Assembly (NCBI RefSeq): GCF_009931435.1
Contig: NZ_CP043414.1
Source: Escherichia coli
Lineage (GTDB): Bacteria > Pseudomonadota > Gammaproteobacteria > Enterobacterales > Enterobacteriaceae
Direction: 5' to 3' (one strand)
Length of the DNA stretch: 64,000 nucleotides
In this document: positions 1-64,000 of the stretch, in pieces
How positions within the stretch are numbered: position 1 is the stretch's first letter
Layout of the letters: each line of letters opens with the position of its first letter
Notes under the pieces: model-generated
What the model saw: only the letters and a program-made list of their open reading frames with translations
Told to the model about the DNA's origin: nothing
Databases searched by the model: none
Position numbers and translations under genes: made by a program

Positions 1-55
1 AACTCACTTCGTACGCTACAGCGAAATGAAGTTCCCGCAGAACGATAAGAAATAA
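1..55 (+). CDS. lysP: 3' end of an upstream permease gene (partial; frame 2 reads ...THFVRYSEMKFPQNDKK*), probably lysine permease LysP
   Basis: Open frame running off the 5' window edge, stop at 53-55; followed by a hairpin terminator; K-12 synteny places lysP next to cirA. Identity recalled, not searched. Confidence 0.4.
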   Translation, partial: THFVRYSEMKFPQNDKK

Positions 56-76
56 GTTTCCTCCCTTCCTTGCTAA

Positions 77-102
77 GCCCTCTCAACCGAGAGGGCTTTT
101 TC
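77..102 (+). terminator. Rho-independent terminator (gccctctc-aacc-gagagggc + TTTTT)
   Basis: Perfect 8-bp stem, 4-nt loop, T-run, seen directly in sequence. Confidence 0.6.
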
Positions 103-151
103 AATTCTATTTCCCTGACAAATCATGCGGATATAAATTTTAACATTTGGA

Positions 152-170
152 TTGATAATTGTTATCGTTT
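152..170. promoter_or_regulatory. Fur box-like inverted repeat (GATAATTGTTATC) in cirA promoter/leader
   Basis: Match to GATAAT-n-ATTATC Fur consensus; cirA is a classical Fur-repressed gene (established). Confidence 0.5.
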
Positions 171-347
171 GCATTATCGTTACGCCGAAATCAAAAAAGG
201 CTGACAAATCAGGGGCTGTTCCGGCTTTCTGGGATGATCACCTGCATACAAATAAGTCCACCGCGATGCTGCCGTACGCAAGGGGACGTGAAGAAGATGT
301 GAGCGATAACCCATTTTATTTTCGTAGTTACCTCATGGAGATATGGA

Positions 348-2327
348 ATGTTTAGGTTTAACCCCTTCGTACGGGTCGGGCTGTGTTTGTCCGCTATTTC
401 TTGTGCATGGCCTGTGTTAGCGGTCGATGATGATGGCGAAACGATGGTTGTCACCGCATCTTCCGTTGAACAAAACCTGAAAGATGCACCCGCCAGTATC
501 AGCGTCATTACCCAGGAAGACCTGCAGCGAAAACCGGTACAGAATCTGAAGGATGTCCTCAAAGAAGTGCCTGGCGTACAACTGACGAACGAAGGGGATA
601 ACCGTAAGGGCGTTAGTATTCGTGGTCTGGACAGCAGTTACACCCTGATTCTTGTCGATGGTAAACGCGTTAACTCCCGCAATGCCGTTTTCCGCCATAA
701 TGATTTCGATCTGAACTGGATCCCTGTCGATTCCATCGAACGTATTGAAGTGGTCCGTGGCCCGATGTCGTCGCTGTACGGTTCCGATGCGCTCGGCGGT
801 GTCGTGAATATCATCACCAAAAAAATCGGTCAGAAATGGTCGGGTACCGTTACTGTCGATACCACCATTCAGGAACATCGCGATCGCGGTGATACCTATA
901 ACGGTCAGTTCTTTACCAGCGGGCCATTAATTGACGGTGTGCTGGGAATGAAAGCTTACGGCAGCCTGGCAAAACGTGAAAAGGATAACCCGCAAAACTC
1001 AACTACCACCGATACCGGAGAAACGCCGCGTATTGAAGGATTCTCCAGCCGCGACGGCAATGTGGAATTTGCCTGGACGCCGAATCAAAATCACGATTTT
1101 ACTGCCGGATACGGTTTTGACCGTCAGGATCGTGATTCCGACTCGCTGGACAAAAACCGCCTGGAACGTCAGAACTACTCCGTCAGCCATAATGGGCGTT
1201 GGGATTACGGCACCAGCGAACTGAAATACTACGGTGAGAAAGTCGAAAACAAAAACCCTGGCAACAGCAGCCCGATTACTTCCGAAAGCAATACGGTCGA
1301 TGGTAAATACACGTTGCCACTGACGGCGATTAATCAGTTTGTTACGGTTGGCGGTGAATGGCGTCACGACAAACTTAGCGATGCAGTAAACCTGACCGGA
1401 GGAACAAGCTCCAAAACGTCTGCCAGCCAGTACGCGCTGTTTGTGGAAGATGAATGGCGGATCTTCGAGCCGCTGGCGCTGACGACCGGCGTGCGTATGG
1501 ACGATCACGAAACCTACGGTGAACACTGGAGTCCTCGTGCCTACCTGGTTTATAACGCCACCGACACCGTAACGGTGAAAGGGGGCTGGGCGACGGCATT
1601 TAAAGCGCCTTCTCTGTTGCAACTTAGCCCTGACTGGACGAGCAATTCCTGCCGTGGCGCATGCAAGATTGTGGGTAGCCCGGATCTGAAACCTGAAACC
1701 AGCGAAAGTTGGGAGCTGGGGCTTTACTACATGGGTGAAGAAGGCTGGCTGGAAGGGGTTGAATCCAGCGTGACCGTTTTCCGCAACGATGTAAAAGATC
1801 GTATCAGCATCAGCCGTACGTCTGACGTCAATGCTGCTCCGGGCTACCAAAACTTTGTCGGTTTTACAGCGGACGGTGTGCCAGTATTCAGCTACTACAA
1901 CGTTAACAAAGCACGTATTCAGGGCGTGGAAACCGAACTGAAAATTCCGTTCAACGATGAATGGAAACTGTCGATCAACTACACCTACAACGATGGTCGT
2001 GATGTCAGCAACGGCGAAAACAAACCGTTGTCCGATCTGCCGTTCCATACCGCTAACGGTACGCTGGACTGGAAACCGCTGGCGCTGGAAGACTGGTCAT
2101 TCTATGTTTCTGGTCACTATACCGGGCAGAAACGCGCCGACAGCGCGACGGCTAAAACTCCGGGCGGTTATACCATCTGGAATACCGGCGCGGCCTGGCA
2201 GGTGACCAAAGACGTCAAACTGCGTGCGGGTGTGCTGAACCTTGGCGACAAGGATCTCAGTCGTGACGACTACAGCTATAACGAAGACGGACGTCGTTAC
2301 TTTATGGCAGTGGATTATCGCTTCTGA
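348..2327 (+). CDS. cirA: TonB-dependent outer membrane receptor, colicin I / catecholate siderophore receptor CirA
   Basis: 659-aa ORF; N-terminus [25 protein letters not shown] with TonB box ETMVVTAS; C-terminal aromatic residue typical of TonB-dependent receptors. Confidence 0.95.
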
Positions 2328-2385
2328 TGCGAAGATGCCCGGCGTGGATCCCGCCGGGCATAATCCCAGAAATTCGCTTCTGGCT

Positions 2386-3708
2386 TTATAACCGATGAAA
2401 TTTTGCCAGTAAGGCCAGTGAAAATGTTGTCAGCAAAATGGTAATGACTGCGTAAATATACACTCCTGACCATTCCCAACTGTTTTTCACCATAATAACT
2501 GGAAGCCCTGCCATTGCCGCGCCTAAATAACTAAACAAGCCCCTGAATCCAGTAATGGAACCTGCCGCATCTTTATGCGTAACATCAAGACACCCGACAG
2601 CGAATAACATATGCGGTCCATACAATGCAAACCCCATGATTGTAAACAGAATAGCCGTTAATGTGTAGGAGACGTCCTGCACCAGCGGTACGAGAACGAT
2701 GCAAATACATAAAGCGATGGCAAAGATTAATCCTGTCATCCAGCGGTTACTTTTAAACATGAAATCGGACAAGTACCCCGCCAGTAATCCCCCAGCAAGT
2801 CCACCTGCTTCAAACCAGGATATAATGGAGTTCGCTTTAATCAGGCTCCAGTTATGAACCTGAGAATAATAAATTTGTGGCCAGTCATTGAGGATGGTGC
2901 GTGCAATATAGACCGACATATCCCCGAGGATAATGAGCCAAACTAATGGGTTGGTAAGAATATATTTAACGAATATTTGCCAAAAACTGAGATCAACCGG
3001 ACTTGCTTTAACTTGTGCAAGTTCTGTCGGGTCGTTGCGCCACTTACCGACGTTAGGCAAACCGAGCGTGCCGGGACGATCTTTTATCGTAAACAAGGCA
3101 ACAATCCCCATAATCAGTGAGATTACACCCGGAACATAAAAGCCCATCTTCCAGCTGCCACTAAAAGCAATAGCAAAGCTTGTCAGGAGAGGCGCAAGAC
3201 TACCGCCAATATTATGCGCAGCTTCAACAACTGCCCACCAGCGTCCGCGTTCATTTTTCGAGAACCACGAGGCCATAATTTTTGCCATTGGCGGAAAACT
3301 GGTACCCTGGAGAATAGCATTAAGGCTATACAGGATATAGAACGCAGCAACGCTGTCTGAAAAACCGAAAAGAATGTTAACAATACCGACGCCAATAAGT
3401 ACGGGGCCAGTCATCGCTCTTGGGTTAATTTTATCGACTAACATGCCACCTACAAACTTCATGGAGCCATAAAGAATGTAAAAGACCGACGACATGATAG
3501 CGAAATCTTGTGCGGTTAATGACGTATCCGTTAACATCGCTGGCATGGCCGCAGAGAAATTCTTGCGGGTTAAGTAAAATACGGCATAAGAGATAAATAC
3601 AGAGGTGATGATTTCAATGCGAAATTTTTTATAAGTATGATCAACTTCTTCTTTTGGTTTGACCACCGGTTGGTCGGCCTGGCTGAAAATAAATTTTTTC
3701 AAACTCAT
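2386..3708 (-). CDS. MFS organophosphate:phosphate antiporter (OPA family; GlpT/UhpT/PgtP-like)
   Basis: 440-aa ORF aligning by eye with GlpT along its length (YLTRKNF, WFSKNERG, GPHMLF-type motifs); RBS aagga 7 nt upstream; AT-rich codon usage. Confidence 0.85.
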   Translation of the reverse strand: MSLKKFIFSQADQPVVKPKEEVDHTYKKFRIEIITSVFISYAVFYLTRKNFSAAMPAMLTDTSLTAQDFAIMSSVFYILYGSMKFVGGMLVDKINPRAMTGPVLIGVGIVNILFGFSDSVAAFYILYSLNAILQGTSFPPMAKIMASWFSKNERGRWWAVVEAAHNIGGSLAPLLTSFAIAFSGSWKMGFYVPGVISLIMGIVALFTIKDRPGTLGLPNVGKWRNDPTELAQVKASPVDLSFWQIFVKYILTNPLVWLIILGDMSVYIARTILNDWPQIYYSQVHNWSLIKANSIISWFEAGGLAGGLLAGYLSDFMFKSNRWMTGLIFAIALCICIVLVPLVQDVSYTLTAILFTIMGFALYGPHMLFAVGCLDVTHKDAAGSITGFRGLFSYLGAAMAGLPVIMVKNSWEWSGVYIYAVITILLTTFSLALLAKFHRL

Positions 3709-3740
3709 TGTGAGTTTCCTTTTCTGTGAACCTTATGGCG

Positions 3741-4628
3741 CTATAATTTTTCTTCTATAAAAAAGAGAAGCGACTCGAAACCATTAAAATTAATCTGGTC
3801 AGCAATTTTTTCCCGGGTTTTAGGTTTTGCTTTCCATGCCACGCCATTTCCGGCATGCAAAAGCATAGGAATATCATTGGCACCATCTCCACAGGCAATG
3901 ATGTTTTCACGGCAGATAGCTAACTCTGTCGCTAAATTTATCAGGGTTTGCTTTTTCTTTTCTGCATTCATAATAGGTAAGGTAATTGTATCAGTTAACA
4001 GATCTTCCTTAATGCGCACAGAGTTAGAAAATGCAAAATCAAGTTGATATTTTTCCTTCAATCGCTCAGTAAAAATATCCAAACCTCCAGATATAATTGC
4101 CGTCTTGAATCCTTTTTCTTTTAGTATGGGAAGAATAGTTTCAAGACCTGGTGAAAGAGTCATCTGTTCACAAACTTTATGCAATATATCTTTATGCGTT
4201 CCTTTAAGCATGGCAATTCGCCGGGTAAAACTGGCATCAAAATCGATTTTCCCTTCCATCGCTTCACGGGTCAGTGCGGTGATTTTTTCAGAGATGCCGA
4301 GTCTACGGGCTATTTCATCGACACCTTCTTCTTCAACAAAGGTGGAATCCATATCAAAGGCAATAATTCCCTGATCCGGTAAGACCTTGGGTTTACGGAA
4401 AAAATCAAACTGATGATTATCAGCACGGTGACGTAAACCAGCATAAAAAGCAGGGTTGGTAACATCATCTGGTAATACTAGCTTTAGATACTCTTTATTT
4501 ATTTGCCCACTGTAATTCGTTGTTAGCGAAAACACCGAGGGGGAAATCTTTAAATGTTGCAGATAATCTTCCAGACATTTTTGGGTGATGTCGATGCCTG
4601 TTGGCGACAAGAAATAAATAATCGTCAT
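3741..4628 (-). CDS. HAD-superfamily phosphatase, phosphoserine phosphatase (SerB)-like
   Basis: 295-aa ORF with HAD motif I FDMDST and motif IV GDGANDIPM; RBS aaggag upstream. Confidence 0.8.
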   Translation of the reverse strand: MTIIYFLSPTGIDITQKCLEDYLQHLKISPSVFSLTTNYSGQINKEYLKLVLPDDVTNPAFYAGLRHRADNHQFDFFRKPKVLPDQGIIAFDMDSTFVEEEGVDEIARRLGISEKITALTREAMEGKIDFDASFTRRIAMLKGTHKDILHKVCEQMTLSPGLETILPILKEKGFKTAIISGGLDIFTERLKEKYQLDFAFSNSVRIKEDLLTDTITLPIMNAEKKKQTLINLATELAICRENIIACGDGANDIPMLLHAGNGVAWKAKPKTREKIADQINFNGFESLLFFIEEKL

Positions 4629-4722
4629 TTACCGCTCCTTTTTATCTGCAATGATTATAATAAGATTTCATAGAGGCTGATGTATCTGACAATCACAGTT
4701 GTGAATGTTAAATAAAAGATAA

Positions 4723-4785
4723 AAAAGTACTTTTTTTGATACTTTGAAATAATAAGATACTAAAAGTACCATTTTTGATATCTTT
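4723..4785. promoter_or_regulatory. Two ~24-bp direct repeats (AAAAGTACnnTTTTTGATAyyTT) in the divergent promoter region of the island
   Basis: Repeat 1 at 4723-4745, repeat 2 at 4762-4785, 16 bp apart, between the divergently oriented phosphatase/transporter and dehydratase/XRE genes. Confidence 0.35.
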
Positions 4786-4838
4786 ACCAGGATATAAAGA
4801 ATAACTATTTTTCAACGTTGAAGGAATCATTTACAAAT

Positions 4839-6191
4839 ATGGAAAGCTGCATAGATATATTCAAGATAGTTATTGGTCCATCCAGTTCCCGCACAGTCGG
4901 GCCAATGCGTGCGGCTTATAATTTTGTGTCACAATTGAAACAGCAAGAAATGTTACCTTTGTTGCGGAAAATTGATGTCGAACTTTATGGTGCGCTGTCA
5001 TTAAGCCGCAAGTGCCATAATGTTGATGTGGCGATTTATCTCGGTTTGCAAGGACACTTACCTGACAGCGTTGACATTCGCATGGAAATGTCCGCCATCA
5101 GGCGTGCAGAAACTGAGGCGACGCTGGAAGTTATGCCTGGTGTCAACGTCAGTGTATCCATTCTTTCTAATCTACAAGCGCATCCGGGGCACCCTTATGC
5201 GATGACATTTCGTGCCAGAGATGACTGGTTTACACTTTATGAAGAAACCTGGTTTTCTATCGGCGACGGTCAAGTGCTAAAAGCAGGAGAGGCGATTATT
5301 CCTCCATCAGTCACTCCACATCCTTTTGAATTCCAGAACGCAAACGAATTATTAAAACTTTGTCAGCAAAACGGATTATCTGTCGCGGCATTAATGATGA
5401 AAAACGAACTGCACTGCCAGACAGCAGCTTTTTTGCATGACGATCTTCATAAAAAATGGGAAGTAATGAAGGATGCGGTTTATCGCGGGATGCATACAGA
5501 AGGATTACTTCCAGGTCCGTTTCAGGTTAACCGTCGTGCCTGTGCTTTATATAAATCGTTGCAGTCAAAGGGGTTTTCCAATGACTTCCTGACTACGCTC
5601 AATTGGGTCAATACTTTTGCCATTGCGGTGAGCGAAGAAAATGCTGCGGGTGGACGTGTCGTGACAGCACCCACCAACGGCGCGAGCGGTATTATCCCGG
5701 CTGTACTGTGCTGGTATGATAAATTCATTCACGAGCTTGATACATACTCCGTTACCCGCTTTTTACTGACCGCTGGTGCCATCGCCATTCTGTTCAAAAA
5801 AAATGCCTCTATTCTGGGTTCTGAAGTTGGATGTCAGGGGGAAATAGGTGTTGCCAGTTCAATGGCGGCAGCAGGATTAGCAGAACTTATGGGCGGGTCA
5901 GTGGCTCAGGTACTTAGCGCGGCAGAAATTGCGATGGAGCATCATTTAGGTTTGACCTGTGATCCAGTTGGCGGGCAGGTACAAATTCCTTGTATTGAAC
6001 GAAATGCTATTTCAGCTGTGAAAGCTATCAACGCAACGACGATGGCGTTGAGTCGCATAAGCGAGCCGTGCATTACGCTGGATGAGATAATTTCCGCGAT
6101 GTATGAAATCGGAAAGGATATGAGCGCTAAATACCGTGAAACTTATCATGGCTGTCTGAGCAAATTGCAGCCAAGAAAAAAGGATGCGTAA
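4839..6191 (+). CDS. Fe-S L-serine dehydratase (SdaA/SdaB/TdcG family)
   Basis: N-terminal [17 protein letters not shown] and internal [31 protein letters not shown] match SdaA signature blocks. ATG at 4839 chosen over the track's TTG at 4818 because of the aagga RBS. Confidence 0.85.
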
Positions 6192-6192
6192 G

Positions 6193-6582
6193 ATGAAATA
6201 TAATACGATGAATAACAACGAAATTATTTTATCACTGTGCGCTCGCATTAAAGAAACGCGTATCTCATTATCATTGACCCAACAGCAGTTAGCCGAGCGT
6301 GCATTGGTGGGCATAGCAACGGTCAAGCGGATTGAAAAGGGGGGAAGTTTAAATCTTGATACTCTCATTTCTCTTCTGCGCGCGCTGAATAAATTGCAAA
6401 ATCTCGATGCCATATTGTTCGAAGCAGAAATGCGTAATTTCAACGAAAATAGTTCCAGCGGCGAAGGGGCAGGGCGACTACAGGTACGCCAGCAACTGAC
6501 AGATTTAAACCAGAAGTCTCCAGCCCCGCACGCAGATGACCATAATTTTAGTACGGCGCTGGAAAATACCCTCTGCTGGTGA
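6193..6582 (+). CDS. XRE-family helix-turn-helix transcriptional regulator
   Basis: 130-aa ORF with HTH block LSLTQQQLAERALVGIATVKRIEKG; aagga RBS 8 nt upstream of ATG at 6193; last gene of the island. Confidence 0.7.
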   Translation: MKYNTMNNNEIILSLCARIKETRISLSLTQQQLAERALVGIATVKRIEKGGSLNLDTLISLLRALNKLQNLDAILFEAEMRNFNENSSSGEGAGRLQVRQQLTDLNQKSPAPHADDHNFSTALENTLCW

Positions 6583-7452
<870 letters not shown>

Positions 7453-7676
7453 TCATCATACCGTTTATTCAATGTGCTGTGAGTAACTTTCACTTCCGTA
7501 TATACATAACGATGTTTTAACATCTGCTGATGAAAGGCAGCGGCAATTACAATAATTATCGCTGTGAATACTGGATTATGTGCGCCGCCTCACGCACAAT
7601 AATCAGGCTGTAAATCAGCTTAATAACTTTGCCCCCACGCAGGGCGGAGGCGTCACACCTGCAGGAGAAATCATAA

Positions 7677-8345
7677 ATGCCATCACTCAGTAAAGAAGCG
7701 GCCCTGGTTCATGAAGCGTTAGTTGCGCGAGGACTGGAAACACCGCTGCGCCCGCCCGTGCATGAAATGGATAACGAAACGCGCAAAAGCCTTATTGCTG
7801 GTCATATGACCGAAATCATGCAGCTGCTGAATCTCGACCTGGCTGATGACAGTTTGATGGAAACGCCGCATCGCATCGCTAAAATGTATGTCGATGAAAT
7901 TTTCTCCGGTCTGGATTACGCCAATTTCCCGAAAATCACCCTCATTGAAAACAAAATGAAGGTTGATGAAATGGTCACCGTGCGCGATATCACCCTGACC
8001 AGTACCTGTGAACACCATTTTGTTACCATCGATGGCAAAGCGACGGTGGCTTATATCCCGAAAGATTCGGTGATCGGTCTGTCAAAAATTAACCGTATCG
8101 TGCAGTTCTTTGCCCAGCGTCCGCAGGTGCAGGAACGTCTGACGCAGCAAATTCTCATTGCGCTACAAACGCTGCTGGGCACCAATAACGTGGCTGTCTC
8201 TATCGATGCGGTACATTACTGCGTGAAGGCGCGTGGCATCCGCGATGCAACCAGTGCCACGACAACGACCTCTCTTGGTGGATTGTTCAAATCCAGTCAG
8301 AATACGCGCCACGAATTTCTGCGCGCTGTGCGTCATCACAACTGA
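7677..8345 (+). CDS. folE: GTP cyclohydrolase I
   Basis: 222-aa [28 protein letters not shown]-terminus, STCEHH active-site block. Confidence 0.95.
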
Positions 8346-8361
8346 TTAAAAGGCAGGAACC

Positions 8362-9519
8362 ATGGAGCGCAACGTCACGCTCGATTTTGTTCGCGGCGTC
8401 GCCATTCTGGGGATCCTGCTATTAAACATCAGCGCCTTTGGGCTACCAAAGGCGGCTTATCTCAATCCCGCCTGGTACGGCACTATTACGCCGCAGGATG
8501 CATGGACCTGGGCATTTCTCGATCTCATCGGCCAGGTGAAATTCCTCACGCTTTTTGCGCTGCTGTTTGGTGCTGGCCTGCAAATGTTGCTGCCCCGTGG
8601 CAGACGCTGGATCCAGTCGCGGTTAACGCTGTTAGTCTTGCTGGGCTTTATTCACGGTTTATTGTTCTGGGACGGCGATATTCTGCTGGCTTACGGGCTG
8701 GTGGGCTTAATCTGCTGGCGGCTGGTGCGCGATGCGCCATCGGTAAAAAGCCTGTTTAATACAGGCGTCATGCTTTATCTGGTGGGGCTTGGCGTTTTGC
8801 TGTTATTGGGGCTGATTTCCGACAGCCAGACCAGCCGCGCCTGGACGCCGGATGCATCGGCTATTTTGTATGAAAAATACTGGAAGCTTCACGGCGGCGT
8901 TGAAGCGATCAGTAATCGTGCCGATGGTGTTGGCAACAGTTTACTGGCACTGGGCGCACAGTATGGCTGGCAACTGGCAGGGATGATGCTCATTGGTGCG
9001 GCGCTGATGCGCAGCGGCTGGCTGAAAGGGCAGTTCAGCTTACGTCACTATCGTCGTACTGGTTTTGTGCTGATGGCGATTGGGGTGATCATTAACCTTC
9101 CTGCCATCGCCCTGCAATGGCGGCTGGACTGGGCCTATCGCTGGTGCGCCTTTTTACTTCAGATGCCGCGGGAACTGAGTGCGCCGTTTCAGGCGATTGG
9201 CTATGCGTCGCTATTTTATGGCTTCTGGCCGCAATTAAGCCGCTTTAAGCTGGTTCTGGCAATCACCTGCGTCGGACGGATGGCGCTGACCAACTATCTA
9301 TTGCAAACGCTGATTTGTACCACGCTTTTTTACCACCTCGGTTTGTTTATGCATTTTGACCGCCTGGAGCTGCTGGCGTTTGTTATTCCGGTATGGCTGG
9401 CGAATATCCTCTTCTCTGTTATCTGGCTGCGTTACTTCCGCCAGGGGCCGGTGGAATGGCTCTGGCGTCAGTTAACTTTACGTGCTGCCGGACCTGCATT
9501 ATCTAAAACATCAAGATAA
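8362..9519 (+). CDS. yeiB: DUF418 inner membrane protein YeiB
   Basis: 385-aa hydrophobic ORF in the conserved position after folE. Confidence 0.85.
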   Translation: MERNVTLDFVRGVAILGILLLNISAFGLPKAAYLNPAWYGTITPQDAWTWAFLDLIGQVKFLTLFALLFGAGLQMLLPRGRRWIQSRLTLLVLLGFIHGLLFWDGDILLAYGLVGLICWRLVRDAPSVKSLFNTGVMLYLVGLGVLLLLGLISDSQTSRAWTPDASAILYEKYWKLHGGVEAISNRADGVGNSLLALGAQYGWQLAGMMLIGAALMRSGWLKGQFSLRHYRRTGFVLMAIGVIINLPAIALQWRLDWAYRWCAFLLQMPRELSAPFQAIGYASLFYGFWPQLSRFKLVLAITCVGRMALTNYLLQTLICTTLFYHLGLFMHFDRLELLAFVIPVWLANILFSVIWLRYFRQGPVEWLWRQLTLRAAGPALSKTSR

Positions 9520-9549
9520 CGATCTGGATCACATTCATTAACAAAATGG

Positions 9550-9584
9550 TTGTAACCGTTTCCATTGCTGTGACTCGATTCACG
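9550..9584. promoter_or_regulatory. galS promoter: GalR/GalS-type operator (ttgtaaccgtttccat, 9550-9565) next to a CRP site (TGTGActcgatTCACg, 9569-9584)
   Basis: Match to gal operator consensus GTGTAAnCGnTTnCAC and to CRP TGTGA-N6-TCACA; galS is known to be autoregulated and cAMP-CRP dependent. Confidence 0.45.
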
Positions 9585-9660
9585 AAGTCCTGAATTCAGT
9601 GCTGACAAAATAGCCGCCAGCAAGCAGGCATTTACTGCAATCTCATAACAGGTAGTGAAT

Positions 9661-10701
9661 ATGATCACCATTCGTGATGTAGCGCGTCAGGCTGGCGTCT
9701 CTGTGGCAACGGTTTCCCGGGTGCTCAATAACAGCACGCTGGTCAGTGCCGACACGCGTGAAGCAGTAATGAAAGCAGTGAGCGAGCTGGATTATCGGCC
9801 AAACGCCAATGCCCAGGCGCTGGCAACTCAGGTTAGCGATACCATTGGCGTGGTGGTAATGGACGTTTCTGATGCGTTTTTCGGCGCGCTGGTAAAAGCG
9901 GTGGATCTCGTCGCCCAGCAGCACCAGAAATATGTGCTAATAGGTAATAGCTATCATGAAGCGGAAAAAGAGCGTCATGCCATTGAGGTGTTAATTCGCC
10001 AGCGTTGTAACGCGTTGATTGTTCATTCAAAAGCGTTAAGCGATGATGAATTAGCGCAGTTTATGGATAACATCCCCGGTATGGTGTTAATCAACCGCGT
10101 TGTGCCAGGTTACGCCCATCGTTGCGTTTGCCTGGATAATCTCAGTGGTGCCCGAATGGCCACGCGCATGTTGCTCAATAATGGTCATCAACGTATTGGT
10201 TATCTTTCTTCCAGCCACGGTATTGAAGATGATGCCATGCGCAAAGCAGGCTGGATGAGTGCGTTGAAAGAGCAGGATATTATTCCGTCGGAAAGCTGGA
10301 TTGGCACTGGCACCCCGGACATGCCAGGCGGTGAGGCGGCGATGGTTGAACTGCTGGGGCGCAATCTACAACTTACCGCTGTATTTGCATACAACGACAA
10401 TATGGCCGCTGGCGCACTGACGGCATTAAAAGATAATGGTATTGCGATTCCGTTACATCTCTCAATCATCGGTTTCGATGATATTCCCATCGCTCGTTAC
10501 ACCGACCCACAATTAACGACCGTGCGTTATCCTATTGCTTCGATGGCAAAATTAGCTACCGAACTGGCCTTACAAGGGGCAGCAGGCAACATTGATCCTC
10601 ACGCCAGCCACTGTTTTATGCCGACGTTAGTGCGTCGACATTCTGTCGCAACACGCCAGAATGCGGCGGCGATCACTAACTCAACAAATCAGTCGATGTA
10701 A
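9661..10701 (+). CDS. galS: LacI/GalR-family repressor GalS (mgl isorepressor)
   Basis: N-terminus [25 protein letters not shown] (HTH); start trimmed to the native-like ATG. Confidence 0.9.
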
Positions 10702-10729
10702 CCGCTTTCAATCTGTGAGTGATTTCACA
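10696..10729. promoter_or_regulatory. mgl control region: GalR/GalS operator-like site (atgtaaccgctttcaa) adjacent to a perfect CRP half-site pair TGTGAgtgattTCACA (10714-10729)
   Basis: Consensus matches seen directly; mglBAC is known to be CRP-activated and GalS/GalR-repressed. Confidence 0.5.
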
Positions 10730-10980
10730 GTATCTTAACAATGCGATAGCTATGATTGCACCGTTTTAACGTTGTAACCCGTATGTAACAGTGAATAATC
10801 ACTTTCACCGAGGTAATAGCGTCATAACAACAATTAAAGCCGTTTTCTGGAGCGTTACCGGGCATGGAAGAACGAATTTTAAAAAGTGAGCTTCGGCGTT
10901 CAGTAACACTTCATTAACTCTACTGCCCCGCCGAGCATTTATCTCAAGCACTACCCTGCATAAGAAAAACCGGAGATACC

Positions 10981-11979
10981 ATGAATAAGAAGGTGTTAAC
11001 CCTGTCTGCTGTAATGGCCAGTATGTTATTCGGTGCCACTGCACACGCTGCTGATACCCGTATTGGTGTAACAATCTATAAGTACGACGATAACTTTATG
11101 TCTGTTGTGCGCAAGGCTATCGAACAAGATGCGAAAGCCGCGCCAGATGTTCAGCTGCTGATGAATGATTCTCAGAATGACCAGTCCAAGCAGAACGATC
11201 AGATCGACGTATTGCTGGCGAAAGGGGTGAAGGCACTGGCGATCAACCTGGTTGACCCGGCAGCTGCGGGTACGGTGATTGAGAAAGCGCGCGGGCAAAA
11301 CGTGCCGGTGGTTTTCTTCAACAAAGAACCGTCTCGTAAGGCGCTGGATAGCTACGATAAAGCCTACTATGTCGGCACTGACTCCAAAGAGTCCGGCATT
11401 ATTCAGGGCGATTTGATTGCTAAGCATTGGGCGGCAAACCAGGATTGGGATCTCAACAAAGACGGTCAGATTCAATTCGTACTGCTGAAAGGTGAACCGG
11501 GCCATCCGGATGCAGAAGCACGCACCACTTACGTGATTAAAGAGCTGAACGACAAAGGCATCAAAACTGAACAGTTACAGTTAGATACCGCTATGTGGGA
11601 TACCGCTCAGGCGAAAGATAAGATGGACGCCTGGCTGTCTGGCCCGAACGCCAACAAAATCGAAGTGGTTATCGCCAACAACGATGCGATGGCAATGGGC
11701 GCAGTAGAAGCACTGAAAGCACACAACAAGTCCAGCATTCCAGTGTTTGGTGTCGATGCGCTGCCAGAAGCTCTGGCACTGGTGAAATCCGGTGCACTGG
11801 CGGGCACCGTATTGAACGACGCTAACAACCAGGCGAAAGCGACTTTTGATCTGGCGAAAAACCTGGCCGATGGCAAAGGTGCGGCTGATGGTACCAACTG
11901 GAAAATCGACAACAAAGTGGTCCGCGTACCTTATGTTGGCGTAGATAAAGACAACCTGGCTGAATTCAGCAAGAAATAA
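10981..11979 (+). CDS. mglB: Periplasmic D-galactose/D-glucose-binding protein
   Basis: 332-aa ORF with signal peptide [23 protein letters not shown] followed by [16 protein letters not shown]. Confidence 0.95.
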
Positions 11980-12039
11980 GACTGATTGGGCGCAGTCATT
12001 TACTGCGCCCTTATTGTATGGCCAACAAGGTAAAATTAT

Positions 12040-13560
12040 ATGGTCAGCTCAACGACTCCGTCTTCCGGGGAATACTTGTTGGAAATGAGCGGTATCAACA
12101 AGTCTTTTCCGGGTGTTAAGGCACTTGATAACGTTAATTTAAAAGTCCGGCCACATTCTATCCATGCATTAATGGGGGAAAACGGCGCAGGAAAATCAAC
12201 ATTATTAAAATGCCTGTTTGGTATTTATCAAAAAGACTCCGGCACCATTTTGTTCCAGGGTAAAGAGATCGATTTCCATTCTGCCAAAGAAGCACTGGAA
12301 AATGGTATTTCGATGGTACACCAGGAATTAAACCTGGTATTGCAACGTTCGGTGATGGACAACATGTGGCTGGGGCGGTATCCCACCAAAGGCATGTTTG
12401 TCGATCAGGACAAAATGTACCGCGAAACCAAAGCGATTTTTGATGAGCTGGATATTGATATCGATCCGCGTGCGCGCGTCGGCACATTATCCGTTTCGCA
12501 AATGCAGATGATCGAAATCGCCAAAGCGTTTTCCTATAACGCGAAAATTGTGATTATGGATGAACCGACATCTTCGTTAACTGAAAAAGAGGTCAATCAT
12601 CTTTTCACTATTATTCGTAAATTAAAAGAGCGCGGCTGCGGTATTGTTTATATCTCGCATAAAATGGAAGAAATCTTCCAGTTATGTGATGAAGTCACCG
12701 TATTGCGCGACGGTCAGTGGATCGCTACCGAACCGCTGGCAGGGCTAACGATGGACAAGATCATCGCCATGATGGTTGGACGCTCTCTTAACCAGCGTTT
12801 CCCTGACAAAGAAAACAAGCCGGGCGAAGTGATTCTGGAAGTGCGTAATCTGACGTCGCTGCGCCAGCCGTCGATTCGCGATGTCTCGTTTGATCTGCAT
12901 AAAGGGGAGATCCTCGGTATTGCCGGTCTGGTGGGGGCGAAACGTACCGATATTGTTGAGACGTTATTTGGTATTCGCGAGAAATCGGCTGGCACCATTA
13001 CGTTGCACGGCAAAAAGATCAATAACCATAACGCTAACGAAGCCATAAACCACGGATTTGCACTGGTAACTGAAGAGCGCCGCTCAACGGGAATTTATGC
13101 CTATCTGGATATTGGCTTTAACTCGTTAATTTCCAATATCCGCAACTACAAAAATAAAGTTGGCTTGCTGGATAACTCGCGGATGAAAAGCGATACCCAG
13201 TGGGTAATTGATTCGATGCGGGTAAAAACGCCGGGACATCGTACGCAAATTGGTTCACTCTCCGGCGGTAATCAGCAAAAGGTAATTATTGGGCGCTGGC
13301 TGCTTACGCAACCAGAAATATTAATGCTCGATGAACCAACGCGCGGTATTGATGTCGGAGCGAAGTTTGAAATTTATCAGTTAATTGCCGAACTGGCGAA
13401 GAAAGGCAAGGGGATTATTATTATTTCCTCCGAAATGCCAGAGTTGTTAGGGATAACAGACCGTATTCTGGTCATGAGCAATGGTCTCGTTTCCGGAATT
13501 GTCGATACAAAAACAACAACGCAAAACGAAATTCTGCGTCTTGCGTCTTTGCACCTTTAA
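12040..13560 (+). CDS. mglA: Galactose/methyl-galactoside ABC transporter ATPase (two ATP-binding cassettes)
   Basis: 506-aa ORF; Walker [10 protein letters not shown] and signature LSGGNQQK. Confidence 0.95.
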
Positions 13561-13575
13561 GATTAGGGGCCTCCC

Positions 13576-14586
13576 ATGAGTGCGTTAAATAAGAAAAGTT
13601 TTCTTACTTACCTGAAAGAGGGCGGTATTTACGTCGTTCTTTTAGTTTTGCTGGCGATTATTATTTTCCAGGACCCAACTTTTTTAAGTCTGTTGAACTT
13701 AAGTAATATTCTCACCCAGTCATCGGTGCGTATTATTATCGCGCTTGGTGTGGCAGGATTAATTGTCACCCAGGGGACCGACCTTTCTGCGGGACGTCAG
13801 GTAGGGCTGGCAGCCGTGGTGGCAGCGACGTTATTGCAGTCCATGGATAACGCTAACAAAGTATTCCCGGAAATGGCGACGATGCCGATTGCGCTGGTAA
13901 TTCTGATTGTCTGTGCCATTGGTGCGGTGATCGGTTTGATCAACGGCCTGATTATCGCTTATCTCAACGTGACGCCATTCATTACCACGCTCGGCACGAT
14001 GATTATCGTCTACGGCATCAACTCGCTCTATTACGACTTTGTCGGGGCGTCGCCAATTTCTGGTTTTGACAGTGGCTTCTCTACCTTTGCTCAGGGCTTT
14101 GTTGCGCTGGGGAGCTTCCGTCTCTCTTACATCACTTTCTACGCGTTGATTGCGGTGGCATTCGTCTGGGTGTTGTGGAACAAAACCCGCTTCGGCAAGA
14201 ACATTTTTGCCATTGGCGGTAACCCGGAAGCGGCGAAAGTTTCTGGTGTCAACGTTGGCCTGAACCTGCTGATGATCTACGCGTTGTCTGGTGTGTTCTA
14301 TGCCTTTGGCGGGATGTTAGAAGCCGGACGTATCGGCTCTGCCACCAACAACCTCGGCTTTATGTATGAGCTGGATGCTATCGCAGCGTGCGTGGTGGGC
14401 GGCGTATCGTTTAGCGGCGGTGTGGGGACGGTACTTGGTGTAGTGACAGGGGTAATTATCTTTACCGTTATCAACTATGGCCTGACGTACATCGGCGTAA
14501 ACCCGTACTGGCAGTACATCATCAAAGGGGCGATTATTATCTTCGCCGTGGCGCTGGATTCACTGAAATACGCGCGTAAGAAGTGA
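13576..14586 (+). CDS. mglC: Galactose/methyl-galactoside ABC transporter permease
   Basis: 336-aa polytopic membrane ORF directly after mglA. Confidence 0.95.
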   Translation: MSALNKKSFLTYLKEGGIYVVLLVLLAIIIFQDPTFLSLLNLSNILTQSSVRIIIALGVAGLIVTQGTDLSAGRQVGLAAVVAATLLQSMDNANKVFPEMATMPIALVILIVCAIGAVIGLINGLIIAYLNVTPFITTLGTMIIVYGINSLYYDFVGASPISGFDSGFSTFAQGFVALGSFRLSYITFYALIAVAFVWVLWNKTRFGKNIFAIGGNPEAAKVSGVNVGLNLLMIYALSGVFYAFGGMLEAGRIGSATNNLGFMYELDAIAACVVGGVSFSGGVGTVLGVVTGVIIFTVINYGLTYIGVNPYWQYIIKGAIIIFAVALDSLKYARKK

Positions 14587-14599
14587 TGTGAATGTGGGT

Positions 14600-14656
14600 A
14601 TTGCCGGATGCGCCGCATCCGGCAATCGGTGCCAAATGCCGGATGCGACGCTGGTG
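14600..14656. repeat. REP-like palindromic units (tgccggatgcgccgcatccggca, gccggatgcgacgc)
   Basis: Characteristic GCCGGATGCG REP core in the convergent mglC/preA intergenic region. Confidence 0.5.
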
Positions 14657-15892
14657 CTACAACGTTACCGGGTGTTCTTTCTCTCCCTTCTTAAACTTCA
14701 CTTCCCCGAGATCAATACAACCAACCGGGCAAACATGACCACAAAGCAGACAACCAACGCACTTCTCGGTATTACAATGCGGTGTGCGCGTTTTCTCGCT
14801 CCATTCCATCGCCTGGTGACCGCCGTCGTAACAGGAAATATAACAGCGTCCACAGCCAACACATTTATCGAGATTGATATGGGGATAGACGATATAGCTA
14901 CGGTCTAAATCTTCCGCCGGGACAATATTGTGATTCGCCAGACCTACCATCTCCTGCAACGAATCAAATCCCTGATCGGCGAGATAATGCGATAACCCGC
15001 TTGCCATATCTTCCACTATCCGATACCCGTACTGCATAATGCCGGTGGTCACCTGTAACGTTGCTGCGCCGAGCAATAAAAACTCTGCTGCATCTTCCCA
15101 GGTTTCAATACCGCCGATACCGCTAATCGGGAAATCGCGCAGCTCTGGATGGGTGCGCATTTGCTGAATAAAGCGTAGGGCGATCGGTTTTACCGCTTTA
15201 CCGGAATATCCGGAAATACTCGATTTACCGTTAACGATCGGCATACCAATTTTCTGATTAAGATCGATATTGGTGATGGATTTAACGGTATTAATCGCCG
15301 CAATGCCATCTGCGCCGCCGCGCTTCGCAGCCAGCGCCACTTCGCACATATCACCGATATTCGGCGTCATCTTCGCCAGCATCGGCAGCGTAGAACCACG
15401 TTTCACTGCCCGACAATATTTTTCTACCAGCTCCGGGCTTTGCCCGACATCACTACCCATCGCATGAGAAGTCATTTGCGGACAGGAGAAGTTACACTCG
15501 ATCATATCCGCACCAGCTTCTTGCACTAGCCGCGCCAGATCCTCCCACTGCTGTTCATTTTCGCCCATGATCGAAGCTATCAATACTTTGTCCGGATAAT
15601 CTTCTTTCAGCCGACGCAGGGCGGCCAGATTCTCCTCCAGAGGATGTTCGGCAATCTGCTCCATATTTTTGAAGCCGATAAAACCGGTATCTTCTTTCAC
15701 CAGATGATCAAAACGTGGTGAGACTTCGTTGGCGATAAAAAAGCCGATCGTTTTAAATACCACGCCACCCCAGCCCGTGTCGTAGGCTTTGGCGCACATC
15801 TCATAGCAATTGCCTACCGGCGAAGAAGAGAGGCAGAACGGGTTGGGAAACTTCACGCCGCAAAAGGTAATCGAAAGATCTTTCGTTAACAT
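14657..15892 (-). CDS. preA: NAD-dependent dihydropyrimidine dehydrogenase subunit PreA (dihydroorotate dehydrogenase-like + 4Fe-4S ferredoxin domains)
   Basis: N-terminus [19 protein letters not shown]; C-terminal CxxCxxCxxxCP ferredoxin motifs; start overlaps the end of preT. Confidence 0.9.
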
Positions 15893-17124
15893 GAGCAAGC
15901 TCCCTCTAAATAGTGATGAATTGCCTCAGCGGCTTCTTTCCCGGTTTTCACGGCATAAACCACGGTTTTGTCACCCTCAACAATATCGCCAGCAGCAAAG
16001 ACTTGCGGGTCGCGGGTCTGGTAATTTTTTGTTTTGATGGTGTTACGCTGTGGCTCTAACTCCGCAAAGGCATCCAGTCTGGCATGCTGACCGACGGCGA
16101 GAATAATTTTATCTGCCGCCATCGTCAGTTCGCCCGGTAAGCGTACATGCTTAAACGTGACTTTATTGCCTTCCACGGCCACTGGTGTGAATCCATCGAT
16201 GATCGAAACGCCCAACTCCCGGGCGCTGGCAAACTCTTTTTCGCTTGCCGGAAACTCATCTAACTCTTCACGTGCTACGCAGGTTACCGCCTGACAGCCG
16301 AGAACTTTCAGCGTGCTGGCAACGTCCATCGCGACATCACCGCCGCCGATAATTAATGCGCTTTGTGGAATGCTGATATCGCCCTGCGCCTGCCGTGCAC
16401 GTTGCAAGAAGTCGACGGCAATCTCAACGTCGCTATGCTCAAACAGCGGTAGCCCGGAACCGCCCGACAACCCTACGGTGACAAGTACTGCGCGGTTTTC
16501 CGCTTTCAGTTGCTCCAGGGTGAGTACTTTACCGATTTCGTTATTGCACTTAATGGTCACCCCCATTTTTTCGATACGGGCGATCTCTGCATCCAGCACG
16601 GTTTGCGGCAAACGAAATTGCGGAATACCGTTACACAGCCAGCCACCGGGTTGCGCTTCTTTTTCATAAATAGTGACGTCGTACCCCATATTTGTCAGCG
16701 TCACGCTGGCCTGCAATCCAGCAGGACCTGCGCCAATAATGGCGACTTTGCCGAGCGTTTTAGTACCAGGCTGATAAATTTCCATCCCGGTTTGTTGTTC
16801 AAAATCAGTGATAAAACGCTGTAAGCGACCGATATCAATGGGATCATCAACACCGGCACGGGTACAACCGCTTTGACATAATTTCTCCGTTGGGCAAACT
16901 CTGGCGCATACAGCACCTAAGGCATTATTTTCGCGAATTGTCTCGGCAGCGCCTTTAAAATTACGAAAGTAGATTGAGCGTATAAATTTCCCCGGATCGG
17001 TTTGTGCCGGGCAAGCCTGACTACAGGGAGCGTCGTGACATAATAAACAGCGAGAGGCTTCTTTAATCGCCAGTAAAGGCGTAAAAGCCGGAGTGAGTTC
17101 ATCCAGATAATTTTGTTGCGGCAT
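15886..17124 (-). CDS. preT: Dihydropyrimidine dehydrogenase subunit PreT (GltD-like FAD/NAD oxidoreductase)
   Basis: 412-aa ORF; N-terminal Fe-S cysteine cluster and GAGPAG dinucleotide-binding motif. Confidence 0.9.
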
Positions 17125-17309
17125 GTGATCTTCCTTAATGCTATGAGTAATTAAGGCGAACGCTAAATATACTCGTCATACTTCAAGTTGCATGTGCTGC
17201 GTCTGCGTTAGCTCACCCCAGTCACTTGTCGCCTTCCTGCAACTCGAATTATTTAGAGCATAAATATTGCTTGCTGATATTAAGGCTAAGCGTGTGGGGA
17301 AATTTAAAC

Positions 17310-17325
17310 TGTGAAAGAATTCACA
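17310..17325. promoter_or_regulatory. Perfect CRP-consensus palindrome TGTGAaagaatTCACA upstream of preT
   Basis: Exact TGTGA-N6-TCACA seen in sequence about 190 bp upstream of the preT start; function not established. Confidence 0.35.
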
Positions 17326-17327
17326 AA

Positions 17328-17360
17328 TAGCTGCGGTTCAGAATGTTATATCCGCAGCTT
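17328..17360 (-). terminator. Hairpin (tagctgcgg...ccgcagct) downstream of yeiS, candidate terminator of sanA-yeiS
   Basis: 9-bp stem seen in sequence; the following U-tract on the minus strand is weak. Confidence 0.35.
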
Positions 17361-17410
17361 ATTGACTGAAGTAATAATTATTCTCAATAATTAACAGGGG
17401 AGGGACAATA

Positions 17411-18487
<1,077 letters not shown>

Positions 18488-18519
18488 TGATGCGACGTTT
18501 ATCAGTGTGTCAGACCTGA

Positions 18520-19446
<927 letters not shown>

Positions 19447-19505
19447 GGCGTTGCCTCATAATCATGTAATGGGATAACAGTTTACGAACCCGTTATGGCT
19501 TTATA

Positions 19506-19521
19506 TGTGATCTGAATCTCA
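19506..19521. promoter_or_regulatory. CRP-like site (TGTGAtctgaaTCtCA) in the cdd promoter region
   Basis: Motif seen in sequence; the cdd promoter is known to be CRP/CytR controlled. Exact site assignment is inference. Confidence 0.4.
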
Positions 19522-19575
19522 TTAATTGTGCAACGAATGAAACTTACATCAAAAATGCGCGACGCATCGCAAATT

Positions 19576-20702
<1,127 letters not shown>

Positions 20703-20796
20703 TTAATTCGTAAAACGTGCTACCGATCACATTAAGAATTCTCAGCATAGTTGAATTACAGGGAAGTAACATCGGGCGAGTGCCCAGTTCAGCACA

Positions 20797-21705
20797 CTAA
20801 TTCTGCTGTAAAAAGTGCAGAAACTGACTTAAAGCATAAGAAGGCGTTTCGTTATTACGCCAAAACACACCGACGCTGCCTTTCTGTTCAATCTTTGGCA
20901 GGTTGAGGATCACCAGTTGCCCCTGGCTGGCATAACGTTGCGCCAGGCGTAATGACAAAATAGAGATCATATTGCTGCTTTGTAACAGGTTGGTACTGAC
21001 GTTCATCGACGCCGACTCAATCGTGTTTTCTGGCAGCATCACGCCGTGGTCTACCAGCGCATTATCAATGCTGATGCGGATGGGGGTACCTGTCGGCCAG
21101 ACTATCCACCGCCAGTTAGCAAGATCATTCCAGCTGAGGGTGGCGTATTTCGCCAGTGGATGCTCAGGACGGGCGACAAAGCATACCGGCTCGGTGTAGA
21201 GCACGCGATAATTCAGCGGCAACTGCAACGCGCGACCGCCAATTCGCCCAACCACCACATCGACAGAACCTGCCAACAGATCTTGCAGCAATGGGGTCAT
21301 CACCTTCTCTTCGATATTCAGGTGTAGAGTTGGCATCTCCTTGAGCAAATGCAAAATCGCCTGGGATACGCAGTCAGTGGCGACGGGAGAACAGCCAATT
21401 TTCAGACTGCCGACCAGTCCACCTTGTTTAAAGCGAGCCAGTTCATATTGCGATCTTTCCATGTCATTGATTAACCGTTGGGCATGTTGCAATAACAATT
21501 TGCCGCCTTCGGTCGGACGAAGCCCTTTGCTGTGCCGCTCAAAAAGTGTGAGTCCGATCTCATCTTCCAGTTGTGACAACCATTTCGAAAGCGCGGGTTG
21601 GGTGATATTCATCATCCGTGCGACATGGGTTAGATTGCCCTGTTCACCCAGCGCCACCAGCATTTGCAGGTGATGTAGTTTTAGTTTTTGCGCCCAGTTC
21701 GCCAT
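20797..21705 (-). CDS. LysR-type transcriptional regulator of the gentisate cluster (MhbR-like)
   Basis: N-terminal HTH (LTHVARMMNITQPALSKWLSQLE); strong RBS tggagg 9 nt upstream of the ATG at 21705; divergent from the transporter gene. Confidence 0.85.
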   Translation of the reverse strand: MANWAQKLKLHHLQMLVALGEQGNLTHVARMMNITQPALSKWLSQLEDEIGLTLFERHSKGLRPTEGGKLLLQHAQRLINDMERSQYELARFKQGGLVGSLKIGCSPVATDCVSQAILHLLKEMPTLHLNIEEKVMTPLLQDLLAGSVDVVVGRIGGRALQLPLNYRVLYTEPVCFVARPEHPLAKYATLSWNDLANWRWIVWPTGTPIRISIDNALVDHGVMLPENTIESASMNVSTNLLQSSNMISILSLRLAQRYASQGQLVILNLPKIEQKGSVGVFWRNNETPSYALSQFLHFLQQN

Positions 21706-21831
21706 TTGCCATAACCTCCAGGTTATCTCTCTGCCCGAAATGCCATTGTACATCTCATCTCTTTAATCACATTATCGCAACATATACAAAACAAAAGAAA
21801 CATCTACCTTACCTGCACTGAGGCATTTACT

Positions 21832-23190
21832 ATGACTCAACGACGTGATTTACAAGCACTTATCGATGCCGCTCCGGTCGGCAAGATGCAGTGGCGCGTT
21901 ATCATCTGCTGTTTTCTGGTGGTAATGCTCGATGGTTTTGACACCGCGGCTATCGGCTTTATCGCCCCTGATATTCGCACTCACTGGCAGCTCACCGCAG
22001 GCGATCTCGCCCCGCTTTTTGGTGCGGGTCTGCTGGGATTAACCGCAGGCGCACTGCTTTGTGGCCCGTTGTCCGATCGCTTTGGTCGCAAGCGGGTGAT
22101 TGAGCTGTGCGTCTTTTTGTTTGGCGCGTTAAGCCTCGCCTCGGCTTTCTCACCGGATCTGCAAACGCTGGTCTTCCTGCGCTTTCTCACCGGCCTGGGT
22201 CTGGGCGGCGCGATGCCGAACACCATCACCATGACCTCGGAGTATCTGCCTGCCCGCCGCCGCGGCGCGCTGGTGACGCTGATGTTTTGCGGCTTTACGC
22301 TGGGTTCGGCGTTTGGCGGGATTGTCAGTGCGCAGCTGGTGCCGGTGATTGGCTGGCACGGCATTCTGGTGTTGGGGGGCGTGTTACCGCTGATGCTGTT
22401 TGTCGCACTGCTGGTAGTTCTGCCGGAATCGCCACGCTGGCAGGTGCGCCGCCAGCTACCGCAGGCGGTGATTGCGAAAACCGTCAGCGCCATCACCCGC
22501 GAGCGTTATGTCGATACCCACTTTTATCTCATTGAATCAGCCTCCGTTACAAAAGGCAGCATTCGTCAACTGTTTATGGGACGTCAGTTACCCATTACGT
22601 TGATGTTGTGGGTAGTGTTCTTTATGAGCCTGCTGATTATTTACCTGCTCTCAAGCTGGATGCCAACGCTGTTGAACCATCGCGGCATAGACCTGCAACA
22701 CGCGTCCTGGGTCACCGCCGCGTTCCAGATTGGCGGTACGTTGGGCGCGCTGGCGCTGGGCGTGCTGATGGATAAGTTCAATCCTTTCCGCGTGCTGGCG
22801 CTGAGCTATGCCGTAGGCGCTGTATGCATCGTGATGATTGGCTTAAGCCAGGATGGATTATGGCTGATGGCGCTGGCGATTTTCGGCACCGGCATTGGCA
22901 TTAGCGGATCTCAGGTGGGGTTGAACGCGTTGACCGCAACGCTCTACCCAACGCAAAGCCGCGCCACGGGCGTGAGCTGGTCAAACGCCGTAGGCCGCTG
23001 CGGCGCGATTGTCGGCTCGCTTTCTGGCGGCCTGATGATGGCGATGAATTTCTCTTTTGACACCCTGTTTTTCATTATCGCTGTGCCCGCGGCGATCAGT
23101 GCGGTGATGTTAAGCCTGCTGATCACCGTGGTTCGCCAGTCGACCTCTGTCCCTGACTCACTGCCTCGCGCAGGCGTTGTGAACGAATAA
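21832..23190 (+). CDS. MFS aromatic acid:H+ symporter (3-hydroxybenzoate transporter MhbT-like)
   Basis: 452-aa ORF, 12 predicted transmembrane segments, MFS motif [11 protein letters not shown]. Confidence 0.85.
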
Positions 23191-23201
23191 GGAGCATCCT
23201 A

Positions 23202-24230
23202 ATGACTGATAACAATCAAAAAAGCCGCGAGCAATTTTATCAGCATATTTCCGGGCAAAACCTGACCCCGCTGTGGGAGTCACTGCACCACCTGGTGCCG
23301 AAAACGCCCAACGCTAACTGTGCGCCAGCGTACTGGAATTATCAGGAGATCCGCCCGCTGCTGCTGGAGAGCGGCAGCCTGATTGGCGCGAAAGAAGCTG
23401 TGCGTCGTGTGCTGGTACTGGAAAACCCGGCGCTGCGCGGGCAGTCTTCCATTACCGCGACTTTATATGCCGGTTTGCAACTGATCATGCCGGGCGAAGT
23501 GGCACCGAGTCATCGTCATAATCAGTCGGCGCTGCGTTTTATTGTTGAAGGCAAAGGGGCATTTACCGCCGTTGATGGCGAACGCACGCCAATGAATGAG
23601 GGCGATTTTATCCTGACCCCACAATGGCGCTGGCACGATCACGGTAACCCTGGCGACGAACCGGTTATCTGGCTCGATGGACTGGATCTGCCATTAGTGA
23701 ACACTCTGGGCTGCGGTTTTGCCGAAGATTACCCGAAAGAGCAACAACCGGTAACGCGTAAAGAGGGGGATTATCTGCCGCGTTATGCCGCCAATATGTT
23801 GCCGCTGCGCCATCAGACGGGTAACTCCTCACCGATCTTTAACTATCGTTATGACCGTAGCCGCGAAGTGCTGCACGATTTAACCCGCCTGGGCGATGCC
23901 GACGAGTGGGATGGCTACAAAATGCGCTATGTCAACCCGGTCACCGGCGGCTATCCGATGCCGTCGATGGGCGCCTTCCTGCAACTGCTACCGAAAGGGT
24001 TCGCCTCCCGCGTGGCGCGTACCACTGACAGCACTATCTACCATGTAGTGGAAGGTAGCGGACAAGTCACCATCGGCAATGAAATCTTCACCTTTAGTGC
24101 AAAAGATATCTTTGTGGTGCCGACCTGGCACGGCGTGTCATTCCAGACTACGCAAGATACCGTTTTATTCAGTTTTTCGGACAGACCGGTACAAGAAGCC
24201 CTGGGGCTGTTCCGCGAAGCGCGTTATTAA
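23202..24230 (+). CDS. Gentisate 1,2-dioxygenase (bicupin)
   Basis: 342-aa ORF; cupin His motifs ([10 protein letters not shown]...WRWHDHGN) match the recalled gentisate dioxygenase family. Confidence 0.85.
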
Positions 24231-24245
24231 TTTGGGAGAGAGAAA

Positions 24246-24947
24246 ATGACTCAATATGTATTCGAACCACAAGCGCCCGTTACCGTACCGGTTGTTGGCA
24301 GTGATGAACAATTCCCCGTGCGCCGCGTTTACTGCGTTGGGCGTAACTATGCCGCCCACGCCCGCGAAATGGGCTTTGATCCGGATCGTGAACCCCCCTT
24401 CTTCTTCTGCAAACCAGCAGATGCCGTTGTTCCGGTCGCCGCTGGCGAAACGCTGGCGCTGCCGTATCCGGCGCAGACCGATAACTATCATTACGAAATT
24501 GAACTGGTGGTGGCGATTGGTAAAAAGGGCAGCGATATCCCACTGGAAAAGGCCCATGAATATGTCTGGGGTTATGCCACAGGCCTTGATATGACGCGCC
24601 GGGACCGTCAAATGGAAATGCGTCAGATGGGCCGCCCGTGGGAAATCGGCAAAGCATTTGATCTCTCGGCCCCCATCGCACCGCTGCACAAAGCCAGCGA
24701 AACCGGCGGTATTGATAACGCACCAATCTGGTTACAGGTAAACGGTGAAGATCACCAGCGCAGCGATATTCGGCATTTGATCTGGTCGGTGAATGAAACC
24801 ATCAGCTACCTGTCAGGCTTCTTTGAGCTGCAACCGGGCGATCTGATCTTCACTGGTACGCCAGAAGGGGTGGGCCCGGTAGTGAAAGGTGATGTGATCA
24901 CGGGCAACGTCGAGGGCTTAACCCCTATCGCGGTGAAGATTGTCTGA
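24246..24947 (+). CDS. Fumarylpyruvate hydrolase (FAH family)
   Basis: 233-aa ORF with fumarylacetoacetate hydrolase-family blocks ([21 protein letters not shown]). Confidence 0.8.
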
Positions 24948-24955
24948 GGTGCATG

Positions 24956-25600
24956 ATGAAGCTGTACAGTTTTTTTAATAGTTCAGCATCGTACCGGGTA
25001 CGCATTGCGCTGGCGCTGAAAGGCATTAATTACCAGACCGAAGGGGTGAATATCCGTATTGGTCAGCAAAATGAACTGGCCTATCGGCGGATGAATCCTG
25101 TCGGGCTGGTGCCGACGCTGCTGACTGACGAGGGCGAGTCACTCGGTCAGTCGCTGGCGATTATTGACTGGCTGGATCGTCACTACCCGCAAGTTCCGCT
25201 GGTGCCGCAGGAAGAACCGGCCCGCAATAAGGTGCTGGAAATTGTCTATGCCATCGCCTGTGATATTCATCCATTGAATAACCTGCGCGTGCTGCGCTAC
25301 CTGACCGAAGAGCTGAATGTCAGTGAAGAAGAGAAAAAACGCTGGTATGCGCACTGGATCCAGCAAGGGTTAAGCGCGGTGGAACAGCTACTGCGCCAGA
25401 GCCAGTCGGGGCAATTTTGTGTGGGTGAGACGCCGACGCTGGCAGACTGCTGCCTTGTTCCGCAGTGGGCGAACGCGCTACGTATGAACTGCGATCTGAG
25501 TGGATATCCGCGCTGCAAAGCGGTGTACGACGCCTGCACACAACTGCCAGCGTTCATTGCCGCAGCGCCAGAAAATCAACAAGATAAAATTTCAGCCTGA
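24956..25600 (+). CDS. Maleylpyruvate isomerase (GST zeta / maleylacetoacetate isomerase family)
   Basis: N-terminus MKLYSFFNSSASYRVRIALALKGI typical of zeta-class GST; second ATG chosen for RBS spacing. Confidence 0.8.
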   Translation: MKLYSFFNSSASYRVRIALALKGINYQTEGVNIRIGQQNELAYRRMNPVGLVPTLLTDEGESLGQSLAIIDWLDRHYPQVPLVPQEEPARNKVLEIVYAIACDIHPLNNLRVLRYLTEELNVSEEEKKRWYAHWIQQGLSAVEQLLRQSQSGQFCVGETPTLADCCLVPQWANALRMNCDLSGYPRCKAVYDACTQLPAFIAAAPENQQDKISA

Positions 25601-25614
25601 CCAGGAGAACCATA

Positions 25615-26808
25615 ATGACTAAAGTGACACGCGCAGTAATTGTGGGAGGCGGGATCGGCGGTGCGGCAACTGCGCTGTCACTGGCCCGCCAGGGGATCAA
25701 AGTGGTGCTGCTGGAAAAGGCGCATGAGATCGGTGAGATTGGCGCAGGTATCCAGTTGGGGCCAAATGCGTTTTCGGCGTTGGATAGTCTTGGTGTTGGC
25801 GAAATCGCCCGCCAACGTGCAGTATTCACCGATCACATCACCATGATGGACGCGGTGAACGCCGAAGAAGTGGTGCGTATTGAAACCGGGCAGGCCTTTC
25901 GTGACCATTTCGGCGGCCCTTACGCGGTGATCCACCGCGTTGATATTCATGCCTCGGTGTGGGAAGCGGTACTGACGCATCCGAACGTGGAGTATCACAC
26001 CTCCACAAACGTCGTTGATATTCGCGAGACGCCGGACGATGTCACCGTTTTCGACGATCGAGGTAATAGCTGGAGCGGCGATATTTTGATTGGCTGTGAT
26101 GGCGTGAAGTCAGTGGTGCGCCAGAGCTTATTAGGCGATGCGCCGCGCGTCACCGGTCATGTGGTCTACCGTGCGGTTATCGATTGTGCGGATATGCCGG
26201 AAGATTTACGTATTAATGCGCCGGTATTGTGGGCGGGTCCGCACTGTCACCTGGTGCATTATCCTTTGCGCGGCGGCAAGCAGTATAACCTGGTGGTGAC
26301 ATTCCACAGTCGCCACCAGGAAGAGTGGGGCGTGAAGGATGGCAGTAAAGAGGAAGTGCTTTCCTATTTTGAAGGCATTCACCCGCGTCCTCGCCAGATG
26401 CTGGATAAACCGACGTCATGGCGACGCTGGTCAACGGCCGATCGTGAACCGGTAGGGAAATGGGGGACTAACCGCATTACGCTGGTGGGCGATGCGGCCC
26501 ATCCGGTGGCGCAGTATATGGCACAAGGTGCCTGTATGGCGCTGGAAGATGCAGTCACGCTGGGTAAGGCGCTGGCGCAGTGTGAGGGTGATGCGGCGCA
26601 AGCTTTTGCGCTGTATGAGTCGGTACGTATTCCGCGTACCGCGCGCATCGTCTGGTCGACCCGTGAAATGGGGCGGGTTTATCACGCCGCAGGGGTAGAA
26701 CGTCAGGTACGTAACCTGCTGTGGAAAGGGAAATCGCAGGCAGAGTTTTATCGCGGCATGGAGTGGCTGTACGGCTGGAAAGAAGATAACTGTCTGCAAC
26801 CACGCTGA
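25615..26808 (+). CDS. FAD-dependent aromatic monooxygenase (3-hydroxybenzoate 6-hydroxylase-like)
   Basis: N-terminal GGGIGG FAD-binding fold and GDAAHP motif; final gene of the gentisate cluster. Confidence 0.85.
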   Translation: MTKVTRAVIVGGGIGGAATALSLARQGIKVVLLEKAHEIGEIGAGIQLGPNAFSALDSLGVGEIARQRAVFTDHITMMDAVNAEEVVRIETGQAFRDHFGGPYAVIHRVDIHASVWEAVLTHPNVEYHTSTNVVDIRETPDDVTVFDDRGNSWSGDILIGCDGVKSVVRQSLLGDAPRVTGHVVYRAVIDCADMPEDLRINAPVLWAGPHCHLVHYPLRGGKQYNLVVTFHSRHQEEWGVKDGSKEEVLSYFEGIHPRPRQMLDKPTSWRRWSTADREPVGKWGTNRITLVGDAAHPVAQYMAQGACMALEDAVTLGKALAQCEGDAAQAFALYESVRIPRTARIVWSTREMGRVYHAAGVERQVRNLLWKGKSQAEFYRGMEWLYGWKEDNCLQPR

Positions 26809-26837
26809 GTACTTCTTACCCAATCAGGTGCACGGAC

Positions 26838-26880
26838 GGTCCCCTCGCCCCTTTGGGGAGAGGGTTAGGGTGAGGGGAAA
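26838..26880. repeat. GC-rich compound palindrome (cccctcgcccctttggggagagggttagggtgagggg), terminator-like
   Basis: Nested inverted repeats seen directly after the monooxygenase stop. Confidence 0.4.
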
Positions 26881-26967
26881 AATCTTGCCCGAATTAATCA
26901 GTAAGTCAGTTTGTCTGCAAACACCAGAGGCGCTAACATAGCGCCTCATTTTTTTGCGGGTGATGAT

Positions 26968-27915
26968 ATGCGTGTGTTACTGGCGCCGATGGAGGGTGTA
27001 CTCGACTCTCTGGTGCGTGAATTGCTGACCGAAGTTAACGACTACGATCTGTGCATCACCGAGTTTGTCCGCGTGGTGGATCAACTGCTGCCGGTAAAAG
27101 TTTTTCATCGCATTTGCCCGGAGCTACAAAACGCCAGCCGAACGCCATCCGGTACGCTGGTGCGCGTGCAATTGCTGGGTCAGTTCCCACAATGGCTGGC
27201 AGAGAACGCCGCCCGTGCGGTGGAGTTAGGTTCCTGGGGCGTGGATCTTAATTGCGGCTGTCCGTCGAAAACGGTTAACGGTAGCGGCGGCGGGGCGACA
27301 CTACTCAAAGATCCTGAACTCATCTACCAGGGTGCAAAAGCGATGCGTGAAGCTGTACCGGCGCATTTGCCCGTCAGTGTGAAAGTGCGCCTGGGCTGGG
27401 ACAGCGGTGAGAAGAAATTTGAAATCGCCGATGCGGTTCAACAGGCTGGCGCTACGGAGTTGGTGGTGCATGGGCGGACAAAAGAGCAGGGTTACCGCGC
27501 GGAGCATATTGACTGGCAGGCGATTGGCGAGATTCGCCAACGGCTGAATATTCCGGTGATTGCCAACGGTGAAATCTGGGACTGGCAGAGCGCGCAACAG
27601 TGTATGGCGATAAGCGGCTGTGACGCGGTGATGATTGGTCGCGGAGCGCTCAATATTCCCAATCTGAGCCGAGTGGTAAAATATAACGAACCGCGAATGC
27701 CGTGGCCGGAGGTGGTTGCTTTGCTACAAAAATATACCCGTCTGGAAAAGCAGGGCGATACCGGGTTATATCACGTTGCGCGGATTAAACAGTGGTTGAG
27801 TTATTTGCGTAAAGAATACGATGAAGCAACAGAATTATTTCAGCATGTTCGGGTGTTGAATAATTCCCCTGATATTGCAAGGGCTATTCAGGCAATTGAT
27901 ATCGAGAAACTCTAA
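26968..27915 (+). CDS. dusC: tRNA-dihydrouridine(16) synthase DusC
   Basis: N-terminus [33 protein letters not shown]; start trimmed from the track ORF. Confidence 0.9.
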
Positions 27916-27960
27916 GAAACCATAGTGATGTTTTTTGACAATGTCTTAGCTCTTTATCAA

Positions 27961-28200
27961 TAGGCCGCACGGTTGTTTGGTGGCGTCAAAATCGCCGAGG
28001 CGTTCCCTGAAGGCCGGGGCAGCCCACATGGATGTGGGCTGAGGGCGCGTTTTACAGGGATGTTACCTCGCGCCCGACCCGGTAGCCGTAAGGGATAAGC
28101 CGAGGGCACCGCGCAGCGGCGATTTTGTTCGCCAGAGCCCGGGGGTGCAGGGGGCGGCGGCGACTGGTCGCCCCTTGCGCGCTCCTTGCGCTAGTGATTA
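27961..28200. other. GC-rich non-coding element with long-range inverted repeats and a perfect internal palindrome
   Basis: tggcgtcaaaatcgccg (27983-27999) pairs with cggcgattttgttcgcca (28118-28135); palindrome gcccacatggatgtgggc at 28022-28039; no ORF of 60 aa or more. Confidence 0.3.
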
Positions 28201-28287
28201 TATGAAGCAATGCACATGACAGGAGCGCAACAGGATGAGAGACTGAAATATTCTCGTTATTTTCGGATCTGATGACGTTAATTAATT

Positions 28288-28371
28288 TTAAAATATCATC
28301 TTAAATACGCCAGTCACCACCAGTAGTCCAATCAGGAAAATAATCAATACAGCCCAGAGTATAATTTTCAT
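28288..28371 (-). CDS. yohP: Small membrane protein YohP (27 aa, MKIILWAVLIIFLIGLLVVTGVFKMIF)
   Basis: Hand-translated minus-strand ORF identical to my recollection of YohP; single transmembrane helix. Confidence 0.7.
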   Translation of the reverse strand: MKIILWAVLIIFLIGLLVVTGVFKMIF

Positions 28372-28594
28372 TGGCGTTCCTTTATTTGTGAGTGTCGAAT
28401 AAGTATAGGAAAAAACGAAGCCCTTTGCCGTTACTCATAAGTGATTAAGATAAATCGGAGAATATCATTCACTTACTGTATATTTTTCTGAATATGTCGT
28501 TTTATTGCCACTGATGTATTGCCACGCGAAACTAAAAAATATATTGCATCACACGGTAATCTCCGCGCACCTTTTCTTACCTGACTATTCCTCC

Positions 28595-30031
28595 ATGAAT
28601 CGTGATTCCTTTTACCCAGCCATCGCCTGTTTTCCTCTGTTACTGATGCTGGCCGGGTGTGCACCTATGCATGAAACCCGCCAGGCGTTAAGCCAGCAAA
28701 CACCCGCTGCGCAAGTTGACACCGCATTACCCACGGCGCTGAAAAATGGTTGGCCAGACAGCCAATGGTGGCTGGAGTATCACGATAATCAACTTACTTC
28801 ATTAATTAACAATGCACTGCAGAACGCACCGGATATGCAGGTGGCTGAACAGCGCATTCAGCTGGCTGAAACCCAGGCGAAGGCAGTTGCCACTCAGGAT
28901 GGCCCTCAGATCGATTTTTCTGCGGATATGGAGCGGCAAAAAATGTCGGCAGAAGGGCTAATGGGGCCGTTTGCTCTGAACGATCCTGCCGCAGGTACGA
29001 CCGGTCCGTGGTACACCAATGGTACTTTTGGCTTAACGGCGGGCTGGCATCTTGATATTTGGGGAAAGAATCGGGCGGAGGTTACTGCTCGCCTCGGTAC
29101 GGTTAAAGCACGGGCGGCGGAACGCGAGCAAACCCGCCAATTGCTGGCTGGCAGCGTAGCCCGCCTGTACTGGGAGTGGCAAACCCAGGCAGCGTTAAAC
29201 ACTGTTTTGCAGCAAATCGAAAAAGAGCAGAACACCATTATCGCGACCGATCGCCAGCTATATCAGAACGGGATTACTTCTTCAGTTGAAGGTGTGGAAA
29301 CCGATATTAATGCCAGCAAGACCCGGCAGCAGCTCAACGATGTCGTGGGAAAAATGAAAATTATTGAGGCACGGTTAAGCGCACTTACAAATCACCAGAC
29401 AAAGGCATTGAAGCTTAATCCGGTCGCGTTGCCGAAAGTGGCAAGCCAGCTTCCTGATGAACTGGGGTACTCCTTACTGGCCCGGCGGGCAGATTTGCAG
29501 GCGGCGCACTGGTACGTTGAGTCATCGCTAAGCACCATTGATGCGGCAAAAGCGGCATTTTATCCTGACATCAACCTGATGGCCTTCCTGCAACAGGATG
29601 CGTTGCACTTAAGCGATTTGTTCCGTCATTCCGCGCAGCAAATGGGCGTTACGGCAGGCCTGACGCTACCCATTTTCGATAGTGGTCGTCTTAACGCCAA
29701 CCTGGATATCGCGAAAGCCGAAAGCAACTTGTCGATCGCCAGCTACAACAAAGCGGTGGTTGAAGCGGTGAATGATGTGGCGCGGGCTGCCAGTCAGGTT
29801 CAGACATTGGCCGAGAAAAACCTGCATCAGGCGCAAATTGAACGCGATGCCTTACGTGTGGTAGGTCTTGCACAGGCGCGCTTTAACGCGGGCATCATTG
29901 CCGGTTCCCGCGTCAGCGAAGCCAGAATCCCGGCGCTGCGTGAGCGTGCCAATGGCCTGTTATTGCAAGGGCAGTTGCTGGATGCCTCCGTTCAACTAAC
30001 CGGGGCGCTGGGCGGGGGGTACAAACGTTGA
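28595..30031 (+). CDS. mdtQ: Outer membrane efflux lipoprotein, NodT/OprM family (MdtQ), apparently intact
   Basis: 478-aa frame from MNRDSFYPAIACFPLLLMLAGC (lipobox LAGC) with no internal stops. Confidence 0.85.
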   Translation: MNRDSFYPAIACFPLLLMLAGCAPMHETRQALSQQTPAAQVDTALPTALKNGWPDSQWWLEYHDNQLTSLINNALQNAPDMQVAEQRIQLAETQAKAVATQDGPQIDFSADMERQKMSAEGLMGPFALNDPAAGTTGPWYTNGTFGLTAGWHLDIWGKNRAEVTARLGTVKARAAEREQTRQLLAGSVARLYWEWQTQAALNTVLQQIEKEQNTIIATDRQLYQNGITSSVEGVETDINASKTRQQLNDVVGKMKIIEARLSALTNHQTKALKLNPVALPKVASQLPDELGYSLLARRADLQAAHWYVESSLSTIDAAKAAFYPDINLMAFLQQDALHLSDLFRHSAQQMGVTAGLTLPIFDSGRLNANLDIAKAESNLSIASYNKAVVEAVNDVARAASQVQTLAEKNLHQAQIERDALRVVGLAQARFNAGIIAGSRVSEARIPALRERANGLLLQGQLLDASVQLTGALGGGYKR

Positions 30032-30083
30032 TGATATGCGCCTTCTATACTTAACGTTTATTCAGCGTTAAGTGGAGAACTCG

Positions 30084-30845
30084 ATGGCACAGGTCGCGAT
30101 TATTACCGCTTCCGATTCGGGGATCGGCAAAGAGTGCGCGTTATTACTGGCGCAGCAGGGTTTTGATATTGGTATTACCTGGCACTCAGATGAAGAAGGG
30201 GCAAAAGATACCGCGCGTGAGGTGGTTAGCCACGGCGTACGTGCGGAGATGGTGCAGCTCGATCTCGGTAAACTGCCAGAGGGGGCACTGGCGCTGGAGA
30301 AACTTATTCAACGGCTGGGGCGCATCGATGTGCTCGTGAATAATGCGGGCACAATGACCAAAGCACCGTTTCTTGATATGGCTTTCGATGAGTGGCGCAA
30401 GATTTTTACCGTTGATGTTGATGGTGCATTTTTATGCTCGCAAATTGCGGCCCGCCAGATGGTGAAACAAGGGCAGGGCGGTCGCATCATCAACATTACG
30501 TCGGTACATGAGCATACGCCGCTGCCGGATGCCAGCGCCTATACAGCCGCTAAACATGCACTCGGTGGGCTAACCAAAGCGATGGCGCTGGAGCTGGTCA
30601 GGCATAAGATTTTGGTGAATGCAGTCGCGCCTGGGGCTATCGCCACGCCAATGAATGGCATGGATGACGGCGACGTGAAGCCCGACGAGGAGCCTTCGAT
30701 TCCCCTGCGGCGTTTCGGCGCAACGCATGAGATTGCCAGCCTGGTGGCGTGGTTATGCTCTGAAGGCGCAAATTACACCACCGGGCAGTCGTTAATTGTC
30801 GATGGTGGCTTTATGCTGGCGAATCCGCAGTTCAACCCAGAATAG
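30084..30845 (+). CDS. yohF: Short-chain dehydrogenase/reductase YohF
   Basis: N-terminus MAQVAIITASDSGIGKE (Rossmann TASxxGIG) and NNAG motif. Confidence 0.9.
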   Translation: MAQVAIITASDSGIGKECALLLAQQGFDIGITWHSDEEGAKDTAREVVSHGVRAEMVQLDLGKLPEGALALEKLIQRLGRIDVLVNNAGTMTKAPFLDMAFDEWRKIFTVDVDGAFLCSQIAARQMVKQGQGGRIINITSVHEHTPLPDASAYTAAKHALGGLTKAMALELVRHKILVNAVAPGAIATPMNGMDDGDVKPDEEPSIPLRRFGATHEIASLVAWLCSEGANYTTGQSLIVDGGFMLANPQFNPE

Positions 30846-30886
30846 CGCAGTGAGGTGCGTGGTTGTTTCAATGGGTAATCTTTGGT

Positions 30887-30966
30887 AGGCATGATAAGAC
30901 GTGCAAGCGTCGCATCAGGCATGGTGCGACGGATGTCGGATGCGGCGCAAACGCCTTATTCTAGGC
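30887..30966. repeat. BIME/REP cluster
   Basis: Multiple gcatcaggc/ggatgcggcg REP cores between convergent yohF and yohD. Confidence 0.5.
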
Positions 30967-30973
30967 AATGGTT

Positions 30974-31552
30974 TTACGCCTGATCATCCGGCTTTTTCTT
31001 CCCGCGTCGTTTCAGCCACCAGCGCACGCCAACCACCAGAACCACGACCAGAATCAACCAGACCCAGTGCTTCAAATGCTGGTCGAGATTGTGCAACCAC
31101 GGCGCAATCACCTGACCACCAGCATAACCGATAGTGGTAAAAATCAACGCCCAGGCAAATGCGCCGAGAATATTCAGCGGCAGAAAGATTTTCGGCGGCA
31201 GCTGGCTGGCACCAATCAGCGTCGGGCCAATGACCCGAAAGCCATACATAAAACGCGTACCAATGACAAACAGATACGGATGGCGTTGGATAAGTTTCTG
31301 CGCCCGCTCAATTTTATCCTGATGTTTCGAGAAACGGCGTAATAGCTTGCCGCCAAAGCGCCGCCCGCACAGATAAAGCACCTGGTCGCCAATCATGCCG
31401 CCAAGCGCCACAGAAAGTACCACCAGCGGGAACTTTAATAGTCCCTGATGTGCCGCAACGCCTCCCAGCAAAGTCACGGTTTCACCTTCCGCCAGGCTAC
31501 CGATCACCAGCGCGGCATAACCATATTGTGAGATGAGTGTATTGAGATCCAT
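30974..31552 (-). CDS. yohD: DedA-family inner membrane protein YohD
   Basis: 192-aa product starting MDLNTLISQYGYAALVIGSLAEGE. Confidence 0.9.
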   Translation of the reverse strand: MDLNTLISQYGYAALVIGSLAEGETVTLLGGVAAHQGLLKFPLVVLSVALGGMIGDQVLYLCGRRFGGKLLRRFSKHQDKIERAQKLIQRHPYLFVIGTRFMYGFRVIGPTLIGASQLPPKIFLPLNILGAFAWALIFTTIGYAGGQVIAPWLHNLDQHLKHWVWLILVVVLVVGVRWWLKRRGKKKPDDQA

Positions 31553-31721
31553 AGGCCCGTCTGTCTCCCTTTGGTTGCTTGTAAGCATACACCCTGTGAA
31601 TCATTCACGCTGAAAAAGGACGCTCATCAGACGGTGCAAATTCTATGAATGCACAAAAAATAATCACAAGCTGACTTATACTTGAACTGTCAGGTTCATG
31701 AACTCACAACAAGGGGGCGGT

Positions 31722-32309
31722 ATGAGCCATGTCTGGGGACTGTTTTCCCATCCCGATCGTGAAATGCAGGTGATTAATCGCGAAAACGAAACGATTTCTC
31801 ATCACTACACCCACCACGTTTTGCTGATGGCGGCAATTCCGGTGATTTGCGCCTTCATTGGCACCACGCAAATTGGCTGGAATTTTGGCGATGGCACTAT
31901 CCTGAAGTTATCCTGGTTCACCGGACTGGCGCTGGCCGTCTTGTTTTATGGCGTTATGCTGGCTGGGGTCGCGGTGATGGGGCGGGTCATTTGGTGGATG
32001 GCACGCAATTACCCGCAGCGTCCGTCGCTTGCGCACTGTATGGTCTTCGCGGGCTACGTTGCGACGCCGCTGTTTTTAAGCGGTCTGGTGGCGCTTTACC
32101 CGCTGGTCTGGTTGTGTGCGCTGGTCGGCACGGTGGCGCTGTTTTACACCGGCTACCTGCTTTACCTCGGTATTCCAAGCTTCCTGAATATCAACAAAGA
32201 GGAAGGCCTTAGCTTCTCCAGTTCGACGCTGGCGATTGGCGTGCTGGTACTGGAAGTGCTGCTCGCCCTTACCGTTATACTATGGGGTTACGGTTATCGT
32301 TTGTTCTAG
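31722..32309 (+). CDS. yohC: Yip1-family inner membrane protein YohC
   Basis: 195-aa product starting MSHVWGLFSHPDREMQ. Confidence 0.85.
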   Translation: MSHVWGLFSHPDREMQVINRENETISHHYTHHVLLMAAIPVICAFIGTTQIGWNFGDGTILKLSWFTGLALAVLFYGVMLAGVAVMGRVIWWMARNYPQRPSLAHCMVFAGYVATPLFLSGLVALYPLVWLCALVGTVALFYTGYLLYLGIPSFLNINKEEGLSFSSSTLAIGVLVLEVLLALTVILWGYGYRLF

Positions 32310-32482
32310 AAAGTTCTTTTGTGTTGCATTGCTGGCGTAAATGTCAGCAATGCAGCATTTCCTCACGATTCTCCTTTGACGATCGCACTTTTTGCTCGTT
32401 ATGATGGCGTCGCTAGCCTCAGTAAATCCTTACTCCGGCGGTGCGCAACCCGTGCGCGTGAACCACTATCTGAATGCTCATC

Positions 32483-33415
32483 ATGCCGAAATTTCGAGTT
32501 TCTTTATTTAGCCTGGCCCTGATGCTGGCTGTGCCTTTTGCACCACAGGCCGTTGCGAAAACGGCAGCCGCTACCACCGCTTCACAGCCGGAAATTGCCT
32601 CCGGTAGCGCGATGATTGTTGATCTGAATACCAACAAAGTGATCTATTCGAACCACCCGGATTTGGTGCGTCCGATTGCGTCTATCAGTAAATTAATGAC
32701 CGCGATGGTTGTGCTGGATGCACGATTGCCGCTGGATGAAAAACTGAAAGTGGATATCAGCCAGACGCCGGAGATGAAAGGGGTCTATTCGCGCGTACGA
32801 CTGAACAGCGAAATCAGCCGTAAAGAGATGCTGTTGCTGGCGCTGATGTCTTCAGAAAACCGCGCGGCGGCAAGCCTTGCGCACCATTATCCCGGTGGTT
32901 ACAAAGCCTTTATTAAGGCGATGAATGCGAAAGCGAAATCGCTCGGAATGAACAACACGCGCTTTGTTGAACCGACCGGATTGTCGGTGCATAACGTTTC
33001 AACTGCCCGTGACTTAACCAAACTGCTCATTGCCAGCAAACAATATCCGTTGATTGGTCAGTTAAGTACTACCAGGGAAGATATGGCAACCTTCTCTAAC
33101 CCGACGTATACGCTGCCGTTCCGCAATACTAACCATCTGGTGTATCGCGATAACTGGAATATTCAGTTAACCAAAACCGGCTTTACCAATGCGGCGGGCC
33201 ATTGTCTGGTGATGCGTACGGTTATCAATAATAAACCGGTGGCGCTGGTAGTGATGGATGCGTTTGGCAAATATACCCATTTTGCCGATGCCAGCCGCCT
33301 GCGTACCTGGATTGAAACCGGTAAAGTGATGCCTGTTCCGGCAGCAGCGTTGAGCTATAAAAAACAAAAAGCCGCCCAGATGGCGGCGGCGGGGCAGACG
33401 GCGCAGAACGATTAA
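32483..33415 (+). CDS. pbpG: D-alanyl-D-alanine endopeptidase PBP7
   Basis: Signal peptide [25 protein letters not shown]; SISKLMT (SxxK) active-site motif. Confidence 0.9.
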
Positions 33416-33416
33416 G

Positions 33417-33590
33417 GGTAGGCAGGATAAGGCGTTTACGCCGCATCAGGCATTCGGAGCACAATGCCTGATGCGATGCTTGCGCATCTTATCAGGCCTA
33501 CAAACGTGACGCGTCCGTAGGCAGGATAAGGCGTTCACGCCGCATCCGGCATTCGGTGCACGATGCCTGATGCGATGCTTCTATTTGCAT
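33417..33590. repeat. BIME: at least three REP units
   Basis: Repeated ggataaggcgtt(t/c)acgccgcatc and gcctgatgcgatgct cores seen directly. Confidence 0.6.
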
Positions 33591-33607
33591 CAGACATCCA
33601 GCCGTAT

Positions 33608-35323
33608 TTACTCCACTTCCTGCCAGTTTTTCCGCTTACTGGTTTTACCGATCCCCGGATTCATGCTGTTGGTCGGATCGTTCTCGCGATAGAACTTCTG
33701 CAACGTCTCCGGTGCTTTATACAAATGACCGACGTTATGCTCGGCAGGGTATTGCGCGCCGCGCTGCTGTAGCAGTTCCAGCATCTGTTCTTTCAACGCA
33801 TGCACATCCACGCCTTTTTTAACGATGTAATCCTGATGGAAGACATAGCACATAAAATGGCCGTAATAGAGCTTGTGCACCAACTGACTGTCGATCTCCG
33901 GCGGTAAATGCTCATACCATTCGGTGTCGTTACGCCGCAGAGCGATATCCAGCGCCAGAATGTCTTCGACTTCATCGGAATGCACGGCCTGATAACGAAT
34001 TGCTGCGCCCGCAGCGGCGAAACGGTGTAAAAACGCTTTGCTGCCTTCCTCCGGCGTACAGACAAAGAAATCGCCCTCGGCCTGTTTGAAATAATCCACC
34101 AGCCACGATTTAGCTTCGCCGACGCCATCGCCCGCCATTTTTAACAGCAGATGATGTTCATATTTATCGCGCCAGCTTTTCATACGCGGTGGTAAATGGC
34201 TGGGGAACAGGTGACCGAATTTTTGCATCGCACGGTCGGTAAAATGCGGACGGAAGAATTTCACTTTCTCCAGCATCGCATCGGTGCGTCCCTTGAGATT
34301 AAAGAAGAACGGCATCTTGTCGGTGCCTAACTTATCAATCATCAGGAAGGTGTCTTTGCCGTATTTTTCCGCGATATCGTAGATATCCCGGTGCATATAT
34401 TCCCCGGCAACCGGCAGGTTCTCGAAATTAGCCAGGATATGGCGGCGGATTTCGGTCAGTACTTCCGGCTGGTTGGTGCCGATATAAAACACCTGCTGAT
34501 TTTTTTCTGCTTCGAAGGTATCAAGACGTACCGCAAAGACGGCCAGTTTACCGGCGCAACCGGAGGATTCAAACAGGCGATCCGGGTCGGCGTTATAACG
34601 TGCGGGTGTGTCGGCTTCAATATCACGAACGCGGTGGACATAGTCATAATCGTGGGCGTGACGACCATCGTGGCGCACATCGTCATCTTTGATGCGATCG
34701 TCATCCAGCTTGCTAAGGATCTGCTCCGGCGTTTCGCCGAGATCAATCCCCAGATGGTTCACCAGCGTCAGTTTGCCGTCTTCATTTATACGCGCGAATA
34801 ACGACATTTCGGTATACGCCGGGCCACGCTGCACCAGCGAGCCGCCGGAGTTGTTACAAATACCGCCGATGACCGATGCGCCTATACACGATGAGCCAAT
34901 CACCGAGTGCGGTTCGCGTCCCAGCGGTTTGAGGGCTTTTTCCAGCGAATAAAGCGTGGTGCCCGGATAGGCCAGCACCTGTTCGCCCTTGCCAAGAACG
35001 TGCAGCTTGTCGAGACGCAGGGTGCTGATGATCACGATATCGCGATCATAGTCGTTACCGTTTGGCGTCGAGCCTTCGGTCAGACCTGTATTGGCAGCCT
35101 GCATCAGAATAATTTTGTCGGCGGTGACGCAGGCTTTCAGCACCCGCCACAATTCCAGTAGTGAGCCAGGGAAAACGACAGCCAGCGCGTCGCCCTGACC
35201 AGAACGGAAGCCCTTGCGATAGCGGGCCGTTTTTGCGGGATCGGTGAGCAGGTGTGAATGACCGACCAGACGGGCAAGTTCATTCAAAAAGGCTTTATTA
35301 TCAGTTGTTGTCATGGAAGACAT
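33608..35323 (-). CDS. dld: FAD-dependent respiratory D-lactate dehydrogenase
   Basis: 571-aa product starting MSSMTTTDNKAFLNELARLVG; matches recalled Dld. Confidence 0.95.
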   Translation of the reverse strand: MSSMTTTDNKAFLNELARLVGHSHLLTDPAKTARYRKGFRSGQGDALAVVFPGSLLELWRVLKACVTADKIILMQAANTGLTEGSTPNGNDYDRDIVIISTLRLDKLHVLGKGEQVLAYPGTTLYSLEKALKPLGREPHSVIGSSCIGASVIGGICNNSGGSLVQRGPAYTEMSLFARINEDGKLTLVNHLGIDLGETPEQILSKLDDDRIKDDDVRHDGRHAHDYDYVHRVRDIEADTPARYNADPDRLFESSGCAGKLAVFAVRLDTFEAEKNQQVFYIGTNQPEVLTEIRRHILANFENLPVAGEYMHRDIYDIAEKYGKDTFLMIDKLGTDKMPFFFNLKGRTDAMLEKVKFFRPHFTDRAMQKFGHLFPSHLPPRMKSWRDKYEHHLLLKMAGDGVGEAKSWLVDYFKQAEGDFFVCTPEEGSKAFLHRFAAAGAAIRYQAVHSDEVEDILALDIALRRNDTEWYEHLPPEIDSQLVHKLYYGHFMCYVFHQDYIVKKGVDVHALKEQMLELLQQRGAQYPAEHNVGHLYKAPETLQKFYRENDPTNSMNPGIGKTSKRKNWQEVE

Positions 35324-35518
35324 TTTCCACTCCTTGTGGTGGCGAAAAAATATCACAAACTAGCATAGCGCCTTGTATGACAATTCAGCGAGTGAATATT
35401 TTGAAAATTCAGACAATAAACTGAGCATTCTTTTTCTCTCTCCATCATGCTTATGGCAAACTACGGTTTTTGCACCATTTTCGCTGCCTCGTCGGGCAAC
35501 AGAGGAAGAATAATCCAT

Positions 35519-37816
35519 ATGAAATGGCTATGTTCAGTAGGTATCGCGGTGAGTCTGGCCCTGCAACCAGCACTGGCGGATGATTTATTCGGTAACCATC
35601 CATTAACGCCTGAAGCGCGTGATGCGTTCGTCACCGAACTGCTCAAGAAAATGACAGTTGATGAGAAAATTGGTCAGCTGCGCTTAATCAGCGTCGGCCC
35701 GGATAACCCGAAAGAGGCGATCCGCGAGATGATCAAAGACGGGCAGGTTGGAGCGATTTTCAACACCGTAACCCGTCAGGATATCCGCGCCATGCAGGAT
35801 CAGGTGATGGAACTGAGCCGCCTGAAAATTCCTCTTTTCTTTGCTTATGACGTGCTGCACGGTCAACGCACGGTGTTCCCGATTAGCCTCGGTCTGGCCT
35901 CTTCTTTTAATCTTGATGCGGTGAAAACGGTCGGGCGTGTCTCTGCTTATGAAGCCGCAGATGATGGCCTGAACATGACCTGGGCACCGATGGTCGATGT
36001 CTCGCGCGATCCGCGCTGGGGACGTGCTTCCGAAGGTTTTGGGGAAGATACGTATCTCACTTCGATTATGGGTAAGACTATGGTGGAAGCGATGCAGGGT
36101 AAAAGCCCGGCAGATCGCTACTCGGTGATGACCAGCGTCAAACACTTTGCCGCTTACGGCGCGGTAGAAGGCGGTAAAGAGTACAACACCGTCGATATGA
36201 GTCCGCAGCGCCTGTTTAACGACTATATGCCGCCGTACAAAGCGGGGCTGGATGCAGGCAGCGGTGCGGTAATGGTGGCGCTGAACTCGCTGAATGGCAC
36301 GCCAGCAACTTCCGACTCCTGGCTGCTGAAAGATGTGCTGCGCGATCAGTGGGGCTTTAAAGGCATTACCGTTTCCGATCATGGCGCAATCAAAGAGCTG
36401 ATTAAACATGGCACGGCGGCAGACCCGGAAGATGCGGTGCGCGTGGCGCTGAAATCCGGCATCAACATGAGTATGAGCGATGAGTATTACTCGAAGTATC
36501 TGCCTGGGTTGATCAAATCCGGCAAAGTGACGATGGAAGAGCTGGACGACGCTGCCCGCCACGTGCTGAACGTCAAATATGATATGGGGCTGTTCAACGA
36601 CCCATACAGCCACCTTGGACCGAAAGAGTCTGACCCGGTGGATACTAATGCTGAAAGCCGCCTGCACCGCAAAGAAGCGCGTGAAGTGGCACGCGAAAGC
36701 CTGGTGTTGCTGAAAAACCGTCTCGAAACGTTACCGCTGAAAAAATCAGCCACCATTGCGGTGGTTGGGCCACTGGCGGACAGCAAACGTGACGTGATGG
36801 GCAGCTGGTCCGCAGCCGGTGTTGCCGATCAATCCGTGACCGTACTGACCGGGATTAAAAATGCCGTCGGTGAAAACGGTAAAGTGCTGTACGCCAAAGG
36901 GGCGAACGTTACCAGTGACAAAGGCATTATCGATTTCCTGAATCAGTATGAAGAGGCGGTCAAAGTCGATCCGCGTTCGCCCCAAGAGATGATTGATGAA
37001 GCGGTGCAAACCGCGAAACAATCTGATGTGGTGGTGGCTGTGGTCGGTGAAGCTCAGGGGATGGCGCACGAGGCTTCCAGCCGTACCGATATTACTATTC
37101 CGCAAAGCCAACGTGACTTGATTGCGGCGCTGAAAGCCACCGGTAAACCGCTGGTGCTGGTGCTGATGAACGGACGTCCACTGGCGCTGGTGAAAGAAGA
37201 TCAGCAGGCTGATGCGATTCTGGAAACCTGGTTTGCGGGGACTGAAGGCGGTAATGCGATTGCCGATGTGTTGTTTGGCGATTACAACCCGTCGGGCAAG
37301 CTGCCGATGTCCTTCCCGCGTTCTGTCGGGCAGATCCCGGTGTACTACAGCCATCTGAATACCGGTCGGCCGTATAATGCCGACAAGCCGAACAAATACA
37401 CTTCGCGTTATTTTGATGAAGCTAACGGGGCGCTGTATCCGTTCGGCTATGGTCTGAGCTATACCACCTTCACCGTCTCTGATGTGAAACTTTCTGCGCC
37501 GACCATGAAGCGTGACGGCAAAGTGACCGCCAGTGTGCAGGTGACGAACACCGGTAAGCGCGAAGGGGCGACGGTAGTGCAGATGTACTTGCAGGATGTG
37601 ACGGCTTCCATGAGTCGCCCGGTGAAGCAGCTGAAAGGCTTTGAGAAAATCACCCTGAAACCGGGCGAAACTCAGACCGTCAGCTTCCCGATTGATATCG
37701 AGGCGCTGAAGTTCTGGAATCAACAGATGAAATATGACGCCGAGCCTGGCAAGTTCAATGTCTTTATCGGCACTGATTCCGCACGCGTTAAGAAAGGCGA
37801 GTTTGAGTTGCTGTAA
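35519..37816 (+). CDS. bglX: Periplasmic beta-glucosidase (GH3)
   Basis: 765-aa product with signal peptide MKWLCSVGIAVSLALQPALA and GH3 blocks. Confidence 0.95.
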   Translation: MKWLCSVGIAVSLALQPALADDLFGNHPLTPEARDAFVTELLKKMTVDEKIGQLRLISVGPDNPKEAIREMIKDGQVGAIFNTVTRQDIRAMQDQVMELSRLKIPLFFAYDVLHGQRTVFPISLGLASSFNLDAVKTVGRVSAYEAADDGLNMTWAPMVDVSRDPRWGRASEGFGEDTYLTSIMGKTMVEAMQGKSPADRYSVMTSVKHFAAYGAVEGGKEYNTVDMSPQRLFNDYMPPYKAGLDAGSGAVMVALNSLNGTPATSDSWLLKDVLRDQWGFKGITVSDHGAIKELIKHGTAADPEDAVRVALKSGINMSMSDEYYSKYLPGLIKSGKVTMEELDDAARHVLNVKYDMGLFNDPYSHLGPKESDPVDTNAESRLHRKEAREVARESLVLLKNRLETLPLKKSATIAVVGPLADSKRDVMGSWSAAGVADQSVTVLTGIKNAVGENGKVLYAKGANVTSDKGIIDFLNQYEEAVKVDPRSPQEMIDEAVQTAKQSDVVVAVVGEAQGMAHEASSRTDITIPQSQRDLIAALKATGKPLVLVLMNGRPLALVKEDQQADAILETWFAGTEGGNAIADVLFGDYNPSGKLPMSFPRSVGQIPVYYSHLNTGRPYNADKPNKYTSRYFDEANGALYPFGYGLSYTTFTVSDVKLSAPTMKRDGKVTASVQVTNTGKREGATVVQMYLQDVTASMSRPVKQLKGFEKITLKPGETQTVSFPIDIEALKFWNQQMKYDAEPGKFNVFIGTDSARVKKGEFELL

Positions 37817-37825
37817 TGCTTTAGT

Positions 37826-37950
<125 letters not shown>

Positions 37951-38088
37951 ACGCCGGGCAAAATATGCCCTTTAAGTATTTATCTGATTCTGCAACTGAA
38001 TCCTTCCGCTCAGGCTAACCCCGCCATTATCAACTATGCTTTTCTCTTAATTCGCTGAAAACAACAGTAAAAGAATGAGGAAAGCATC

Positions 38089-39006
38089 ATGCCACTCTCA
38101 AAGCTCTGGGCAGGTTCACTGGTTTTGTTGGCAGCCGTGAGCCTGCCGCTACAGGCGGCTTCCCCCGTTAAAGTCGGTTCGAAAATCGATACCGAAGGCG
38201 CGCTACTCGGCAACATTATTTTGCAAGTGCTGGAAAGCCACGGCGTACCGACGGTGAATAAAGTCCAGTTGGGAACCACGCCGGTGGTGCGCGGGGCGAT
38301 TACTTCCGGTGAACTGGATATCTATCCGGAATATACCGGCAATGGCGCGTTTTTCTTTAAAGATGAAAACGATGCGGCGTGGAAAAATGCCGGGCAAGGC
38401 TACGAGAAAGTCAAAAAGCTCGATGCAGAACAAAACAAGTTAATCTGGCTGACGCCTGCGCCTGCAAATAACACCTGGACCATCGCCGTGCGTCAGGATG
38501 TTGCAGAGAAAAACAAACTCACTTCGCTTGCCGACCTGAGTCGTTATCTGAAAGACGGTGGCACCTTCAAACTGGCGGCCTCAGCAGAGTTTATCGAACG
38601 CGCCGATGCCTTACCCGCTTTTGAAAAAGCCTATGGCTTTAAGCTCAGTCAGGATCAGTTGCTGTCACTGGCCGGTGGCGACACTGCGGTGACAATCAAA
38701 GCTGCTGCCCAGCAAACATCCGGCGTTAATGCGGCGATGGCTTACGGCACCGACGGCCCGGTCGCGGCGCTGGGGCTGCAAACCTTAAGCGATCCGCAAG
38801 GCGTGCAACCTATCTACGCGCCTGCACCAGTGGTGCGTGAATCGGTGTTGAAGGAGTATCCGCAAATGGCACAGTGGCTACAGCCAGTCTTCGCCAGCCT
38901 CGATGCAAAAACATTGCAGCAACTGAATGCCAGCATTGCTGTGGAAGGACTGGATGCCAAAAAAGTGGCTGCCGACTACCTGAAACAAAAAGGGTGGACG
39001 AAGTAA
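38089..39006 (+). CDS. osmF: Periplasmic glycine betaine/osmoprotectant-binding protein OsmF (YehZ)
   Basis: 305-aa ORF with signal peptide; first gene of the yehZYXW ABC operon. Confidence 0.9.
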   Translation: MPLSKLWAGSLVLLAAVSLPLQAASPVKVGSKIDTEGALLGNIILQVLESHGVPTVNKVQLGTTPVVRGAITSGELDIYPEYTGNGAFFFKDENDAAWKNAGQGYEKVKKLDAEQNKLIWLTPAPANNTWTIAVRQDVAEKNKLTSLADLSRYLKDGGTFKLAASAEFIERADALPAFEKAYGFKLSQDQLLSLAGGDTAVTIKAAAQQTSGVNAAMAYGTDGPVAALGLQTLSDPQGVQPIYAPAPVVRESVLKEYPQMAQWLQPVFASLDAKTLQQLNASIAVEGLDAKKVAADYLKQKGWTK

Positions 39007-39012
39007 TTTCCC

Positions 39013-40170
39013 GTGACTTATTTCCGTATTAATCCTGTTCTGGCGCTGCTACTGTTGCTGACGGCAATCGCAGCGGCGCTGCCGTTTATCAGTTACGCGC
39101 CTAATCGTTTAGTCTCGGGTGAGGGGCGTCATCTCTGGCAGCTGTGGCCGCAAACGATCTGGATGCTGGTGGGCGTTGGTTGCGCCTGGCTGACCGCCTG
39201 TTTTATTCCCGGTAAAAAAGGCAGCATTTTTGCACTCATTCTGGCGCAATTCGTCTTCATATTGCTGGTGTGGGGCGCGGGAAAGGCGGCGACACAACTG
39301 GCGCAAAATGGCAGTGCGCTGGCGCGTACCAGCCTCGGCAGTGGTTTCTGGCTGGCTGCGGCGCTGGCATTGCTGGCCTGTAGCGATGCCATCCGCCGAA
39401 TCTCCACGCATCCGCTGTGGCGCTGGTTGTTGCATATGCAGATTGCCATTATTCCGCTGTGGTTGCTGTATTCCGGCGCGCTTAACGATCTCTCGCTAAT
39501 GAAAGAATACGCCAACCGTCAGGATGTATTTAATGACGCGCTGGCGCAACATCTGACGTTGCTGTTTGGTGCGGTGCTGCCTGCGTTAGTGATTGGTGTG
39601 CCGCTGGGCGTCTGGTGCTACTTTTCCACTGCGCGGCAGGGGGCGATTTTTTCTCTGCTGAATGTCATTCAGACCGTGCCTTCGGTGGCGCTCTTTGGCC
39701 TGTTGATTGCGCCGCTTGCCGCGCTGGTTACGGCCTTTCCGTGGCTGGGTAAGCTCGGCATAGCAGGAACCGGAATGACACCCGCACTGATTGCGCTGGT
39801 GCTCTATGCCTTGCTGCCGCTGGTGCGCGGTGTGGTAGTCGGCTTGAACCAGATCCCGCGCGATGTGCTGGAGAGCGCCAGAGCGATGGGCATGAGCGGG
39901 GCGCAGCGATTCCTGCATGTTCAGTTACCGCTGGCGTTACCGGTATTTCTGCGCAGCCTGCGGGTGGTGATGGTGCAAACCGTCGGCATGGCGGTGATTG
40001 CGGCGTTAATCGGCGCAGGTGGTTTTGGTGCGCTGGTTTTCCAGGGGCTGCTAAGCAGTGCCATTGATTTAGTGTTGCTGGGGGTGATCCCGGTAATCGT
40101 ACTGGCGGTGCTGATCGACGCACTGTTCGATCTGGTTATCGCACTGCTGAAGGTGAAAAGTAATGATTGA
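39013..40170 (+). CDS. yehY: ABC transporter permease YehY
   Basis: 385-aa membrane ORF with permease EAA-like loop. Confidence 0.9.
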
Positions 40171-41089
40171 ATTTAGCCATGTCAGCAAACTGTTCGGCAC
40201 ACAAAAAGCCGTTAACGATCTCAATCTCAATTTTCAGGAGGGGAGTTTTTCGGTGCTGATTGGTACATCAGGCTCCGGTAAATCCACCACATTGAAAATG
40301 ATCAACCGTCTGGTAGAGCATGACAGCGGAGTGATCCGCTTTGCCGGAGAAGAAATTCGCTCGCTGCCAGTGCTGGAGTTGCGCCGCCGGATGGGCTATG
40401 CCATTCAATCTATTGGCCTGTTTCCCCACTGGAGCGTGGCGCAAAACATTGCCACTGTGCCGCAATTACAAAAATGGCCTCGGGCGCGGATCGACGACCG
40501 TATTGACGAATTAATGGCGCTACTGGGGCTGGAGCCAAATTTGCGTGAGCGTTATCCGCATCAGCTTTCCGGCGGTCAGCAGCAACGTGTGGGAGTGGCG
40601 CGCGCACTGGCTGCCGATCCGCAAGTCTTATTGATGGATGAACCCTTTGGCGCACTGGACCCGGTAACGCGCGGTGCGTTGCAACAAGAGATGACGCGCA
40701 TTCACCGTTTGCTGGGGCGTACCATTGTGCTGGTCACTCATGATATTGATGAGGCGCTACGGCTGGCAGAACATCTGGTATTGATGGATCACGGTGAAGT
40801 GGTGCAGCAGGGTAATCCTCTGGCGATGCTGACTCGTCCGGCGAATGATTTCGTCCGCCAGTTTTTTGGCCGTAGTGAACTGGGTGTGCGCCTGCTTTCG
40901 TTACGTAGCGTGGCGGATTATGTGCGTCGCGAAGAGCGGGCTGAAGGTGAGGCGCTGGCAGAAGAGATGACGCTACGCGATGCGCTCTCCCTGTTTGTCG
41001 CGCGGGGATGCGAAGTGCTGCCGGTGGTGAACACGCAGGGCCAGCCTTGCGGTACGCTGCATTTTCAGGATCTGCTGGTGGAGGCGTAA
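40163..41089 (+). CDS. yehX: ABC transporter ATPase YehX (with C-terminal CBS-like region)
   Basis: Walker [10 protein letters not shown], signature LSGGQQQRV; 8-nt overlap with yehY. Confidence 0.9.
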
Positions 41090-41093
41090 GCGT

Positions 41094-41825
41094 ATGAAGA
41101 TGTTGCGCGATCCGCTGTTCTGGCTCATTGCTCTGTTTGTGGCACTGATTTTCTGGCTGCCTTACAGCCAGCCGCTGTTTTCTGCCTTGTTCCCACAACT
41201 GCCACGCCCCGTTTATCAGCAAGAAAGTTTTGCTGCTCTGGCACTGGCTCATTTCTGGCTGGTGGGAATTTCGAGTTTGTTTGCGGTGATCATTGGCACA
41301 GGTGCCGGAATTATTGTTACTCGCCCGTGGGGCGCGGAATTTCGCCCACTGGTGGAAACTATTGCCGCCGTTGGGCAGACTTTTCCGCCCGTTGCGGTGC
41401 TGGCGATTGCTGTTCCGGTGATGGGGTTTGGTCAGCAACCGGCGATTATCGCCTTGATCCTGTACGGTGTGCTGCCCGTCCTGCAGGCGACACTTGCCGG
41501 GCTGGGATCGATTGATGCCAGCGTGACAGAAGTTGCTAAGGGTATGGGAATGAGCCGTGGACAGCGACTGCGTAAGGTTGAGCTACCGCTGGCAGCTCCA
41601 GTGATTCTGGCGGGTGTACGAACTTCGGTGATTATCAACATTGGCACGGCGACGATCGCCTCAACGGTAGGGGCCAACACGCTGGGTACGCCCATCATCA
41701 TCGGACTTAGCGGATTTAATACTGCGTATGTGATCCAGGGAGCGTTACTGGTGGCACTGGCGGCGATCATCGCAGACCGCCTGTTTGAAAGGCTGGTGCA
41801 GGCGCTTAGCCAGCACGCAAAATAA
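41094..41825 (+). CDS. yehW: ABC transporter permease YehW
   Basis: 243-aa membrane ORF. Confidence 0.9.
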
Positions 41826-41913
41826 AGGTATAACCTGCGAGCATGACGCCACCAATTCCGCCTAACGCCATAAAAAGGAACAGGGCGATGACCCCAATTT
41901 TAGCTATGCGCAT
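41806..41913 (-). CDS. yohO: Small membrane protein YohO (35 aa, [35 protein letters not shown])
   Basis: Hand-translated minus-strand ORF matching my recollection of YohO; its 3' end overlaps the 3' end of yehW by about 20 nt on the opposite strand. Confidence 0.65.
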
Positions 41914-41972
41914 AATGCACTCCTTATGTTAACGAAAGGATTGTACAGTAAAGCGCATTTGTTAACGAATCA

Positions 41973-42704
41973 TTAAATGCCGAGTGGGAAAATATCATGG
42001 CCTTGTTCCTGCCAACTGGTAAGTTGCTGCTGTTGGGCAGAGGTTCGATTTTCACCGCACCACACCAGCAATGTACGGCCTTCGAACAGTTCAGGGCGTA
42101 GTTGATTGAGCGAGTGGGCGAGGACATCAATGCGCCATCCTTGTTGACTGGCAATCCAGCCCTCTAGCCACAGACGGGTGGTATCCTGAATATTCCAGCC
42201 AACCACCAGCGCATCTTTACCCTGTTTTTTACGTGCCGAAGCCAGACAAATGGCGATGTAGTTGATCAGTACGCCGTCGAGGATCGCCAGCAGCGCCTGG
42301 AGAGTCGGTTGTTGGCACTGAAGCCGTCGGCGCAGAGGAATAAACAGGTGCGTGGTGAGTGTCTGGGCGGGGTAATCCTGACCGCGCTCTTTGATCCACG
42401 TTCGCAGGCTATGCAGATTGCCACTTTGCAGGTAAGTCAGTAATGTTTCTTGCTGATCGCGCCAGCCGTTCTGCACATCAACATTTTCATTACTGAGCAG
42501 CATTTTAACTTTGCTGACCTGCACGCCGTTGTCGATCCAGCGTTTGATCTCGCGGATCCGGTCAATATCGGCATCATTGAACAGCCGATGACCGCCGTCT
42601 GTCCGTTGCGGTTTCAGCAATCCGTAACGCCTCTGCCACGCGCGTAACGTGACAGGGTTAATATCACAAAGCAACGCCACTTCACCAATTGTGTAAAGCG
42701 CCAT
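41973..42704 (-). CDS. mlrA: MerR-family regulator MlrA (csgD activator)
   Basis: N-terminal MerR HTH MALYTIGEVALLCDINPVTLRAWQRRYGLLKPQRTDGGHRLF. Confidence 0.9.
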   Translation of the reverse strand: MALYTIGEVALLCDINPVTLRAWQRRYGLLKPQRTDGGHRLFNDADIDRIREIKRWIDNGVQVSKVKMLLSNENVDVQNGWRDQQETLLTYLQSGNLHSLRTWIKERGQDYPAQTLTTHLFIPLRRRLQCQQPTLQALLAILDGVLINYIAICLASARKKQGKDALVVGWNIQDTTRLWLEGWIASQQGWRIDVLAHSLNQLRPELFEGRTLLVWCGENRTSAQQQQLTSWQEQGHDIFPLGI

Positions 42705-42925
42705 CGTCTCACCCTTGCTCGCGAGGTCCCAGTTTAACTTTAGACGCAGTTTTGCGAACCAGGTAGTTTTGCCCGTTTTTTGTTCATCTATAGGGTGATT
42801 TTATTTTTGCCAGGCGATTTTGAGTGATCGTACTCACGAATTCTCATTTTTCTGCAAGAGTTCAAAGAAAGTTAAACGCAGGCAATGTATGTTACGCGTT
42901 TTAAAGGGAAGTGTGGTTTGCGGGT

Positions 42926-44611
42926 ATGTACGATTTTAATCTGGTGTTGCTGCTGCTTCAGCAGATGTGCGTTTTTTTAGTCATTGCGTGGTTAATGAGT
43001 AAAACGCCATTATTCATACCGTTAATGCAGGTCACGGTTCGTCTGCCGCATAAATTTCTCTGCTACATCGTCTTTTCCATTTTCTGCATCATGGGCACCT
43101 GGTTTGGGCTGCATATTGACGATTCTATTGCCAATACCCGTGCGATAGGCGCGGTAATGGGCGGCTTACTCGGCGGTCCGGTCGTCGGTGGGCTGGTTGG
43201 TCTGACCGGCGGGTTACATCGATATTCGATGGGGGGCATGACCGCGCTAAGTTGCATGATCTCGACCATCGTTGAAGGATTGCTCGGCGGCCTGGTACAC
43301 AGCATCCTGATCCGTCGCGGGCGCACTGATAAAGTCTTTAACCCCATTACCGCCGGTGCCGTCACGTTCGTCGCTGAAATGGTGCAAATGTTGATCATCC
43401 TGGCGATCGCCCGACCTTATGAAGATGCGGTGCGTCTGGTGAGTAATATTGCTGCGCCAATGATGGTCACCAATACCGTCGGCGCGGCGCTGTTTATGCG
43501 TATATTGCTCGATAAACGCGCGATGTTTGAAAAATACACTTCGGCTTTTTCTGCTACTGCGCTGAAAGTGGCTGCCTCGACGGAAGGCATTTTGCGCCAG
43601 GGGTTTAACGAAGTGAACAGCATGAAAGTGGCACAGGTGCTGTATCAGGAGCTGGATATTGGTGCAGTCGCGATTACCGATCGAGAGAAATTGCTGGCCT
43701 TTACCGGAATTGGTGACGACCACCATTTACCCGGCAAACCGATTTCTTCGACTTATACCTTAAAAGCGATTGAAACCGGTGAAGTGGTCTACGCCGATGG
43801 CAACGAAGTGCCTTACCGTTGCTCGTTGCATCCGCAATGCAAACTGGGTTCGACGCTGGTGATTCCGTTGCGTGGTGAAAATCAGCGGGTGATGGGCACC
43901 ATCAAATTGTATGAAGCCAAAAACCGTTTGTTCAGTTCAATCAATCGCACGCTGGGCGAGGGGATTGCGCAATTGCTTTCGGCGCAGATTCTCGCTGGGC
44001 AATATGAGCGGCAAAAAGCGATGCTCACCCAGTCAGAGATCAAACTACTTCACGCCCAGGTGAACCCCCATTTTCTGTTCAATGCGCTTAACACCATTAA
44101 AGCGGTGATCCGCCGCGACAGCGAACAGGCCAGTCAGCTGGTGCAGTATCTTTCCACTTTTTTCCGTAAAAACTTAAAGCGGCCTTCGGAGTTTGTTACT
44201 CTCGCCGACGAAATTGAACATGTGAATGCTTATCTGCAAATTGAAAAGGCGCGCTTCCAGTCGCGGTTGCAGGTCAACATTGCTATTCCGCAAGAATTAT
44301 CCCAGCAGCAATTGCCCGCGTTTACCCTGCAACCGATTGTGGAAAACGCTATTAAACATGGGACATCACAACTGCTCGATACAGGGCGAGTGGAAATCAG
44401 CGCCCGACGTGAGGGGCAACATTTGATGCTGGAGATCGAAGACAATGCTGGTTTGTATCAACCGGTAACCAATGCCAGTGGGCTGGGGATGAATCTGGTG
44501 GATAAGCGTTTACGTGAACGGTTTGGCGATGACTATGGGATAAGCGTCGCCTGTGAGCCTGATAGTTACACCCGAATAACGTTACGACTACCATGGAGGG
44601 ACGAGGCATGA
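42926..44611 (+). CDS. btsS: LytS-type sensor histidine kinase BtsS (YehU)
   Basis: 561-aa product; 5TM-LytS N-terminus, GAF-like region, HisKA_3 (HFLFNAL) and HATPase blocks. Confidence 0.9.
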
Positions 44612-45327
44612 TTAAAGTCTTAATTGTCGATGATGAGCCGTTAGCACGGGAGAACCTGCGCGTATTTTTGCAGGAGCAGAGTGATATTGAAATTGTCGGC
44701 GAGTGTTCAAACGCTGTAGAAGGGATCGGCGCGGTGCATAAACTGCGCCCGGACGTGCTGTTTCTTGATATCCAGATGCCGCGTATTAGCGGTCTGGAAA
44801 TGGTGGGGATGCTCGACCCGGAACATCGTCCGTATATCGTTTTTCTCACCGCGTTTGACGAATACGCCATTAAAGCCTTTGAAGAACATGCATTTGATTA
44901 TCTCCTGAAGCCAATTGATGAAGCGCGGCTGGAGAAAACGCTGGCGCGTTTGCGTCAGGAGCGCAGCAAGCAGGATGTTTCGCTGTTACCGGAAAATCAA
45001 CAGGCGCTGAAATTTATCCCTTGTACGGGGCATAGTCGGATTTATTTGCTGCAAATGAGAGATGTAGCATTTGTCAGCAGTCGGATGAGCGGTGTCTACG
45101 TTACCAGCCACGAAGGGAAAGAAGGTTTTACCGAACTGACTTTGCGCACCCTGGAGAGCCGTACACCACTACTGCGCTGCCATCGTCAGTACCTGGTTAA
45201 CCTCGCGCATTTACAGGAGATTCGTCTGGAAGATAACGGCCAGGCCGAGTTGATTTTACGTAATGGCTTAACTGTTCCGGTCAGCCGCCGCTATCTGAAA
45301 AGTTTAAAAGAGGCGATTGGCCTGTAA
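44608..45327 (+). CDS. btsR: LytTR-family response regulator BtsR (YehT)
   Basis: N-terminus [16 protein letters not shown]; 4-nt overlap with btsS. Confidence 0.9.
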
Positions 45328-45373
45328 AAGACTGCTAAAATGGTTTTTTGCCTCATCAACACCTGAAGGCCTC

Positions 45374-45844
45374 ATGCTAAGTAACGATATTCTGCGCAGC
45401 GTGCGCTACATTTTGAAAGCCAATAATAACGACCTGGTGCGCATTCTGGCGCTGGGTAATGTCGAAGCCACTGCGGAACAGATCGCCGTCTGGCTACGCA
45501 AAGAAGACGAAGAAGGGTTTCAGCGTTGTCCGGACATTGTTCTGTCTTCATTCCTGAATGGCCTGATTTATGAAAAACGTGGCAAGGATGAGTCAGCGCC
45601 GGCACTGGAGCCGGAACGTCGCATTAATAACAACATCGTGCTGAAAAAATTACGTATCGCGTTTTCGCTGAAAACTGATGATATTCTGGCGATCCTTACC
45701 GAACAGCAGTTCCGCGTTTCGATGCCGGAAATTACGGCGATGATGCGTGCACCGGATCATAAAAACTTCCGCGAATGCGGCGATCAATTTTTACGTTATT
45801 TTTTGCGTGGACTGGCAGCGCGCCAGCATGTGAAGAAAAGCTAA
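45374..45844 (+). CDS. yehS: DUF1456 protein YehS
   Basis: 156-aa product starting MLSNDILRSVRYILK. Confidence 0.8.
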   Translation: MLSNDILRSVRYILKANNNDLVRILALGNVEATAEQIAVWLRKEDEEGFQRCPDIVLSSFLNGLIYEKRGKDESAPALEPERRINNNIVLKKLRIAFSLKTDDILAILTEQQFRVSMPEITAMMRAPDHKNFRECGDQFLRYFLRGLAARQHVKKS

Positions 45845-45849
45845 GACGG

Positions 45850-45885
45850 GCATGGCGGCCATGCGAAAAACATGGCCGCCGACAG
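45850..45885. terminator. Bidirectional hairpin (ggcggccat-gcgaaaaac-atggccgcc) between convergent yehS and yehR
   Basis: 9-bp perfect stem seen in sequence. Confidence 0.45.
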
Positions 45886-45886
45886 A

Positions 45887-46348
45887 TTATTTCACTTCTT
45901 TAAAACCAGCGGCTTTCATCACCAGTTCCATTTGCGCCATAGTGATACCTTTTTTGGCATCTTCAGCAGAAACGTTGATACCTGAAATACCCTGCAGGGC
46001 TTTAAAATCAACTTTTTCCATATCGATAGTCACGTTTTCCTGAGCATAAGTATCGGTAAAGGTTAATTTTTCTTCAACGCCAGGGATGTTTTTATATTTG
46101 GCACTTAACGGCTCAAGTGTCTTGGCAGCATCTTCTTTGGTGGTTGCACCAATGGAAGCAAATTGAATTTTGGTTTCAGAAGATTGCTTAAGAACCTTGT
46201 CACCTTTGTAGACATAGGTAATAGCAATTTCAGTACCGTTCAGATTAGCGCTAAATTTCTTCGATTCTTCTTTGTCACCGCAGCCAGCAAGAGAGAAAAC
46301 CAGAACAGATGCAACAACAAGGGAAAACAGCTTATTGAAAGCCTTCAT
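45887..46348 (-). CDS. yehR: Lipoprotein YehR (DUF1307)
   Basis: Signal peptide plus lipobox MKAFNKLFSLVVASVLVFSLAGC. Confidence 0.85.
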   Translation of the reverse strand: MKAFNKLFSLVVASVLVFSLAGCGDKEESKKFSANLNGTEIAITYVYKGDKVLKQSSETKIQFASIGATTKEDAAKTLEPLSAKYKNIPGVEEKLTFTDTYAQENVTIDMEKVDFKALQGISGINVSAEDAKKGITMAQMELVMKAAGFKEVK

Positions 46349-46479
46349 GTAAAACTCCATTTTATTTAATCAAGGAACTGGTGACCACACCAGGGGCCAT
46401 ATAGGATATGCCTAATACCTTGGCGTGAGCAGTCCGGAACTGGAGTAGAACTCTTTGTAAAAAGCACTATTTGTTCTTG

Positions 46480-48471
46480 TTACTCAAGCAAGGTTAATAA
46501 TTGTTCGCAAAGCAAAACGCAGTTATTCATTGCTTCTCCCCGTGCCTCGCCTTCTGTATTACGAAATTGTCCCAACACATGTGCCAGCCGATAAAAACCC
46601 ATCGCGGTGAGTTCATTGACCAGCAACTCTGACTGACTAATGGCACTCTGTTCCTGATAGCGCCAGCCATTATGGAGCAGTTGAATAAGCAACGCCTGAC
46701 AGCGCATCAGTAACTGATGAGTGGTAGACGGTACAGGCAGAACGCTGGCAGAAGGTAGCGGTGTCACAGGCGCAGTTTCTGCGTCCAGTGCCCAGGCGCG
46801 GGTTTGCGTCATCATTACTCGTGGTTCCAGTGTCAATTGCCCCTCAGCAAAATTGATAAACCCAGAAACCAGACTAACGGGATCTTCTGTTTGTTGTAAT
46901 AGAGCTGCCATGCGTTCAACAGCAAAGGGCGCACTGGCTGAAGCTGGCAGTGATAACGTCAGCACATTATCTTCACCTTCGCCACTGATTACCTGCGCAT
47001 CCAGTGTCTGCCGACTGCTGTCCCAACCGAGTGAAATGCACTCTTCTACTGGCAGAATAAATAAGTTATCGACCTGGTTAAGCGGTCGTATGGCGGCTGG
47101 CGGACGTTGGCGTAAATATTCCCGCAAAGCCACAATGCCCGGCTGGCGCAGTGGTGCGCTCAACATTTGCCAGGCATCAGGCGACAGCGGAACAACACTG
47201 CTTAAGCGGTTGCGGGTAGCTAATAGCAACTCGCCATCGGCACTGCGTTTTGCTGCTTGTGAAACAATTTGCCCACCCGCCAGCGCGCCAGCCTGAAAAC
47301 TAAACAGCCGCCGTTTTGCCGCTGGAGAGTTATCCTGTTCACTTCTCGGCCAACTGCGCGAAAGATGCAAAATACTGCCGGTGTCGGGATCGGTGAACCA
47401 GATGCGTAAACCATACCGCTCATTATCCTGCCAGCAACGCATACCTAGTGACACCAGCCGCAAATGATCAAGCTTTGCTTCGCCAGCAATGCCTGCGCCA
47501 ACGACCGTGCGCCACGGTATGGGCGGTACTTCACCGACACTGTCACGTCGCGCTATCTCTTGTGCACTGTTCAAGCGACTGGTTAACGCCGCAAGCTGGC
47601 ACAAGCATTTTCCGGCATGATAGTGGCTGGCGCGGGCGTGGAAGGCATCAACGCTTGCCCGTAGCTGTCGTAGTGATTCACTTACCCAACGCCAGTTGCA
47701 GCGTTCCGCCGCTTGCTGCGCGCGGCTGAAAGCAGCCTCGTAATGAATAAGCGGCTGGCTGATCCCGCCCAGCCATAATGCCTGACTTAATTGCTGAACA
47801 TAGTGACGACATGCTTTACCTTCGTCGCTGGAAAACGGATCGTCAGATGATGTGACGTGTTCACTGTGCATCTGCCAGATCAAATGAGTAAATTCTGCTT
47901 GTTGATTTTTGGCCTCGACGAAGGCCTGCACAGCCAGTACTACGTGTTCACACAGCGTTCCTTCAATACAGTCACAACGGGCGAAACGAATGCTGCTGCG
48001 GGAATAAAAACGCACATCGCTCATCGGTAAGCGGGCAGAGGGAATTTCGCCCGGGGTGCAGAACAACTCAATGGTGATGCCTTTAGCGACCAGCGCCTGC
48101 GCGCGTTTGCGCGTGGTATTGGGCAGGGTAGCCAGTTCTTCCTGCCAGATTGCCGGATCCCACTCTTCTTCTTTTTCCGTAGGCTGGGCGGTGGCACAAA
48201 GTCGTTGATAACTTAACACCAGCATCACGCGATGACGGCACATGCCGCTGGCCCCGCAGCTGCATTGAGCCTCTTTCAGTGCCTGACTGTTCGCCAGCCG
48301 GGTACGGACACCGTCACTGAACGTGGCGATTAAAGCGCCGTTCTCATGGCAGATTTCCGGGACATTGCCATTTTCCAGTTCCTTAAGGCTGCGCTTCACA
48401 AAACCAGCATTGCTTAACGCCGTCAGGGCCTGCGGTGTCAGTTCTAATAATTCCGGACGTAGTGAATTCAT
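46480..48471 (-). CDS. yehQ: YehQ: protein with two SWIM-type zinc fingers (CxC-x5-C-x-H)
   Basis: Motifs CSCGASGMCRH and CDCIEGTLCEH seen in the translation; ATG overlaps the yehP stop. Confidence 0.8.
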   Translation of the reverse strand: MNSLRPELLELTPQALTALSNAGFVKRSLKELENGNVPEICHENGALIATFSDGVRTRLANSQALKEAQCSCGASGMCRHRVMLVLSYQRLCATAQPTEKEEEWDPAIWQEELATLPNTTRKRAQALVAKGITIELFCTPGEIPSARLPMSDVRFYSRSSIRFARCDCIEGTLCEHVVLAVQAFVEAKNQQAEFTHLIWQMHSEHVTSSDDPFSSDEGKACRHYVQQLSQALWLGGISQPLIHYEAAFSRAQQAAERCNWRWVSESLRQLRASVDAFHARASHYHAGKCLCQLAALTSRLNSAQEIARRDSVGEVPPIPWRTVVGAGIAGEAKLDHLRLVSLGMRCWQDNERYGLRIWFTDPDTGSILHLSRSWPRSEQDNSPAAKRRLFSFQAGALAGGQIVSQAAKRSADGELLLATRNRLSSVVPLSPDAWQMLSAPLRQPGIVALREYLRQRPPAAIRPLNQVDNLFILPVEECISLGWDSSRQTLDAQVISGEGEDNVLTLSLPASASAPFAVERMAALLQQTEDPVSLVSGFINFAEGQLTLEPRVMMTQTRAWALDAETAPVTPLPSASVLPVPSTTHQLLMRCQALLIQLLHNGWRYQEQSAISQSELLVNELTAMGFYRLAHVLGQFRNTEGEARGEAMNNCVLLCEQLLTLLE

Positions 48472-49604
48472 GACTGAAGATTCTCCGCAAGCCAGGTCGC
48501 CAGTTCGCCTGGCGTCATCGCGGCTATTTGTGCGCCGACATTTACCAGCGCCTGGGCTGTATCGCGGTCGTAGCAAGGTGTTGCGGTGCTATCGAGCGCT
48601 GCCAGTCCCAGCACTTTGATGCCGCTCTGGACACACTTTTTCACCTGATGCGTCAGCAATGATGATGAACCCCCTTCATAGAAATCGCTCACGAGGATAA
48701 TGACGCTTTTCGCTGGTTGTTCAATAAGTTGCCGACCATACTCCACGGCACTGGCGATATTGGTCCCGCCGCCCAGTTGTACTTTCATTAATAACTCTAC
48801 CGGATCAGCAACGTCTGCCGTGAGATCAACGACGCTGGTGTCAAAAGCGACCAGATGGGTGCGGATACCGGGTAACTGCCATAAACAGGCCGCCATCACC
48901 GCTGAGTGGATCACCGAATCGACCATTGATCCGCTTTGATCAACCAGTAACACCAGCTGCCATTGTTCGCTATGGCGTTTAATTCGGCTGTTAAAGCGGG
49001 GGGATTCGATATACAACTTGCCGTGTTGCGGGTGCCAGTGTTGCAGGTTGGCGCGCAGAGTACTTTTGAAATCGAAATTACGCGCCAGTGGAATAAATGA
49101 GCGGCGACGGCGATCGCGTACACCTGAAAAAGCCTGACGAACTTCCTTTGCCAGTCGCGCCATAATTTCTTCAACAACCTGGCGCACTATCCGGCGGGCG
49201 GCAGCCAGCACTTCGGGATTCATCAGATGTTTGGTGTGCAAAACGGCGCGTAGCAGGCTTTCAGAGGGCTGCATACGTTCCAGCACGTCGAGATTCGTCA
49301 CCACATCTTCAATGCCGTAGCGCAGTACGGCATCGCTTTCCAGCCGCTCAATCACCTGTTGCGGGAACAGCGTGTGAATACTGTTGATCCAATCAGGGGT
49401 GGTGAGATTTGAGCCACCTAATCCACCGGAGCGTTCACCACGCTGGAGCCGTTCAGGGTCGCGCCCGTACAGCCACTCCAGCGCGTGGTCTATCCGCCGG
49501 GCGTTGTCATCCAGCCCACAAAGCGTCGTTTCTGCCGCTTCGCCAAGAATTAATCGCCAGCGTTGTAGCTCACGAGTGGTCAGAAGATCGTTCAGTTCAG
49601 ACAT
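48468..49604 (-). CDS. yehP: YehP: von Willebrand factor A (vWA) domain protein
   Basis: 378-aa product from MSELNDLL; MIDAS motif DQSGSMVDS; overlaps yehM by 8 nt. Confidence 0.85.
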   Translation of the reverse strand: MSELNDLLTTRELQRWRLILGEAAETTLCGLDDNARRIDHALEWLYGRDPERLQRGERSGGLGGSNLTTPDWINSIHTLFPQQVIERLESDAVLRYGIEDVVTNLDVLERMQPSESLLRAVLHTKHLMNPEVLAAARRIVRQVVEEIMARLAKEVRQAFSGVRDRRRRSFIPLARNFDFKSTLRANLQHWHPQHGKLYIESPRFNSRIKRHSEQWQLVLLVDQSGSMVDSVIHSAVMAACLWQLPGIRTHLVAFDTSVVDLTADVADPVELLMKVQLGGGTNIASAVEYGRQLIEQPAKSVIILVSDFYEGGSSSLLTHQVKKCVQSGIKVLGLAALDSTATPCYDRDTAQALVNVGAQIAAMTPGELATWLAENLQS

Positions 49605-51876
49605 GGAAAACTCCCCAGTGTTGCAGTGATGCCAGTGCCTGCTGTTCGAGTTGTTGATGATGTGCAATGGCTTGCGGTGGGCAATGCAACGGCATTTGCA
49701 GCGCCGAAACGGGAAGCTGAGCGAGCTGGTAATGCTCAAGCACCTGATGCGCCAGCGTCCCGCGTTCTCGTGGCGGTAGCCAGGCCATCGCCGCGCGCAA
49801 ATCGGGCAGGGCGTTAATAAAATCGGCGTCACTCAGTTGATTCAAATGGCTGCTGAAACCGGCGATAAATGCAGGCTGACTGGCCAGTTGATGGCGGGCT
49901 AATGCCAGCAAACCGTGCAGCGCCTCGCCAGATTGTGCCGGGGATAATTGTGCCAGCATCGTCAGCGCCGCTTCGGCACTGGCGTTGGGATGTTCCAGAC
50001 GCATCAGCGCGCCAAGGGCCGCACCGCGATCCAGCGCTGGGGCATGAATCGCCTGACTGCGACGTTCCAGTAAGGCTACCGCCGCAGAAAGCGAAACGCC
50101 GGGTAAATTAACGCCGCTATTTAGATCGCGCAGGATATGGCAAAGCGCCTGCCAGCTATGCAGGTGAGCGTGAAACTCCTTCTCATCCGGCCTGCCGTTG
50201 GATTCACATAGCCACAGTGTGCGATCGATAGCCGCGTATAACGTCGTCTGTAATATCTGCGCGCCTTGCATACCGCTGATTTCATCGAGCTGCCACAAGG
50301 CGTAAAGCACTTCCAGCGCCTGGCCCATTTCGGCAAACTGATTTTCCTGGGCGATTAATAATGTGAGTTGTTCCAGTAATTGCTGACTGAAGGACGCCAG
50401 ACCCGCTAACGCTGCCTGGCTAAGACATGTGGTGATGCCGCTGATTCCACCCGCGTCCAGCATATCGGCTTCTAATTTATTGCGTGCGGCCTCCTGGAGT
50501 GTGGCACCAAAGCAGGCGGCTTCAATCAATGCCGCATGTTGGCTAAGTGGCTGGGTTAATGTCCAGCGTTCTTCACCGTTGCCCGCCAGCGTCAGTGTAC
50601 TTCCGTGCTGGCGCACAATGCCGGGAATCTCCAGTATTGCCAACCGATGTAGCACCTGACTTTGCGCCAGTCCATCGGGGGTAAAGCGATTTAAGGTAAG
50701 CTCCGCCGGAAGAGAGATTCCGGTACGTTCCAGTTCGCAGGTGACATCTTTTGGCAGAGGTGGCTGTGGCGTCGAGGGGGCAAGTTTACCGAATCCGTCA
50801 CCTGCTAATGTGTCTATCAACGTTACCAGTATCGGATCGGTATCGGGATGAATAACGCCGCGATAGCTCCACGGCAACGGCGCGTTCAGGGCTTCTTTGA
50901 TCAGCGAGCCTGCTATAGCATCCAGCCAGTCAGTGCGTAACGGTAGTGTATGACCGCGCAACTGTGCCAGTGCCATCGCATGCAGATGAGCGGCAGCCAT
51001 ATCCGCTGTTGAAGCAGGCAAGTGGTGCTGGCGCAAACGGGTAAGAACCGTTTTTAGTAGTTGTTCACCTGCCTGCTGCAAGCCCCACCGCCAGCACCAG
51101 TTTTGCCAGACCGGGGCAGGCATTCCTGAAAGGTATCCTGCCAGCACATCAAGGCGCTTTTCACTGTATGGCGTGAGATAGCAACCTGTAACGGCATCAT
51201 CCTGTGAGAGCAATTCTGGCTTGTTAATTTCTTGCGGGCATTCGCGCCACATTTTTGCAAGTGCCGGAGCGTGCCAGCCTCCGCAGACGACTAATACGTC
51301 GCCATTATTTTGCTGCATCGCCCATGCAATCCAGCGGGCCATAAAGGCTTCGCGCTGACGATTGAGTGCATCGCCGGAGGCGTCGCCCCGCAGTTGTGCA
51401 AAATAGTGCGCCAGTGCAGAGGGTAATATAGTTTGCTGGCTTTCATCTTCGAACAGGTGATCCCACAGAGTGTCGCTGTTATCCATACGAGTGGCACGCA
51501 GCAACAAAGCCTGGCTTTCCTCTTGCGTACCGGGTGACTCGTCCTCTTCTTCACTCTGCGCCCAGCAAGGCAAATCGATGAAGTAAGTTTGTGCCTGAAT
51601 ACGACGTGCGGCTTGTAGCGCCTGCCACTCCGGCGAAAATTCAGCAAATGGCGTCCAGGCACCACGCCCGGGGGCCGCACCGTCCTGATACTGGCAATAA
51701 CTGTAAATAGCTACCGGAAGCTGGTGGGCTAACAACAGTTCGTCTACCCGGTCATTAAAATCAGCCGGGCCTTCAATCAACACGTATCGTGGCCGCTGGC
51801 TTTCGATTAACGATTTCACCAGCCGGGCGCAGGCCGGACTATGATGCCGGATGCCGACAATTAACGGCTCGCTCAT
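49597..51876 (-). CDS. yehM: YehM: large protein of unknown function
   Basis: 759-aa product from MSEPLIVGIRHH; no recognisable catalytic motif by eye. Confidence 0.8.
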   Translation of the reverse strand: MSEPLIVGIRHHSPACARLVKSLIESQRPRYVLIEGPADFNDRVDELLLAHQLPVAIYSYCQYQDGAAPGRGAWTPFAEFSPEWQALQAARRIQAQTYFIDLPCWAQSEEEDESPGTQEESQALLLRATRMDNSDTLWDHLFEDESQQTILPSALAHYFAQLRGDASGDALNRQREAFMARWIAWAMQQNNGDVLVVCGGWHAPALAKMWRECPQEINKPELLSQDDAVTGCYLTPYSEKRLDVLAGYLSGMPAPVWQNWCWRWGLQQAGEQLLKTVLTRLRQHHLPASTADMAAAHLHAMALAQLRGHTLPLRTDWLDAIAGSLIKEALNAPLPWSYRGVIHPDTDPILVTLIDTLAGDGFGKLAPSTPQPPLPKDVTCELERTGISLPAELTLNRFTPDGLAQSQVLHRLAILEIPGIVRQHGSTLTLAGNGEERWTLTQPLSQHAALIEAACFGATLQEAARNKLEADMLDAGGISGITTCLSQAALAGLASFSQQLLEQLTLLIAQENQFAEMGQALEVLYALWQLDEISGMQGAQILQTTLYAAIDRTLWLCESNGRPDEKEFHAHLHSWQALCHILRDLNSGVNLPGVSLSAAVALLERRSQAIHAPALDRGAALGALMRLEHPNASAEAALTMLAQLSPAQSGEALHGLLALARHQLASQPAFIAGFSSHLNQLSDADFINALPDLRAAMAWLPPRERGTLAHQVLEHYQLAQLPVSALQMPLHCPPQAIAHHQQLEQQALASLQHWGVFHV

Positions 51877-51886
51877 GCATCTTTCC

Positions 51887-52975
51887 TCACGGCAGGCGGT
51901 GGCGAGCTTGATAATAAGCCTGCCAGTGAGCTTCTTTATGTGTAGCGACACGTTGTTCGAAGTAACGGCGCAGACGTGCGCGATCTTCTTCGTTATCTTT
52001 GACGATGGTTCCGGCAATACAGTCCACCAGGTCGGCTGGCTCCCCCGCGCGATTCGCTAAAAACCAGGCGCGGACGCCCACGGCGTGGGCCACGTTAACG
52101 GCTTCAGCGGTGGACATAATCGCTGTAAAGGTATCCATTGAGGTTTTCTTTTCGCCGTTGGCACGCAGATCGCGGAAGGTGCGGACCAGTAACTCCAGTA
52201 CCGCGTCAGGCACTTTATGCGGAATGCCACTATGGGCCAATAAACGCGCCGAAGCACTGGCGACCAGTTCCAGTTCCTGGGCGAAATCCATAATCGGAAA
52301 GACAGTTTCAAAATCGAATCGACGTTTTAGTGCCGCGCTCATTTCATTAACGCCGCGATCGCGGGTATTGGCAGTGGCAATAATATTAAAGCCTTCTCGC
52401 GCATAGAGCTGACTGGCTTCACCAGTGAGTTCCGGCACCGTCATAACCCTGTCAGAAAGCATACCTAACAGACAGTCTTGTACTTCCAGTGGTGTACGCG
52501 TTATCTCTTCAAAACGGACAATTTTGCCGTCGCGCATTCCCTGGTAGAGCGGGGCAGGGACCAGCGCTTCCGTTGACGGACCATGATTAATAAGCAGGGC
52601 GTAGTTCCAGCCGTACTTGATTTGATCTTCGGTGGTAGATGCGCCGCCCTGGATAGTTAACCCAGCATCGCCGCTAATAGCGGTTGCCAGTAATTCAGAC
52701 AGGAGCGATTTTGCGGTGCCTGGTTCCCCCACCAACATCAAACCGCGCCCGGTAGCAAGAGTGACTAACATGCGTTCGACAGCGGAGGGACTAATCACGA
52801 CTTTACGGCTGATATTTTGCGCGCTATCGCCAAGAATAAAAGAACGGGCCGCAGGCAAACTTAACTGCCAACCGGGCGGGCAAGGTGCGTGATCATTTTG
52901 TTTTAATTTTGCCAGTTCATCGGCGTATAACACAGCGGCAGGTGGACGCTGCAGATGATTATTCTGCGGTGACAT
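51887..52975 (-). CDS. yehL: YehL: MoxR-type AAA+ ATPase
   Basis: 362-aa product from MSPQNNHL; Walker A GEPGTAKS; first gene of the yehLMPQ operon. Confidence 0.85.
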   Translation of the reverse strand: MSPQNNHLQRPPAAVLYADELAKLKQNDHAPCPPGWQLSLPAARSFILGDSAQNISRKVVISPSAVERMLVTLATGRGLMLVGEPGTAKSLLSELLATAISGDAGLTIQGGASTTEDQIKYGWNYALLINHGPSTEALVPAPLYQGMRDGKIVRFEEITRTPLEVQDCLLGMLSDRVMTVPELTGEASQLYAREGFNIIATANTRDRGVNEMSAALKRRFDFETVFPIMDFAQELELVASASARLLAHSGIPHKVPDAVLELLVRTFRDLRANGEKKTSMDTFTAIMSTAEAVNVAHAVGVRAWFLANRAGEPADLVDCIAGTIVKDNEEDRARLRRYFEQRVATHKEAHWQAYYQARHRLP

Positions 52976-53086
52976 ATATTCATCCCTGAAATGTATTAAT
53001 GAAATAAAAGATATTTTACGCGCAATAAATGTTTGGCGCATTAGTTGTTTGAGCGGAAAATATCTGGAAAGCAGATCACAGTAAAT

Positions 53087-53169
53087 AAAAAAACCTGCTG
53101 GTGAGGCAGGTTCTTTTATTTACTACTTTCAGGCCTAACACCACGGCCTGTGCAACATCGTGTTCCAAC
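53087..53169 (-). ncRNA. orzO: Predicted antitoxin sRNA (OrzO-like), about 83 nt
   Basis: Minus-strand -10 TATAAT at 53176-53181 and -35 TTGCAA at 53199-53204; intrinsic terminator hairpin plus U7 at 53087-53111; 5' region (53151-53169) is near-complementary to the zorO 5' UTR (53317-53335). Boundaries inferred. Confidence 0.4.
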
Positions 53170-53175
53170 GAACGA

Positions 53176-53226
53176 ATTATAACCACCGCTGGACCCCGTT
53201 GCAATTAAGATAATGAGATTTATAAT
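53176..53226. promoter_or_regulatory. Back-to-back divergent sigma70 promoters sharing a palindromic -35 TTGCAA (53199-53204): rightward -10 TATAAT 53221-53226 (zorO), leftward -10 53176-53181 (orzO)
   Basis: Spacers of 16 and 17 bp seen directly; predicted zorO transcription start near 53234 gives a 174-nt leader. Confidence 0.5.
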
Positions 53227-53407
53227 CCTGACAGTTGGGAGGTTGCGCCGGATCGAACCAATTTCAAGTCCTGGCTACCGGACGGGTGGTGCTGCAGGTG
53301 GTGCCCTGATCCGGAGTGCAACATCGTGGTCCAACATACGTAAACCAGTATCGACAGGCAGTGTAAGGGTAAGGTGCTGGTGTTGCGCTCCTTAATAAGG
53401 AGAGCGG

Positions 53408-53497
53408 ATGGACACGCTGACACAAAAGTTAACCGTGCTCATTGCCGTACTGGAGTTATTAGTGGCTCTGTTACGGTTGATTGATTTGTTGAAGTAA
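53408..53497 (+). CDS. zorO: Type I toxin, 29-aa hydrophobic peptide MDTLTQKLTVLIAVLELLVALLRLIDLLK (ZorO-like, Ldr-related)
   Basis: Hand-translated small ORF with a single transmembrane helix, long structured leader and intrinsic terminator; matches my recollection of ZorO. Confidence 0.7.
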   Translation: MDTLTQKLTVLIAVLELLVALLRLIDLLK

Positions 53498-53518
53498 CGG
53501 GCAAATTGAAACGCATCT

Positions 53519-53550
53519 AAGGGGGAAAATACCGCTTCCCCCTTTAATAA
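53519..53550 (+). terminator. Intrinsic terminator of zorO (aagggggaa-aataccgc-ttccccctt + T-rich)
   Basis: 9-bp G/C-rich stem seen in sequence. Confidence 0.6.
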
Positions 53551-53683
53551 AATGATTACTGTTTTTAATAATTCATCATATAACTCATTTTTATTTATAA
53601 ATTCATCGATTTTATATTCAACGCACCATTTGACCGGGATGTAAATATTTATGGTGGGCTATTGGCAAAAAATATCTGGAAAG

Positions 53684-53779
53684 TAGATCGCAGAAAATAA
53701 AAGAACCTGCTGGTGAGGCAGGTTCTTTTATTTACTACAGTGACGCTAACTTGCTGATTGTGCAACATTTCGTACCAAC
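53684..53779 (-). ncRNA. orzP: Predicted antitoxin sRNA, second copy (OrzP-like)
   Basis: Same architecture as copy 1: -10 at 53786-53791, shared -35 at 53809-53814, terminator hairpin 53694-53714; pairing region 53762-53779 matches the zorP leader 53928-53945. Confidence 0.4.
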
Positions 53780-53785
53780 GAATAA

Positions 53786-53836
53786 ATTATAACCATATCC
53801 ACACTCCATTGCAATTCAGTGAATGAGATTTATAAT
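53786..53836. promoter_or_regulatory. Divergent promoter pair of copy 2 (shared -35 TTGCAA 53809-53814; -10 elements 53831-53836 and 53786-53791)
   Basis: Identical geometry to copy 1. Confidence 0.5.
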
Positions 53837-54017
53837 CCTGCCCGTTGGGAGGTTGTGCCGGATCGGACCAATTTTAAGTCCTGGCTGCCGGACGGGTGGT
53901 GCCGCAGGCGGTGCCCTGATCCGGAGAGCAACGTTTCGTACCAACATACGTAAACCAGTATCGACAGGCAGTGTAAGGGTAAGGTGCTGGTGTTGCGCTC
54001 CTTAATAAGGAGAGCGG

Positions 54018-54107
54018 ATGGACACGCTGACACAAAAGTTAACCGTGCTCATTGCTGTACTGGAGCTATTAGTGGCTCTGTTACGGTTGATTGATTTGTT
54101 GAAGTAA
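54018..54107 (+). CDS. zorP: Type I toxin, second copy; identical 29-aa peptide with synonymous changes (ZorP-like)
   Basis: Hand-translated; 174-nt leader from the predicted transcription start near 53844. Confidence 0.7.
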   Translation: MDTLTQKLTVLIAVLELLVALLRLIDLLK

Positions 54108-54128
54108 CGGGCAAATTGAAACGCATCT

Positions 54129-54160
54129 AAGGGGGAATACCGTTTCCCCCTTTAATAAAG
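54129..54160. terminator. Bidirectional hairpin terminator (aagggggaa...ttccccctt) between zorP and convergent yehK
   Basis: Stem-loop seen in sequence, flanked by T-rich tracts on both strands. Confidence 0.55.
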
Positions 54161-54481
54161 CTATTTTTCTATTTGTTGGATGAATATATTTTGTAGTTCA
54201 CGATTAAAAATTGCTATTACAGTTTTAGGTGATTCACCTCGTAATTTACGCTCATCAATAAATTCATCTCTTATATAAATCAACGCATCATTTATTAGCG
54301 GGTCGACATCTTCTCGATCACGTTGATGAAATGTTGGATGTAGCCGGAATCGCTCCAACCGGTAGACGGAACCAGTAAATAATTCAGAGCGTTTATGGAC
54401 CTCAAGTCTGAAGGAAAACGGATCTTCAGGTACAGGGTCCTCATAATCGTAAATAGCGACCAGCTCTTTTTGCACGATCAT
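54161..54481 (-). CDS. yehK: Small hypothetical protein (106 aa), probably YehK
   Basis: ORF at the position expected for yehK between yehL and yehI; identity by synteny and size only. Confidence 0.55.
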   Translation of the reverse strand: MIVQKELVAIYDYEDPVPEDPFSFRLEVHKRSELFTGSVYRLERFRLHPTFHQRDREDVDPLINDALIYIRDEFIDERKLRGESPKTVIAIFNRELQNIFIQQIEK

Positions 54482-54540
54482 CGCTTTCCCGTTGGTAAGT
54501 CGTGTTGAAAACGGGCAGTCGCATCACTGCCCGTTGTGTT

Positions 54541-57500
54541 TTAATGGAAAATGACGTCGGGTGCGCTTAACGCCTCACTCAAATCAAACACATCAAGTGC
54601 GGCAAAAGTGACAGATTTATTGTCACGGTACACTCGAAGAGAACGGAAGCTCATTAGCGCTTTGCTATCAGCACTGTAGTGGTTAAAACCGGGTGAAAAC
54701 TTAAGGACCAGCCGATACTCGCCCAGGTCATAGACACATGCGTCCTCAAAACCTGACTCCCAGCCTTTGTATCGCATTCCCATAAGTTGCCCAACGGTTG
54801 CGGATTTACCTTCCCAGCGAGTCAGGCTGTTACTGGCTGACTCGTCAGGTGTGAGCAGCACTGTGCGCCGCATCAACTGGCGAAAAGGCGGCATAATTTC
54901 GTAATCGGCAAAAACCTGTGCAAATTCACTGCGCATTTCTGCTGTCATTTCTAACGGGTGGGCAATGCCAATCAGATCATCCGCAGGCAGGTCAATTGGC
55001 TCATCTTGTGCGTTGCAGAATTCCCCCTCTGCGGCCACACGAAAGGCGTTGAGTAAACGACGCGGTTCATTTGCCGGATAAACCGCCCATATTAATCGCT
55101 GAGTAACCAGGCGGGTAAAGGGATGATTAACAAACAGAGAATGAAAATCTGCCAGCGACCAGCGTCGGGTGGTGCGCAGGGCAGTTTCAAGACGTGGGAG
55201 CAGGTTTTTGCTCACCTGAGTGGCATCTTTTTTTAGCCCTTTTAGTCGGGCCAGTGCCTCGGGTGCTTTCAGTTGATCGTCATCGGCGCGCAACCGGGGA
55301 ACGCTTTTCTGGCGAACGTTTTGCTGATCAAAGATAACCGGGTTGAGGTTTTCATCGAAGCGAACGGTAAACTGCCGGGGTCCAAAATCAAATATCAACG
55401 CCTGCGGATCATCCAGGCCCAGTGTTGGGACTAATCTGTCCGCTAACTCTTCCTGGCTTAGTCCACGATTTTCTGCGACCACCTGAAGAAATTCCGCCGC
55501 GTTATCACGTAAGGGACGGGATTTCGCCCGTTGCGATATATGATGCAGCTGTATCAGCGCCATATCATTATTCATCAGGGTAAGTATGTTCAGGCCACTG
55601 ACGGCACGGGCAGATTTGCCTTCCTGTGGCCAGGCGAGGATCTGTGTTGTCAGATCCCGAGCCGTGCTTTCGTCACCAAAGAGACTTAACGCCAAAAAAG
55701 CCCAGTTGTCTTTTGCGGGGGCGCCAGCCTGTTGCCAGGCGGTGAAGAGATCCCTGGCAAAAGCGGCCAGCGTTTGTGGCTGGCAGAACGTTTTCAGTTG
55801 TTCCAGCCCACAATAAAAACGTCCGCCCTGGGTAAAGCGCAGCATTTCGCCGATAATTTCCAGAGCATCATCAGTAACAGGTTGATTATTCGTGATAATT
55901 CTCGGTCTGGACCACATTGTCGGATGCCAGAAATCAGGGGCTTTGGGAATGCGTGCCGGGTAAATGTCCATTGGACCCTGTTTAAGTAATTGCTCTAGGG
56001 AAGGCCATACATCTGTACGCTGCCAACGATTGGCTACAGTTTGTAGCAATTCGCCATGTCCTTGTTCGTAAAGTAAACGCAGGGCAAGTAATGCAGCTTC
56101 GCTATTATCGCTGGATTTGGTGTAGACAAGAGGGATAAGTGCCGTAGCCGTATGCTCCGGCCATTGTAAAATCCACTGGCGAGCCAGATTACGCTGGCCC
56201 GCAAAACGATGCCAGACGCGGGCAACGGGCAGAGCCAGTTCTGTTGCGCCAAAATGAATCAGCAGCGGAAATATCTCTTTGGGATGTCGGGCAAAGGCGG
56301 TGATTAATCCGGGCAAAGCATCGGTACCCAGGACACTTAACAGATATTCTACCCCGGTGTAATGAAAATCAGCCGCGACAATTTGTTGCCAGCACGATAC
56401 CGCCATTTCGCGCGGCATCTGCGCGATAAGGTACAGATTCCAAATCCCCCAACGCTTTTCATTACCATAGTAAAATCCGTGCTGAAAAGTTCGCCACCCT
56501 CCCATCAACGCAATGCTATCTTGTGCCAGTAATGATTTGGTGGCTTCTTCCCGGTACTGTTTAGATTTGGCCTGATGCGCGTGATAAGTATGCAAAAGTC
56601 CTATTGATGTGTATTCTTGCAGTTGCTGAGTATCAAAGGCATCCAGCTGTCCATTAAGAAGACGCTTATTAAATTCCAGGCTATGAACGTCAAAACCTAA
56701 TTCCCGCAAGAAGGTATCCGCCCCTCTGTTAGCAAGACGTTCGTCAAAAGACATGGCGCTAAAATGGTCAATTGCAGTTTGCTGTTCCGGCGTCCAGTGT
56801 TTATTCGGCGACTTGTACGCTTGCGGTACAAGCGTAAGTTCAGGTAGCGAAAAGTGAGTTATGGAAGTCTTTTTCCTGCCACGCCATGGTGGTGAAACGA
56901 GGATTTCAGGCAGACTGCTGTTATTGGTGCTATCAATAACCGGTTTTGGCGAAGCCGATAAATAACTATTCACCACTGCCCGGGCTTGAGTACTTAACGA
57001 CGGGATCACCTCTTCTGCCAGTTGTGGCTGCGATGCCATCAGCGTTTGTAACAGCGTATGCCAGTATTCATCACGTGCTTTTTGCTGTGCAGGCAGCTTT
57101 TTGTCTTCGATGATAGGATAACCAGGGCGCGCAGGGGGGGCTTTTAACGCCAGCAGTTCTGCCAGTGCGGCGAGCGTCGCATGGGGGAAGTTTTTACTGT
57201 ATTTAGCCACACGTTGCAGGCTGGGTTTGTTTTTATCAGCCACCAGTAGCAAGGTGCGGATGACTTGCGGATGGTTAATTTGTACCAGCAGACTGCCGCA
57301 ATCTTCTTTATGTGCATACATCGCGAGGCGCGGAACGGCTGCCAGTCCTTGTTCGCGCAAAAGGGCAGCGCAGGCCGCGTAGCCGAAGTGGTTTTCATGC
57401 GACATGTAGCTGGCTTCGCGATCGCTAAATATATCCTGACTCCAGTAGTGATCGAGTTTTCTGACCGCGCTGGGGTCATTAGCAACAACTTTTAACCACT

Positions 57501-58191
57501 CCTTAGAATGATAATGAGTCCGTGGGCATTCAAGGCCTATCAACTCATTGGCGATTTCTGGTTTCTCCGGGAGGATGAGTGCAATAAAAGGACGGCGAAC
57601 TTTGGGTATTCCTGGCAGTGCGGCAATGAGTTTGTCGGCGCAACGCTGCCAGCAGCTTTCCTCTGCCAGAGAGAGATGCTTACGCAGTCGGAGATCGAAT
57701 TCGTTATAGGTTTCTGAGCGATAACCATAGCCATAGCCATAGTCCTCCTTCTGATACTGCAATGTTACTACCAGAGGATCACTCTCATAACACCGTACAA
57801 TAAACTGGCGTGCAATCACCACCTCAGTCGCATATTCCAGCCCCTCTTGTTGGACGATTTCGTCGAGTAACTGTTGGCTATCATTTTGCGCGATACAGGC
57901 TAGCGCCGCCATTGTCCGGGCCGGAATTGAGGGTTTGTGCTCGCCGATCAAGTTGATGGCTTGCGTAATGGCCGACTGCCACTCCAGTGAAAAATTTTCA
58001 TAACGCCAGACAATGTTTTTTTTCTTCTCAGCAATGTGTAGCAATTTATCACCCAGTGTCTGGATGAGGCTTTCAGTGATAACAGGCACCGGTTCGCCCG
58101 GCCAATTGCGATGGCTGAGTGGTGTTTTGCCTTTTTTATATTTCAGTTCCAGTTGGGCGTTATCCGCCAGCCACGGTAATTCCTTGTCCAT
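54541..58191 (-). CDS. yehI: Large DUF4132-family protein YehI (about 1216 aa)
   Basis: Long uninterrupted ORF; C-terminal half is paralogous to the two upstream genes. Confidence 0.85.
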   Translation of the reverse strand: MDKELPWLADNAQLELKYKKGKTPLSHRNWPGEPVPVITESLIQTLGDKLLHIAEKKKNIVWRYENFSLEWQSAITQAINLIGEHKPSIPARTMAALACIAQNDSQQLLDEIVQQEGLEYATEVVIARQFIVRCYESDPLVVTLQYQKEDYGYGYGYRSETYNEFDLRLRKHLSLAEESCWQRCADKLIAALPGIPKVRRPFIALILPEKPEIANELIGLECPRTHYHSKEWLKVVANDPSAVRKLDHYWSQDIFSDREASYMSHENHFGYAACAALLREQGLAAVPRLAMYAHKEDCGSLLVQINHPQVIRTLLLVADKNKPSLQRVAKYSKNFPHATLAALAELLALKAPPARPGYPIIEDKKLPAQQKARDEYWHTLLQTLMASQPQLAEEVIPSLSTQARAVVNSYLSASPKPVIDSTNNSSLPEILVSPPWRGRKKTSITHFSLPELTLVPQAYKSPNKHWTPEQQTAIDHFSAMSFDERLANRGADTFLRELGFDVHSLEFNKRLLNGQLDAFDTQQLQEYTSIGLLHTYHAHQAKSKQYREEATKSLLAQDSIALMGGWRTFQHGFYYGNEKRWGIWNLYLIAQMPREMAVSCWQQIVAADFHYTGVEYLLSVLGTDALPGLITAFARHPKEIFPLLIHFGATELALPVARVWHRFAGQRNLARQWILQWPEHTATALIPLVYTKSSDNSEAALLALRLLYEQGHGELLQTVANRWQRTDVWPSLEQLLKQGPMDIYPARIPKAPDFWHPTMWSRPRIITNNQPVTDDALEIIGEMLRFTQGGRFYCGLEQLKTFCQPQTLAAFARDLFTAWQQAGAPAKDNWAFLALSLFGDESTARDLTTQILAWPQEGKSARAVSGLNILTLMNNDMALIQLHHISQRAKSRPLRDNAAEFLQVVAENRGLSQEELADRLVPTLGLDDPQALIFDFGPRQFTVRFDENLNPVIFDQQNVRQKSVPRLRADDDQLKAPEALARLKGLKKDATQVSKNLLPRLETALRTTRRWSLADFHSLFVNHPFTRLVTQRLIWAVYPANEPRRLLNAFRVAAEGEFCNAQDEPIDLPADDLIGIAHPLEMTAEMRSEFAQVFADYEIMPPFRQLMRRTVLLTPDESASNSLTRWEGKSATVGQLMGMRYKGWESGFEDACVYDLGEYRLVLKFSPGFNHYSADSKALMSFRSLRVYRDNKSVTFAALDVFDLSEALSAPDVIFH

Positions 58192-58200
58192 GCTCATTCC

Positions 58201-61200
58201 TTATTCAAACAGGGCTTCGATGTCGTTAATTAACTCGCTAGCGGTGATGTCATCGAGTGCGGAGAACTGCGCTTCCTGTGTTGAATCAATCCCCCAGCCA
58301 TAGCTTTCTGCTTTGCCTTCCCATAGCCACAGCTTGCTTAAGAGTTGCTCGGCACTGAGTTCGGCTGGCGACATACCAACTGCAAATCCTTCATCGATTT
58401 CCATGATTAATGACCAGCGGCCCAGAGGTTTGATCATCCAGCCGATCCAGCCACCGTCCTGCGGTTCACCACGCATCCAGCCTTTATTCGCCAGCCCCAT
58501 TACCCGACCGCTCGGGCATTTTCTGCCTGCCCAGCGGGTCAATTCGCTGGCATTGCGCTCGGTTTCTGTCAGGGCGTAACTGTTACGGTCGAGCTGGCGG
58601 AACGGCGGTAGCAGTTCGTAGTCGGCAAAAAGCTGACCAAAGGCGGCAGCATCCGTGGGTGATATTTCCAGAACGTGAGGAATGCCAACAGAGATATCGC
58701 CTTCCGGCAGGGTGAAAAGATCATCGTCAGCGGTGCTGTAGCTGTTATCTTCCGCCACACGGAAGCACGCCAGTAACTGGTTGTCTGCGCTATAAATGCC
58801 CCAAATCAGACGGCGGGTTAAGTGGCAGACCAGCGGATGCTCAACCAGAAAGAGCTGAAAGTTTTCTGGCGACCAGCGGCGGCGCAGGCACATGGCGGAT
58901 TCCAGCCTTGCCACCTGCTGGGCGGCAACGGTACGCGCATCTTTTTTCAGCAGTTTGTAGCGGTTAACTGCATCGTTCGCTTGAGTTTCATCATCGCTTT
59001 TGTTCGGTTTAGGCAAGTCTTTCAGGCGGCTGCCGGAAGCATCACGCACAAACGGTTTTAAGGTTTCATCAAAGCTGACGGTGAACTGCCGTGGCCCGAA
59101 ATCCAGCAGCAGCGAACCGTTATCATCCAGACCGAGATCCGGTGCTAACCGGTCTTCAAGCTCCGCCACCGTGAGTTCGCGGCTCTCGGCAATGTCGGCA
59201 ATTTTTTCTTTTGCCCGCTCCTGTAATGCTTTGAATTTCAGTTTCTGGGCGATGCCGTTAAGCTGCATCAGGGCGATATCACTACCGATAGCAGCGAGAA
59301 TATCCAGCCCGACGGTGGCGCGTTTATGCTGGGATTCACCAGGCCAGGCGCGAATCAAAGGCGTCAGTTTGCGGGCGGTATCATCGTTGCCGAGAACACC
59401 TAACGCAGTGAACGCCCAGCTTTCTTTCGACGGTGCGCCAGCGGTCTGCCAGGCGGTAAACAGATCCCAGGCAAATTCAGCCAGTGAGTCGGCGGTACAG
59501 GCATCTTTCACCTGCAATAATCCCGCATACAGAGCCTCTTCCTGAGGGAAGCGGAGCATTTCACCGAGGTGGAGGAGGGCGTTATCTGGCAGTGATTGGG
59601 CGTTTGCTTTTAATACCGGGCGTGTCCAGAGCGATGGCTGATAAAAGGCCGGAAGTGTCGGGATTTTAGTCGGGTGATTATCTAAGGGATCGAGCGCAAG
59701 TAGAGCGTTCACCGCATCGGTTACTTCCGGCTGGTTATAACGCTGGGCGATTTCTTGCAGTAATGACGGATAACCACTTTCAATCAACATACGTAAGGCG
59801 GCGCGGGCGTTATCCTGGGCTTCACCAGCTTTGCCGAGTGCCGCAGGCAACAGGCCGATAATGGCATGTTCCGGATATTTCAGCAGCCAAGTGCGGGCGT
59901 CTTGTCGTAGAGTTTTGAGTTTGTTAAAGGCGCGGGCGACGGCAGGAGCCAGTTCCGTTGCGGCAAAATAATTAGCAACCGCAAAACCTTCTTGAGGGTA
60001 GCGTGAAAACGAGTGTAGAAAACCACTCATACCTGCCAGTCGCAAATAAAGCATGACAGGTTTTACCGCGGTATGCGGCTCTTTGCTGAGAAACTCCCAT
60101 AGTTTAATCGCTTTTTGCATAGGTAAAAAGGGAAGTGAGTTGAGATGCCACTCCCCCTGATACGGTGCATGGTGGGCTTTAAACATTTGGATGAGTGTAG
60201 CGAAGTCCTCACGTTCCCATGCGTCAATTGCCGAGTCAGAAGCGCCGATATATTTATATGTGTCAAAATCCCAGCGGCGATACCCCAGCGAGTAAAGGAA
60301 ATCTTTAGCACCTTCACCTGGCTTATGCGATTCCCAGTCCCAATGAGTTTGAAACTCTTTTGCTTCTGTGTCGGTTATTGTGCATATGGATTTGAGTTTG
60401 AGCGGTGCTAAATCCAACACCGGAATCGTCGATTTTTTCTTTTTCGAAAGCCAGGGAGGTAAGACTAATACGGCTGGCAGTAGAGCGGCGCAGGCATGGT
60501 TTGACGGTTGTATCAGTTGTTGCTGGCATGATTTCAGCACTTCAACTGCGGCTGTCGAGAGCCAGGGAGTGACCTGTTCTGCCAGTGCCGGTTGCGAGAT
60601 AAGCATCGTCATTAGCATAATGCGCCAACTATTCTCTTCTTTTTGCGCAAGAAGTTCCGCCAGTGCTGCCAGTGCTGCGTGTGGGAACGCAGCGCAGGCT
60701 TTCGTCATTCGATCGTGACAGCGTTTAGTAAGCCCGGCTACACGTATAAGCAGTGTTAATGCGAACGGATGATTGATATGACGCAACACATCGGCGCAGT
60801 AGTCACTTGCGGCATAGGGAGCAAATCGGGGCAGGGCTGCAACACCTTGCTCCTGTAATACGGTGGCTGACAATATCGCACCACAATAGTAATCATCAAA
60901 AATGGCATATGGCTCGTGATATTTTTCTAATGAGGCAAGAATGTGCTCATCAGTCGCCACTATTTTTAGCCACTCAAGCGAGGGTAATTTTTTTTTCCCC
61001 AGTAGACGCTGGGCAATTTCATGTGCAATTTCTGGTTTTTCGGGTAATAACAAAGCAATTAATGGTTGCCGCCATTCTGGAATATGTGGAATTGCGGCAA
61101 TAAGTTTTTGTGCACATTTTTGCCAGAGAGACTCTTCCGCCAGTGATAAATGTTTCCGTAGGCGTAATTCAAAACTGGAATATTGCTGCAGGTTATCAGG

Positions 61201-61989
61201 TGCAATACCAGACGGCAGAATAATAATGGTATTATTCGCATAATCCCATTCAATATCAATCTGTTGAAGATGTATTACTACATCAGTAGCATATTCCAGG
61301 CCACCTTCCTGAACGAGCTGATCCATAACATCCTCACGCTCTTTATATCTCGTGCACTTCAGTTCAAGTGCCGTGAGTACAGCCATTACTGGTGATGGTA
61401 ACTGTGTTGTTTTCAGGCAGTCGATCTGACTGAGCGCCTGGGAGATGGCGTTTTGCCATTCTAAAGAACAGGCGCTGAAATCAAATGTGGCTGTTTTATT
61501 ATCCCGTTGCGACACGCTACAGGCTAAGCGACGTAACTGGGTCAAGTTGTCTGCTTGCTGAACAGGAACTCCGGGAAAGCGGCGATGGCTTAACGTGGTG
61601 TGTACAACTTCGGGCGGAAAAACGACAGCAATATCTTTCGCCAGCCACGGTAAAACATCATCTGTATTTTTGTCAGCCACACGGGCTTCTGCTACGCAAA
61701 AGGGTTGTTCCTGAATAATGGTGGATAAGGCCGCTACCTTGAGAGAATCCGTTACCGTTTGGGAAGGTTGCAAAGAATTATCCTTCGCTTGCCCCACATA
61801 CCCCTTCTTCACCTTCTCCGCAATCAGCCTCAGTTCCGCTTTTTCCGCCGCCGCAGCATCAGCAAAGCTTTTTACCTGGCTTTGCCCGTTGGTACTGACT
61901 TTGCCCCAACTAATATGCAGCTCGTTTCCCTGTTGCTCCACTGCCCAGAATTTATGTGATTTTTCGTCCTGATAAATATAGGTTTTCAT
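58201..61989 (-). CDS. molR: MolR-like protein: N-terminal WGR domain plus DUF4132 (1262 aa, intact)
   Basis: N-terminus MKTYIYQDEKSHKFWAVEQQGNELHISWGKV is a WGR domain; paralogous to yehI and to the downstream partial gene. Confidence 0.85.
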   Translation of the reverse strand: MKTYIYQDEKSHKFWAVEQQGNELHISWGKVSTNGQSQVKSFADAAAAEKAELRLIAEKVKKGYVGQAKDNSLQPSQTVTDSLKVAALSTIIQEQPFCVAEARVADKNTDDVLPWLAKDIAVVFPPEVVHTTLSHRRFPGVPVQQADNLTQLRRLACSVSQRDNKTATFDFSACSLEWQNAISQALSQIDCLKTTQLPSPVMAVLTALELKCTRYKEREDVMDQLVQEGGLEYATDVVIHLQQIDIEWDYANNTIIILPSGIAPDNLQQYSSFELRLRKHLSLAEESLWQKCAQKLIAAIPHIPEWRQPLIALLLPEKPEIAHEIAQRLLGKKKLPSLEWLKIVATDEHILASLEKYHEPYAIFDDYYCGAILSATVLQEQGVAALPRFAPYAASDYCADVLRHINHPFALTLLIRVAGLTKRCHDRMTKACAAFPHAALAALAELLAQKEENSWRIMLMTMLISQPALAEQVTPWLSTAAVEVLKSCQQQLIQPSNHACAALLPAVLVLPPWLSKKKKSTIPVLDLAPLKLKSICTITDTEAKEFQTHWDWESHKPGEGAKDFLYSLGYRRWDFDTYKYIGASDSAIDAWEREDFATLIQMFKAHHAPYQGEWHLNSLPFLPMQKAIKLWEFLSKEPHTAVKPVMLYLRLAGMSGFLHSFSRYPQEGFAVANYFAATELAPAVARAFNKLKTLRQDARTWLLKYPEHAIIGLLPAALGKAGEAQDNARAALRMLIESGYPSLLQEIAQRYNQPEVTDAVNALLALDPLDNHPTKIPTLPAFYQPSLWTRPVLKANAQSLPDNALLHLGEMLRFPQEEALYAGLLQVKDACTADSLAEFAWDLFTAWQTAGAPSKESWAFTALGVLGNDDTARKLTPLIRAWPGESQHKRATVGLDILAAIGSDIALMQLNGIAQKLKFKALQERAKEKIADIAESRELTVAELEDRLAPDLGLDDNGSLLLDFGPRQFTVSFDETLKPFVRDASGSRLKDLPKPNKSDDETQANDAVNRYKLLKKDARTVAAQQVARLESAMCLRRRWSPENFQLFLVEHPLVCHLTRRLIWGIYSADNQLLACFRVAEDNSYSTADDDLFTLPEGDISVGIPHVLEISPTDAAAFGQLFADYELLPPFRQLDRNSYALTETERNASELTRWAGRKCPSGRVMGLANKGWMRGEPQDGGWIGWMIKPLGRWSLIMEIDEGFAVGMSPAELSAEQLLSKLWLWEGKAESYGWGIDSTQEAQFSALDDITASELINDIEALFE

Positions 61990-62001
61990 TGCTAATTCCT
62001 T

Positions 62002-64000
62002 TTAATTAAACAGTGATTCAATGTCGTTAATCAGCTCGCTGGCGGTGATGTCGTCGAGTACGGAGAAAGTGGGTGAGGATTGCTTACCATAGCGATCATA
62101 AGGGGCGGTGATTTTTACGCTTTCGACAGGCAGCAGGTCGCTATACCCCGTTTCGCCATAAATTAATGAAAAAGGTTCTGTTTCAAGTTCGAGAGCGCCA
62201 TAAGGGGTAGATTTGCGCATCGCATAGACGCTGCCGCTTTCTTCCAGACGTTGCCAGCCTCGGCGCTCTAGCCCGACAATACGTCCGGCCTGACAGAGCT
62301 GTCCTTGCCAGCGTGTCAGGTCGTGGGTATTCCGTTCATTATCAGCAAGACGATAACTACCACGATCGAGCTGTTGGAAGGGGGGAAGCAGTTCGTAATC
62401 AGCGTAAATTTGCCTGAATGCAGCGGCAGATTCAGGGGGGATTTCCAGCACATGCGGTATACCGATGTTTCCTGCTGGCAGCGTGAATAACTCATCCTGC
62501 ATATCGCTGTAAGTGCTGTCTTCTGCGACCCGGAAGCAGGCAATCAGCGTGTTTTCCTCAGTATATACTCCCCATAACAGCCGTCGGGTTAAGTGACGTA
62601 CCAGCGGATGCTCCACCAGAAACAGGCGGAACTGTTCTGCCGTCCAGCGTCTGCGCTGGCACATAGCCTGCTCCAGACGATCAATCTGCTGACTGGCAAT
62701 GGCGCGCACATCTTTCTTCAATTGTTTGAAGAGGTTAACGGCGTCAGTTGCCAGTGTTTTATCATCGCTCTGATTTGGTTTGGGTAAATCTTTCAGGACT
62801 TTGCCGTTTGCATCGCGCACTACAGGTTTTAAGGTTTCGTCAAAACCAACGGTGAATTGACGTGGGCCGAAATCCAGTATCAGCGAGCCACTGCTATCAA
62901 GCCCTAAATCTGAAGCCAGGCGGTCTTCCAGTTCAGCCATTGTCAGTCCGCGATTTTCGGCGACCATATTGATTTTGTCGCGGGCGTGTTCCTGCAATGC
63001 TTTGAATTTAATCTTTTGTGCAATGCCATTAAGCAGCATCAGCGCAATATCGCTACCGATACTGGCTAACACATCCAGCCCAGAAACCGCACGTTTATGC
63101 TGGGATTCACCCGGCCAGACCCGGATAAGCGGGGTTAGTTTACGCGCGGTGTCGTCATTGCCTAAAATCCCCAGCGAGGTAAATGCCCAGTTTTCTTTTG
63201 CGGGCGCGCCAGATTCCATCCATGCCGTGTAGAGATCCCAGCCAAAGTCAGCCAGTGATTCCCGGGTGAAGATTTCTCTAATGATATCCAGTCCAGCGTA
63301 GGCGGTAATGTCGCGAGGGAAGCTCAACATAGTGCCCAGGTGGCGCATAGCGTCATCGGACAGAGGCAGATTGTTACTTTTAAGCCGTGGTCTGCGCCAT
63401 AAGGTGAACTGATAAAAGCCGGGCAGTGGGGCGATTTTTGCGGGATATTCTTCCAGCGGATCGCTATCGAACAATGTTGCCAGCGCAGCTAAAACATCTG
63501 GTTGATTATATCCTTGGGCAATTTCCTCAATCGTTTCTCGCTGGTTTAAATTCACCAGCAGGCGAAGCGCCTGGCGGGCACAATCACGATCTTTTCCTTG
63601 TTTGCCCAGTGCCACAGGAAGTAGCCCGGCGGTGGCATGGCGTGGGTAATCAGTTAGCCAGTTTCGCGTATCTTCATAAGACATTTTTTTCTGTAATTGT
63701 TGCGCCATCGGTAAGGCCAGGTCACTGACACCGAGGAAAAAGGGGAAGAAGCACAGACGTCGTGGATCACGTTGCAGGCAGGTCATAAATGAAGGTATGG
63801 CGGCGCTACCAAAAATTGCCAGAATATTTCCCTCATCAGAGTAGTTATCTTCTTTGACTATCTGGTTAAGAAAAGAAATGGCCTGTTGACCAGGCAGGTA
63901 ACAGAGGGCAATGAGATTCCAGCTTTTGTATGCATTGTTATGGTATTGCACAAATTCAGCATTGAGTGCTGGAAAATCGAAGCGTAGCAGGGCATCAACG
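62002..64000 (-). CDS. Third DUF4132/MolR-family paralog, 5'-truncated by the window edge
   Basis: Frame stays open to position 64000 (the track start is an internal GTG); C-terminal about 450 aa are about 70% identical by eye to the molR-like gene. Confidence 0.8.
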   Translation of the reverse strand, partial: VDALLRFDFPALNAEFVQYHNNAYKSWNLIALCYLPGQQAISFLNQIVKEDNYSDEGNILAIFGSAAIPSFMTCLQRDPRRLCFFPFFLGVSDLALPMAQQLQKKMSYEDTRNWLTDYPRHATAGLLPVALGKQGKDRDCARQALRLLVNLNQRETIEEIAQGYNQPDVLAALATLFDSDPLEEYPAKIAPLPGFYQFTLWRRPRLKSNNLPLSDDAMRHLGTMLSFPRDITAYAGLDIIREIFTRESLADFGWDLYTAWMESGAPAKENWAFTSLGILGNDDTARKLTPLIRVWPGESQHKRAVSGLDVLASIGSDIALMLLNGIAQKIKFKALQEHARDKINMVAENRGLTMAELEDRLASDLGLDSSGSLILDFGPRQFTVGFDETLKPVVRDANGKVLKDLPKPNQSDDKTLATDAVNLFKQLKKDVRAIASQQIDRLEQAMCQRRRWTAEQFRLFLVEHPLVRHLTRRLLWGVYTEENTLIACFRVAEDSTYSDMQDELFTLPAGNIGIPHVLEIPPESAAAFRQIYADYELLPPFQQLDRGSYRLADNERNTHDLTRWQGQLCQAGRIVGLERRGWQRLEESGSVYAMRKSTPYGALELETEPFSLIYGETGYSDLLPVESVKITAPYDRYGKQSSPTFSVLDDITASELINDIESLFN

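Follow-up and report, generated by a model that had tools for sequence, protein, structure and literature searches.

Tandem giant MolR/YehI paralogs of Escherichia coli as possible interchangeable adaptors of a MoxR-vWA machine

Introduction

The genes yehI, molR and yehLMPQ count among the largest in Escherichia coli that have no known function, and molR has stood unexplained in the list of SOS regulon genes for 25 years. Literature searches on DUF4132, yehI, yehM/yehQ/DUF5682 and the combination of WGR, MoxR and SWIM retrieved no functional study. These observations raise the question of what the giant proteins do, and of which parts of their locus are constant and which variable. We addressed it in a 64,000-nucleotide stretch of E. 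coli contig NZ_CP043414.1 (hereafter the window), where a first-pass annotation had described an array of such genes and suggested a conflict or sensing system.

Results

Three tandem paralogs, variable in number

The window ends in three consecutive giant genes of the same strand, as the first-pass annotation had stated; they lie on the minus strand (1218, 1262 and at least 665 codons; Table 1), with gaps of 3 nt between yehI and the middle paralog and of 12 nt between the middle and third paralogs. Judged by BLASTP, their paralogy far exceeds chance: yehI and the middle paralog are 37% identical over 1190 aa (E = 0), the middle and third paralogs 54% over 676 aa (E = 0; visible C-terminal half of the third), and yehI and the third paralog 36% (E = 5e-140). 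These values agree with the earlier view of yehI as the most diverged of the three. The identity of about 70% previously given for the distal pair applies to a 300-aa core (68-78%; middle aa 837-1136) but not to the visible C-terminal half as a whole, and it falls to 25-33% where the visible overlap begins on its N-terminal side. The shared blocks described earlier are real, but neither was seen in all three proteins. The LRLRKHLSLAEES block is common to yehI and the middle paralog; the counterpart in the third gene falls outside the window and shows greater divergence in the closest full-length ortholog, where it reads QRLCHHLSLASEDEWQRC. The C-terminal FS-LDDITASELINDIE-LF block is common to the middle and third paralogs, with yehI retaining the Ser-Glu core only.

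Table 1. Features of the array and the downstream genes (window coordinates)
Feature	Position	Strand	Description
yehQ, SWIM zinc-finger protein	46480..48471	-	two CxC...CxH motifs, aa 70-81 and 166-177
yehP, vWA protein	48468..49604	-	MIDAS motif DQSGS at aa 222; annotated vWA
yehM, DUF5682 protein	49597..51876	-	Pfam PF18934, E 5e-96 on RMDEC465 ortholog (98% identical)
yehL, MoxR-type AAA+ ATPase	51887..52975	-	99% identical to annotated YehL; Walker A GEPGTAKS
yehK	54161..54481	-	small ORF between yehI and the MoxR operon; annotated yehK in relatives
yehI	54541..58197	-	1218 aa; ORF and translation; WGR-less; helical solenoid and DUF4132 module
yehI central hypervariable cassette	56158..56940	-	about aa 420-680; dN 0.46-0.93, dS saturated vs K-12
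Middle paralog (K-12 molR ortholog, intact)	58201..61989	-	1262 aa; WGR and DUF4132
Conserved C-terminal module, middle paralog	58204..60072	-	aa 640-1262; helical repeats and alpha/beta region
Pfam DUF4132 (PF13569), middle paralog	58477-59034	-	aa 986-1171, E 6.7e-51
Central hypervariable cassette, middle paralog	59890..60492	-	about aa 500-700; high dN vs other E. coli alleles
WGR domain, middle paralog	61786..61971	-	aa 7-68; Pfam WGR PF05406, E 1e-14
Third paralog	62002..64000, runs past window edge	-	C-terminal 665 codons and stop visible

The window yehI is 83% identical (aa) to K-12 YehI, and the middle paralog matches the K-12 molR pseudogene at 82% (aa 1-949) and 94% (aa 966-1262) in tblastn. 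The frame of the third gene is open across all 665 visible codons, the N-terminus and promoter lying beyond the window. Strain RMDEC465 has a full-length counterpart, 91% identical (aa), that codes for 1265 aa with WGR at the N-terminus and stands next to metG, on its far side.

The locus is core and position-fixed, being found in 5417 of 5426 E. coli genomes and always between metG and yehL. The first-pass annotation correctly gave molR as a pseudogene in K-12, since strain TG1 carries a single frameshifted molR plus yehI; its view that an intact triplet is unusual did not hold, as a full-length third gene was found in 1629 of 5426 complete E. coli genomes (30%) and seven of nine sampled three-gene loci are fully intact. 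At least four copies are present in one strain, and pseudogenes occur in the arrays of K-12, O55:H7 and O157:H7. In K-12 molR the first 195 nt match the "third gene" type at 91% identity and the remainder the middle type, and recombination at the WGR-coding 5' ends, which are nearly identical between copies, may alter copy number (2, 3, at least 4). Because its molR is broken and the third copy is missing, K-12 serves poorly as a model for this locus.

Discrete central cassettes and uneven constraint

In sequence comparisons, each of the genes has a central cassette (about aa 450-700) found as discrete, deeply divergent allele classes, and the yehI and molR cassettes of the window belong to classes other than those of K-12. 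The yehI cassette type of the window is present in 48 of 5426 E. coli genomes, only the flanks matching in the others. The type of the middle paralog is present in 649 of 5426 (12%), 625 of these 649 at 95-99% nucleotide identity, while the genomes without it have unrelated cassettes. This identity is above that of neighbouring core genes (about 93%), which suggests exchange between lineages. Against other E. coli alleles the middle-paralog cassette shows dN values of 0.4-0.7 with dS of at least 0.86, mostly saturated, so that dN/dS between cassette classes is not estimable; among alleles of the same class it is 0.26-0.37.

Constraint along the paralogs is very uneven. The C-terminal core of every paralog has dN/dS values of 0.00-0.08 (0.01-0.08 for middle aa 800-1100), in comparison with 0.2-0.6 in the N-terminal half and cassette, and pairwise windowed analysis gave no region of any paralog above 1 (highest 0.60). 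The genes had been called diversifying; this description fits the divergent cassette classes and the uneven constraint, but with dN/dS of at most about 0.6, and 0.26-0.37 within a class, positive selection is not demonstrated.

A doubtful reading of this variation treats the extra copies as redundant duplicates under weak selection that drift to loss, with relaxed constraint and recombination, and no specialisation of function, behind the diversity. The gene-wide dN/dS of the paralogs (0.13-0.33 vs 0.004-0.13 for metG and yehL/P/M) would fit such drift, and so would the pseudogenes listed above, the lack of the third gene in 70% of complete genomes and the insertion of a resistance transposon (blaCTX-M-15) in the MolR/YehI region of a successful ST131 sublineage (PMC9334617). 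On the other hand, frames of more than 1200 codons have stayed intact in most of the sampled three-gene loci, purifying selection on the C-terminal core is strong in every paralog, and architecture and operon persist across phyla (see below).

Domain architecture and predicted structure

The N-terminal WGR domain noticed earlier in the middle gene was recovered by Pfam (Table 1) and by PDB profile matches to 2ra8 (E 1e-20) and the PARP3 WGR; yehI is devoid of any WGR domain. The middle paralog consists of WGR, a helical region of about 550 aa and a conserved C-terminal module of about 600 aa, and the same architecture, with WGR at the start, is present in 96 of the 150 best family representatives. 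With the complete middle protein as query, a homology search had returned near-identical E. coli entries only; in an exhaustive search of representatives, the C-terminal module (middle aa 640-1262) proved to be what the 5946 members recovered from the family have in common. The C-terminal 288 aa of yehI, the middle paralog, the RMDEC465 third gene and 12 distant relatives all matched DUF4132 (15/15, E <= 0.001).

AlphaFold models of the two halves (pLDDT 95.5 for the C-terminal module and 85.7 for the other) predict a PARP-like WGR, a helical solenoid and an alpha/beta module. Their structure matches were HEAT/ARM/TOG repeats and one TBP-like YugN protein, and no enzyme fold was found in either half. 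Nor did domain and structure searches reveal any nuclease, protease, TIR domain or further effector, and the MolR/YehI proteins yielded neither a helix-turn-helix nor another regulator domain. The sole candidate effector fusion in the family, in which a single representative carries a histidine kinase, was discarded as a probable gene-call fusion. According to these models, the MolR/YehI family proteins are large and non-enzymatic.

A conserved operon downstream of the array

The Walker A motif of YehL, the MIDAS of YehP and the SWIM motifs of YehQ are all intact in the window; the Pfam SWIM match of yehQ (E 0.0036) and the NCBIfam matches of YehL to GvpN/MadB ATPases are weak. Judging from gene order, the conserved operon is [WGR-DUF4132]n-YehL(MoxR)-YehM-YehP(vWA)-YehQ(SWIM), with the family gene or genes first. 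In a set of 73 loci, which are the closest relatives retrieved with one peptide pattern and not an unbiased sample of DUF4132 proteins, yehL-M-P-Q follow a WGR-DUF4132 gene directly and on the same strand in 47 of the 57 testable cases. The operon extends from Enterobacterales to Myxococcota, Mycolicibacterium and Holophagales, with bearers in Klebsiella, Erwinia, Serratia, Burkholderia, Variovorax, Stenotrophomonas, Iodobacter, Trichlorobacter, Mycolicibacterium, Hyalangium and Holophagales. The MoxR/vWA neighbourhood, to which the first-pass annotation had drawn attention, is therefore conserved across several phyla and no coincidence. Tandem multiplication of the first gene recurs as well (three copies in Klebsiella spallanzanii, 4-8 in Massilia, two in Chitinibacter).

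In Escherichia alone, the toxin-antitoxin genes zorO/orzO and yehK have been inserted between yehI and yehL; the operon lacks them elsewhere (no yehK homolog in 71 non-Escherichia loci). The toxin-antitoxin pair, previously taken as a hint of conflict, thus adds nothing to that reading. Co-transcription of the array with yehLMPQ is doubtful in Escherichia because a hairpin 3' of yehI (54510-54535) and the yehK/zor/orz insertion intervene. In addition, some strains have a broken yehL, yehM or yehP next to intact paralogs, which argues against strict co-dependence.

SOS control and the molybdate annotation

The gene molR figures in a list of E. coli genes whose SOS box is known (PMC6590174). In both RMDEC465 and K-12, the first array gene has AACTGGATAAAATTACAGGG 7 nt ahead of its start codon; at the level of sequence, the array in close relatives begins at the known molR SOS (LexA) box. 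CTGT-N8-ACAG is absent from the window, the array promoter being beyond position 64000. A search ahead of the operon in other taxa yielded no LexA box, which was seen in Escherichia only; CTG-N10-CAG matches in those taxa (TTCTGGGAAGTGGAGCAGG) were rejected, as they correspond to the coding FWEVEQ motif of WGR. In Deinococcus, DUF4132 and WGR genes are de-repressed together with the DdrO radiation regulon (PMC8533742).

The name molR and the annotation "molybdate metabolism regulator" persist in databases, and in the historical reading MolR regulates molybdate metabolism. MoxR-vWA pairs such as CoxD/CoxE, NorQ/NorD and CbbQ/CbbO act in the maturation or activation of enzymes, metalloenzymes among them, and this likeness would allow a modern variant in which MolR/YehI would be the assembly scaffold for a metal cofactor enzyme that the MoxR-vWA machine matures. 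We regard both forms as very improbable: molR is frameshifted in K-12, the very strain where molybdate regulation was worked out; the proteins have no helix-turn-helix or other regulator domain; and no metalloenzyme or client-enzyme gene was found in the conserved operon. Moreover, the molybdenum genes of Deinococcus were unchanged when the DUF4132/WGR genes were induced (PMC8533742).

Searches for defence and phage relatives

An anti-phage or other conflict system, with cassettes of diversified sensors recognising invader molecules and YehLMPQ transducing or executing the response, would explain why the first gene is multiplied and falls into discrete cassette classes, why the middle cassette seems to have moved between lineages, and why pseudogenisation and copy-number change are frequent; SOS control would also suit prophage induction or phage attack. 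However, PADLOC-DB 2.0 defence models matched none of the eight proteins (the three paralogs, YehL, YehM, YehP, YehQ and YehK), no homolog was found in 50,697 phage records, and plasmid homologs were limited to 31 of 72,556 records. Matches to PHROGs with huge scores had suggested a phage origin, which was rejected; given the phage records devoid of homologs, these matches are read as chromosomal sequence swept into prophage predictions. The missing effector domains, the core, position-fixed locus and the dN/dS below 1 throughout also speak against a conflict system, which we consider rather improbable. The defence and phage searches weaken the hint of conflict given by the first-pass annotation.

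Discussion

We propose that the MolR/YehI paralogs are interchangeable, non-enzymatic adaptors of a MoxR-vWA machine, a proposal whose chances we rate as evenly balanced and whose mechanism is inferred. Each paralog combines an optional N-terminal PARP-type WGR, predicted to bind nucleic-acid ends, with a helical solenoid, a swappable cassette and the conserved DUF4132-containing C-terminal module of about 600 aa. The paralogs would be alternative adaptor or sensor subunits, the conserved module docking onto one shared MoxR-vWA remodelling machine, and WGR and the variable cassette setting what is bound, be it DNA ends or nucleoprotein targets. That MolR/YehI may be clients of the YehL-YehP ATPase-vWA pair is suggested solely by the conserved gene order. 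In Escherichia, DNA damage would turn the array on through the LexA box before the first gene. A bolder reading, in which WGR-DUF4132 and YehL-M-P-Q form an undescribed, widespread nucleic-acid surveillance system (for DNA damage or defence) with a shared ATPase engine and SOS wiring in Escherichia, appears unlikely to us; if true, several sensors with swappable cassettes would share one MoxR-vWA engine.

The analysis places the giant genes in a five-component operon conserved across phyla, with their copy number and central cassette as the variable parts, and natural isolates with intact arrays make this y-gene puzzle experimentally tractable. Should the system sense DNA ends or foreign nucleoprotein, it would represent an undescribed bacterial coupling of PARP-type WGR to MoxR-vWA. 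Should it be dispensable, the locus would still be useful as an insertion hot spot (e.g. for the ST131 blaCTX-M-15 transposon) and as a typing marker.

Among known systems, the array resembles SOS genes without known function such as ybfE, ydjM, yebG and dinD in that molR is listed with an SOS box (PMC6590174), present in relatives, but it differs in being multi-gene and copy-variable, with a box that lies outside the window and was found in Escherichia only. The K-12 yehI and molR pseudogene are direct orthologs (83%; 82-94%), placed between metG and yehK/yehL; unlike K-12, the window has an intact molR, an extra paralog between molR and metG, and other cassette classes. The WGR of PARP1-3 binds DNA ends or nicks. 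The W-G-[RK] motif of PARP1/2/3 and of 2ra8 (Bacteroides fragilis) is kept as SWGKVG in the middle paralog, whose WGR, in contrast to that of PARPs, is fused to a solenoid and DUF4132, with no PARP catalytic or helical regulatory domain. YehL is said to have been assigned to a MoxR subfamily of its own by Snider and Houry in 2006. As in RavA-ViaA, CbbQ-CbbO, NorQ-NorD and CoxD-CoxE, a MoxR ATPase with Walker A stands beside a MIDAS vWA protein in a conserved operon; unlike these systems, the yeh operon encodes no client enzyme, adds WGR-DUF4132, DUF5682 and SWIM partners, and has a first partner that is multiplied and polymorphic.

Three tandem giant genes of the MolR/YehI family

Open reading frame analysis and BLASTP comparisons confirmed that the window contains three giant paralogs in tandem on the same strand, as proposed in the first-pass annotation, whose strand and some of whose figures were corrected. 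yehI, the middle gene (the molR ortholog) and a third gene running off the window edge are arranged head-to-tail, with spacers of 3 and 12 nt. yehI and the middle gene share 37% identity over 1190 aa; the third gene is 54% identical to the middle gene over 676 aa and 36% identical to yehI, with E values effectively zero in all comparisons. The identity of about 70% previously estimated for the two distal paralogs holds for a 300-aa core (68-78%; aa 837-1136 of the middle gene) but not overall, and values fall to 25-33% toward the central region. Pfam searches placed a WGR domain at aa 7-68 of the middle protein, the N-terminal position already recognized, and a DUF4132 domain at aa 986-1171.

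Features of the paralog array and its flank in the window
Feature	Coordinates	Strand	Remarks
Tandem duplication	53057-54174		610 bp; between yehK and yehL
OrzO-P antitoxin RNA, two copies	53087-53162, 53699-53772	-	Rfam RF02083
yehK	54161-54481		small gene; 59 nt from yehI
Hairpin	54510-54535		10-bp, GC-rich
yehI	54541-58197	-	1218 aa
Middle gene	58201-61989	-	1262 aa
Middle-gene cassette	59890-60492
Third gene	3' end 62002; 5' end past window edge	-	665 codons seen, no stop within

Copy number and lineage

Of 5426 complete E. coli genomes, 5417 gave a match to the whole locus, and 1629 (30%) carry the third gene at 80% or more of its length. Inspection of the annotation of nine three-gene loci revealed all three genes intact in seven; two copies were broken in the O55:H7 and O157:H7 loci. 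These genome counts and intact sampled loci indicate that an intact triplet, initially regarded as unusual, is ordinary in the species. E. coli GF4-3, a guinea-fowl isolate, carries at least four DUF4132 paralogs in tandem, one of them split (locus L080, 7384-18786), and copy number therefore varies from two to at least four among genomes labelled E. coli. A study of ST131 (PMC9334617) has already described the insertion of a blaCTX-M-15 transposon into this three-gene 'DUF4132 region'.

Comparison of the region 46000-64000, including yehLMPQ, gave about 93% DNA identity to mainstream E. coli, and just 8 of 5426 RefSeq 'E. coli' genomes reached at least 99%, indicating that the window derives from a divergent Escherichia lineage and not from mainstream E. 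coli. Strain RMDEC465, which serves as the best proxy with 96.6% across the region, shows the order yehK, yehI, two DUF4132 genes of 1262 and 1265 aa, and metG. In K-12 (TG1), yehI is followed by a single frameshifted DUF4132 pseudogene and then metG, in agreement with the earlier view of K-12 molR as a pseudogene. This pseudogene is orthologous to the middle gene (82-94% aa identity, vs 40-57% to the third gene), and K-12 represents a reduced state of the array.

Within one genome, the middle and third genes are 82-88% identical over their first 195 nt, which encode the WGR domain, the entire proteins being about 44% identical. In K-12 molR this segment (13624-13818 of the K-12 locus L002) is closest to the third-gene type (91%), the remainder being of the middle type, and the conserved Trp of the WGR motif KFW is changed to Arg (TTCAGG). 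About 500 further genomes match the third gene over its first ~200 nt only. From sequence comparison, we infer that the two-gene state would arise via recombination between the WGR-coding 5' ends; the 5' end of K-12 molR is consistent with a deletion by recombination between such segments, with decay afterwards.

Selection and cassette polymorphism

Nei-Gojobori estimates between orthologs, calculated gene-wide and in sliding windows, gave gene-wide dN/dS values of 0.13-0.33 for the three giant genes, compared with 0.02-0.09 for yehL and yehP, about 0.1 for yehM, and 0.004-0.03 for metG. Constraint along the giant genes was very uneven: around aa 450-700 of all three, dN between alleles was 0.2-0.9 with dS mostly saturated (at least 0.8), and the C-terminal core (aa ~800-1100) showed dN/dS of 0.00-0.08. 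The possibility that the paralogs are redundant duplicates under drift would account for frequent pseudogenes and elevated dN/dS; nevertheless, long frames have been kept intact and the core is tightly constrained in every paralog, and we consider this explanation unlikely.

The central stretch of each gene behaves as a cassette with discrete classes. The yehI cassette of the window was found in 48 of 5426 genomes, the flanks alone aligning elsewhere, and that of the middle gene in 649 at a query coverage of at least 80%. Of the 5426, 625 (12%) carry the latter at 95-99% nt identity; this value, compared with about 93% in the flanking core genes, suggests that the middle-gene cassette has been exchanged across lineage boundaries. 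Within one cassette class, cassette dN/dS was 0.26-0.37, so positive selection was not demonstrated. The earlier description of the paralogs as diversifying is partly supported, weak constraint and old, recombining allele classes being what the data show.

A conserved operon in other taxa

An exhaustive search of 1.84 billion representatives matched 5946 family clusters (E <= 0.001). The conserved part of the family comprises the C-terminal ~600 aa, far exceeding the 180-aa Pfam domain, and a WGR domain was present at the start in 96 of the best 150 representatives. One representative, P0247 (1776 aa), bears a complete sensor histidine kinase ahead of the WGR domain, which could reflect a true fusion or a gene call that joined two genes.

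Scanning one genome per species with a single peptide pattern recovered 73 loci, corresponding to the closest relatives. In 47 of the 57 loci with enough flank, homologs of yehL, yehM, yehP and yehQ come immediately after the WGR-DUF4132 gene in the same orientation, a proportion that, given the single pattern, applies to the MolR-like branch and not to DUF4132 proteins at large. The operon was found in Enterobacterales (Klebsiella, Erwinia, Edaphovirga, Serratia), in Burkholderiales (Burkholderia, Cupriavidus, Variovorax, Paracidovorax, Comamonas, Massilia), in other gamma- and betaproteobacterial orders (Stenotrophomonas, Tahibacter, Steroidobacter, Iodobacter, Chitinibacter) and in the more distant Trichlorobacter, Mycolicibacterium, Hyalangium and one Holophagales genome. 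The WGR-DUF4132 gene was mostly present in one copy, with two in Chitinibacter and in a Rhodanobacteraceae genome, three in Klebsiella spallanzanii and four to eight in Massilia. The Massilia copies form tandem arrays of 4-8 genes in M. aquatica (L038), M. rubra (L049) and M. frigida (L052), that of M. aquatica lying immediately upstream of the yehLMPQ homologs; these three genomes also harbor solitary copies elsewhere without the operon.

No yehK homolog was detected in 71 non-Escherichia loci. The tandem duplication between yehK and yehL corresponds to the published zorO/orzO-zorP/orzP type I toxin-antitoxin pair, and is absent from K-12, where the spacer is just 0.3 kb. Their absence from the operon elsewhere indicates that yehK and the duplication are later insertions into an older operon, and together they appear to be an Escherichia-specific insertion that separated the DUF4132 gene from yehL in the ancestral operon. 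The toxin-antitoxin duplication, noted earlier as a neighbour of the paralogs, thus lies outside the conserved operon.

In some E. coli with three intact paralogs, yehL, yehM or yehP is frameshifted or contains stops (loci L003, 2219-5586, and L004, 1081-1775), and decay of the ATPase operon is therefore uncoupled from that of the paralogs.

Predicted structure, regulation and proposed role

High-confidence modelling (mean pLDDT 95.5, pTM 0.89) of the middle protein's C-terminal module (aa 640-1262) gave ~300 aa of paired helices followed by a small beta unit, a long helix, and a mixed alpha/beta part with a helix at its C-terminal end. Near the C terminus, the Ser-Glu pair S1251/E1252 is almost invariant. 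In the model of the N-terminal half (pLDDT 85.7), the WGR domain is joined by a disordered linker (aa 70-106) to a helical solenoid; the model's lower-confidence part, at about aa 500-560, falls inside the cassette, the rest of which was more confident. The paralogs showed no catalytic fold or domain, nor did sequence profiles detect a catalytic domain in YehM, which matched DUF5682 only, or in YehQ, which has two SWIM-type CxC...CxH motifs. YehL carries a MoxR-type Walker A motif (GEPGTAKS) and YehP the MIDAS motif DQSGS.

No canonical LexA box was found in the window, past whose end the array promoter lies. In RMDEC465, the first gene of the array is preceded by AACTGGATAAAATTACAGGG, 7 nt ahead of its start codon and just past the metG terminator; K-12 has the identical sequence. 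A review citing Fernandez de Henestrosa et al. 2000 and Courcelle et al. 2001 (PMC6590174) includes molR in its list of E. coli genes known to have an SOS box. In Deinococcus radiodurans, the DUF4132 gene DRA0166 and the WGR gene DR2173 are strongly upregulated on depletion of DdrO, the radiation-response repressor (PMC8533742). No LexA box was found upstream of the operon in other genera, where apparent matches were rejected as coding sequence. At the other end of the array, the hairpin in the yehI-yehK gap, followed by TTTTC on the minus strand, may act as a weak terminator ending the paralog transcript.

Both the SOS link and the polymorphism would fit a role in conflict or defence. Against it, the locus is core and fixed in position, no match to defence models and no effector were present, and neither phage carriage nor frequent plasmid carriage was observed; we regard such a role as rather improbable. 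Four PHROGs (phrog_20839, 36602, 28101 and 36295) matched YehK, YehI, the middle paralog (window 54161-61989) and the third paralog (16004-19801 of the RMDEC465 locus, L001) with scores of up to 1599 bits. These PHROGs probably derive from host DNA in prophage predictions, and a tblastn search of 50,697 phage records with the conserved C-terminal module as query revealed no homolog. The historical label of molybdate regulator has almost no support, and we consider it very improbable.

Gene order, constraint pattern and fold point to a MoxR-vWA machine in which MolR/YehI proteins would serve as non-enzymatic adaptor or sensor subunits; this is the best-supported reading, and we give it roughly even chances. 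As such subunits, they would most likely contact the machine through the conserved C-terminal module, the WGR domain and cassette would be the parts most likely to set the recognition target, and extra paralogs would provide several specificities for one machine.

Tandem paralogy itself is not new, since thousands of genomes carry annotations of these genes and the three-gene region has been noted previously; the searchable literature yielded no description of the operon of five genes, of the cassette polymorphism or of any function. The data offer a concrete entry to a long-standing set of E. coli genes of unknown role and to an unexplained member of the SOS regulon. We class the system as one of MoxR-vWA type with unusual, multiplied WGR-DUF4132 partners.
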